A DNA stretch of 64,000 nucleotides from Eledone cirrhosa (GCA_964016885.1 OZ024740.1:132184001-132248000), one strand, 5' to 3'. Counted from the stretch's first letter, positions 1 to 64,000 are shown. Made by a program: numbers and translations. The notes: a model not told the origin generated them from the letters alone.

Positions 1-775
1 TTTTCATACGGGTTTTGTTGTGAAAGGATTAGGAAGCAAAATCCGCTACTGTGTGTCTTCTCGCAATATCCATCAAACTCGAGGTATTTAGGTCTCAATC
101 ATTGTCTAACATGATGGATCAATTATATGACACCATTGTGATAGAATACTAAATGACATGTCTATTAGATTTTTCCAGTGATGACATCCGTTATCCTCCT
201 ACCACTGTCTTGGAACTTAAACCTGATAATGCGGATTTTCAGGTGCCATACCTTACCAAAGGGCAATCCATGGTTTGGCTCGAGGCTGCTTACTCTGTTA
301 TTCACAGCTATGAATGTTGATTTCCCTGAGTTCCTCCGACATTTGACAGGTTTTGATTTTTACCCCAAATACTCTCCAAAAATATCGATCATCAAGAAGC
401 ATGCTTGCCATTTTGTCGCGAACGACCCGATCATGCAACAAGTTGTACTGAGTTACATGTTACCAGTACCGCTGAAAAGCGTCCTAACTTGGAATTAACA
501 TACAGTATCTGCAATAATCTGGCCTAGGAAATTTTAATGAGAATCTTTTGCGAAAAAGGAATGCCGATCAAATTTACATGACTACTAGGATTCATAGAGA
601 ACTACACAATGAGATGAGTTATCTCAGATCACAGAAATACGATATAAATTGGGAATCATTTCATTTAGATTTCTGGAAACATCAAACTTCTTTGAAAATA
701 TATGATCAGAGTAAATAATGTAAGCTTTATCTTTTCAACTGTTAATCAGGAGTACCATTGCTGTAGGAGAACCCT

Positions 776-830
776 ACATCACCCACCTCTTCCAAACGTT
801 CATATACTGTTTGGAAGAGGTGGGTGATGT
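776..830. repeat. Perfect 22-bp inverted repeat with 11-nt loop
   Basis: acatcacccacctcttccaaac (776-797) is the exact reverse complement of gtttggaagaggtgggtgatgt (809-830). Confidence 0.9.
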
Positions 831-1151
831 GCCTTGTTAATCTAACGTCGAGTAATAAGATATGTTAGGCATAAATTAAAAAGATTCTCAACGTGTAGTC
901 ATTCTTATATTGAATCACGTGCATTCATTCGAGACCGTTAAAAGGTATATCTTCAACCGAGTGACAATACATCTAAGTTAATATGGGTATGTTTTAATCT
1001 ATCTTATTCGTACGTAAGTAAATATCATAAGAACTCCGAGATAAATATACTGGATATCCCATGCCGATATACTGGATATCCGATGACGATTTTAATAACA
1101 ATATTCGCTTGTTCACAGCAATTACAATAGTATGCAATAAATGTTGAAATG

Positions 1152-1187
<36 letters not shown>

Positions 1188-1191
<4 letters not shown>

Positions 1192-1400
1192 TCAGCGAAA
1201 ATCGCATTTCGGCGGTAGAAAAAGCGAAACGAAACGCAAAGTCTGAATTATGCTTGCAAGCTTCATAGTTGAAATAAACAGAGCTAAACATATAAGTTAA
1301 AACGCCATACAAAACTGAAAAAGTGGTCAAGAAGGCAATAACCACCTAAGCCCCCAAAAAACAAGTCAAGTTAAACAGGTCAAACAAAATAAATGATAAA

Positions 1401-1445
<45 letters not shown>

Positions 1446-1930
1446 CGGACCTGGACCCATTGGAGTTGATGGTAAAATCCAAATGCAGGGTTTCTATGAC
1501 ACCTAAATCAATAATACTGTCTGCTTAAAACTATAAGCGTTTGGTATAATGATCGAACAAGGAATATCACGTTATTGGCAGGTATTTTTCTCTGCGCCAA
1601 CTTTGTGAACGACGCAGGGCTCTGTAAAAGCACATTAAAACTCACAAGGAAAAAAACCCCAGATTTTAGCAAATAAATTCAGTATGTGTAAATTCTGCAA
1701 AAAATTGCATATATACGACAAATCGAATAAGCGCTCAACCGGGTAGTTTTAAAATAAACTTATACAATTAATCTGTCGATAGAATTATTAACAGGTTAAA
1801 TGTAAGACTCGGGAGATTAATACAAATACAAATTCAGCGAGAATCGCATTTCGGCGGGTAGAAAAAGCGAAACGAAACGCCAAATCAGAGTTATGCTGGC
1901 AAGCGCTCCGATGAGTGGGAGCAGCGATAC
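1188..1930. repeat. (TA)n-flanked interspersed repeat whose head recurs ~640 bp downstream (partial tandem)
   Basis: aaattcagcga.aatcgcatttcggcgg at 1188 and ~1830. A homologous copy with the same layout lies at 62808/63427, sharing internal ggtaaaatccaa...cctaaatca...tactgtctgctta. Confidence 0.7.
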
Positions 1931-2001
1931 CTTGCTTAAACTTTATTCTGTTCTTAAAATATATATAGATATATACACACACACACAAACACACACACAC
2001 C

Positions 2002-2033
<32 letters not shown>

Positions 2034-2145
2034 AGTATCTCTGTAGAAAAGGTAATGCGAAGAAGTGTTCAGGGTAATTATATTGTGTTGTTTATTATAT
2101 AATTGAATATATATATACTTTGTTATTTATTTGTATTATTGATGT

Positions 2146-2233
<88 letters not shown>

Positions 2234-3972
2234 GGTGTGTGTGGGTGTGTGTGTGTGTAACATCAATAATACAAATAAATGACGAATTCGAATTTTAAAA
2301 AATAATTTATAGGAGATAGGTTTTATGAATTCTTACTTAAGTGTCATAACAAAATGTCTTCCGAGTGTGCAAATCAATTAGCTGAAAACGCAATAAAGCT
2401 GAAAATGTATTCGTATTTTTAGTGCAATAAGATAATAATACTACTACTGAAACGAAGTGACATTGCAAACCCACATGCTGCAATACAGAATCAACCTACA
2501 TGCTGCAATATATACGTAAACTGTTTTATATCTTAACCGAGAACGATCACACTTCAAATAGTCGGATATTGATAGAAATATATGGGCAGGTGGTTTTGTA
2601 AGAGGAACTTAAAATTGAGTCTTATAAGGCTTTGATCTCCAGGGATCATACAGAATATATTATATTTCATATTTCTTTACGAAGATTTATTTCATTTGAA
2701 GTGTCCCTTCATTTTAGCTGTACTTACATAGTATTACACATGTGCGCACCAAAATTCACATCAATTATAGTCATATATAAATGATTCTATGTTAACATAT
2801 AGGGGAGTTTGTTAGTGTACATGTTGGATTTGTATGCAATTGTGTTTGATTGTAAGGTCTTTGCAATGAATACTCTGGATAACAATTGCCTCATTCACTT
2901 GTTTCAAATCAAAACTATAAATATAGTCATATAATATAATGTAATATAATATAATATACTTATAAATTATCATATCCACTATTTCGAAATACGCTTGCAT
3001 GTACACGCAATCAATCACACAGACGCACACACACGCGCGCGCGCGCGCACAAAACACATACTTTTAAAAAGAATATCTTTGCTACACATATTTCTTCATA
3101 ACAAATTTAAAGAAAGATGAGACACAACTGAAGCAATTTTTCATTATTACCCTAATAAAAACGTATTTTAACTTCCATACACGAAACAATTATACTTGAA
3201 TAAAAAACAAAAAAAAAATGCTTGTGTGATTTATCTAAATATGTAATAACAGTTTATTTTACTCATTTTAACACCCTTCGACAGCTCTCAATTCGCATTT
3301 GAATTTTTTTCCCTCAAGATTTATTAATTTCCATATGTGAAATGATACCTAGCGTCGGAATATCAATATGCTTCATATTGATGAATACAAACTAAATGAT
3401 ATATGGTGCTGTGCAATTTTATTTTGTCTATTTATTCATTGTTAATTTATTGATAAGTACATATTACTAAAAGCCTTATGTGTGATTTGTGACTGAAGGC
3501 ATTTTCGTGGCTATAAAAACAAATATGTGTAGGGTTATTATTATGTATGTTTAGAAATTCGTAATAGAAATCGAAAAATAAAATATGGTGATGATGATGA
3601 TGATGATTGTGAATGACAACAAACACACAGAGCTGTAGAAATGTGTTGCGACGTCAAAGGTGCCAAATTTATAGGCCATTGCATTTACTTTGGAGAATAT
3701 TGGTGGCGTATACAGATGAGACTGATATATGCGGGTGACAGCTGGTCTTCTATAAACTTTAACGGACTTGGGCGTGAAAGGCAATTTTTCTAACTGCAAA
3801 TCCCATGGTCATTTGTAACCGAAGGGTTCTTTACACCTTTACAAATTTATACAATGATTTATAAATGGAGATATCAACGTACTTCTAACTACATAAGATG
3901 TTGGGTAGCTCGATTAGTTTTTATGATTATTGATACTTCAGAACAAATAAATTCAAGGTAATGTCCAGGATG

Positions 3973-4055
<83 letters not shown>

Positions 4056-4303
4056 TGTGCGTGAATTTGTGTACGTGACTGACTAAACACTGGCGTGCTT
4101 TTTTTCCCGTAAAAACCTTGCGTTTCTTCCTCTTCTTACTCTCATCTATCATTCTATATTCTATTCTGTCTCTCAATCTAAATTCTAATAAAGGACGAAC
4201 GTTTCATTCCTACAATATGAAACGTTAAACAGACATAAATAATCATGTATCTATAGCATTTTCTTGCTTTTTTTTCTTATACACACACACACAAACAAAC
4301 ATA

Positions 4304-4353
<50 letters not shown>

Positions 4354-4482
4354 CGTGTGTGTGTGTGCGTGCATATGTGTAACCTAGAGTTGTTCTCTCC
4401 TTTCCTTGGTTATGATTTGAAGTTATCGCTATAAAATTGAAGTATGGTTTATACAAATCAACATATTATTAACACAAGCTAC

Positions 4483-4484
<2 letters not shown>

Positions 4485-4573
<89 letters not shown>

Positions 4574-4670
4574 TCTCTATCTCTCTCTCATTCCTCTCTC
4601 TCTCTATCTATCTATCTATCTATCTATCTCTATCTCTCTCTCTCCCCCTCTCTCTCATTCCTCTCTCTAT
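4485..4670. repeat. (CT)n/(CTAT)n microsatellite
   Basis: Direct read; another (CT)n tract lies at ~5505-5600. Confidence 0.95.
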
Positions 4671-4689
4671 AGCTGTATGTTTATATATG

Positions 4690-5230
4690 TATAATTATAC
4701 ACACACACATATATTTATATGTATTTGGTGTGCGGGTATATGTGTCGCGCCGGTTTACGTACGTGTGCGCGTGTTTATGTGTACGTGAATGGATATACAT
4801 GCATGGAGTGTGTTTTCGCGTATGCACGTGTATGAACGTACATAGATGTGTGTTTGTATATATTTAATTATTATTTATTTTATGATTTTAATAACCTCTG
4901 TCATTTTTGTTCAAATAAACTCCGAAGCCTAGAATCATTCGCTTTCCTAAATAGAATGTTAGTTTAATGACTCCGTTTATAGCAGAAACGTGGTTTCCCC
5001 TTTGCCTGTAATTGTTTTCAACGCTCCACATAACGATGGATTATCTTCGCTTTTTTCCGTTCATTGCCAGGAAACGTCTTCACGAAGCAAAGTATCGTCT
5101 TCCTGTTTTCCTTAATTTGGAACATTTTCCGAAATATTTACTTCTGCATTCACAGATTGATTCTTTTTAGTTTCAGAAAATCCCGTTAAGGGTGGAAGCA
5201 GCTATTCTTGGCTTCAACTTTAATCTGTTA
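4690..5230 (+). mobile_element. Solo 3' non-coding region (pLTR-like) of a Penelope-like element
   Basis: Colinear similarity with 54555-55160 (aactc.gaagc..aga.tcattcg, ttttttccgttcattgccag, cttctgc.tt.acagatt, tcccgttaa.ggtg.aagcagc), which lies downstream of the Penelope RT/GIY-YIG ORFs. Confidence 0.6.
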
Positions 5231-5498
5231 TGTATATATATATATATATATCCACTGGGCATGGTTTCATATTCGTGAGGCATGGTTTCATATTCGAGCC
5301 AAAACACAAACTGCATCGGGACGATGATAACATACTAATATGTAAACAATGACCTTTTTAACAAATAGCTACATGCTCTTAAGGTGAACTGGTAGTGTCG
5401 TTGTAAGTTCGGTTAAAATGAATTGGTTTCAACATTGCCGTTCCTTCTTTAAAATAGACAAATGTAATGATCAATTTCCGATTCTCTCTCCCTCCCCT

Positions 5499-5599
<101 letters not shown>

Positions 5600-5934
5600 A
5601 CTCATACTCACTCTCTCGAAGTAATCGACTCTTTCGATAAGCTTATGTCATTCCAGAGCCTTTCGTCTCCAACAAGGATTAATATCCAAGAGATTCAGCT
5701 GAAACTCTGCTGGTCCAGGCAAAATTTCGACAGAAGTAGGTGAAATAACCATAGCTACCAGGTTGTTTTAATAGGTGATTCATATTTGGCTTAGAGAATA
5801 GCCATGTTAACAGTGTACTTCATAATGCCAATATCCCAACCTTGCGAGATTCTTGGCTTCCTTTATTGAAACGTTAACTACATTATTTCTCTGAATACCA
5901 AAATATGTATCACTACTTATGCCAAACCTAAAGG

Positions 5935-6525
5935 CATTATTGGCAGTATCGGTAGAGGGTCGGAGGTGATGCTTTGAGGCATAGAGTTACGGCCCTTTCT
6001 ATTCTGAGTTCAAATCCCGCCGAGGTCAACTTTTCCTTTCATCCTTACGGGGTCGATGAAATAAAGTACCAGTAATGTACTGGGTATTTTCTGGCCTTGT
6101 GCCAAATGTAGAAACAAGTATTATATTGATAAAGTGCTGTGGATTGGCAATATCGGTAGAGGGTCGGACGCCATGTTTGAAACAAACAGTTACGGCCCTT
6201 TATGGTCTGAGTTAAATCCCGCCCAGGTTAACTTTTACTATCATCCTTACAGTCGATAAAATAAAGTACCTGTAATACACTGAGATAATTGTTGGCCTTG
6301 TGCCAAAAGTAGAAACAATTATTATATTGATAAAGTTATTGGATTGGAAGTATCGGTAGAGCGTCAGATACCATGCTTTGCAGCATAGAGTCATGGCCCT
6401 TTACGTCCTGATTTCAAATCCCGCCGAGGTTAACTTTGTCTTTCATCCTTACGGGGTCGATCAAATAAAGCACTAGTAATGCACTGGGGTAATTGGTGGG
6501 ATTGTGCCAAAAGTAGAAACATATA
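5935..6525 (+). mobile_element. Three head-to-tail copies of a ~195-bp tRNA-derived SINE
   Basis: Each copy has box A-like tggcagtatcggtag, box B gagttcaaatcc, the core actttgcctttcatccttacggggtcgataaaataaagtaccag (Meta/MESC-like SINE core, from memory) and the tail tggccttgtgccaaaagtagaaac + (att). Confidence 0.85.
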
Positions 6526-7525
6526 TTAAGAGATTTAAGAGAATGTTGAACAGCTCTGAAAAATATACTGTGATGTTCACTATTCATGATATGTGAAATG
6601 TATACTGTTTCGTTAACTTAGAAAATTAGTCAAGTACTACATAAATAATTATACTACAAATATATGACCATTGGAAAATGAAACAATGAAAGATTGCAAA
6701 AATACTGTAAATGAATGAGTGTGGGAAGACTAAGAGGTGTAATAGAATTATTAGGTATATTCGCAATAGAGTAATGCATTGATGATATTGATATCGTTTA
6801 ATATTGAACCCTATAGTCTCCATAATGTTACCAAATATGTATACAAGATGAGCCACTGCTGAGTATCTCTCATCAAATAGCACTCACAAAGAAATTTGTT
6901 GACACGTTGAAGATAAGACGGTATTTATAGAAAAGGGAACAACAGACAGACAAATGATCACAGAGACGAAAACATTGTTAATGTAGATAACAATGAAATC
7001 CATTGCCGTCTTTTAAGATACAGTTGGATTTGTTGATGAGTGGACTGAAGCAACGTGCTCAAAGTTACTAAGCTACGCCGCATATTGGAGACAGGGAGTT
7101 AGTGTGAGAAAAACACAACAATCCTTTCTTTTGGATGTTTTATTCACCAGGTGATTGCTGTCTTATGACGTATATTGCCTCAGAGGGTGTACAACATTTG
7201 ATGATGCTTTGTTATATTCAAGTATACCAGTAATGAACTGGGAAATTGCTGGCCTTGTGCCTAAAGTAGAAAGAAATATATTCCCCCTTTTATTTTTACT
7301 AAATAGTTATAACATGCTCATTAGTTACATAACGTGTATTTAAAAGATTGTAATGTTATTGAAAGATTTATATCTATTCTATCATACTAATTTGTTGTAA
7401 TTTTCTCTATGTTACTATGTGTCACTTATTTCTTTTCCTTACAATGTTTCTTCAATATTTCTTCTATAATGTCATAAGCAATTTAGGCTTAAAAATCTGG
7501 CAATATCCATTAGTTCTGTTTAAAT

Positions 7526-7567
<42 letters not shown>

Positions 7568-7571
<4 letters not shown>

Positions 7572-7745
7572 GTTTCTACGTTTGGCACAAGGCCATCAAA
7601 AACCAGTACATTACTGGTATTTTATTTGATTGACGCCTTAAGGATGAAAGGCAAAGTTAACTTCTGCGGGATTTGAACTCAGACCATATATGGCCTTAAC
7701 TCTTTGCTACAATGCATGGCGTCCGACTCTCTACCGATACTGATA
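7568..7745 (-). mobile_element. tRNA-derived SINE copy
   Basis: Reverse complement of the same SINE (aaggatgaaaggcaaagttaac...gggatttgaactcag). Confidence 0.85.
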
Positions 7746-7914
7746 ATGTAATGTAATTAGAATTTAGCTTCGAACATAGCTGTATACAAATGTGTATTTG
7801 AATTTCGTATTTCTACAGAAATACGGTATGTTTATAAAGAAACATTTAGAAAGTCATAGCTATGAAAAACACTCGCAGCTACCGATATACATCGGTATCC
7901 GGTAAAAGCAAGTG

Positions 7915-9330
7915 GGACAATCGTCGGCTTCTTGGGGCATACCACCATCCTGTGGCACAAGGTGACGTGGGTGCCGATAGGGACGGGTTCTATTATTCCA
8001 AGGCGAACATCGTGGTCAAGTCCGTTTTCAGGTCATTTTGCCAGTGGATTGGGACTGGAATTGGTGTGTGGTGGGCGACTGGTTTGGTATGGGGATCTAT
8101 CATTAGGCGGATTGGTCTAGGGGATCGGTTGATGTTCCCAGATGTTAAATTTAGCTGGAATTATATTATTCCCGCAGACATTGCTCCACTCTACCTCGGT
8201 TCTCTTTGGTGGGTCTGAATGAGAGTGATATGAGAGGAGGAGGTGGCGGTTGGCTTTGCGCGCAGCTGAATGTGTTATACGTCTGCTCACTGGGTGTGTT
8301 GGTGATTGTGGCATGTGTTGTATCCAGTTGTGTGCACGTGTTTACACGACTTTCCCCTATTGTGGGGAAGTTGGGAGAGATCATCCGGAGAGCAATGCAG
8401 GCTTGTTTGGAGAAGAGGATATTGGTGGTTTTGGAAGTGAAGTAGACACCCTATCGGGTCTGGTGCTTTTTAATGGATGGGGCAGTCCCGGATATTGGCA
8501 AGGTGAGAGCACCGATGATTTCGATGGGGCTACTGTTGGCAGTAGTCATCTTGATGTTAACTGGAATGTGATAAATCGGGTCCAGGACAGGAGATTTGCC
8601 CCAGCCAGGTATGACTGGCATAGAGTGCCTGCCATAGTGTTGGGACTGTGAGAGGTGTTGAAAAGCCTAATGCATGTGCATCAGCAGGGTCAGCTTGTGG
8701 AGACATTGACAACGGTGTGAAGGCCAGAAGAGCGCTTCATCCAAGCATTGCCTTATTTGTTGCACACATGGTGATCAAGAGTTATTGCTTCGGTAGAGGG
8801 TCGGGCATGTGTGTCAATTACATTGCAGAAGTTGTTGAATATAGGGGTGGCGTCATCATCAGCCTCCGCTTCATTGCTTTGTGCCTGTCGTTGGTGACGG
8901 CACCGTTGTTGGTGGTAGACACTCTCGTGGTTGTGTGAGATACCAAATTTGGTGCATGTGTGGTTGTAGGCAGGTCATCTTTTCATGCGGTCGAGTACAT
9001 GTCGTCCAGGGCCTTTTTTCCCACAGTGACTACAATGGGCAAGTGACGTATCGGCTTGTCTCCTTGCATCTGTAGGAACTGGAAGCGACTACGATTGAGG
9101 TGATGTCGTATCACAGAAGACGGTTGTCTGAGCGTTTTCCGCTTTCTTTCGCCTTGGCATACATCGAGGTTCATAATCTGCCCTGAGTAACCGAGGATGT
9201 TTAGGCAGATTTCATCATCCACCAATCCTCGATTCAGGGTGTCACAGACCAAGATATCGCTATAGTCGAACGCAGTGTGACATGCGACCGATTGCCACTC
9301 CATTTTGAAATTGCAGACAAGAGCCTGCAT
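7915..9330 (-). mobile_element. Degenerate Gypsy LTR retrotransposon gag-protease-RT N-terminal fragment
   Basis: Minus-strand peptides, broken by stops and frameshifts: DYSDILVCDTLNRGLVDDEI (gag-like), MAGTLCQSYLAG (decayed D-T-G protease motif), ACIALRMISPNFPTIGE, FNIWEHQPIP, LMIDPHTKPVAHHTPIPVPIHWQ, and EPVPIGT..CHRMVVCPKK (RT start). No LTRs seen. Confidence 0.8.
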
Positions 9331-9381
9331 ATGTATGTATATTTATATATATATATATAAATAAACATATATATATATATA

Positions 9382-9845
9382 TGATAATGGGGTGTAGAAC
9401 CCTCAGATAAACGGAAAAAGATGAGTATTGACGTACATGGGAGTCGAACCTACATCTTTGGTTATCCAGACCACTGTGCTACCATTTACACCAACACATC
9501 ACCCATCTCTTTCCATTCAAATTAGAAGCAACATTCTTAGCGAGTACAAATGAGAAGTAAAATATGTTTTGAAACAGTGAGCAGGTTTGAAATTAGAAAA
9601 TAGAATAGCTTTCACCGTAATTTTTGACTAAACAAATTTTAGTCTGATAATGGGGTTTAAAGCCCTCAGATAAATCGAAAAAGGTAACTATTGACTACAT
9701 CGGAGTCAACTCCCATGTACGTTAATACTCCCATGTACGTCTAAACCCCATTATCAGACAACAATTCCTTTAGTCAAAAAATACGGTGAAAGCTATTCTA
9801 TTTTCTAATTTCAAACCTGCTCACTGTTTCAAAACATATTTTACT

Positions 9846-9846
<1 letters not shown>
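9382..9846 (-). mobile_element. tRNA-headed repeat rearranged into a ~105-bp-arm inverted repeat
   Basis: Minus strand 9500-9429 reads gtgttggtgtaaatggtagcac...ggttcgactcccatgtacgtc (box A/box B). 9555-9659 pairs with 9742-9846. Confidence 0.65.
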
Positions 9847-9935
<89 letters not shown>

Positions 9936-9984
9936 ATGTGTGTGTGTGTGTGTGTCTGTGTGTGTGTGTGTATGTGTATGTATG

Positions 9985-10015
<31 letters not shown>

Positions 10016-11072
10016 ATGCGTGTATGAGTGTTTGTATGTGTGTGTATGCGTGTGTGTGTGTGTGCATTTGAAACAAGCCAACATATATAGTTTTTTCGCC
10101 TATGTAGATACGGTGATCAGCCTCATTTGTAAATGGAGCTATAAAAAGCTGTGTATTTTACATTACCTATTGAGTACGTTGTGATGCAACCGGTCCTAGC
10201 ATTGATACATATGCTGTGTCGGTCAACTTCTTATCATTATTGTGTCCCAACTAGTAGATTGATGAGTGTAAGTTAAACAATTTTTCACATTTTTTACTGT
10301 GTTTTGTTTTGATATGCGATCTAATTCCTGCTATTAATTTTCTCTCTCACTCATTTATTAAATCGTTTAAGTTGTGAAATAGTCTGGTTTACGTACGTGG
10401 TTGGTGCTAACAAGCATGCTATTCTATATCGCTGTTTAATGGATGTTAGCATTTAATGTTCGGAGGCACTACCACTGTTACTATCCTGATCCTCTCGCCA
10501 TTGGACTTGGAGACCAGAGCCAAATGCTACTATTCTATTATACAACGATGTAAGACTGCTTTTTCTAATAACCAATTTATCACTATCTTATTAATTTGTG
10601 TTTGAGACACGTTGGCTGAGTCTTATGACGGGAGCGGAAATATTTATTTTCTAATATCCTGCATCACGTAAATGTGTAAATCGGTGGCCGATTGGGGGAC
10701 AGTATGGTATCAGATTCCAGTTGCTAATCACTTTACTGTGTCGGCCGTCACAAGCTGTCATAGCCGGCATGGACTGGAATCGAATTCTGGCGATCTATTG
10801 GTTATTGATTAGGCGATACCCGCTGATAAGCCACATGCACCGAATATGCATTTTTGCATATTATATGCAGACGGAGGGTGCAGAGCACCCTGCTGGTGCA
10901 TTTAGTATGGCCGAAACTCGAGTTCGGGAACTACTATAGGTACCCGTTTACGTGTGCTGTATTGAAGCGAATAACTATGTGTATGTCCTGGGAGTGTATT
11001 TTACATTACCTGTTGAGTACGCTGAGATGCAACCGGTCCAAGCATTGATACATATGTTGGGTCCGTCAACTT

Positions 11073-11130
<58 letters not shown>

Positions 11131-12679
11131 AACACATATTGAGAGTCTACGAGCGAATTACACTTTTTTCCATAAATGACTCTCCAATTGTGTTTACATA
11201 TATTACGTTTTCTGTAATTTTAGAATTTGATAATTCACTGGAGGCTGAAACTTATTTTCAAATGTAATATTTCTTTCACAAATCCGGTATTATATAAGTA
11301 TTCGCCAATTTATGGGCTAATAATGTCCTTTTTGCCTTCGATTTTTTTAATCTTTTTTATTTTATGTTTTGTTTCCCATATAATTTTTGCAAATTCATTT
11401 TATGCAGTTTTTCACTTTGTTATTTAATTTATTTTAAATATTTCATTATTTCAAATATTTGCATTTGTTTTTATTCTTTTATACCTCTTCTTTATATAAT
11501 CTTCATTTACAACTCCCAATACTCATATCATATATCCTGGTTCATATATTTATGTTTCTAATCGGATATATAAATATCATTTTTATTTCCGTTAGTCTTA
11601 TTTAAATATGTTCATTACTCTACTTAATTACACGTAGACGGCCCTCCCCAATATAACAAATCAGTAGAATTCAAAATCATCCTCTCCTACTCACTCCGTT
11701 ACAGTTTATTGTTTATTTTGTCCAAACCTGTACATACATTATCAGCATCTTTCCAAATGAATTGCAATTTCTTGGCAACATAAATTTTGTCTCATGAAAT
11801 TTTTTACATCGCCAAATTTAACTTTCATATTACCAGCATCTTTAAATGTTTATTCTTCATTCCTTTTCTCTTCCTCCTGGCAATGAAACAATCAAATATT
11901 ACCCACTTCTCTCATCACAATGCATTACTAAGCACTGCAGATTTTAGATTTGAGATATGAGTAAGCCTAATTTAACTGGAATGTGTGGATAGATATGATC
12001 CCAATTTGATTTACATTTAGAACCTCACATATTTCAATTAATGTATATATAGAATCCCTAATTCATATAACTTTAATAGGTTGAAATAACCATTTTCCAA
12101 ATATATAATCATATTATCTATGACGACAAAGTCCGGAAAAATGATTGGAATGCATTCATGTTATATTATGAAGTATTCAATGAAGTTAAAATCAACAAGT
12201 GGAAAGCAGAATTTCATCGTACACTCTGGGCAGTATGACGGTTTAGGGTAAATCAGCTTTTACTAATGCTTGTACTGAGAATCTTAGTACATTTATAGTT
12301 TTACGTCAAATACATGTATTGTCGTGTAGCCGTGCAACACCGAAAGCAAGATTAATCTCACGTGTTTTTAACATTACCTTTACTAAGATTTATAAGCACA
12401 CTATTCTCTTTATCACATACCTCCGGTTTTCAGCCCTCCGTTTCTGAAATTATAAAGAAGGCCATGATAAACGATATTGAAAAGAAGATTACTACTACAT
12501 AAAGTATTATTTGAAACACCGGATATCCTACATATATACGAGTTTTAATAAATACATTTTGCCTTGTTTCCTTTTCTTCCATGTTTGACCTTCCAAGCCA
12601 TATGTCAGAATCTTGTTAAAGAATTCTGTGAGTGACATTGCTGTGGTGCTCTTAATATTAATATGTGAATTCATTTCTT

Positions 12680-13084
<405 letters not shown>

Positions 13085-13460
13085 CAAGAGATGCCGAGAA
13101 CGTAGTTACGTGATCTATCAATGCAACGTGAGGACGGAAAACTCCAACAAACCCTATATACGATTAACCGCTTGTAACTTTAAGACCCGGCTCTACTAAC
13201 ACCGACATACACTCAGTAACCCGGCCCTCTACATGCCACTACACTTTCAGGCCACATATGGGACGTCCAAGACAATAACATAACATACCATCTTACTTGG
13301 AGCTTACTGTCCAGGGCTAACTCCTACACGGGAGGACGCCATACGTGTAACTTATGCTCGGAGGAAACAGTACAAATGCTGTTTACGAAGGACCAATCCT
13401 ACACAAAAAGGCGAAGTTGTAACTGGATGTAAATACCGATTGCGTAGGACTTACCTCACC
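13085..13460 (+). pseudogene. Penelope-like GIY-YIG endonuclease remnant
   Basis: VIYQCNV...[16 protein letters not shown], followed by HIW and C-x-L-C-x-x-E-like sequence; matches the GIY-YIG ORFs at 53612 and 61391. Confidence 0.7.
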
Positions 13461-13769
13461 CTCAAACCTCCTCATTCCCCGGGTGGTAGACAATGGATGC
13501 AAAATCATTCTTTTCCCCAATTGCCGAACAAGATACATTGGTATGCATACATTGGTAACGGAACTTCTTTTCTTTTTTCCATTTATCTCTTCCTTCGACT
13601 CCTTCTACTCTTCCTTTTTCCTCTTTCGTCTACCCTGAGGCAACTCAGCGGACTTTTGTAGCCTAAGTACCCCCACCCCAGTAAATTCTGTATAGTATTG
13701 GCCGAAAATGCAATATAACAGCTGCTTTAGACTCTAGTTTTTTTTTATTATTTTATATTATTTAATTTT

Positions 13770-13945
13770 TTAATGTCGGACGCCACGCTTTGACGCATAG
13801 AGTTACGGCCCTTGCCATTCTGAGTTCAAATCCCGCCGAGGTTAACTTTGCCTTTCATCCTTACGGGGTCCATAAAATAAAGTACCAGTAACGTACTGTG
13901 TAATTGCTGGCCTTGTACCAACAAGTAGAAACATGTATTATTATT
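13770..13945 (+). mobile_element. tRNA-derived SINE copy (5' truncated)
   Basis: gagttcaaatcccgccgaggttaactttgcctttcatccttacgggg. Confidence 0.85.
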
Positions 13946-14324
13946 GTTCAATCTCAATTTATTAACCTTTTAATTTTATGGCTTCCCACACGCATATTAC
14001 AGGGGAATTATTTTTCCCCTGCTTTCTAGATAGGCTAATTTCATACACACTCCTATAGAATTCACTTTCAACGCTTGACCAGCTCTACCCACACCACATT
14101 GTTCTACAGGCAAGTTCAGCCACCACCACCTCCCACCCACCACCATGAAAGGTTTAATTGTGTTTACAAGAAATGTTGAGCAATCCATTTGACAACTACA
14201 ATCTTCCCATATAAGGAATTACCCCTTTCAATATAAGGAATTACCATGCTAACAACTCTAATTTAGTCCAGAAATAGCCGTCGAAACGGCTTGAGCTCTG
14301 CCGTTGGGGTCTAGTCTTGAACAT

Positions 14325-14361
<37 letters not shown>

Positions 14362-14477
14362 TGTATATATAGTGTATTTTGCAATTATTGTGAGCTTAAT
14401 TAAAAGCATTTTGAAGACCTTACGCTATTGTTTTAAAGTAGTCACACTTACTTCATTTTTAAACAAATAAAGGGAGA

Positions 14478-14525
14478 TAAACTGACAGATCTCTGTTTCA
14501 TACTGTTGGTATTCCTCAGAGCTTA
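14478..14525 (-). ncRNA. Type I hammerhead ribozyme (GUC site)
   Basis: UAAGCU-CUGAGGA-AUAC(CAACA)GUAU-GAAA-CAG(AGAU)CUG-UC-AGUUUA: three pairable stems and an intact core. Confidence 0.85.
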
Positions 14526-14791
14526 GCCTTCCCCTTGTCTGTTGAAAATTATGAATGTTGGATTATTATCGAATTCCAGTAATAGTCAGGAACTGATTAT
14601 ACAGAGCGGTTGCCGGTCCAGCAAAAATTCAAAATTAGAATTGGTGCTGTGAAATAGCGATATATATATGAATGTATATATAGGGTATTTTGCAATACAC
14701 TGTATGCTTAATTAAAGGCATTTTCAAGACCATACGTTATTATTTTAAAGTAGTGACTATGTCACTTCTTTTTACAACAAACAAATGAAGA

Positions 14792-14839
14792 TAAGCTAAC
14801 AGATCTCTGTTTCATACTGTTGGTATTCCTCAGAGCTTA
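14792..14839 (-). ncRNA. Type I hammerhead ribozyme (GUU site)
   Basis: Same core; stem I is a perfect UAAGCU/AGCUUA; 314 bp from the previous copy. Confidence 0.85.
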
Positions 14840-15289
14840 GCACTCCCCTTGTATGTTGAAAATTATGAATGTTGGATTATTATCGAATTCCAGTAATAGT
14901 CAGGAACTGATTATACAGAGCGGTTGCCGGTCCAGCAAAAATTCAAAATTAGAATTGGTGCTGTGAAATAGTGATATATATATGAATGTATATATAGAGT
15001 ATATATCCCTTTGTTTGTTGAAAAAAGAAGTAAGTGACATAGTCAATACTTTAAAACAATAGCGTAAGGTCTTCAAAATGCTTTTAATTAAGCATACTGT
15101 GTATTGCAAAATACACCATATATACATTCATATATTTATCGCTATTTCAGAGCACCAATTCTAATTTTCAATGTTTGCTGTGTATAATCAGTTTCAATGT
15201 TTGCTCTGTATAATCAGTTCCTGATTATTACTGGAATTCTATAAGAATCCAACATTCATAATTTTCAACAGACAAGGGGGGGGGGGTGC

Positions 15290-15337
15290 TAAGCTCTGAG
15301 GAATACCAACAGTATGAAACAGAGATCTGTCTGCTTA
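15290..15337 (+). ncRNA. Type I hammerhead ribozyme (GUC site)
   Basis: taagct ctgagga atac caaca gtat gaaa cag agat ctg tc tgctta; one U-U mismatch at the base of stem I. Confidence 0.8.
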
Positions 15338-15799
15338 TCTCCCTTTGTTTGTTGAAAAGAGAAGTCAGTGACATAGTCACTACTTTAATACAATAGCGTG
15401 AGGTCTTCAAAATTCTTTTAATTAAGCATACAGTGTATTGCAAAATACCTTATATATACATTCATATATAAATCTGTATTTCAGGGCACCAATTCCAATT
15501 TATATATATATTGTTGGCTGGAATCTACGATTATGCTTTATGCAGACAACAAGATATCGACTACATGTTTGCTGAAGACATTTACAAAAATATATGAGAT
15601 TATACAGTTTTGGATAAACCGTCTAAAATGTTTTGCCTAACGGTCAGAACAACAATGACGTTGGTCATAGGTCTACTCAATCAGTGACGTCATGGCAATA
15701 TAGAACAGACAAAAATAGATGACACCTTATGCACCCATCTGAGAGCATGAATTTTGCGGATCTTATTGATAGTATTAATTTAGCGAGTGGAGTGATTAA

Positions 15800-17320
15800 A
15801 ATAAGTGTTGTAAACCATTGTGTCGACTTCGTAACATTGTGTCAACTCACCATTCTACGAAGGCTAAAGGAGATTAGCAAACATTCTCTGCTATACTCAT
15901 ATAGACACCAACTTCAACGGGAAATATTGGACCGCACTTTATTTCCATGATACATAGTAGAGGTATCTAAGTTTAGCGCTGCAGACTACTCCAGAAACAT
16001 TCATAACATATATCGTGGCGTTGACGTATATAATCTAATTTCCTAGTGACTAAACGTATTCCATTAGTCGCACATCTGAATGTGAATTAGAACTAAATAT
16101 ATCCCTAAATGATATCCCAAAATCTTAACACTGGTGATTTAGATGGAATGGTATATATAAACAATGTAGTTATTGTTTCTTTATGTATATGAATAGATGG
16201 ATCACTTTTAGAACTAGGCTTGCTGTTTACTAGCTGATTTCGGATTAAGTAATGATATAAACCTGCTAATGAGTAGCTCACCAGAGTAGCGACTAGTTTC
16301 AGAGGATACAAAAATGATATAAAAAATTTGGTATGCATTGCCATATGTAGCTATTGTTTTCGAAACCATGAGTTAGTTTATTTTTTTACAATCATCTATC
16401 TACATTCAACATCAATATGGAGTTAGTACACAAACTCCACCGTCTATTTCACAGGTCGAATACAATCGATTACACCAAACTTAGAATATGATTGGCATGT
16501 TATCGATACCAATCTGTGAAAGGAAAAATTGACATCGCCGTGATTAGAAATCAGAAGAAAACAATTTGAGCTTTTGTTATTTCTAACGTCTTAACAATTT
16601 TGCTAATCCACTCACATTCGAAGGACATCAATAAGTTGATTAATACATTTCTGAATTAAGTTGCAAATTGAGTAAAGTTGCCTAAATCGAGCTCCTATAT
16701 TACCCTTTTGATTTCATCGACACTTATTGGATGAGCAGCAAATCTAACCCATTGTCAATTATTTCTTTTAATATTATTTAATTCTTAATCAACCCTTTGT
16801 GGGATTTAGACAAAGTATTTCTTTTGGGTGTTTCTTTGAAGACAAAAGAAGTATTTTCGATAAATTATTAAAACCATTCTTGTCTTACTGAAATCTTAAA
16901 TTCGATCGTACATTTATTGACAATAACGAATGCGTTTGTTTTTAATGTTAATTATTTCATCATCTTTAAAGAGATAAAGAGCAATTCTAAAATTAGTCAG
17001 TTATAATTCAACCTAGAGTGTGGAGAGTTCAAATTAAATAGTGTAAAGCATTGTGTCGCGTACCGTAACAATGTGTCAACTCACCATTCTACAATGGCTA
17101 AGAGGAGATTACCAAAGATGTTCTAATTGAAGAAACCAACTTCAACTCGAACATTTGGACGCCTATCAATTTTGAAATACATAGTATGGATATCTAAGAT
17201 TAGCGCAGCAGACTACCCCAGAAACATTCATAAGATATGTCGTGGTGTTGACGTATTCAATCTAATTTTCTAGCGACTAAACGTATTCCATTAGTCGCAC
17301 ATCTGAATTAGATCTAAAAT
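15800..17320. repeat. Diverged ~290-bp direct duplication (15800-16095 and 17030-17320)
   Basis: Shared gtcaactcaccattctac...cagaaacattcataa...gactaaacgtattccattagtcgcacatctgaa. Confidence 0.85.
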
Positions 17321-17936
17321 TTACTCGTTTTATTAATGTATTATTTTTGTATTATAATAAACATCTTTAAAGTCTTCAAATAGAATGGATCATAAACTCC
17401 ATTTGAAACATACATTGATTCTGAGATAAATTTAATGCAGTTATAATTAGAGTTTTCTGTTATAAGCTTTCCTGTGAATATAGGGAAGAAGGAAATTGAT
17501 TAGTTATTCTACCTTTCCATAAAATGTGTAGGAGATTGCCTTCACGCGAATCACAGAGTTATGCTTCTTCCCTATACCACCGTCTACTCGGAAAATTTAT
17601 AGCAATCGCTATTATCGTCAAACACAGAGTTGAATTTAACTGATCTTCCATTCTAATTTGCATGATGTGCATTCGATTTGCAAAGTAATTAATTACATGA
17701 TAAATATTTATGTGTAACGCAGCATATATTAGAACATCTGAGCTTTTTGATTATAAGCCTTACTGTAAAATTCAAAAAATGTAAACTTCGATAGTTTCCC
17801 CGAAGAAATAAACACGAAGAGATTTCTTCTACGTTGCCAAACATATACGTATGCATATTCGAAGTATGTCCACCAAATAGTTGTGCAACACAGATTGTGT
17901 ATGAGTACTTTGTCTGGTGGGACTATTATATTAGAC

Positions 17937-19936
17937 AGTGTTGCGAAAAGCCAATAACAGCCGGTGAAATACGGGAAGCGATGGCTAACTGCACAAGAGC
18001 TAAATCGCCAGGTTTAGATGGCCTGCCCTTTGAGCTTTATGCATTTATGCCAGACTTGTTCGGTGACCTCTTGGCAGACGTCTACTGCAACTGGCAGCAT
18101 AACGGGAGCATTCGCAGTTTTGTTAGCCGGGGAGCAGTAGCGCTGCTGAGAAAAGACCCGAACAAGGGGGATGTTATTGATAATTTCAAACCCATAACTC
18201 TGCTAAACGCAGAGTTCAAGATTTGGGCCAAGGTGTTAGCAACGAGGTTGGCGCTTGTCGTCAAGGGTCTGGTGGGAGAGGCGCAGACATGCGCCATCCC
18301 AGACAGATCGATACACGACAACCTCCACTCATGCGATACATCATAGAGAGGGTGGTTAAGGAAGCTGGCAAGGGTGGGGCCCTGATCAACTTGGATCAAT
18401 CCAAAGTATTCGATAGGGTCGACCATCGGTACCTGGCGGCGGTCCTCGAGGCAGCCGGTTTCGGGCCCGTTTTCAGGCGTTGGATCGGAGCAATGTACTG
18501 ACCTCCAGATTGAGAAAAACTGGAACGAGGTGACGAGCAGGGTGGCCTCCCTCACCCAGAAGTGGGCTGAGAGGAAGCTGTCCCTGAAAGGCCGGGCAGA
18601 AGTGGCGAATGCGTACGTCGCATCCGTCATCTTCTACCGCCTCACCGTTTTCCCTTGCTCCAGCCCAACTCTCACCAAAATGGAACGCCTCCTCTTCCGC
18701 TTTTTGTGGAAGGGACGCGCTCCCATGGTCAGACGATCCATCTGCTGTCAAACTCGTTGCGTGGAGGACAGGGCATGCTATGGCTGATGATGCGCAAACA
18801 TGCGCTGAGGCTGCGACATCTCTGGTGCTTCCTTGATGGTGAACGGGTGTGGTCGCCGTTCGCCAGGCACATTTTCCCACAGCTCGTCTCCTTGACGGAG
18901 TTGCAGTCCTGGGTCAGAAAAAGACCGAGGGATAGCGCTTGGAAACTGGAATGTCTCCAGGCTCTCACTGGCCTCTCCCAGTTGGGCACCAGTATTGGTG
19001 AAACATCCACCTCGGCGTTCTATAGAGGACTAGTGGAGGGGAAGAGCGACGACGTTCTCGGAGAGATCCTGCGCGTCGAAGAAGATCAGCTGCTTGCTCT
19101 CTTCCGGAGAACTTTCAGCCCGGCGCCTATGGATAACTTCCAAAATTCCCTAGCCTGGCAGTGCTACCGGGTAGCGCTGCCGGTTCGAGATAAGCTCTAC
19201 AGGCACGGAAGTGCCGTCAGTCGAGCCTGTCCGAGATGCGCGCATAGCTACGAAACCGTTGTGAACGCACTCGTTCAGTGCCCGAGCATTGCTGACTTGT
19301 GGAGCTATGTCGAACAGTTGCTGTCACGTGTGGGACTGATCCGGTTATCGACTGAGTCCATTGTGCAGATGGTCTCGCCGTCTTCCTTTGAGGAGGAAAG
19401 GCAAGCGGTTTTCATCTGCCTGGTGGCCATGGCGAAAGAGATTGTTTGGTGGACAAGGTTAAAAGAATTAAAGACAAACACTTTCCTCTTCAGTGAATCC
19501 CTAATTAACTTTTTCAAGTTTCACTTGAAGAGGAAAATCAGGGTGGAGAGGCAAGTGCTGCTTTCTTGCAAGTTTGTTGAAAGGTGGGTGAATGTAGCGA
19601 GAATGGTCCGAGTGAATGGGACCACTCTGAATATACGTCTGTAGTTTGAGAGATGGAAAAATTGAGAGACGGCGCTTGCCCTGGTAGTCAGGGTGGCCGT
19701 AGTCTTTTGTGTGGTTTTCGCCACCAGTAACCCTCGGAGGTTTCCCCCCTATTGGGGAATATTTCATTGTTTCAATTTTCATTTTATTGTTTATATATAC
19801 ACGTATATATGTTTTATGTCTTTTCTTTTCTTATATAAATAATAAAAATATTTACACGCACAAACCCACATCGTACCGTCCTGTTCTGTCTGTGATGTTT
19901 TTCTTGATGTCAGCCCTTGTGGTCAATAAAGAAATC
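17937..19936 (+). mobile_element. Tx1-clade LINE, 5'-truncated with internal deletion (copy T1)
   Basis: KSPGLDG, KPITLLN, LDQSKVFDRV and the C-terminal CPRC..H..C finger. The region matching ~27660-28070 of the full copy (QGCPLS, YADD) is deleted at ~18498. Ends aataaagaaatc followed by (att)n. Confidence 0.9.
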
Positions 19937-19942
19937 ATTATT

Positions 19943-19990
<48 letters not shown>

Positions 19991-19992
<2 letters not shown>

Positions 19993-22900
19993 ATCTGCAT
20001 TTATCTTGCTTTATGTTCATACGAGTTATCACTAAGTCACAACCAGTGACCTCAAGAGACAACAAGGTCCGCCATGTTCAAGAAAGAACATACATACTCA
20101 CACGTTCATCTTTAGTGTTTAGACTTGTGATGTACTTATATTGACAGAATCTTCCTTAGTATATGGGCAGTTCCCATTAGTACTATATTTTGTATTTCTC
20201 CTATACGCGGGTTTCCTGGGATTTGCGATAAGTAATCATTAGACCCCTTAGGTATCATTCCTAGAGCGCCTACAACCACTGGTATTGTTTTAGTTCTCAA
20301 TTTCCACATTTTTCCAAATTCTATCTCCAGGTCCTTATACTTGCTCAATTTTTCAAATGTTTTTATTGATACATTCTTGTCTATCGGAACGGACATATCA
20401 ATTAGCAGGCATACCCTCTTTTGAAAGTCCTTCAATATTATATCAGGTCTATATGCATCTATTTTTCGGTCTGTTTGGATGCTAAAGTTCCACAAGATTG
20501 AGATGTGATATTTTTCAAGTATGGGAGGTGGTTGATGCTCCCACCAATTCTTTTGATGAGGCAGGTCAAAATGCTTACACATTATCCAATGTATGTATTG
20601 TGCAGCTCTGTCATGCCTGTTTAGGTATTCGGTTGGAGCTATAGGACTGCACATTGAAATTATATGGTCAATGGTCTCTGGTTGTTTTTTACATACACAG
20701 CATAATGGACTGCATCCATTTTGTATTATGTTGGCTTGGTAATTTTTTGTTGGCAGTCACTGAACTTGTGCTGATATAATCGGTCCTTCAGTCTCCGATT
20801 TCAGTCCAGAGGATGCCAATCACTGTTGGGTTAAAGTTTTGTCAACATCAGGATTGTTGGCTCGTTCTGGGTATTTTCCATACAGAGACTTTTCTTGCCA
20901 TTTCTTAGCCAGTTTCTGTAGCAGTTCTTTCTTTGCAGTTACTTTTACCTGATTTGCTTTTTCTGTGTTTTCCATTTCAGCAGTAAATGGGACTTCTGAA
21001 ATGTGTAGTCCATTACTGTATCTTTGTGCATCTTTTGTAATGGAGTATGATCATTTGGTGCTTTCGTGTTTCAAAACGAGTTTGATCATCCAATCATGTG
21101 ATTCCCTTAGATATGTAGATAATCCAATTGTTGCAGTTTTCAACACAATGTCTAACTGGATAAACCCACGTCCTCCTTCTTTCCTAGGGAAATATATTCT
21201 ATCTGTATCTGCCTTAGGCTGATGCATTCTGTGCATTGTTAAGACTTTTCTAATTTTTGTATCGAGCCTACGGATCTCTGTGCTTGAGCAATTGATGACA
21301 TTGTAACTGTAGGTTACTACTGGTAAGACAAGCGTGTTTATGGCATCGATCCTATTCCTTGCATTCAATTCCGTTCTTAAGATTGCTCTTACTCTGCGGT
21401 AACATTCCTTCCTTATCCTTTCCCTCATTGTCGAGTGCTTGATTCCGTCTCCTTCACAAACACCTAGATATTTGTAAGTTTCCTCTTGATCAAGTTCTCT
21501 TATCACATTCCCCCGATCAAGATTAATGTCTGAACTCTTCAACAGCTTTCCTCTGGTGAACGTTGCTTTGGCGCATTTATCTAGTCCAAACTCCATTTTA
21601 ATGTCATCACTGAACTGCTCCACAGTGGATAATAGCCCTTGCAATTGTTCATCATTTTTTGCAAATAGTTTCAGGTCATCCATGTAAAACAAATGATTAA
21701 TGGTTTTGTCATAGACTTTATATCCATGTTTTGTTTCATTGAGCATTTTACATAATGGTATAAGTGCGATGCAGAATAAAAGCGGTGATAAAGAGTCACC
21801 CTGAAAAATTCTACAATTAATATTAACTTCTCCAGCTTCCAGTGATTTTGTTTCATTATTCAAAAGGAGTGTCGTTTTCCATGTCTTCATACTGAATGAC
21901 AAAAACCTCTGACAAAGGGGGATATTTTGAAAATCTCTAAACATTTTTCAATCCAACTGTGTGGCAAACTATCAAATGCTTTTTTATAATCTATTCAAGT
22001 AATTGATAGATTTTTGTGTCTATTATGACAATCTTCCAGTATCATATTGTTAACCAAAAGCTGATCCTTACAGCCATATGAGCATCGTTTACACCCTTTC
22101 TGTTCAATGGGAAATAGGTCATATGTTATCAGGTGGTCATGTGTATATTCAGTTAGGACTGATGTTAAAATGTTATACATTGTGGTCAAGCAAGTTATCG
22201 GTCTGTAATTTTGGGGATTGTTTGTCTCATCATTCTTCGGAAGCAGGAATGAAATGCCATTAACTAGCCATGATGGTATCTTTTCTGGCTCCTTAACTAT
22301 TTCTTTGTAAAGTTGCGCTAACAGCTCATGAGACTCTGTGAAGGCATTTATCCAAAAATTTTGTATTTTGTCTTTTCCTGGGGATTTCCATTTGCTGGTT
22401 TTCTTAGAGCCAAACGCAACTTTTCAACTGTTATATTTTCCCATATTTGTTCCTCAAGGTGAGCTGTATCTTTCATTTGTCTGTCTATCCATGGGGCATG
22501 TATATTATGAACCTTTTCTTCGGCTCAGATCTTTTCCCAGAATTCTTGCACTTCCTCCTTGGGTGATATTGATTTAGCAGTTATTGTTGACTTACCAATT
22601 TTTCTGTAGAAGTTACTTTGGTTGGTTTTGAACATATTATTGTCCTTATAGAATCTAGATCGTTTTTCAAAGCGCCTTATACGAGCAGCTTTGGCCGACA
22701 CATTGTGCTTGATTATTTCTATCAGAATGTCTGTCACTTGTTGGTTTTATACTGTACGTTCTTTTCAATTTTCTAAGTTTAGTTTGTTTAACATGTTCAC
22801 CTACTTTATTGTTTCTTAAAATTTCTACGTCAGATCGGAGAGGGTTTATTTGGCGATTGATGTTCTCTTGCCAAGTAGATTTCTTGTGGGAATTCCTTTG

Positions 22901-23420
22901 TTTTTTCATCTTCACTCCACATAAGTGAGTGGTGACTTTAGCCGATGCATAATAGAGATGATTTAAATCAGTAATGTTTAGTTTGTTTGTGATGATAATG
23001 TTTTTGAGAATTATGTTAGTCTTGTGTATTATCTTTTCGTTCTGTTTGGAGTTCTGGATCTTAGGGAGGGTGTCTCGTTGCCCCATGTCAGATTCTTTCA
23101 TTTTCATCCATTCGATCATAATTTCATCCTTCAAGTTGGCAAGTTCATTCTCATTCATTTCTTTATCATTTACGATCTCATTATTTTCATTTGGGGTTTC
23201 ATCTTGAGCATGCCACTCCCTCCACTTTTTCGATCCTTTCTTTAATTTGTTCTGTTGCCAGTGATTCCGCCCCAACCCTGGAATTCGAAGTGTTACAATT
23301 TACCTCGTTTTCACTGACACATGTTTCATTTTCCCTTCGCTGACTTTGTGCTAATAGCCTGATCTGATCAATTTCTATATCAGTTAGTAACTTTTCTTTT
23401 ACAATATTTCTTCTTCTTCT
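19991..23420 (-). mobile_element. R4/Dong-clade RLE LINE, family A, decayed (copy A1)
   Basis: IFQGDSLSP, FYMDDLKL, RHD, and RPDIILKD..IDMSVP..EKLSKY (PD-D/E-K nuclease). The 3' end abuts (TAA)n at 19937-19990 and the 5' end abuts (TAT)n at 23421-23445. Many stops and frameshifts. Confidence 0.9.
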
Positions 23421-23660
23421 TATTATTATTATTATTATTATTATTGAATGCCATGGTTGACGGAGGCTCGGCTCTGTAAGGTATAGTAATTTTTAACCGT
23501 TAAAACAATTGTAAATTGTTTAAAACTTGAACCAAATTGTTGATAAAGACACCCTCCTCCTCGTGAGAGGGGTCTTTCTGTCCGTTAATTGGCCCTTCGG
23601 GGTTAAATAACCAGTTATTGGGGTTTTGTACCCAAAATTTCATTTTAAACAAAAAACAAC

Positions 23661-25761
23661 ATGGCTACGAAAAAGAAATTTCATACGTCACTCCCACTCA
23701 TTCCGTCTTCTTCTTCCTCAATCATCACTACAGCAGAGAGAAGATTGTCTCTCTCCCTCCCTTCTTTAAATGTGTCTCTCTCCCTCCCTTCTCTTTCGCA
23801 AGTGACGAAAGAAAAGAAAAGTCTCGTGCAAAGCGTGCAAGGTTTCTCCACGACGACGACGACAGCGACGAAACAGGTGTGCGGGAAATACGAAAACCCA
23901 GTTCATTCGTCTGACGTCAGGAATAATAGCAGTAGCAGCCGTAATAACAACTGCAACAGTGACAATGAAAACAACAGTAGCAGCCGCAACAGCATCACCA
24001 GCAGCATAAACAACAACAGCATTAGCAGCAGCAACACCAACAACAACCACAGCAACAGCGGCGGAGGCAGTAATCGTAGTACATGCAGCAACAACAAAAG
24101 TACCAGCAGCTCTGACGACAACAACAACAGCAGAGAAAAACCAATCTCATTTGCAGGTATTGCGAAAAACTTGGAAACAATCCTCATAACAAATGAGGAA
24201 TTAGAGGAAGCGAAGAAGATGGTGACAAAGAACGGACACCGAGCAATCTGCAAGGCAGCGGAAAAATTTTTCAAAACCCAAGAGCACTGTACGGTCACGT
24301 ACCGTACAGTAAGTACAAAATCCCGTAGGGTGGAAAGAGCCACAGAGGCCCAAATACAAAAAGCCTTGGGGTCTGTGTGGCAGCGGAAAACGCACGTCAC
24401 CCGAGGCAAAAAATATGCCACCGTAGACGTACTTTTTGCCACACCCCAGGAGGCAAAGGCCCAATCAGTAGTGACCCTAAGGAGCGAGGAAATGGTGTTG
24501 GTGCCCTCCTACTGCGGGCAAAAAATTGTGAGGGTCAAACTGACCCACGTCCCCCCCCCCCGGAATGACCCCTTCTTGGCTGGCCGCGTCTGTCCTAATC
24601 GGAATCGAGGACAAAACAACTGTACTGCAAGTACAGAAAAAAGTAAGAGAAGATTGGGTCGGCTCCTCCATTGAGATGCTAATCCAAACCAACCAGGAGT
24701 GCATCGAAGCTATCCCGGATGTGATAGACTTCGATAACGGCACTCAACTGCCCATAAGTGTTGAGGGCAAACGCCCGAAATGCTTTCGCTGTGGATCGAA
24801 GACTCACCTCAGGGCCTTCTGCAACGAGAAGACCCTGAGAAAGGAGAAAACCCCCCTCCTTCCGAATCCGGCTCCACGGCTACCAGCAACAGGACAAGCG
24901 GCAACCAGGAACGATAGGTCCGTGGCACCCATACCCACGCCACGGAAATCAAAAACAGCAGCAGCAGTGGAAATATTAACAACAACAACAGCAATACCAA
25001 ATGCAGCTGCAACAGAGACTCCAGTGCAAACATCACCAACAACAACAAGTGAAAGAGTGGAGCTGGTACCCCTCCCCTACCTCACAGAATCAGACATGGA
25101 GTGTGAGGTGGGAGAGGGATGGCAAAAGGTCGCAAGAAGGCACAAACGCAGAAGCAGCGCATCGTCGCCTTTGAAAAGGGAGGAAAGAAATGAGAAAAGG
25201 GTAAAGTCTACTGCAAAGAGACCCACAGCAGCAACAACACCAACACCATCACCACCCACACTAGCACCACCATCACCACCGGCGACAACCCCACCGCCAA
25301 CAACACCTTCAACACCACCACCACAAGCACCAACATCTCAAACACAACAACAAAACACACACACCCAGCAACAACGACAAGAAAATAGCAGAACCACACC
25401 CCACCCCCAGAAAAACAAATGCACGGCAATAAATACACACAACAAGAAACTAATGACTTACATAATTGAACACACAGACATTTCACAACAGGACTACATA
25501 ATACCAGCACCAATCAAAACGCCAACTAACATAAGACTGCTAAAAATAGCACAGAAACAATACACAGACATTAAAACGAAATTCCCCAACGCAGTTGGTG
25601 ATTTCAGGGACCTAGGAGGAACCATCAATCGAAGAGTATACTCAGACATTCTCTTAGAAGAGCCGACGACCAGCCGAAGGGACGATTCAACGGTCCCTTC
25701 ACCAGACGATCAAGTGAAAAGGGATGTAAAAACCATCCCTCCTCTACCAAAAGTACGGTAA
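23661..25761 (+). CDS. Tx1 ORF1 (gag-like protein with CCHC knuckle and Pro/Thr-rich tail), split by one extra C in a C11 run at 24551-24561
   Basis: ORFs 23661-24674 and 24565-25761 join as ...THVPPPGMTPSW if one C is removed; CFRCGSKTHLRAFC is CX2CX4HX4C. Confidence 0.8.
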
Positions 25762-25796
25762 GTGGTCTTTCCCATCTTTTCCACTCTATTTTAAAC

Positions 25797-28700
25797 ATGA
25801 CCTCACTCAGAATAGGCAGCATAAATGCGCGTGGCTTGGGGTCGTCATGGAAGCAGGGTCACCTGCTCAACGACCTCAGGTCACTAAACATAGATGTAGT
25901 GGCCATCAGCGAGACCAGAATCTCCGAAGCACGGGCCTTCGTACCGATCTTCGGCGGCTACGATGTGTACGCATCTCCCAGCCGTCCTGGATCGGGTGGA
26001 GGAGTTGCTGTGCTTTTTCGGAGAGGTTTGGATCTCGCCATACGGGCCATCTTCCTGGACCCAGAGGGTAAGCTGGTGGTGCTGGACGTGACCAGCGGAG
26101 ACGGGCAAGCTTTCAGGCTAGTGGCCGTCTATGCCCCGACAGGAGCAGGGCGGCCTGATTTCTTCCGGCGTCTGGAGACCTTTCTTGGAACGTCCCGCTC
26201 TTTAGTGTTAGTGGGCGACTGGAACGGGATCTTAGATGCACGCTGGGACTGTGTGGGATTAGCGGATAGGGGTGGAGGGTGCAAGAGCCTCACCAACCTG
26301 CTCAGGCGTTTTGAACTGTCTGACAGGTACCGATTGGATTTCCCGAATGTGCCAATGTGGACTTGGACAAACCGCATAGGGTCATCCAGATCATATCTAG
26401 ATAGAGTATTTTGTAGGGAAATAGATAGGTCTAGCATAGGCTGTCCACAATTCAAGATAGTCAGCTACACGGACCACAAATTCGTGATCTGTGTGCTTGA
26501 CTTAGATAGGCTTCATAGACGAGGACCCGGCTACTGGAAGCTAAACGCGTCCTTACCAGCGCGCAAGGCCTACAGAGACCGGATTAGCGAACTAGTTAAG
26601 CGGGCGTTGACGGGGGCCATCGTCAACAACAAGTGGTGGTTTGCTCTGAAAAGAGCGATTAGAATAGAATCGATTAGGTTTAGTAAGGCTTTAGCAATAG
26701 AGAAAAATAGAGCAGAGGGAGAACTAGTTAGAAAATTAGACGAGGCGCTTAGCAAAGGCATTGCGACCGACGTGCTTGCGGCGAAATTGGCCCTTGACCA
26801 ATTCTTCAATGCAAAGCACGAAGGCTGCGTTGTCAGAGCTAGGGTGCGTGCTCTCAGACACGAGGGGACGAAAGCCGTTCAATGGGCCCGAGTGGCGGAG
26901 GCGCGTCGTGGCAACAAAGCCACGATCCGGTCTTTGGTGGACCACGACGGGCGCATGCTACTCGATCCCGGGCAAATGTGTGAAACTTTTCAGCGACACT
27001 TCGCTCAGCTGTTCGGGGGCAGCGGGGGGCCGGGTAGAGGGATGGACTTTAGTGTCTACCTCGACGGACTGCCGCGGCTCTCGGCCACTGAGGCGAAGTG
27101 TTGCGAAAAGCCGATAACAGCCGCTGAAGTAAGGGAGGCAATGACTGGCTGCACAAGGGGTAAATCGCCTGGTTTGGATGGTCTGCCCTATGAACTTTAC
27201 GTACAGATGCCAGACTTGTTCGGAGGCCTCTTGGCGGACGTCTACTGCAACTGGCAACAGAACGGGAGAATTCCCAGTTCTGTGAGCCGAGGAGCGGTGG
27301 CACTGCTGAGAAAGGATCCGAACAAGGGGGATAACATAGACAATTTCCGGCCCATAACTCTGCTAAACACAGAGTTTAAGATTTTGGCCAAGGTGCTAGC
27401 AAAGAGGTTGGCGCTTGTCGTTGGTGGTCTGGTGGGAGAGGCGCAGACATGCGCCATTCCCGACAGATCCATCCACGACAACCTCCACCTCATGCGATAC
27501 ATCGTAGAGAGGGTAGCTAGGGAACCTGGCACGGGTGGGTCCTTGATCAATTTAGATCAGTCGAAAGCTTTCGATAGGGTCGACCATCGTTACCTAGCGG
27601 CAGTCCTGAGGGCGGCTGGCTTTGGGCCCGTCTTCAGAGGCTGGATCGCTGCCATGCACAGCGACATCTGCTCTGTGGTGAGAGTGAACGGTCACCTGTC
27701 GGAACCGTTCAACATCATGCGCTCGGTCCGCCAAGGATGTCCCCTCTCGTCCCTCTTGTACGTATTGACTCTCGAGCCATTACTGCACAAACTGGAGACG
27801 TTGAGGGGGGTCCCGCGCGAACTAGGATGCGGAAGATCCGTATCAGCATATGCGGACGATGTCACCGTAGTGGTGTCGAACGCCAAACACATCGAGGCGA
27901 TCGGCACTACACTAAGAGAATACGAAGCGGTGACAGGAGCAATGATCAACCAGGAAAAGTCAGTGGGCCTGCAGCTCGGCACCTGGAGAGGCAGGTCCAT
28001 GCCGTCCAACAGCGTCGTCGGACGCTGGACGGACGGACCGGTTAAATTGCTAGGGGTCTGGTTCGGTCCGGACCTCCAGACGGACAAAAACTGGGACGAG
28101 GTGACGAGCAGGGTGGCTTCTCTCACCCAGAAATGGGCCGAGAGGAAGCTATCCCTGAAAGGTCGAGCGGAGGTGGCTAACGCGTACATCGCGTCCGTCA
28201 TCTGCTACCGCCTGACCGTCGTACCTTGTCCTAAGCCTCGCCTGACTGTGCTGGAGCGTTTGCTCTTTCGCTTTTTGTGGAAGGGACGCGCTCCGATGGT
28301 CAGGCGGTCCATCTGCTGTCAACACCCGCTACGTGGAGGGCTGGGCATGCCGTGGCTGATGATGCGCAGGCACGCGCTCAGGCTACGACATCTCCACCTC
28401 TTCCTCGACGGTGATCAGGTGTGGTCGCCGTTTGCTAGACGCGTGTTTCCCCAGCTCGTTTCCTTGACGGAGCTGCAGTCCTGGGTCAAGCGAAGACCGA
28501 GAGGGAGCGCCTGGAGACTGGAACGTCTTCAGGCGCTCACAGCCCTCGACCAATCGGGCAATGTGATCGGTGGAAACTCCACCTCGGCGTTCTATAGAGG
28601 ATTAGTGGAGGGGAAGAGCGACGACGTACTTGGGGAAACTCGAGGCGTCGACGAAAATCAACTAGCCAATCTCTTCGGAAGAACTTTCGGGCCAGGGCCT

Positions 28701-29216
28701 ATGGACAACTTCCAGAAATCTCTGGCCTGGCAGTGCTACCGAGGAGCCTTGCCAGTTCGGGATAAACTCTACAGGCATGGAGGTGCCGTCAGCCGGGCAT
28801 GTCCGAGATGCGCGCAGGGCGACGAAACCGTCCTGCACGCACTCGTCCAGTGTCCGAAAATTGCTGACTTGTGGGTTTATGTCGAACACCTGCTGTCGCG
28901 TTTAGGACGGATCCGGCTATCATCTGAGTCCATCGTGAGGATTGCCCCGCCCTCCTCCTTTAGCCGGGAAGGGCAGGCAGTTTTTATCTGCCTGGTGGCC
29001 ATGGCGAAAGAGATAGTATGGTGGACACGTTTGAAAGGGCTGAAGACGAGCACTTACCTCTTCGGTGATGCTCTGATTGACTTTTTCAAATTTCATTTGA
29101 AAAGGAAAATCAGAGTAGAGAAGGAAGTGCTCTCTTCCCAGCATTTTGTTGAAAGATGGGTGAGAGAAGCAAGAATGGCCCGAGTGAATGGGCCGACTCT
29201 GAGTATATATCTGTAA
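25797..29216 (+). CDS. Tx1 ORF2: APE endonuclease, reverse transcriptase and C-terminal zinc finger (1139 aa, uninterrupted)
   Basis: APE motifs SINARGL, ISETR, VGDWN, SYLDRVF, TDH; RT motifs KSPGLDG, RPITLLN, LDQSKAFDRV, RQGCPLS, YADD; zinc finger CPRCAQGDETVLHALVQC. Confidence 0.95.
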   Translation: MTSLRIGSINARGLGSSWKQGHLLNDLRSLNIDVVAISETRISEARAFVPIFGGYDVYASPSRPGSGGGVAVLFRRGLDLAIRAIFLDPEGKLVVLDVTSGDGQAFRLVAVYAPTGAGRPDFFRRLETFLGTSRSLVLVGDWNGILDARWDCVGLADRGGGCKSLTNLLRRFELSDRYRLDFPNVPMWTWTNRIGSSRSYLDRVFCREIDRSSIGCPQFKIVSYTDHKFVICVLDLDRLHRRGPGYWKLNASLPARKAYRDRISELVKRALTGAIVNNKWWFALKRAIRIESIRFSKALAIEKNRAEGELVRKLDEALSKGIATDVLAAKLALDQFFNAKHEGCVVRARVRALRHEGTKAVQWARVAEARRGNKATIRSLVDHDGRMLLDPGQMCETFQRHFAQLFGGSGGPGRGMDFSVYLDGLPRLSATEAKCCEKPITAAEVREAMTGCTRGKSPGLDGLPYELYVQMPDLFGGLLADVYCNWQQNGRIPSSVSRGAVALLRKDPNKGDNIDNFRPITLLNTEFKILAKVLAKRLALVVGGLVGEAQTCAIPDRSIHDNLHLMRYIVERVAREPGTGGSLINLDQSKAFDRVDHRYLAAVLRAAGFGPVFRGWIAAMHSDICSVVRVNGHLSEPFNIMRSVRQGCPLSSLLYVLTLEPLLHKLETLRGVPRELGCGRSVSAYADDVTVVVSNAKHIEAIGTTLREYEAVTGAMINQEKSVGLQLGTWRGRSMPSNSVVGRWTDGPVKLLGVWFGPDLQTDKNWDEVTSRVASLTQKWAERKLSLKGRAEVANAYIASVICYRLTVVPCPKPRLTVLERLLFRFLWKGRAPMVRRSICCQHPLRGGLGMPWLMMRRHALRLRHLHLFLDGDQVWSPFARRVFPQLVSLTELQSWVKRRPRGSAWRLERLQALTALDQSGNVIGGNSTSAFYRGLVEGKSDDVLGETRGVDENQLANLFGRTFGPGPMDNFQKSLAWQCYRGALPVRDKLYRHGGAVSRACPRCAQGDETVLHALVQCPKIADLWVYVEHLLSRLGRIRLSSESIVRIAPPSSFSREGQAVFICLVAMAKEIVWWTRLKGLKTSTYLFGDALIDFFKFHLKRKIRVEKEVLSSQHFVERWVREARMARVNGPTLSIYL

Positions 29217-29497
29217 ACTAAAGGTGGAAAACTGGGAGAGGGCACTTGCCTTGGTGGTCAGGGTCATTGTGGCTTTTTACTGGGCTTTCTCCACAAATGT
29301 CCCTCCGAAGTCTCCCCCCTATTGGGGAATTTTTCATTGTTATTTTCATTGTTATTTTTGTTACATCCTCTGTTTTTGTTTTTTTACACGCAGAAATGCC
29401 CATTTGTACTGTCCTGCATTGTCCTGCACTGTCCTTAATGTCTACTTTATGTAAACCCTTGTGGTTAATAAAGAAATCATTATTATTAATATTATTA

Positions 29498-29559
<62 letters not shown>

Positions 29560-32500
29560 GGCGACCTACGTAGTAAATCGTATCATCGTGAGCTCCGCAA
29601 AGGTTTGTTATTTCCGTTTGTTAAAAATTGACATTTATTGAAACATTTTATTGTTAACTGTTTATAAGCGCACATACATTGTTTTCCGAAAAGGACACCC
29701 AAAAAGATTGGGGCCTTGTGACCAAAATTTAAACTTTTATTATTATCAAAAAATTTCTTTAAAAAAAATGGCTAATTCACCTCTGCACGAAGCAGCTGAA
29801 AGCCTTCATCACAAATTAACACCTCACACCGACACCACCATTGTAAATGTTACTACGTTTGCCAACACAAAAAAAAATATAAGCAGTAGCAATATTTTAA
29901 ATTTGTCTCAGGCAGACATTCATTTCCCGCCATTACCAATGACTGCAGGTGTTAAAGCCTCCACCACCACCACCACCGCGACAACCACCACCACCACCAC
30001 CACCACCACCACCACCACCACCACCAACGCGACAACAGAAACAATAGAAAAAACAAATAAATTAACTCGTGATGTCGAAATGAAATCAAGCAAAATGGAC
30101 TCTTCCCCACCAAAGACGACTGACGTCACCACCACCACAACTGAAACTAAAATTAATATTAACACAAATAACGATAGCAACAACAACAACAATGACATTA
30201 TAAAACCGACCCTCAGTTTCGCCATAGTAGCAAAACAGTTCGAAGCATTCACGGTAACTAAGGAGGATTTAGAAAATGCCAAACAAATGGTAATGAAAGA
30301 TGGGTACAGGAGATCCCAGAGGTAATAGACCTCACTGACGACAGCCACCTTACGGTAATTGTCGAGGGCAGAAGACCTAGGTGTGTCGTTTGTGGTGAAG
30401 GAACCCACCTAAGGGCTTTCTGCCCTCAGGCTAAAAGGTTGAGGCCACCTCTCCTACCCACCCCAGTGACACAACCATCAACACCACCAGTAGCAGAGAT
30501 GGCAGCAACAACTGTAGCAGCAACAACAGAAGCAACTATAACAGCAACAACCCCAGCAACAGTAGCAAAACCAACACCACCACCACCACCAGCAAAACCA
30601 ACACCACCACCACCCAACGCTTCAGAACTAGCACCAGCGCCTACACCATCCACCACGCCACAACCAAACCTAACGCCTGTGGAGGATTTTCCACTCCCCG
30701 GCCTATCACAACTGGAGACAGATTGTGACGATGAGGAGTGGGAAACGATATCCGGAAAAAAAAAGAAACCAAAAAAAAAAAATTCTCATCCTTCCCCCTC
30801 CAAATACAAAATACAGAGGGAAACAAATAAATTAGGAAACAAAAAAGTTAGGACAGATATACCACCATCCACACCAGCATCACCAACCCCATCAACCAAA
30901 ACACCATCACCATCACCATCATTAACCCCAACACCACCATCACCTACATCACAAAAGTCACGAAAATGCGAAACAGAAACAAACCCACAACAAACGCAAA
31001 CAAAACAAAACAACCAAAACGATACACACTACACAGCATTAAATTTGAACAACAAGCAATTATTACACTACATCCAACACAACACCAGCATCACAGAAAA
31101 AGACTACGCAACAACCCCAAAATTCACACCACCTCCACACATGCAAATCACTCGCATCACACAGAAAACGTACATGACACTCAAACAAAAATTCCCCTAA
31201 GACATCGGAGACTTCTGACAAGCACTCTCCAGGAGGATTTATAAGGGCATCCTTCCTGAGGAGGCCACAAGCAGTGAAAAGGATGGAAAAACCGTCCTTC
31301 CCCTACGAGAAGTAAGGTAAGTGGTCTTTCCCATCTTTTCCACTCCTTTCAACTCAGAATAGGCAGCATAAATGCGCGTGGCTTGGGGTCGTCATGGAAG
31401 CAGGGCCACCTGCTCAACGTCCTCAGGTCACTAAACATAGATGTAGTGGCCATCAGCGAGACCAGAATCTCCGAAGCACAGGCTTTCGCACCGATCATCA
31501 GCGGCTACGATGTGTACGCATATCCCAGCCGTCCGGGATCGGGGGGAGGAGTTGCTGTGCTATTTCGGAGAGGTTTGGATCTTGCCATACGGGCCATCTT
31601 CCTGGACCCAGAAGGTAAGTTGGTGGTGCTGGACGTGACTAGTGGAGACGGCCAAGCTTTCAGGTTAGTGGCCGTCTATGCCCCGACAGGAGCAGGGCGG
31701 CCTGATTTCTTCCGGCGTCTGGAGATCTTTCTTGGAACGTCCCTCTCTTTAGTGTTAGTGGGCGACTGCAACGGGATCTTAGATGCACGTTGGGATTGTG
31801 TGGGATTAGTGGATAGGGAAGGAGGGTGCAAGAGTCTCACCAACCTGCCCAGACGTTTTGAACTGTCTGACAGGTACCGAATGGATTTCCCGAATGTACC
31901 AATGTGGACTTGGACAAATCGCATAGGGTCATCCAGATCATATCTAGATAGAGTATTTTGGTAGGAAAATAGATAGGTCTAGCAGAGGCTGTCCACAATT
32001 CAAGATAGTCAGCTACACGGACCACAAAGTCGTCATCTGTGTGCTTGACTTAGATAGGCTTCATGGGCGAGGACCCGGCTACTGGAAGCTAAACGCGTCC
32101 TTACCCGCGCGCAAGGCCTACAGAAACCGGATTAGCGAACTAGTTAAGCGAGCGTTGACGGGGGCCATCGTCAACAACAAGTGGTGGTTTGCTCTGAAAA
32201 GAGCAATTAGAATAGAGTCCATTAGGTTTAGTAAGACTTTAGCAAATGAGAAAAATAGAGCAGAGGGAGAACTAGTTAGAAAATTAGATGAGGCGCATAG
32301 CAAAGGCATCGCGACTGACGTATTTGCGGCGAAATTGGCCCTTGACCAATTCTTCAATGCAAAGCACGAAGGCTGCGTTGACAGAGCTAGGGTGCGTGCT
32401 CTCAGACACGAGGGGACGAAAGCCGTTCAATGGGCCCGAGTGGCGGAGGCGCGTCGTGGCAACAAAGCCACGATCCGGTCTTTGGTGGACCACGACTGGC

Positions 32501-34198
32501 GCATGCTACTCGATCCCGGGCAAATGTGTGAAGCATTTGCGACACTTCGCTCAACTGTTCGGACCAGTGGCGGGCCGGATCGAGGGATGGACTTTAGTGT
32601 CTACCTCGACGGACTGCCGCGGCTTTCGGCCACTGAGGCGGAGTGTTGCGAAAAGCCGATAACAACCGCTGAAGTACGGGATGCAATGACTAGTTGCACA
32701 AGGGGTAAATCGCCTGGTTTGGATGGTCGGCCCTATGAACTTTACGTACAAATGACAAACTTGTTCGGAGGCCTCTTGGCGGACGTCTACTGCAACTGGC
32801 AACAGAACGGGAAAATTCCCAGCTCTGTGAGCCGAGGAGCGGTGGCGCTGCTGAGAAAGGATCCGAACAAGGGGGATAACATAGATAATTTTAGGCCCAA
32901 AACTCTGCTAAACACAGAGTTCAAGATTTTGGCCAAGGTGCTAGCAAAGAGGTTGGCGCTTGTCGTTCGTGGTCTGGTGGGAGAGGCACAGACATGCGCC
33001 ATTCCTGACAGATCCATCCACGACAACCTCCACCTCGTGCGATACATCGTAGAGAGATTAGCTAGGGAACCTGGCACGGGTGGGTTTTTGATCAATTTAG
33101 ATCAGTCGAAAGCCTTCGATAGGGTCGACCATCGTTACCTAGAGGCAGTCCTGAGGGCGGCTGGCTTTGGGCCCGTCTTCAGAGGCTGGATCGCTGCCAT
33201 GCACAGCAACATCTGCTCTGTAGTGAGAGTGAACGGTCACCTTTCGGAACCGTTCAACATCATGCGCTCGGTCCGCCAAGGATGTCCCCTCTCGTCCCTC
33301 TTGTACGTATTGACTCTCGAGCCATTACTGCACATGGGGATTAGTGGAGGGGAAGTGCGACGACGTACTTGGAGAAACTCTAGGCGTCAACGAAAATCAA
33401 CTAGCCAATCTCTTCGGAAGGACTTTCGGGCCGGGGCCTATGGACAACTTCCAGAAATCCCTGGCCTGGCAGTGCTACCGGGGTGCTTTGCCAGTTCGCG
33501 ATAAACTTTACAGGCATGTAGGTGCCGTCAGCCGGGCATGTCCGAGATGCGCACAGGGCGACGAAACCGTCCTGCACGCACTCGTCTAATGTCCGAGCAT
33601 TGCTGACTTGTGGGTTTATGTCGAACACCTGCTGTCACGTGTAGGACGGATCCAGCTATCAGCTGAGTCCATCGTGAGGATTGCCCCGCCCTCTTCCTTT
33701 AGCCGGAAAGGGCAGGCAGTTTTTATCTGTCTGGTGGCCATGGCGAAAGAGATAGTATGGTGGACACGTTTGAAAGGGCTGAAGACGAGCACTTACCTCT
33801 TCGGTGATGCCCTGATTAACTTTTTCAAATTTCATTTGAAAAGGAAAATCAGGGTAGAGAGGGAAGTGCTCTCTTCCCAGCATTTTGTTGAAAGATGGTT
33901 GAGAGAAGCAAGTATGGCCCGAATGAATGGGCCTTCCCTGAGTATGTGTCTGTAAACTAAAGGTGGAAAATTGGGAGAGGGCACTTGCCCTGGTGGTCAG
34001 GGCCACTGTGGTCTTTTAATGGGCTTTCTCCACAAATGTCCCTCGGAAGTCTCCCCCCTGTTGGGGAATTTTTCTTTGTTATTTTATTTCATCCTCTGTT
34101 TTTTTTACACGCTGAAATGCCCATTTGTACCGTCCTGTATTGTCCTGTACTGTCCTTAATGTCTACTTTATGTAAACCCTTGTGGTTAATAAAGAAAA

Positions 34199-34199
<1 letters not shown>
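29560..34199 (+). mobile_element. Tx1-clade LINE with a different 5'UTR/ORF1 and a defective ORF2 (copy T3)
   Basis: ORF1 remnants at 29768-30325 and ~30360-31320 (VEGRRPRCVVCGEGTHLRAFC). ORF2 DNA is near-identical to T2, but the start codon region is lost, there is a frameshift at ~31960, and ~810 bp are deleted at ~33335. Ends aataaagaaaac + (att)n. Confidence 0.9.
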
Positions 34200-34229
<30 letters not shown>

Positions 34230-34236
34230 GTTATTA

Positions 34237-37200
34237 CTCTTTGAGTCTCAGTCATTGATGTTAGTTAACTAGAAAGTTTGTTGAGATGAATATCAAGCCA
34301 CTACCTATTCAGGACGTATCGGAGGGTTCTTGCTGTTCCAAGCAAGCATGCCTTTTGAAGCGTTCCAAAAAGCGTGAAGGGGCCAATTTTCTTTAACCAT
34401 CCCTGGAAACATTTTGAGATAGTCCCTAGTGCGCCTTTGACAATCGGGATCACTTTGACTTCATGGCAGTTCCAAATCCTTTTACCTCCCACTTTAAGTC
34501 CTGTGTTCCAATTTCTTGTCCGTCTGTATCGTAAAATCCCACAGCACCTTCACCTGGTCGTTTTCTATCACCGCCTCTGGCTTATGCTCATACCACTTCT
34601 CAGAATGTGGTAAATTGTTTACTTTGCACAGGTGCCTGTGGATCACCCTGCCCATCACATCATGTCTCCAGCCCTTATAGTGAGTCTGGGCTAGTTGTTT
34701 AAACTCGGATACAATGTGAGCCACAGTCTTCTCTCTCTCTCTCCACAGATCCTGCACAGTGGGCTAGCCTCCTCCTTATAAATATGGTGTTTCAACCACT
34801 TCGTTTTGAGGGCCTGCTCCTGCGCAGCCATTAACATTCCTTCTGTAGCCTTTTTAAGGTCTCCTCTTTTCAACCAGTTGCATGTCTGTGGATCTCTAAA
34901 TTCAGTTTTCCCAAAGAAGGTACTATGAAGGGATTTTTCCTGAAGGCTGCTCTTTCTCCTTGATGTTATTTCCTCCTTGGACATCCCCTGGCCTAATGAC
35001 CCCTCCTTCAGTACAGTTCTGAGCATTGGCTCCTTACTATCAGTCACGTATTTGTGTAGGTTGTTTTTCTCCATCTGAACACAGTCCTCTATGCTGATAA
35101 GACCGCTTCCACCCTCAGATCTCCTTAAGTAGAGTCTATCGACATCACTCCTCTTGTGGAACATATTGTAGATAGCCAATAGCTTCCTAGTCTTCCTATC
35201 CATTTCCTTTTGTTCAGCAACATTCCATCTCAAAATTCCCGCACTGTACCTAATAATAGACACAGCTCGGGAATTTACTGCACTTATGGCGTTCCTACTG
35301 TTCAGATGTGACTTTAATACGCTCCTTACTCTCCGAAGGTATTCAGTTCTTATCAATTCCTTCATCTTTTTGTTATTGATGTCATCATCCTTCAGAATGC
35401 CCAAATACTTGTATCCTTCCTCAGAGTCAATTTCTTTTATCATCTCACCTGTTAGTATCTGGATTCCGTTACTTCTGCTCAACTTACCCCTCTTCATCAC
35501 AATGACTCCACACTTACTAATACCAAATTGCATACATATATCATTGCTGAAAATACGGAGTGTCAACAAGCACAACCAACTCCTTCTCACTCTTCCAGAA
35601 GTGCTTAAGATCGTCCATGAAGAGGAGGTGATTGATGGTAAGCCCTCCCTTTCCCAACCCGTATTCTGCACTCACTTTTCGCAGTACACTGGTCAGGGGC
35701 ATCAGGGCAAGGACAAACAACAGAGGGGACAGACTATCTCCCTGGAAGATACTTCTCTTGATCTTCACGCTTCCCAAGGATTCTCCAGTTGATGTTAACT
35801 CTGTTTCCCAGGACTTCCTACTTTTGCCCAACAACTGCCTGATGTTATCTGCCACCTTGAAGATCTCCAGGCTTTTGGTGATCCAAGTATGAGGCACCAT
35901 ATCAAATTCCTTTTTGTAGTCTATCCATCCCATGGAAGACCAGTGTGTCTCCTCTTGCAATTCCTCATTACCATCTTATCAATAAGTAACTGGTCCTTTG
36001 TACCACGTGACTTCTTTCAGCATCCTTTCTGTTCGCCCGGCAACAAGTTGTTTGTGTGGAGGTGATGGTAGATTTCATCAGACATAATGCTTGTCAACAG
36101 TTTCCACATTACGGACAGACATATGAGAGGTCTATAGTTGGTAACATCATTTCCTTGATTCGGTCTTTCATCATCAGAACTGTTGTACCTTTTGTCAACC
36201 ACTCTGGCACCTCACCTGACATCAAGCAGTCATTGAACATGGTTGTCAGTTTCGGGTGGAGGGATGTTATGTTTTTAATCCATAACCCCTGCACACCATC
36301 TGGGCCAGGTGATTTCCAGTTGGTTAGTTTTTTGGCCTGCCCCTTAAGAGTTTCAACTGTGATACTCAAATCAGTTTGTTGGCGTGCCTGTTCACTGATC
36401 TCCTTCTGTACTGTCGCAATCCACACTGCCAGGTCATTATGTTTAACATCCTGCCCCCATATTCCTCTCCAGAATGTTTTAGTTTGTTCCGCCTCAGGGA
36501 TCAAGTCGTTGCTTCTTTCTTTCCCTTCAAGCTGTCCAAACAGCATCTTCTGGTTGTTGTCGAACATGCGGTTCTGTCTATACTGGCTGACTCTGTTCTC
36601 ATATCGCCTGATTTTTGCACTCTTTGCTACAATGCGTTGCTTCAGTTCCTCTATGATAATATTTAGCTTTTTCCTCCTAGTTTTGTACTTTATTTCCAGT
36701 CTATTTTTAGTGTCTATCTTTTTTAGTGTCCCATTCTGTAGGGACTCAAGCTTTCCAATGTCATTTCTCATTTCCCTGATTTGACCACTCAGTCGTTTCT
36801 TCCAACAAGGCTCTGCTCTTTCTTGTCTGTTGTTTCCTCTCGCTTTTATACCAAGTAGTTTCCTCACCGTATTTGCTGTTGCTTTGAGGATATTGTTGCA
36901 CTGGTGAAGGTTCCTCGCCTCAAGGTATGGGATGACTTTGTTTACCTTAGCTGTTGTTTCTTTTAACTGTTCCTGTCTACAAATCTTAGGTTCATAGGTC
37001 TCCCACTATCATTGTTCAATTCATCTACCACTAAGTTTAGGATATCTACCAAATTGTGTCCAAGCCCGTCAGCATTCATCTCCTCAGTGGCCGTATATCT
37101 GTTCCATGTATTATTTATCTCAGCATTCAGATCATTGTCTGTTTCGGGTGGTTCCTCCGTTCTCTCGACCTCTTCACCTTCATTTCCCACTGGCTCGTTT

Positions 37201-37903
37201 GCCTGGCATACTCCACCCTCCATCTCCAAGCTAATCTCTCTGCCCAGTTCCTCCAGTTCCAGCTCGCTTATCCACCCATTAGTTCTTATTACCCGAGCCT
37301 GCCCGGCCAGTTTTTGTTCATCTAATTTAAATGGACCAATCTCGTTCCAGATGTTATGCATCCTTTTCCTATAGCCTTTCTCCATGGGGTTACTCTTCAG
37401 GTAACATTTCATAACAGTTCTATTCAATTCTTTCGTCCTGTTGGTTCTGGACCCTTTCCTTCTTCTTCTTCCTCCGACACCAGCAGTATTTGTTTGACAG
37501 CCAGGTCCCTGCTGCTGAGCCAGGGAGCACCTGTTGGGTGAGAGTCTGTGACATGACATTCTAGTCTCCATTTCACCGTTATTCGAACTGTTTAGGTTCG
37601 ACATTTAAACACTCTTATCGAGGATTGGCGAATGTAACATAACCACCGGTGAATTACTTGTCTCCGGTGGTTTCGTCACTCCACGTGACTTTTGTGTGGC
37701 ATTATCACGCTGTAGACGAACCCAAACAAACAAACAAACAAACAGGCAGAAAAAAACCCAAAAATGAATAAGCATAAGTTTCATTGTAATGTAGTGTTTG
37801 AATGTCTGACTGAGTTTTTCCCTTCCCTTCTCTGTCCATCCGTTTGTTTTTTCTCTTCATTTTTATTTCCTTTACGTTTTTCGTTGTTGCTGTGCTGCTT
37901 TGA

Positions 37904-37910
<7 letters not shown>
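34237..37910 (-). mobile_element. R4/Dong-clade RLE LINE, family B, near full-length but decayed (copy B1)
   Basis: ORF fragments span 37604 to ~34284 (KSPGPDG, FQGDSLSP, FMDDLK, CRIC, RHD). A ~120-bp deletion at ~34503 removes the PD..D nuclease motif. (TAA)n at both ends. Confidence 0.9.
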
Positions 37911-37949
<39 letters not shown>

Positions 37950-37957
37950 GTTGTTAT

Positions 37958-40429
37958 TCCTTGAATCTCAGTCATTGATGTTGGTTAACTGGAAAGTCCG
38001 TTGGATTGAATATCAAGCCACTACCTTCAGCCTCAGATATTCAGGACGTATCGGAGGGTTCTTGCTGTTCCAAGCAAGCATGCCTTTTGAAGCGTTCCAA
38101 AAAGCGTGAAGGGGCCGATTTTCTTTAACCATCCCTGGAAACTTTTGGAGATAGTCCCCAGTGCGCCTATGACAATCGGGATCACTTTGACTTCATGGCA
38201 GTTCCAAATCCTTTTCACCTCCCACTTTAGGTCCTGGTATCGGTTAATTTTCTCCCTCTCCTTCTCTTGCACTCTCGTGTCGAACGGGCAGGCCACATCC
38301 ACAATCAGACACGATCTTTTTTCTTTGTCCACAACCACCAGGTCAGGTCAATTGTGTTCCAGTTTTTTGTCCGTCTGTATCCTAAAATCCCACAGCACCT
38401 TCACCTGATTGTTCTCCATCACCGCCTCTGGCCTATGCTCATACCATTTCTCAGAATGTGGTAAATTGTTTACTTTGCACAGGTGCCTGTGGATCACCCT
38501 GCCCATCACATCGTGTCTCCAGCCCTTATAGTGGGTCTGGGCTAGGTGTTTACACTCGGACACAATGTGAGCCACAGTCTCCTCTCTCTCTCCACAGATC
38601 CTGCACAGTTGGCTAGCCTCCACCTTGTAGATATGGTGCTTCAACCACTTCGTTTTGAGGGCCTGCTCCTGCGCAGCCATTAGCATTCCTTCTGTAGCCT
38701 TTTTGAGGTCTCCTCTTCTCAACCAGTTCCATGTCTGTGGATCTCTAAATTCAGTTTTCTCAAAGAAGGTACTATGAAGGGATTTTCCCTTAAGGCTGCT
38801 CTTCCTCCTTGATGTTATTTCCTCCTTGGACATCCCCTGACCTACTGTCCCCTCCTTCAGTACAGTTCTGAGCATTGGCTCCTTACTATAGGTCACGTAT
38901 TTGTATAGGTTGTTTTTCTCCATCTGAACACAGTCCTCTATGCTGATAAGACCTCTTCCACCCTCAGATCTCCTTAGGTAGAGTCTATCGACATCACTCC
39001 TCTTGTGGAACATGTTGTAGATAGTCAATAGCTTCCTAGTCTTCCTATCCATTTCTTTTTGTTCAGCAACATTCCATCTCAGAATTCCCGCACTGTACCT
39101 AATAATAGACACAGCTCGGGAATTTACTGCGCTTATGGCATTTCTGCTGTTCAGATGTGACTTCAATACGCTCCTTACTCTTCTAATGTATTCAGTTCTT
39201 AACAATTCCTTCATTTTTTTGTTCTTTATGCCATCAGCCTCCAGAACGCCCAAATACTTGTATCCTTCCTCAGAGTCAATTTCCTTTATCATCTCACCTG
39301 TTGGTATCTGGATCCCGTTACTTCTGCTCAACCGACCCCTCTTCATCACAATGACTCCACATTTACCAATACCAAACTGCATACATATATCACTGCTGAA
39401 AATACGGACAGTGTCAACAAGCACATCCAACTCCTTCTCACTTTTCCCGAAGAGCTTAAGATCGTCCATGAAGAGGAGGTGATTGATGGTAAGCTCTCCC
39501 CTTCCCAACTTGTATCCTGCTCTCACTTTTCGCAGCATAATGGTCAAGGGCATCAGGGCAAGGACAAACAACAGAGGGGACAGGCTATCTCCCTGGAAGA
39601 TACCTCTCTTGATCTTCACGCTTCCCAAGGATACTCCAGTTGATGTCAACTCTGTCTCCCAGGACCCCATACTCCTGCCCAGCAACTGTCTGATGTTATC
39701 TGCCACCCTGAAGATCTCCAGGCTTTTGGTGATCCAGGAATGAGGCACCATGTCAAATGCCTTTCTGTAGTCTATCCATCCCATGGCAAGATCAGTGTGT
39801 CTCCTCCTGCAATTCCCCATTACCATCTTATCAATAAGTAACTGGTCCTTTGTACCACGTGACTTCTTTCGGCATCCTTTCTGTTCGTCCGGTAACAAGT
39901 TGTTTGTGTGGAGGTGATGGTAGATTTCCTCAGACACAATGCTCGTCAACAGTTTCCACATTACGGACAGACATGTGATAGGTCTATAGTTGGTAACATC
40001 ATTACCCTTGATTCGGTCTTTCATTATCAGAACTGTGGTACCTTTTGTCAACCACTCTGGCACCTCACCCGACACCAAGCAGTCATTGAACATGGCCGTC
40101 AGCTTCGGGTGGAGGGATGTTAAATGTTTAATCCAATACCCCTGCACACCATCTGGGCCTGGTGATTTCCAGTTGGTTAGTTTTTGGCCTGCCCTTTAAG
40201 AGTTTCAACTGTGATACTCAAATCAGTTTGTTGTTGTGCCTGCTCACCGATCTCCCTCTGTACTGTCTCAATCCACCCTGCCTGGGCATTGTGTCTAACA
40301 TCCTGCTCCCATATTCCTCTCCAGAATGTTTTAGTTTGCTCCGCCCCAGGGATCAAGTCGTTGCCTCTTTCTTTCCCCTCAAGCTGTCCAAACAGCATCT
40401 TCTGGTTGTTGTCGAACATGCGGTTCTGG

Positions 40430-40430
<1 letters not shown>
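37958..40430 (-). mobile_element. R4/Dong-clade RLE LINE, family B, 5'-truncated (copy B2)
   Basis: 599-aa RT ORF at 40147-38348; a premature TGA sits just before the PD motif; flanked by (TAA)n. Confidence 0.92.
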
Positions 40431-40469
<39 letters not shown>

Positions 40470-42635
40470 TGCATTTATCTTGCTTTATGTTTATACGAGT
40501 TATCACCAAGTCACAACCAGTGACCTCAAGAGACAACAAGGTCCGCCATGTTCAAGAAAGAACACACATATTCACACATGCATCCTTAGTGTTTAGACTT
40601 GTGATGTACTTATATTGACAGGATCTTCCTTAGTATATGGGCAGTTCCCATTAGTACTATCTTTTGTATTTCTCCTATACGCGGGTTTCCTGGGATTTGC
40701 GATAAGTAGTTGTTAGACCCCTTAGGTATCATTCCCAGAGCGCCTACAACCACTGGTATTGTTTTAGTTCTCCATTTCCACATTTTTCCAATTTCTATCT
40801 CCAGGTCCTTATACTTGCTCAATTTTTCAAATGTTTTTATAGATACATTCTTGTCTATTGGAACAGACATATCAATTAGCAGGCATACCCTCCTTTGAAA
40901 GTCCTTCAATATTATATCAGGTCTATTTGCATCTATTTTTCGGTCTGTTTGGATGCTAAGGTTCCACAAGATTGAGATGTGATCTTTTTCAAGTATGGGA
41001 GGTGGTTGATGCTCCCACCAATTCTTTTGATGGGGCAGGTCAAAATGCTTACACATTATCCAATGTATGTATTGTGCAGCTCTGTCATGCCTGTTTAGGT
41101 ATTCGGTTGGAGCTATAGGACTGCACATTGAAATTATATGGTCAATGGTCTCTGGTTGTTTTTTGCATACACGGCATAATGGGCTGCACCCATTTTTTAT
41201 TATGTTGGCTTGGTAATTTTTTGTTGGCAGACACTGATCTTGTGCGGATATAATCAGTCCTTCAGTCTCCGATTTCAGTTCAGAGGATGCCAACCACTGA
41301 TGGGTTAAAGTTTTGTCAACATCAGGACTGTTAGCTCGCTCTGGGTATTTTCCATACAGAGGCTTTTCTTGCCATGTCTTAGCCAGTTTCTGTAGCAGTT
41401 CTTTCTTTGCAGTTACTTTTACCTGATTTGCTTTTTCTGTGTTTTCCATTTCAGCAGTAAATGGGACTTCTGAAATTTGTAGTCCATTACTGTATCTTTG
41501 TGCATCTTTTGTAATGGAATATGATCTTTTGGTGCTTTCGTGTTTCAAAACGAGTTTGATCATCCAATCATGTGATTCCCTTAGATATGTGGATAATCCA
41601 ATTGTTGCAGTTTTCAACGCAATGTCTAACTGGATTAACCCACGTCCTCCTTCTTTCCTAGGGAGATATATTCTATCTATGTCTGCCTTAGGGTGATGCA
41701 TTCTGTGCATGGTTAAGAATTTTCGGATTTTTGTATCGAGCCTACGGATCTCTGTGCTCGACCAGTTGATGACATTGTAACTGTAGGTTACTACTGGTAT
41801 GGCAAGCGTGTTTATGGCATCGATCCTATTCCTTGCATTCAATTCCGTTCTTAAGATTGCTCTGACTCTGCGGTAACATTCCTTCCTTATCCTTTCCCTC
41901 ATTGTCGAGTGCTTGATTCCGTCTCCTTCACAAACACCTAGATATTTGTAAGTTTGTTCTTGATCAAGCTCTCTTATCACGTTCCCCCGATCAAGATTAA
42001 TGTCTGAACTCTTCAGCAGCTTTCCTCTGGTGAACGTTGCTTTGGCGCATTTATCCAGTCCAAACTCCATTTTAATGTCATCACTGAACTGCTTCACAGT
42101 GGATAATAGCCCTTGCAATTGTTCATCATTTTTTGCAATAGTTTCAGGTCATCCATGTAGAACAGGTGATTAATGGTTTTGTCATAGACTCTATATCCAT
42201 GTTTTGTTTCATTGAGCATTTTACTTAATGGTATAAATGCGATGCAGAATAAAAGCGGTGATAAAGAGTCACCCTGAAAAATTCCACAATTAATGTTAAC
42301 TTCTCCAGCTTCCAGTGATTTTGTTTCACTATTCAAAAGGAGTGTCGTTCTCCATGTCCTCATACTGAATGACAAAAACCTCCTGATAACGGGGGATATT
42401 TTGAAAATCTCTAAACATTTTTCAATCCAACTGTGTGGCAAACTATCAAATGCTTTTTTATAATCTATCCAAACAATCGATAGATTTTTGTGTCTATTAT
42501 GACAATCTTCCAGGATCATTTTGTTAACCAGAAGCTGATCCTTACAGCCATATGAGCCTCGTTTACACCCTTTCTGCTCAATGGGAAATAGGTCATTTGT
42601 TATCAGGTGGTCATATGTGTATTCAGTTAGGACTG
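40470..42635 (-). mobile_element. R4/Dong-clade RLE LINE, family A, 5'-truncated (copy A2)
   Basis: ORFs 42519-42094 and 42118-40610 (one frameshift); CRVCKKQPETIDHIISMC and NRPDII..IDMSVP; 3'UTR same as A1; flanked by (TAA)n. Confidence 0.92.
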
Positions 42636-42677
42636 ATTATTATTATTATTATTATTATTATTATTGTTATTGTTATT

Positions 42678-45600
42678 CCTTGAATCTCAGTCATTGATGT
42701 TGGTTAACTGGAAAGTCCGTTGGATTGAATATCAAGCCACTACCTGCAGCCTCAGATATTCAGGACGTATCGGAGGGTTCTTGCCGTTCCAAGCAAGCAT
42801 GCCTTTTGAAGCGTTCCAAAAAGCGTGAAGGGGCCGATTTTCTTTAACCATCCCTGGAAACCTTTGGAGATAGTCCCCAGTGCGCCTATGACAATCGGGA
42901 TCACTTTGACTTCATGGCAGTTCCAAATCCTTTTCACCTCCCACTTTAGGTCCTGGTATCGGTTAATTTTCTCCCTCTCCTTCTCTTGCACTCTCGTGTC
43001 GAACGGGCAGGCCACATCCACAATCAGGCACGATCTTTTTTCTTTGTCCACAACCACCAGGTCAGGTCTATTGTGTTCCAGTTTTTTGTCCGTCTGTATC
43101 CTAAAATCCCACAGCACCTTCACCTGACTGTTCTCCATCACCGCCTCTGGACTATGCTCATACCATTTCTCAGAATGTGGTAGATTGTTTACTTTGCACA
43201 GGTGCCAGTGGATCACCCTGCCCATCACATCGTGTCTCCAGCCCTTATAGTGGGTCTGGGCTAGGTGTTTACACTCGGACACAATGTGAGCCACAGTCTC
43301 CTCTCTCTCTCCACAGATACTGCACAGTGGGCTAGCCTCCTCCTTGTAGATATGGTGCTTCAACCACTTCGTTTTGAGGGCCTGCTCCTGCGCAGCCATT
43401 AGCATTCCTTCTGTAGCCTTTTTGAGGTCTCCTCTTCTCAACCAGTTCCATGTCTGTGGATCTCTAAATTCAGTTTTCTCAAAGAAGGTACTATGAAGGG
43501 ATTTTCCCTTAAGGCTGCTCTTCCTCCTTGATGTTATTTCCTCCTTGGGTATCCCCTGGCCTACTGTCCCCTCCTTCAGTACAGCTCTGAGCATTGGCTC
43601 CTTACTATAGGTCACGTATTTGTATAGGTTGTTTTTCTCCATCTGAACACAGTCCTCTATGCTGATAAGACCTCTTCCACCCTCAGATCTCCTTAGGTAG
43701 AGTCTATCGACATCACTCCTCTTGTGGAACATGTTGTAGATAGTCAATAGCTTCCTAGTCTTCCTATCCATTTCTTTTTGTTCAGCAACATTCCATCTCA
43801 GAATTCCCGCACTGTACCTAATAATAGACACAGCTCGGGAATTTACTGCGCTTATGGCATTTCTGCTGTTCAGATGTGACTTCAATACGCTCCTTACTCT
43901 CCGAATGTATTCAGTTCTTAACAATTCCTTCATTTTTTTGTTCTTTATGCCATCAGCCTCCAGAACGCCCAAATACTTGTATCCTTCCTCAGAGTCAATT
44001 TCCTTTATCATCTCACCTGTTGGTATCTGGATCCCGTTACTTCTGCTCAACCTACCCCTCCTCATCACAATGACTCCACATTTACCAATACCAAACTGCA
44101 TACATATATCACTGCTGAAAATACGGACAGTGTCAACAAGCACATCCAACTCCTTCTCACTTTTCCCGAAGAGCTTAAGATCGTCCATGAAGAGGAGGTG
44201 ATTGATGGTAAGCTCTCCCCTTCCCAACTTGTATCCTGCTCTCACTTTTCGCAGCATAATGGTCAAGGGCATCAGGGCAAGGACAAACAACAGAGGGGAC
44301 AGGCTATCTCCCTGGAAGATACTTCTCTTGATCTTCACGCTTCCCAAGGATACTCCAGTTGATGTCAACTCTGTCTCCCAGGACCCCATACTCCTGCCCA
44401 GCAACTGTCTGATGTTATCTGCCACCCTGAAGATCTCCAGGCTTTTGGTGATCCAGGAATGAGGCACCATGTCAAATGCCTTTCTGTAGTCTATCCATCC
44501 CATGGCAAGATCAGTGTGTCTCCTCCTGCAATTCCCCATTACCATCTTATCAATAAGCAACTGGTCCTTTGTACCACGTGACTTCTTTCGGCATCCTTTC
44601 TGTTCGTCCGGCAACAAGTTGTTTGTGTGGAGGTGATGGTAGATTTCCTCAGACACAATGCTCGTCAACAGTTTCCACATTACGGGCAGACATGTGATAG
44701 GTCTATAGTTGGTAACATCATTACCCTTGATTCGGTCTTTCATTATCAGAACTGTGGTACCTTTTGTCAACCACTCTGGCACCTCACCCGACACCAAGCA
44801 GTCATTGAACATGGCCGTCAGCTTCGGGTGGAGGGATGTTAAATGTTTAATCCAATACCCCTGCACACCATCTGGGCCTGGTGATTTCCAGTTGGTTAGT
44901 TTTTTGGCTTGCCCCTTAAGAGTTTCAACTGTGATACTCAAATCAGTCTGTTGCTGTGCCTGCTCACCGATCTCCCTCTGTACTGTCTCAATCCACCCTG
45001 CCTGGGCATTGTGTCTAACATCCTGCTCCCATATTCCTCTCCAGAATGTTTTAGCTTGTTCCGCCCCAGGGATCAAGTCGGTGCCTCTTTCTTTCCCCTC
45101 AAGCTGTCCAAACAGCATCTCTGGTTGTTGTCGAACATGCGGTTCTGTTTATACTGACTGACTCTGTTCTCGTATCGCCTGATTTTGGCACTCTTTGCTA
45201 CAATGCGTTGCTTCAATTCCTCTATGATAATATTTAGCTTTTTACTCCTAGTTTTGTATTTTATTTCCAGTCTATTTTTAGTGCCTATGTTTTTTAGTGT
45301 CCCATTCAGTAGTGACTCAAGCTTTCCTATGTCATTTCTCATTTCCCCGATTTGCCCACTCAGTCGCTTCTTCCACCACGGCTCTGCTCTTTCTTGTCTG
45401 TTGTTTCCTCTCGCTTTTATACCAAGTAGTTTCCTCACCGTATTTGCTGTTGCTTTGAGGATATTGTTGCACTGGTGAAGACTCCTCGCCTCAAGTTATG
45501 GGATGACTTTGTTTACCTTAGCTGTTGTTTCTTTTAACTTTTTCCTGTCTACAAATCTTAGGTTCATAGGTCTCCCACTATCATTGTTCAACTCATCTAC

Positions 45601-46563
45601 CACTAAATTTAGGATGTCAACCGAATCTTGTCCTAGCCCGTCAGCATTCATCTCCTCAGTGGCCGTATCTCTGTTCCAGGTATTATTTATCTCAGTATTC
45701 AGATCATTGTCTGCTTCGGGTGGTTCCTCCGCTCTCAGGACCTCCTCACCTTCATTTCCCGCCGGCTCGCTTGTCTGGCATACTACACCCGCCATCTCCA
45801 AGCCATTCTCTCTGCTCAGTTCCTCCAGTTCCAGCTCGCTTATCCACCCATTAGTTCTTATTACCCGAGCCTGCCCGGCCAATTTTTGTTCATCTAATTT
45901 AAATAAACCAATCTCGTTCCAGATGTTATGCATCCGTCTCCTGTAGCCCCTCTCCTTGGGGTTACTTTTCAGGTAGCATTGCATAACAGTTCTATTCAAT
46001 TCTTTCGTCCAGTTGGTTCTGGCCCCTTTCCTTCTTCTTCTTCCTCCAACATCAGCAGTATTTCGTTGACAGTCAGGTTCCTGCTGCTGAGCCAGGGGGC
46101 ATCTGTTGGGTGAGAGTCTGTCACATGACGTTCTAGTCTCCATTTCACCGTTATTCGAACTGTTTATGTTCGATATTTAAACACTCTTATCGAGGATTGG
46201 CGAATGTATGTTTACATAGCCATCTGTGGATCCGCCATCCCACTTGGCCCTTGTGTGGCATTATCACCACGCTGTATACGGACACACATAAACAAACAAA
46301 CACACGGGCAGAAAGGGCCCCAAAAATGAATAAGCATAAGTTTCATTGTAATGTAGTATTCGAATGTCTGACTTAGTTTTTGTTTTTTAAGTTTTACTTT
46401 TTCCCCCCTCTTCTCTGTCCGTCCGCCTGCTTCTCTCTTCATTCTTATTTTCTTTACGTTTTTGGGGTTTCTTTTTTTGTTTTTGTTTTTCTCTGTTTTT
46501 CTCGTTTTTTACTGTTGTTGCTGTGCTGCTTTTGTTGTTTGTTTTTTCTTTCTTTTTTCTTTT
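42678..46563 (-). mobile_element. R4/Dong-clade RLE LINE, family B, near full-length (copy B3)
   Basis: The single ORF is broken by a TAC>TAA stop at ~45496 and a 1-nt deletion at ~45120 relative to B1. The 3' end abuts (TAA)n. Confidence 0.92.
42752..45118 (-). CDS. Reverse transcriptase, CCHC finger and restriction-like endonuclease (788-aa open segment of the Dong-like ORF)
   Basis: KSPGPDG, YRPITCL, WIDYRKAFD, FQGDSLSP, FMDDLK, CSICGEREETVAHIVSEC, RHD, NRPDLVVVD...IVDVACP...EKINRY. Confidence 0.9.
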   Translation of the reverse strand: MLFGQLEGKERGTDLIPGAEQAKTFWRGIWEQDVRHNAQAGWIETVQREIGEQAQQQTDLSITVETLKGQAKKLTNWKSPGPDGVQGYWIKHLTSLHPKLTAMFNDCLVSGEVPEWLTKGTTVLIMKDRIKGNDVTNYRPITCLPVMWKLLTSIVSEEIYHHLHTNNLLPDEQKGCRKKSRGTKDQLLIDKMVMGNCRRRHTDLAMGWIDYRKAFDMVPHSWITKSLEIFRVADNIRQLLGRSMGSWETELTSTGVSLGSVKIKRSIFQGDSLSPLLFVLALMPLTIMLRKVRAGYKLGRGELTINHLLFMDDLKLFGKSEKELDVLVDTVRIFSSDICMQFGIGKCGVIVMRRGRLSRSNGIQIPTGEMIKEIDSEEGYKYLGVLEADGIKNKKMKELLRTEYIRRVRSVLKSHLNSRNAISAVNSRAVSIIRYSAGILRWNVAEQKEMDRKTRKLLTIYNMFHKRSDVDRLYLRRSEGGRGLISIEDCVQMEKNNLYKYVTYSKEPMLRAVLKEGTVGQGIPKEEITSRRKSSLKGKSLHSTFFEKTEFRDPQTWNWLRRGDLKKATEGMLMAAQEQALKTKWLKHHIYKEEASPLCSICGEREETVAHIVSECKHLAQTHYKGWRHDVMGRVIHWHLCKVNNLPHSEKWYEHSPEAVMENSQVKVLWDFRIQTDKKLEHNRPDLVVVDKEKRSCLIVDVACPFDTRVQEKEREKINRYQDLKWEVKRIWNCHEVKVIPIVIGALGTISKGFQGWLKKIGPFTLFGTLQKACLLGTARTLRYVLNI

Positions 46564-47140
46564 GAGTCTATCTATATATTTTGATGCCTTCCTCTTTGTT
46601 AGTAGTAGGAATTCTATAATGTGGAAGTGGTAGCCAGCAGAGACTAGCGGCGTTGGCGATACTGAGACAGTGGTGGCGGTGATGTCGATACCGAGGCAGT
46701 GGTGGCGGTGATGCGACCGTATTACTGTAGTGATGGTGCTGTAGCGGTGGCAGCAGCAGTGAAGGAGTCAGGGGGTGGTGGCGGCGGTGATGGGATAGTG
46801 GTGGTAATGATGGCCGTAGTGAGCGGTGGCGGTGAAGGTGAAAATGCTGTTGTGTTTAGTGTACACAGATGATGGGGTGGGTGGTGTATCTAGTTTCTGG
46901 TGCTGGTGAGTTTCGCTGTCCTATATAGTGTAGCCAGAGGAGAGGAGGGGGGGGGGTTCTTCTTCTTCCATTTATAGCCATTTTATTTTTTATTTTTTTT
47001 TTTTTTTTTTGGATATACAGTGTACAATACAAAGTTGAATATTTGAATATTTGAGCATTATAACAATATATTTTGGGTCCGAATTTTTTGACTCTGATCA
47101 CCAATCTATAAACTCTGTCGAGTAACCATAGTCAAAGACA

Positions 47141-47204
<64 letters not shown>

Positions 47205-47715
47205 CTTCTTCGTCTTCTAGGGCTGTGGTGGCTGAAACCTGAAATACTCATTTCATGTCAGAAGCCCCCATCTCCAATTAATCCTGCTGGATTACCAAGT
47301 GAAACCAGTCGAGCATCTTTCTCGAGGTCTAATTCTGGGCAACCCGCCGGTCGGTTTTGCCCGTATCAACTGCTCAGTGATTCTTTCCTGGGATATTCTA
47401 TCCACATGCCCGTAATACGGGAGTTATGTTCTCCCAATTCGGAGAATTGACGACTCTACCTGGAGTGACTCTGATCACCAATCTATAAACTCTGTCGAGT
47501 AACCATAGTCAAAGACATATTCGTTGGAACACCATTTCGGCTGTTTGGATTCGGGACCGTATTTGTTCGGTCATTAGGCAAGATTCATGAACATAATTAA
47601 TGGTTGAACTGAAGATAGAGTGTTTGGCTTTTACACCCACCTTTCTTCTGATTAGCGAATGCTGGAGCTGGCGCACCAACTCTTGCAAATATTGCACTTC
47701 ATCCACCCGCCTGGT
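47141..47715 (-). mobile_element. RTE-clade LINE 3' remnant next to a (TAA)n tract
   Basis: KAKHSIF..YVHESCLMTEQIRSRIQTAEM and YYGHVDRISQER..PTGGLPRIRPRERC, typical of an RTE RT C-terminus; (TAT)n at 47141-47202. Confidence 0.75.
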
Positions 47716-48965
47716 TTGAAGTAAATTAAATATATTTTCTAATACTTGTCAAACAGTGGAGACAACTTTATATCTGCTTATAAATAGCCATTGTGAGGTG
47801 AGTTAGGGACATATAAGGAAAAAACCTTGCTCTGAAGGCAACTTTAGAAATATGTGTAATTTAATTGAGTTCAATGCATTTAACTCAATTCAAACAATAG
47901 CAGACCGATTAAATAGTAGAAGATACGAGCAAGCTGCTGTCAACATTAAAGCGCTACATATAGCTGTTCTTATTTCATTAATCCTGAAGTGTACTGGATT
48001 GATAGAACTGTTAGAACGTCCAAGGAAATGTATTTCAGTATATGTACCATCTGAGAAGATGAGATTAAAATAATTAATTCATATAATAAAAGTTAAAAAA
48101 AAGAAAAGAAAATGAAATCGAAATTACATTTTGCATGACGTTTATAGGTGCATTCTGAAAACTTAACAGCAAAATCTGATGTAATAACAGAATACTTTAA
48201 AAAATGCAAATATGAATAAAACACAAAACAAAATATATCCAAACAATAACAATAAATCAGAATTCGCATAATTAGATACGTTCAAACAAAACATGCACAA
48301 AATAGGTAGCAATACAGTGTAACATCATATCTCTGCATACATACTCAATACTAACCAGCAAAAATAGAAAAATACAGGGTAAAGTATAAATACGTGTGAA
48401 TATAAGATATATGTAAATATTATAAAACAAAATATCCGTAATTTGTAAAAAAGCGTTTTGTTTAAATCACAAATACGTGTGAATATGGGAAATGTGTAAA
48501 TGTTGATAGGTTTAAGGTTGGGAATTGAGAACATGAAAATATTCTAAAACAAAATACATATAATGTTATTTTTAAAAAGCGTCAACGTTAAATAACAAAA
48601 CATCAATTGCTTTAAAATAACGAAAACTATTGTTTGAAAAGTCTAACTCCAAATTAAAATCATTTCATGGAGCATTAGTTAGTATCAAACGAATAGGTAG
48701 TAACAACGAAAATAGATATAGAATTATATTGATATACACGTAATGTTCAAATACGCCAAATTTTGCAATAGACTTGTACAAAAATATATGGAAAACGAAC
48801 AAATTTGCTTTAATGTAAATGCTCACAATAACAGGGCCACATTCCCACAACATATTCGAAGTATCCATTAGAGTGTTTAAAACGATCAAATAAAATGAAC
48901 CTTGAATATATGAAAATCTCCCTAGAATGCAAAACAATTTGCAAACATTATAATGATGTATTGAA

Positions 48966-49390
48966 AGGCGGTGGATTGGCAGTATCGGTAGAGGGTCGGA
49001 CGCCATGCTTTGACGCATAGAGTTACGTCCCTTGCCATTCTGAGTTCAAATCTCGCCGAGGTTAAATGTGCCTTTCATCCTTACGGGGTCGATAAAATAA
49101 AGTACCAGTAATACACTGGGTAATTGCTGGCCTTGTGCCAAAAGTAGAAACAATTATAATGATGTATTGAAAGAGCTAAAAATGTTTCATCAAGCAAAAA
49201 TTACTCCATAAGCCTACAAACTACAGGTCTATGACATACTTTCAAAACACATGCACATTCATAACTGCAATAAATTATTATTTAAGCCGAGGTTGACTTT
49301 GCCTTTCATCCTTACGGGGTCGATAAAATAAAGTACCAGTAATGCACTGGTAATTGCTGGCCTTGTGCCTAAAGTAGAAACAATTATTTA
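48966..49390 (+). mobile_element. tRNA-derived SINE: full copy (48966-49158) and partial copy (49285-49390)
   Basis: aggcggtggattggcagtatcggtag...gagttcaaatc...cctttcatccttacggggtcgataaaataaagtaccag. Confidence 0.85.
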
Positions 49391-50087
49391 AGAAGTATTG
49401 ATGAGGACTACAATTGCGTGATGTTAGATAGAGTTGAGATAGAACATTCTGAAATGTATGTAAAAGGTTTTAATGGGTGGATGGAATGACACCTTAAATT
49501 TAAAAAAAACGGATCAGAAAATGGTTACCGTAAAAACACATGGAGTAAGTAATGAGACGACGATTATCAGTTCATTCCTCTAATCTGCAATAAATTGATA
49601 TATAAAATAAATTGATATACAGAATAAATTGATATATAAAAGTAAATTGGCAAAACGTATTCCCTTAGGGATTTATGAACTATACGAATTGACAAAGATT
49701 TCATGAACGTTCGGTAGGGAATAGGTCAGGAAATAGATTTGTAGTTCATTCTTTAAAATTTGCAAGAAAGCTCCCATGGTTTGACATAAATTGATCGTTT
49801 CCCGAAAGGCGTAAAATAAATGTTTGTGAGTCCATGTGTGATTGATCTATTCTTAATGTCTATATTATGATATGACCAAATAATTATTCACACCAATGCA
49901 ATTTCATAGAAGTTATGGGCTTATATGTGCATTAGGTTAACGTGTTTTGTTGAGACCAACAATGGAATGTATACAAAAACAAAAACTGCTTTTGAAACTT
50001 AAGCGTGCCAGGAATAGGAACCATACAGGGTAGTACAACAACTCTAATATAAAGCAGGACATCGTTTCTTCTGAACAATAAATAGAA

Positions 50088-50430
50088 TCTCTTCTTCTTC
50101 TTCTTCTTCTTCTTCTTCTTCTTCTTCTTCTTCTTCTTCTTCTTCTTCTTCTTCTTCTTCTGCGCTCCTTTATTCCTGAAAGTGTCGTGGGGTAGTGTCC
50201 CCAAATATCTCTTCCAGTGGGCCCTGTCAGGCGAAGCAGTCTCAAACTCTCAAACTCTCAAACTGATCCGACTGGATCCCCAAGCGAGACCTGTCAAGCT
50301 GATGGATGTTATACAACCACCGTGCTTTTGTTCGTATCATGGTTGATATACAACCACCACTTCGCTTGGTTTTGCCCGTAAAATATGTCCAATGATTTTT
50401 TTGCTGATACTTTCTAAACACTTTCATCGG
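50088..50430 (-). mobile_element. RTE-clade LINE 3' remnant with (GAA)n tail
   Basis: TGKTKR...KARWLYNIHQLDRSRLGI resembles the RTE C-terminus; (CTT)n at 50088-50161. Confidence 0.6.
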
Positions 50431-51799
50431 CTACGTTCTTCTGCTAGGGAACTGCTAGGGAGATGGAGTAATGGGTGATACATGCTGCTTTCAACCCAGT
50501 GACATAGCTACGATGAGTCGAGTAAAGACCGCCTTTAAAACGTCTAGTCTTTCCGCGTTTGACAAAGTAACAGATTGGTGAATGGCACGAATAAGACCAC
50601 GACCAATACCGCACTGTCCTTCCCGTGGGTTAATAAGTGACGCGTTCAAGCCTTAGGTGGGGGAGGGTATCAAAAATGATATCGTAGTCTCCATTTTATC
50701 GCGATGACATGGAATATATAAACTGCATTAAAAAAATAAAAACAATGTGCTATTTATTGCGTCGAGGTTATGTACCAATAGACGAGTACAAATACTCACA
50801 GTTAAATCGTGTGATCTTATGTATTGTATCGTTATGTATGTATGAATTTCACTGCTCTGGTTGAGAGTAAGACCAAGAGAGAGAAAGAGAGAAAGGGAGA
50901 CACCCAAGAGAGAATGTGAGATTGCGGCAAAGAGAGGGGCCGAGTGTGATCGGTGTGTGATACAGTTGACCATTACACCTTAGCTAATCGGTAAGAAATC
51001 TACACCTGCTTGGATTGATTGGGAGCATGCCATTTAGGAATATGCTTCATTTGTCAAAATATCAGATTTATTGGTGACTCGGAAGCCCATTCACAATAGA
51101 AACTTATCTAGGTCATCAAAGGGCAGCTGCTTGGAGCCACTTGAAAGAAACTCTATTGAGGAGAATATCAAACTGCTGCTAGTGGACGCCCGTAAAGGTT
51201 TCGTTTGCATAAATTATAGAAAATAGAAGCCGGTACTCTATGCGTCAGTTATATAAGGATGCAAGACGAGGTTGACATCGACTGGATTCGATCTCAGAAC
51301 GTAAAAGGCCGTAACTATATGCTGTAAGCATGTAGTCTGACGTTCTTCTGATACTAATCCACCTACAAATATTCAAACGACTCGAAGCTTTTGCGCGTTT
51401 GTTTTATTGTTGATTATGATTTATTGTATATGATTATTTGTTACTCAAGCCCCGTATTTACTCATGTGACCACTACCCAGAATTTCCTTCTGGAACTGTA
51501 CACAAGCTAGAATGGAAGTTAATTTTTCTGAATAAAAAACGCAAAATGTTCATCCGCTTATCCATTCCAATGCTTTAAAATTTAATTTTAAAGGTTTAAA
51601 ATTATTTTTTTTTTAATTTACATGAAAAAGCGAACTTTACCAAACCTACTTTCTTTGTTAGAATACAGCTTCGATTCATTTAAAGCATTATATACTTGTT
51701 ACGCATTTTATTCATCCACAATTAGCGTAGTTTCTTCTCTACTTTCCCAACTCTAGGCTTCGAGGAAAATAAGCATATTATCATTCTTAAAATAAGCAT

Positions 51800-52500
51800 A
51801 TTATCATTCTCAAGCCAAGGCTTGAACAGAAAATCAAAATCAAAGTGGTATGAATAATGTGAAGCAATGAGGGGATGTCTCATTCTGAAGATATTGTTCT
51901 GTTAAAAAGGGCTGTTATTTTGTAAGACCTCATGAAGCTCCTGAAATCTGAACAATTTTATTACAGCTTTGACACAATAAAATTTATCTCAGAACTTTCT
52001 GAATTCATTAAAGCGAATACATGTAAAAAAAGGTGATTGAGAATGTTCTCTTCATTTACACGAATAAAGATATTTTGAAGGAAAAGAAGGTAAAGCATTG
52101 TGCTGATCTATTTTATAGTGAAATGATCGATGAATTTGCGCAAAAGAAATGGAAATTTGAACTGATTTACAAATTAATTTTGAATAACTCATTATTTGTA
52201 TGTTTCATTTTCTCAGATTTCTCACTTAACCCATAAGGGTTATCATGGCAGGCCGGTCGGCAATTTGTTATTAAGAGGGGTGGTGAATAATGTGCAAGGT
52301 AGAGAGGTATCAAACCAAAGCGTAGCTTGCTGTGTAGCAGTGCATTTTATCGCATTAAAATTAGTTCACATCACATTCGCAGATGAAAGGGGCAATAAAA
52401 TCTCCCCGAAATGTGGCCTATCTTCACCCATCTCTATGGAGAATGGTCTGCATCATGGTCCGGATAGCGTGCATTCCAAGTTACCCTTCGTTCGCCACTG
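51800..52500 (+). mobile_element. Possible decayed hAT transposon 3' end
   Basis: MIDEFAQKKWKFEL resembles a hAT transposase C-terminus; the region ends in cgccactg (CAGTGGCG-type TIR). No left TIR found. Confidence 0.3.
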
Positions 52501-52816
52501 AAATATATATATGTACATATCCAGCACTCATCCGATTTTGGTCCTCATAATTATTATTACTATATATAAATATGTAAATATGAATATATACATAAGAAAA
52601 GAAATCGAAAATGTAGCTGGAGTCTTTTTAAGAATATTTATTTACTTCACCGGTTCCACAGTTATTTTGCTTTTCAAAATTAAAATTGAGCTTTGACAAT
52701 ATATAAACAACGTCACGATTGTCAACCAGCCGACCGGTGACTTATAATAAATTGAAGTGAAAACCAACAGGTGCGTGTGTTTTATTGGGAATATGACCCT
52801 CCAAAGTATATTAATA

Positions 52817-52932
52817 ATAATTGTTTCTATTTTTGGCACAAGGCCAGCAATCATGCAGTACATTACTGGTACTTTATTTTATCGACCCCGTAAGGATGAA
52901 AGGCAAAGTTAACCTCGGCCGGATTTGAACTG
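52817..52932 (-). mobile_element. tRNA-derived SINE (5' truncated)
   Basis: ctggtactttattttatcgaccccgtaaggatgaaaggcaaagttaacctcgg. Confidence 0.85.
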
Positions 52933-53035
52933 AGCTGTCGGGGTCTTACTGGTTCCTATTACCCACTCTACTACCTCAAGTATTGAGTACTTTGGTGCGT
53001 TATGGTCCACCTGGTTCCTTACCACATTTCCTTCG

Positions 53036-53122
<87 letters not shown>

Positions 53123-53124
53123 AT

Positions 53125-55160
53125 TCGCCAACGCAGACGGTGATTTGTACCGTGATGATGGTCTTTTGACCATGATTAAGGGCGGACCTCGTGCTTGCGA
53201 CAGGTTAAGAAAAGAACTCACAGCCTTCTTTAAAGGCTTCACCCTCTCTATACAGGTTGAGGCCAATCTCTCGGTCGTTAATTACCTCGACGTTACTCTC
53301 AATTTATCGAATGGGTTGTATTACCCGTACAGGAAGCCGAATGATACGCTTAATTACATAAGTAAGCATTCCAACCATGTTGCCAGCATAACCAAGAACC
53401 TGGTAAGAAACGCTTCGTTGAGGCTTTCCCATCTATCTACTAACGAGCATATTTTCAACGACCATTCCACTTATTACAATGAAGCTCTTGCTCGGAGTGG
53501 ATTTTTCGATAAGGTAGCATATATGGGTGCGAAAATAGACCTCGAAGAAATAGATCCCGTCGCATTTGTTGGTATAGATATAGTAAAATCTTAAATAGAA
53601 ATACTATTAAAATGTCTTACTCTACGACGCCTAACCTTGCACATAACATCACAGCTTCAAATTTAGCTAATCTACCTAGCCGTAGGATCACGTGCAACCC
53701 TGTAGTTAGTACTAACTGTAATTGTAGGGATCGGGTTGATTGCCCCCTATCCGGGAAATGCCTCTCTAGTAACATTGTCTACAAATGTAAGGTTGAAACG
53801 CCCACATCCCGTAGGGCCTACATAGGGTTAACCGCCAATAGATTCAAGCAGCGTCTTTACATGCATACCCATTCTTTTCGTTACCCTCTAAGAAGGAATA
53901 TGACGTCACTTTTAGCTTATATCTGGAGTCTAAAATACAACCACGCCCAATTTAAGTTACACTGGGAGATCCTAGCTAGGGCTAGATCGTATAACGGAAA
54001 TAAAAAACCATGTGACCACTGCGCCGCTGAGACCCTGGAAATACTCTACGACACAGACCACATGTTAAACAAAAATCTGAGGCAATTTCGGCTTGTAAAC
54101 ATAAATTGCACAAAACTTTCCTGTATTACAGCACCACATTATACCCTAACGGATAGTACGATCTAAACGTGGATATTTTACGTCTTGATGTGGTAGCTAA
54201 GTATATGTTTTGTTTATACCATTACTTATTTGCATAGGTAAGTTTATATTACCTGTTTGTTTTGTGAAGGTACGTATACTTTCTCGTACGTATATTTTAT
54301 TTTATATGTTATGGTGTATAATTTTTTATATATTCTGGTACATATGCTTTGGTTATGGGTATACGGGAGTTTTGCGTCGGTGTGAGTATGCAGGTTCGTA
54401 CGTATGTAGGGTGTGTGTATATGTGTACTTCATGGCTTGGTTAACTTACGTCTCCGAACATTTGTGTATTTACATGTAGGTATGTGTGTGCGCTTGTTAT
54501 ATACGTATTTATTTATTTATATGCGTTTATTTAATTATTTATTCATTTGTATACACGCACACACACACATATTTATATGTGCGTGGTTTTGTATACCTAT
54601 GGCAAGTGTTTTCGCTTATGCTTGTGTATGTAAGTATTTGCATGCGTGTATGTATTTATTTAATTTCTATTACCTCTGTATTGTATTTTATTTACTTTAT
54701 TCTTAACTCTGAAGCGGAGATTCATTCGGTCTCCTAGTTAGAATTTTAGTCTACGACTTCTGCTATACCATTTACGTGGTTTCGTCTTTGCGTGCAATTC
54801 TTCTCCACGCTCCACATATAACGTATTATCTTCGTTTTTTTCCGTTCATTGCCAGAGAACGTCTCTATGAACCACCTAAGAGAACATTAGTCTACGACTT
54901 CTTTTATACCATAAACGTGGTTCTGTCTTTGCACGTAATTGTTTTTCACCGCTCCTATTAATGACGTATTATATTCGTTTGTATCGTTCTTTGCCAGGGA
55001 ACGTTTCCACGAAACAAAGTAACGTCTTCCTCTCTTGCTCCGGTTGCAATGTTTTTTTGAAATATCCACTTCTGCGTTTACAGATTAACTTTTTCAATTT
55101 CAGAAGATCCCGTTAACGGTGAAAGCAGCGATTCTTTGCTTAAACTTTAATCTGTTATTT
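53125..55160 (+). mobile_element. Penelope-like element, 5'-truncated: RT thumb, GIY-YIG and 3' non-coding region
   Basis: YRDDGL, VNYLDVTLNL, YRKPN..SNH (53145-53594); CNCRDRVDCPLSGKC..IVYKC..YIGLTANRFKQR..H..YIWSLK..C..C..E (53612-54166). Starts directly after (TA)n. Confidence 0.88.
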
Positions 55161-55257
55161 TAATAAATATTTGCTCTACGGTTCTTATATATTTGATATA
55201 TATTTATCCTTATCGAGCCATCTTTGGATTTTCGTCTTTAAATTTATTATTATTACT

Positions 55258-55309
<52 letters not shown>

Positions 55310-55313
<4 letters not shown>

Positions 55314-55825
55314 ATACACCCAGAAAAGACGCAATGTTTAGACAAATCACAGAGGCAATAATCATAAAATAATTACAACCAAAATTAAATAGAAAACATG
55401 AGTGGAACAGCAACATCACAACTTACGATTAAGGACAAAATGAAAACACACACGCACATAGAACAAACAACCAACCTGTAACATGTAAATAAACAAATAC
55501 ATAAACGAATATAAACACACACAGACACCCGGATGTTGCGCATGCACAGACTGAGCACACAACACACATACAGAAACAAGATGGCGTAGGACAGAACAAA
55601 GGAGAGGCACAAAAACAAAGAAAATAATCCCCAGTCACTGAAGAGGTCACAGAATGTGTGACGAAAGAACTTTGACAATATATAAACAAACATCTGGTTG
55701 TGGAACCAACCAACCAAACGGAAATTTATAAATTCCTAAATTTATAAATATATTATAATAAATTGAAGTGAAAGCCAGTGGTGCGTGTGTTTCTTATTGG
55801 CAACATGACCCTCCCAAAGTATAAC
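55310..55825 (+). mobile_element. Penelope-like 3' end (GIY-YIG C-terminus plus pLTR)
   Basis: RQITEAIIIK*LQPKLNRK, followed by a hammerhead motif; the tail is homologous to 52689-52810. Confidence 0.65.
55634..55676 (+). ncRNA. Minimal type I hammerhead ribozyme motif
   Basis: gtca CTGAAGA g gtcaca(gaatg)tgtgac GAAA gaac TT tgac; stem III is minimal and there is one extra G before stem II. Confidence 0.65.
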
Positions 55826-55942
55826 AATATCGGTTTCAACACACGATTTCAGATAAAGAATCTTGCTAAACAAATTCAGAAACGAAATATATATATATAT
55901 ATTTATAGATACACACACCATTATCCCGTATATACATACATA

Positions 55943-56148
55943 AGGGCGGTGGATTGGCAGATTCGGACACCATGCTTTGCAGCATAGAGTTACGTCCCTT
56001 TATGATCTGCGTTCAAATCCCGCCGAGGTGAACTTTGCATTTCATCCTTACGGGATCTATATAATAAAGTACCAGTCACACACTTGCGTCGATTTAATCG
56101 ACTTTCCCCTCCCCCAAAATTGCTGGTCCTGTACCTTTATAAGAAACC
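55943..56148 (+). mobile_element. tRNA-derived SINE copy (variant tail)
   Basis: agggcggtggattggcag...gttcaaatcccgccgagg...tttcatccttacggg. Confidence 0.8.
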
Positions 56149-56168
56149 ATATATATATATATATATAT

Positions 56169-56240
<72 letters not shown>

Positions 56241-57407
56241 CAAAAAAAGTGTGGTAAGGAACCAGATTGACCAAAACCCACCAGAGTACTCGATACTTAG
56301 GATAGTATAGTGGGTAATAATAGTTGTCGAAAAGGCCGGAACTCAGCCTGAGGTTCTGACACTTTCCCTATATATATATAGGAAAAGAGTCAGGGTAGTA
56401 GAGTGTGTAATAGTAAAATGTATGACCCCGACATTATAGCTCAATTTATATATTTATATATATATATATATATATATACATGTTTGTGGTTGTGTGTGAA
56501 TGTACATAATAATACACCATATGTACACAGAAGGTTATGCTCATGCATGGTCTTCATTCTGATAGCCAACAGAAATTAGAAACTAAATAGTGCATACACA
56601 AATTCACAAATAAAAGCATTGGAAGAAATGAATACGCATTCTAACTTCTAGCTTAATAGCCATTACGTCTGCTTATATTAAATCATTAGGGAATATTGTT
56701 TAGTTTTAGATGTTGTAAATATTTGCGCAGTTTATTAATTCATGGTAACCTAGAGAAAAAGAAGTATGTGTGTACTTTTTCTTTTTCTTTTATTTTTTCC
56801 ATACATTTGGGTTATATATCATGTGTAAAAACGATAAAGTGCATGTGGGAGTTAATGAATTGTTGTTTTCTCTTATACGTGTTTTGGTGCGTCGTGCTGA
56901 GTATTTCAAATTAGATTTCGTACTTAAACAATCATTTATTAAATGCCATAATTGCAGGCAGTTAGACAATGTGTAAATATTTGTTGGCGGTATTGGATTC
57001 GATTTTGATTAATTAAGAGAATGTAATAATTCAAATAGGGAATATTATAATTACTCGTCAGAGATTTTGGTAAATATATTTCATTGATTAATTATTAATG
57101 CGGATTATGTAGTTATATATATTTACCTTTATTTCGTTATTTTCAGCATTGTGATTCAGTTAGAGCTAGGTGTAATTGTCTCTACTGGAGCCGTTGTACA
57201 ACTCTAGAGTTTGAGAGACTCGGTTATAAAATGTTCCTTAGTATAAATTATCGAGTATCATTTACAGAATGAGCTCACTAGTAATGATATTTACTTAATG
57301 TTAGATACTGCATTACTCACCAAGAAATGTATTGTATATTGTGCCCCATACATTACATCAGAAGGCAGAGTTCTTCTATTTTCTTATTTATCATTATTAT
57401 TATTGTT

Positions 57408-57812
57408 AGGGCGGTGGATTGGCAGTATCTGTAGTGGGTCGGACGCCATGCTTTGCAAGCAAATAGTTACGGCCCTTTATGGTCTGAGTTCAAATCCCGC
57501 CGATGTTAACTTTGCCTTTCATCCTTACGGGGTCGATAAAATAAAGTACCAGTAATGCACTGGGATAATTGCTGGCCTTGTGCCAAAAGTAGAAACAATT
57601 ATTATTGTTACAAATTAGGACGGTGGATTGGCAGTATCGGTAGATGGTCGGATGCCTTCTCTGCAACATAAAGTTACGGCTCTTTATGGTCTGATTTCAA
57701 ACCCTGCCAAGGTTAAATTTGCCTTTCATCCTTACGGGGTGGATAAAATGAATCACTAGTAAAGCACTGGGATAATTACTGGCCGTTTTGCCAAAAGTAG
57801 AAACAATTATTA
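57408..57812 (+). mobile_element. Two tandem tRNA-derived SINE copies
   Basis: Full SINE motif set at 57408-57605 and 57617-57812. Confidence 0.85.
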
Positions 57813-57899
57813 GTGTTACAAATCGCTCTTGTATTGAACCTCCGATATTTATACTAACCAATATCTTTGTGGGCTGGTTAGTTCTTGTCTACCTACAGT

Positions 57900-59950
57900 C
57901 TGTCGGGGCAAAAATATGTGTTAGATCTCGAAACGCACTTCAATGTTTTTGAAAAATCTGTTTATAAACAAAGATTTTATAACCACATGACAGAACAGCT
58001 GACTCTCAACAAGATTGAAAAATGAAACATCAGAATAAGAAAACAGCAGCAGTAACACCAACAACTGTTCTGCACAAAATGTTCAACACCACCGTCATTA
58101 TGACATGAACAACAAGAGACAATGAACACAACAAAAAAAAAATAATAACACTAAGACGAACACTGCTAGCACCACTAACCTTAACAACACCATCACTACA
58201 CCTACAACTATTTCAACAATAGAAATATTTCAGAAACAATAAAAAAGAAAAATAACCGTAACACAGACAACAATGACAAAACAATAACAGCGACCGCAAC
58301 AACAACAAAGACAAGTATAGTATATCTGCAGCAAATACAGCCAAATTACCAGAACCTCTTATCAGGAACATCGTAAAGAAGGACAAATATTTGCCCCAAA
58401 CGGCCAAATTGATAAAACTAGAAAATTCATGGTCTGATGTTGCCATCATTCTTCACCCACATAAAGATGTTCAACTAATCTATACATGCGAGTCTACAAT
58501 CATCAAGAGCCGGAGCCTGCACATCAAAGAAACGTTCAAAAGGACTAAAACGGGTAATAAAGATTACATTGCGGGTTCCAATAGATTACATTGCGGGTTC
58601 CAATCAATATGTCGGCATTTCACTTCTCTTCTGGATGTTTAACACAGCGCAGTACCCAGTTTCACCACTATGTATTTTGTCTACAAACCTCATCCAGGAA
58701 GTAGGAGGGTTTGGGTCAAGATTTCAAGGATCACAAAATAGATGATATTCTGATGAGTAGTTGCTTTACTCGACTTAGAAGTAAGGAAAACTCTTCTACA
58801 AGTGAAACGGAACCAACGAGAAAACTGGTCTGGGCACTGTGCCCTCGTCCACATCAAACTATACCTCATTAACACGATGCCAGAATCCATGATGGGTGGA
58901 GTTGCATGTAGTTAAGGGTAGAAACCTCGTTTTCATATGTGAAGAGAAATTGCCCACTAAATTCTTCTTCCCACAACAATAGCACCGGATTTAATTGCTG
59001 CCAAACACCGGACTCCAGAATCCACATCATCAACACAAACAGCTGCAAAAACACCGGTAGAAACAGCTACATGAACAGTAAAACCGACCACTACATCAAA
59101 AGCACCAATACCAGCAATAACAAAAAACCTTACAACACCACAACACCAACAATAGCATCAGCAGAAGTACCAGCATAACCACCTCTATCAAAAGGAAACG
59201 ACACACCATGTGAAAAACACACAGGGTGTCTACCAACGAAGCCCTTTCTTTCCATTTTTCTCTCTCCGTCCCTTTTATACGCACATAGATATTAAAACCA
59301 ACACACAAATTCACTCATATTCAGAATAATTTCTACAGACACCGGTACCTCATCTCAAAGTAAGATTGACGAGAACCCACACACAATTAACTCATAACAA
59401 ACAAAAAAGAAAGCATCTTTCCTCACACTAATATTGACTCCATAATATACAGAAAACACACCTGCAACAGTGCCACAAAAATTAAAGATAGTACATATTT
59501 CTCTAGAAAGATAGTAATATATTAGGGAGAGATTCCCTTACCGTTTGGGGACACCTAATTTAAAAGCTATTACCAGGCCTTTAAAGGGACTCCAACGAGA
59601 TATTGAAAGTGAATTAAGCGATTTTCAACAGTGACCGAAGGTTAAGTAGAATCAATCTTTTGTCTTAACATCTACCGATAAACAACTTTTTTAAAAGAAG
59701 CTTACATAAGTGTTCTGTGACTGGTGTCCTCTTGTAAGCAAATACACTTGATCAACAACCACAGTTTATTTGCTACAGGTGTGAAGCCGTCAGAGAGACC
59801 CTGATATCCGATACGCATGCTCTAGAACAACAGCTCAACATATATAGGAGCAATTTATGTATTTATAGAAGATAATTAGTTAGTTATTTACATTACATCT
59901 CAATGAATAATATGGCCTTGAAGATAACTCGCAGAAGTTTATAAATAAAA
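57900..59950 (+). mobile_element. Heavily decayed Tx1-like element (ORF1 remnant and ORF2 C-terminus)
   Basis: Asn/Thr-rich start, RENWSG (cf. REDWVG in T2 ORF1), CA-rich linker, and CYRCEAVRETL near 59772 (zinc-finger-like). Confidence 0.45.
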
Positions 59951-60024
59951 AGAATTATCTTAAGCAATGCTCCGAATTAAATATAGAGAAGATCAAACTA
60001 GTGTAACTCAAAATTAAGAAAGCC

Positions 60025-60460
60025 ATATGCGTAGTTTACCAGAGGTAAAAGTATCACCTTTACTGCAGTTTGATGGACTAAAAATTTACAGAAAACTTGT
60101 TTAGTAGAAGTACGATTTTAAATTGACTGCTATTTCTATCAAAAGCTTTTTTTCTCGTCAACTAGTCTGTTTTGTACAGATATGTCTGTTTTTCGAAAAT
60201 TTTACGTTTTACGCATGCGTACATTATTGTACATCATGTTGCATTTGATTTGATTTGGGGATGGAAAATGTTCTGTCAACAGATAAATATAATTTACCTC
60301 TCTTAATTTAAGAAACAGAAAAAAACCTCTGTGAACAGGACATAAGTTTTCTGGCAGAGATATACTATAACTTAATTAAGATAGAAGATTTCTGTAAATG
60401 ATTTGTCTGTGAAACTGCAGTAAGAGGTGATGATTTAACCTCTGAGAATATACCTTATAT
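60025..60460. mobile_element. MITE-like element with diverged ~60-bp terminal inverted repeats
   Basis: cagaggtaaaagtatcacctttactgcagttt...tttacagaaa (~60040-60098) vs tttctgtaaa...aaactgcagtaagaggtgatgatttaacctctg (~60386-60444). Confidence 0.55.
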
Positions 60461-60464
60461 ATAT

Positions 60465-60870
60465 ATACTTCTAAATGTTTTAAATTAAACATACGGTATA
60501 TTGGCAAATATACAATACATACATTCATGTATACATCGCTATTTCAGAACACAAATCCTAATACCTAATTTCTGCTTGACCAGCAATCACTCTGTATAAT
60601 CATCTCCTGATTATTACTGAAATTCTATCAGAATCCAGCTTTTATAATTTTCGGCGGAAGTAGAGGAGTACGTGGCTTTGATGAACGACAACCAGCGTGA
60701 AACAAACAGTCAGGTTCTCTCCCTTCTTTCGCCGAAAAGAAAAAAGTCACTACTTTAAAACTGATAGCGTATCGTCTTCTAAATGTTCTATAATTAAACA
60801 TATGGTATATTGCCAAATATACTATACATACATTCATGTATACATCGCTATTTCAGAGCACCAATCCTAA
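60465..60870 (+). mobile_element. Diverged relative of the 14.3-kb hammerhead repeat (~1.3 units, period ~308 bp) with a degenerate hammerhead at 60674-60716
   Basis: Shares tcgctatttcagagcaccaat, ctctgtataatca..tcctgattattactg and gtcactactttaa. The core reads tTGATGA acg(acaaccag)cgt GAAAC aaaca GTC. Confidence 0.7.
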
Positions 60871-60877
60871 TACATAC

Positions 60878-62180
<1,303 letters not shown>

Positions 62181-62574
62181 TTTAAGTATCAAGAGAGACA
62201 AGAAGAGATAGGGGATACATATAGTTATTTGCCAATTGCATATGCAAATGTGCCCAATACTTGTGCCTGCGGGCGAGAAAATAAGCAGAGCGGATATACG
62301 CGAAAAAATATATAGAGGAGAACAAACCGTTAAAACATGTAAATCAGTAGATCTACTGCAAAAACAATACATGTGCTTTACGAAGAATGAACTGTGATGT
62401 GAATGTATCTTTAAAACCCCTTCTGGGTCACGTAAGGATCAATCTTTAGGTGTTTATGCACTTGAGAATCCCTTTTCAGGCGAAATGTACGTAGGTGCTG
62501 TTTTAAATAAATATGTTTTAACGGTTTGTTCTCCTTTATATATTTTTTCACGTATATATATATATTTAGGAAAA

Positions 62575-62672
62575 AGTATGACCCTGACGGCAGAGTTCAA
62601 ACCGTTTCGAAAGCTATTTCTGGAGTGAAATAGCCTTCGAAACGGCTTGAGCCCTGCCGTCAGGGTCATACT
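62575..62672. repeat. 46-bp-arm palindrome (4 mismatches, 6-nt loop)
   Basis: agtatgaccctgacggcag...gctatttc / gaaatagc...ctgccgtcagggtcatact. It adjoins a (TA)n-anchored repeat also seen at ~52935-53036 and ~56240-56440. Confidence 0.85.
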
Positions 62673-62735
62673 ACCCTAAGTATTGAGTACTCTGGTGCGC
62701 TATGGTCCATCTGGTTCCTTACCGCAACTCCTTCG

Positions 62736-62807
<72 letters not shown>

Positions 62808-63545
62808 AAAATTAGCGAGAATCGCATTTCGGCTATTCGAAATTAGCGAAAAATAACTTCCGAAATGTGTGGCAAGCCCTCAATAGAAACGAGTGAACTA
62901 TAGAGCAGTAAACATACGTTAAAAGGGCAATTTCACTGAGACGATGGTTAAACCATTAACCGCAAAGCCATAGAAGGGAGCAAGCTATTCGGGTCAAAGA
63001 AATAATAAAATATGATTGAAAAATATGCTAGCCCCCCTTGGAAACGGTGGTAAAATCCAATATGGGGTTTCTGCAACTCCTAAATCAGGTACTGTCTGCT
63101 TAAATAAATAATGTTAAGTTTTTGGTATGATGATCAAACAAGGATGTCACTTTTTCAACAGGCATTTAGTTATATGCAAAGCTAAGGAACTGACCGTTAT
63201 CTAAACCCACGTGCGGGGTTAGAACGGAGAGAATCCCTAGTTTTGGAGGATGAATTTAGTATCTATGGTTATTTCAAAATTGCAAAATATCACAAAACGA
63301 ATTAAGTTCTCGACAGAATAGTTTTTAAAATTAACATAAGCTATTAATCAGTCAATAGAATTAACTAAAAAAATCAAACAAATTTAACTGGTTAATAGCT
63401 AGATTCTGGAGATTAATACAAATATAAATTAGCGGGAATAGCATTTCGGCTATTGGAAATTAGCGAAAAACTACTTCCGAAATATGAGGCAAGCGCTCAA
63501 TAGAAACGAGTGAACTAGAGCAATAAACATACGTTAAAAGGCCAA
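62808..63545. repeat. Second copy of the (TA)n-flanked partial-tandem repeat family at 1188-1930
   Basis: aaattagcg.gaat.gcatttcggctatt at 62808 and 63427. Confidence 0.7.
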
Positions 63546-63660
63546 TATACATATATATATATAAAGGTAGAACACTGGAAGGTAATATCTGTAGTAGTGG
63601 AGCACTGAGTCCATGGGAAGAGTTTCGTAGAAGTAGTAACACAACAGTTAGTTCACCATA

Positions 63661-63700
63661 CCGAGAAAAAATGTTTCACCTTAGCGGGTCATCAGCTCGG
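63661..63700 (-). ncRNA. Minimal type I hammerhead ribozyme motif (inverted pLTR)
   Basis: ccgag CTGATGA ccc(gctaa)ggt GAAAC atttt TT ctcgg; homologous to 62050-62087; stem III is decayed. Confidence 0.6.
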
Positions 63701-63799
63701 ACTAATAATGGTTATATGAACAGGACCGTGTTAAAATAGATTTAATTTCTACTTTTAATGAGTTAGGACTTAGGATAACGGTAGCTACCAACCTGTCTA

Positions 63800-64000
63800 G
63801 CTAGATGTTTTTGACATTAATTTAAACCTTCACACACATACCTTCAGACCCTTCGATAAAATAAACGAAGAAATTAATTACATACACAAGGACTGATGCC
63901 ACCCTCCTACTGTTTTTAGAAACTTCGTAAATAATATCAGTACTACAATCTCTAACCTCTCCTCTAATAAAGCAATATTTGACAGAGCTGCCCCCTACTA
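63800..64000 (+). pseudogene. Penelope-like RT remnant running off the window
   Basis: DINLNLHTHTFRPFDK..YIHKD*CHPPTVFRNFVNNISTTISNLSSNKAIFDRAAPY; homologous to the 53145 ORF. Confidence 0.7.

What the first reader, a model, noticed from the sequence alone, without database searches (positions are those of the whole stretch)
23446..29478. Potentially active Tx1 family that appears specific for (ATT)n
Seen: an intact 1139-aa ORF2. Both copies with 5' ends start immediately after (ATT)n, and all three end AATAAAGAAA(T/A)C followed by (ATT)n with no poly(A). Known: sequence-specific Tx1 families include Kibi (TC)n, Koshi (TTC)n, Keno (U2), Mutsu (5S) and Dewa (tRNA spacers). I do not recall a mollusc (ATT)n-specific one, but cannot check databases. 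Inference: an APE endonuclease with a possibly new microsatellite specificity, of interest for targeted insertion.
Basis: partly seen in the sequence, partly recalled or inferred. Interest (0 to 1): 0.75.

Follow-up and report, generated by a model that had tools for sequence, protein, structure and literature searches.

The report
Young retrotransposon that targets ATT microsatellites
This is one copy of a young, very abundant jumping-gene family, in what is likely an octopus-group genome, that lands in pre-existing ATT repeats in one fixed direction, likely because its enzyme cuts the opposite (AAT) strand; repeat-seeking relatives are known, but this target was not found in the papers searched.

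Summary
Observation confirmed and extended. Window 23446-29478 is a 6.03-kb L1/Tx1-type APE retrotransposon. Its ORF2 is intact (1139 aa) but its ORF1 is frameshifted; 16 of 54 aligned full-length copies have both ORFs whole, and young copies differ by about 1%.

Genome-wide, 1610 of 1655 exact 5' ends (97%) follow (ATT)3 in one phase. 7060 of 9671 3' ends are followed by (ATT)3, and only 8 places have an A-run. Empty paralogous sites already hold (ATT)7-16, so ATT is a target, not only a self-made tail. Two imperfect sites show 16- and 19-bp duplications starting at ATT, implying a T|A nick on the AAT strand.

Against strictness: only 10 of 22 truncated copies abut ATT. Whether the endonuclease or RNA-tail pairing selects the site is unresolved, because the 5' ATT lies inside the target duplication. 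Tx1 membership is likely but my tree did not resolve it.

No ATT-specific Tx1 turned up in 9 paper searches; Repbase, Dfam and two key papers were unavailable. The scan reported this same system before on seven other stretches of this genome. A new member of a known kind.

The parts
23420..23445 (+). 5' flank (ATT)8, target microsatellite; inferred to include the target-site duplication
23446..23660 (+). 5' UTR, module A; fixed start GAATGC after ATT
23661..25761 (+). ORF1 (698 aa in intact copies; RRM-like region plus one CX2CX4HX4C knuckle); frameshifted here at the C11 run 24551-24561
25797..29216 (+). ORF2, 1139 aa: APE endonuclease (N10, E39, Y112, D141, N143, D202, H227 present), RT (YADD 685-688), C-terminal CCHC zf-RVT
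29217..29478 (+). 3' UTR with AATAAA at 29467-29472, ending GAAATC; no poly(A)
29479..29559 (+). 3' flank (ATT)27 with two interruptions; target and landing site of the next copy
29560..34199 (+). Second copy: same ORF2/3' UTR lineage (92-94%), different 5' module B, internal deletion of about 0.8 kb, broken frames
17937..19945 (+). Older sister-family copy, 5'-truncated and internally deleted, 80-84% identical, followed by (ATT)n
19992..23419 (-). Dong/R4-like RLE retrotransposon (family B), 5'-truncated, in the same microsatellite on the opposite strand
   Evidence: R4/Dong label from RT + CCHC + PD..D/ExK-like motif, recalled
34237..46610 (-). Four further Dong/R4-like copies separated by (ATT)n runs at 37909, 40432 and 42636

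Best explanation
A young, high-copy L1/Tx1-type non-LTR retrotransposon that sits in pre-existing (ATT)n microsatellites in one orientation, likely placed there by target-primed reverse transcription after its APE endonuclease nicks the (AAT)n strand at a T|A step. Inferred steps: the freed end (...AAT-3'OH) primes at the element's last bases, probably helped by pairing with a few AUU repeats read through from the donor's flank, which would explain the missing poly(A). A second nick some 15-19 nt downstream on the ATT strand would give the fixed ATT|G start and a duplication that leaves a fresh target on both sides, so copies pile up with Dong-like elements that use the other strand. Shown: target, orientation, phase, empty sites, two duplications, youth. 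Inferred: nick positions, the endonuclease as main selector, the RNA's 3' end, present activity.
For: 1610 of 1655 exact module-A 5' ends follow (ATT)3. The 4 exceptions read still lie in short or interrupted ATT. 30 of 30 sampled module-B 5' ends follow (ATT)3. Flanks are heterogeneous: 22 distinct among 30 loci. Empty paralogues hold the repeat: 19 empty U1-array units with (ATT)7-9 against two filled units 1.06% apart, and L155 with about (ATT)16 against L060-62. Duplications start at ATT with no added tail: 16 bp at L244, 19 bp at L235 and about 11 bp at L073 (read by eye). (AT)n arrays outnumber (ATT)n 38 to 2 outside the cluster yet are not the usual flank. Catalytic residues are intact. 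Shared ORF2 changes are 30 synonymous to 11 non-synonymous. Isolated Tx1L endonuclease nicks almost only its own target (PMC1950540 passages).
Against: Only 10 of 22 truly 5'-truncated copies abut ATT; 7 are fused head-to-head to a reversed Dong copy, 2 abut CTT or ACT repeats, 3 other sequence. 27% of 3' ends lack a perfect (ATT)3. Targets as short as ATTAT(T) are used (L235, L241/242). The 5' ATT lies within the duplication, so it cannot separate endonuclease choice from RNA pairing. The specificity hairpin has 9 residues between the anchors, aligning without a gap to promiscuous human L1, whereas the grafted Tx1L loop needs extra residues. In about a dozen full-length copies (counted by eye) an interruption within the first five 3' repeats is not duplicated at the 5' side. 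No transcript was seen.
Confidence: 0.6

Rival explanations
1. Same element and same target, but the selector is mainly RNA-DNA pairing: a relaxed, L1-like T|A-nicking endonuclease cuts widely and only nicks whose 3' end pairs with an (AUU)n RNA tail are extended, as proposed for RTE elements.
For: No poly(A): 8 distinct places among 9671 3' ends have A9 within 30 nt. L1-length hairpin. Two-repeat targets work. Tail-guided priming is proposed for RTE, and base pairing is reported to aid I, R1Bm and R2Ol (PMC6007223 passages).
Against: At the three informative imperfect sites no extra repeat was copied from a tail. Two old copies with possible poly(A) relics are still followed by ATT arrays (L229, L232; weak). 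Tx1L specificity resides in its endonuclease.
Confidence: 0.3
2. The clustering comes mostly from tandem duplication, recombination and survival in harmless repeat piles, not from targeting.
For: Some neighbours are near-identical (L038/L039 0.15%, L060-62 0.03-0.08%). 13 of 30 upstream flanks are another Tx1-type 3' end. Two tandem pairs share a duplicated 42-nt spacer.
Against: Other neighbours differ at family level (L045/L046 0.88%, L041/L042 1.06%). 17 of 30 flanks are other sequence. The phase is fixed in 97%. Single insertions occur in otherwise empty paralogous arrays.
Confidence: 0.06
3. The element carries ATT at both of its own ends and inserts at random.
For: Fewer than half of truncated copies abut ATT directly.
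Against: Empty sites already hold (ATT)n. 10 of 22 truncated copies abut ATT against a background under 0.2%. In 7 of 7 Dong-fused cases the interrupted Dong does not continue behind the element.
Confidence: 0.02

Closest known systems
Kibi (TC)n, Koshi (TTC)n and crocodilian Tx1 families on (TTCC)n/(TTTC)n (PMC4494074: passages and parts 2-3 of the text; PMC3812793: passages)
   Same: APE-type Tx1-clade elements described as inserting specifically into a microsatellite.
   Different: Target here is (ATT)n, in an invertebrate. RT is only 35-42% identical to vertebrate proteins of the TX1/YTX2-named clade and forms its own lineage.
Dong, DongAg, DongBg on (TAA)n (PMC3812793 passage)
   Same: Same trinucleotide repeat; Dong-like copies share the arrays in this window.
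   Different: Dong is an R4-clade element with a restriction-like endonuclease (recalled; the review lists it among APE types) and lies on the opposite strand. RT identity 26%.
Xenopus Tx1L (PMC1950540 passages)
   Same: Two-ORF APE element with a sequence-specific target.
   Different: Tx1L targets the Tx1D transposon and has a longer specificity hairpin; this family's loop is L1-length.
SART1Bm on (TTAGG)n (PMC7265360 abstract) and RTE tail-guided insertion (PMC6007223 passages)
   Same: Repeat-targeted TPRT in which repeat number or the RNA tail affects priming.
   Different: Other clades (R1, RTE). SART1Bm needs a long poly(A), which is absent from inserted copies here.
Octopus L1-Tx1 and Dong-R4 annotations (PMC13282606: part 1 and passages; PMC9115989, PMC8967140, PMC10294476: passages)
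   Same: Report L1-Tx1 and Dong-R4 in cephalopods; 13 recently active L1-Tx1 families in O. vulgaris.
   Different: No target preference is given in the passages read. Whether this family is among them was not checked.

Membership tests
L1 group non-LTR retrotransposons | ORF2 with N-terminal APE, RT and C-terminal CCHC | tested here: met
   best solved RT relative is human L1 ORF2p, 105 bits against 80 for R2
L1 group non-LTR retrotransposons | 5' truncation and target-site duplication | tested here: met
   22 truncated copies among 100 3' ends; 16- and 19-bp duplications
L1 group non-LTR retrotransposons | 3' poly(A) tail (usual, recalled) | tested here: not met
   8 distinct places of 9671 have A9 within 30 nt; three of them are slippage of the element's own A-run
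Tx1 clade | RT groups with named Tx1 elements | tested here: inconclusive
   RT 36-40% identical to three TX1/YTX2-named proteins against 28-34% to plant and algal L1-type proteins, but the quick tree leaves the backbone open and gives no clade with them
Tx1 clade | Type I ORF1 (RRM plus CCHC knuckle) rather than Transposase_22 | tested here: met
   CX2CX4HX4C in ORF1; Atlas hits are CCHC/ZCCHC3-RRM clusters at 0.88-0.93; Pfam itself finds neither domain; criterion from PMC5203782 passages
Sequence-specific Tx1 families | One sequence type in more than 20% of flanks (criterion of PMC4494074) | tested here: met
   97% of exact 5' ends, 73% of 3' ends, 10 of 22 truncated 5' ends
Sequence-specific Tx1 families | Endonuclease nicks the target selectively | not testable with these tools
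   needs a nicking assay
Kibi/Koshi lineage | (TC)n or (TTC)n target | tested here: not met
   target is (ATT)n; CTT occurs only as a minor neighbour
Kibi/Koshi lineage | Phylogenetic placement with Kibi/Koshi | not testable with these tools
   no named Kibi or Koshi sequence came up
Dong (R4 clade) | Single ORF with C-terminal restriction-like endonuclease | tested here: not met
   two ORFs, N-terminal APE

The most novel reading that the evidence does not exclude
An undescribed octopod lineage of L1/Tx1-type elements that has dropped poly(A) priming, reads the (AAT)n strand with an L1-sized endonuclease loop, and has converged with the unrelated Dong nuclease on one microsatellite from the opposite strand. 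With sister families reported by other scan notes on (GATA)n, it would be a natural series of recent target switches in which the selecting residues or RNA tail can be mapped by swaps.
Probability: 0.4. Interest if true: 0.65.

Novelty: new member of a known kind. Interest (0 to 1): 0.45.

Why it matters
It adds a target, (ATT)n, to the short list of APE-type microsatellite specificities and shows convergence with Dong on the same repeat. It offers many intact, near-identical copies for assaying an open question: whether endonuclease or RNA-primer pairing sets microsatellite targeting. With at least 9671 3' ends it is also a sizeable force in this genome, building multi-kilobase retrotransposon chains and entering a U1 snRNA array. 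As a targeting tool it is weak, since ATT repeats are dispersed and two-repeat sites are sometimes used.

Tried and rejected
No RNA holder listed; this is no evidence on expression. Laying contigs of coded organisms B, C, D and G showed cover of 27-30 of 30 bins of the element, but neither lay showed flanks, because repeats are cut, so target conservation across species is untested. The 3' UTR fold is no better than shuffles (z -0.45). The sequence look-up in earlier findings was blank. The careful tree did not finish; only the quick tree is used. Kojima and Fujiwara 2004 and Christensen 2000 are not held; supplements of PMC4494074 could not be read and its Fig. 3, which lists Tx1 targets, is a picture, so a published ATT/TAA Tx1 target could hide there. 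Paper searches returned nothing; others returned no ATT-specific Tx1 in listings or passages read. Measuring the duplication from interrupted repeats in full-length copies was inconclusive, because later mutation could explain the interruptions. Single-ATT 3' flanks (L052, L097, L102, L108) were not used as proof of a short tail, since later insertions can make them. Window 46614-47140 first looked like a reversed Tx1 5' end after (AAT)n; it matches a different repeat family and is no exception to the orientation rule. No structure was predicted.

Full report
Observation. The element spans window 23446-29478 on the + strand. ORF2 (25797-29216, 1139 aa) has APE, RT and zf-RVT domains. By alignment to human L1 endonuclease the catalytic residues are all present. 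It starts after (ATT)8 and ends AATAAAGAAATC-(ATT)n. The two other Tx1-type copies in the window end the same way and none has poly(A). ORF1 of this copy is split by a C11 run at 24551-24561 where intact copies have C7. The copy at 29560 has a different 5' module and aligns only from element position 2268; its ORF1 is 52% identical to module A's over 225 aa. The copy at 17937 is an 80-84% identical sister.

Surroundings. Window 17.9-46.6 kb is a chain of three Tx1-type copies on + and five Dong/R4-like copies on -, separated by (ATT)n runs. The Dong label rests on RT, CCHC and a recalled restriction-like motif. The nearest named RT relative is from Argonauta hians (74%), so the host is likely an octopod.

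Family size and age. Exact patterns give 1655 module-A 5' ends, 1687 module-B 5' ends, 2993 young-type 3' UTRs and 9671 3' ends of the wider family. I fetched 36 of the 40 best 5' hits, a sample biased to the youngest. Among 54 aligned full-length copies, 26 have ORF2 whole and 16 have both ORFs whole; most young copies differ by about 1%. In 25 intact ORF2s, changes shared between copies are 30 synonymous to 11 non-synonymous (830 and 2587 sites), and private ones 64 to 83. This fits recent spread from working masters; present activity is inferred.

Is ATT a target? 1610 of 1655 module-A ends follow ATTATTATT in one phase. The four exceptions I read still sit in short or interrupted ATT. 30 of 30 module-B ends, the first listed on one contig, follow (ATT)3. 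Upstream flanks vary: 22 distinct among 30 loci, 13 of the 30 being another Tx1-type 3' end. Background is 0.0003-0.0016 per position, and (AT)n arrays outnumber (ATT)n 38 to 2 outside the cluster. Empty sites settle it. Two copies lie in units of a 2.67-kb U1 snRNA array; the 19 empty units seen hold (ATT)7-9, five with one interruption. The two filled units differ by 1.06%, each being closer to copies elsewhere, so they are likely independent. L155, an empty paralogue of L060-62, holds about (ATT)16.

Truncated copies, the weaker side. Of the first 100 young 3' ends on contig C1, 39 pair by coordinates with exact 5' ends and 61 were read. These 61 were 27 module-A copies with 5' ends (26 ending ATT, one ATA), 9 module-B copies, 3 internal fusions and 22 truncated copies. 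Of the 22, nine abut ATT and one is duplicated at an ATT-ATT inside (ACT)n. Seven are fused head-to-head to a reversed Dong copy, two abut CTT or ACT repeats, and three abut other sequence. In none of the seven does Dong continue behind the element, and 9 of 27 module-A copies have internal deletions. Later deletion across the junction is therefore a plausible cause, but it is not shown.

The 3' junction. 7060 of 9671 ends are followed by NC(ATT)3. Among the first 100 listed I found 19 misses by eye. Of the 15 newly fetched, 12 begin with ATT and 3 with a one-base variant followed by ATT. Only 8 distinct places have A9 within 30 nt: three are slippage of the element's own A-run, and two (L229, L232) could be poly(A) relics 12-15 nt after AATAAA. 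Imperfect sites reveal duplications: 16 bp at L244, 19 bp at L235 and about 11 bp at L073 (by eye). Each starts at ATT directly after the element's last C, with nothing added. This places the first nick at a T|A step on the AAT strand, taking the element to end at C. In full-length copies, interruptions in the first five 3' repeats are mostly not duplicated; later mutation or a different 5' joining could explain it.

Mechanism. Most likely TPRT: APE nicks 5'-AAT|AAT-3'; the primer starts at the element's end, perhaps pairing with read-through AUU; a second nick on the ATT strand gives the ATT|G phase and a duplication that renews the target. The 5' ATT lies within that duplication, so genomic flanks cannot tell endonuclease selection from RNA pairing. 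For the endonuclease: isolated Tx1L endonuclease is specific (PMC1950540 passages) and no tail repeats were added at three informative sites. For pairing: no poly(A), an L1-length hairpin, short targets, and the RTE precedent (PMC6007223 passages). I put these at 0.6 and 0.3.

Classification. RT is 36-40% identical to three TX1/YTX2-named proteins and 28-34% to plant and algal L1-type proteins. The quick tree (71 rows) joins it to the Argonauta protein (100) and to an unnamed group (99) but leaves the backbone open. ORF1 is of the RRM/CCHC type associated with Tx1. So it works like Kibi or Koshi, belongs to the L1 group, is probably Tx1, and is not shown to be in the Kibi/Koshi lineage.

Novelty. 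Tx1 targets named in what I read are Tx1D, U2, (TC)n, (TTC)n, (TTCC)n/(TTTC)n and several transposons (PMC4494074); Mutsu (5S) and Dewa (tRNA spacer) are named as zebrafish target-specific elements in PMC3706591. (TAA)n is credited to Dong only (PMC3812793). Cephalopod repeat papers list L1-Tx1 without targets in the parts read. Nine searches gave no ATT-specific Tx1. Repbase, Dfam, two primary papers and one figure with supplements were out of reach. The scan's own notes describe this system on seven other stretches of the genome and mention GATA-targeting sisters; I saw them after forming my reading and did not test the sisters.

Verdict. Real, young and ATT-targeted; a new member of a known kind; interest 0.45.

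Noticed in passing
window 19992-23419 and 34237-46610 (- strand): Five Dong/R4-like copies of two families share the ATT runs, always on the opposite strand to the Tx1-type copies.
   Followed up: partly
window 29560-31270; Two abundant 5' UTR/ORF1 modules (1655 and 1687 exact ends) sit on one ORF2 lineage, switching at element position 2268; this suggests 5' module exchange.
   Followed up: partly
L185 1945-2108; G000 C2:169.42-169.46 Mb, C2:180.97-181.00 Mb, C1128: Tandem array of U1 snRNA genes (2.67-kb unit); each unit carries what looks like a LINE 3' fragment ending in (ATT)9, which is the landing site in two units.
   Followed up: partly
window 57393-57823; 3' flanks of L032, L037, L082, L101: An abundant tRNA-like SINE is bordered by ATT repeats at both ends in the same orientation as the Tx1-type element; a possible passenger.
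   Followed up: no
L038/L039 and L112/L113: Two tandem pairs have an interrupted 42-nt repeat spacer duplicated on both sides of a copy; unequal crossover or a long duplication.
   Followed up: partly
L125, L142, L144: Truncated copies with inverted sequence at the 5' junction (reverse-complement repeat, 8-nt inversion, inverted ORF2 piece), as in twin priming.
   Followed up: no
window 46614-47521: Piece of another abundant repeat family (1138 candidates) with a 56-bp direct repeat at 47089-47144 and 47466-47521 around an (ATT)20 run; type not determined.
   Followed up: partly
window 53612-54166 and 61391-61861: Two ORFs that look like GIY-YIG/Penelope-type endonuclease fragments (recalled resemblance, not searched).
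   Followed up: no
Close relatives of the element occur in runs of many coded organisms; contigs of four laid runs cover 27-30 of 30 bins.
   Followed up: partly
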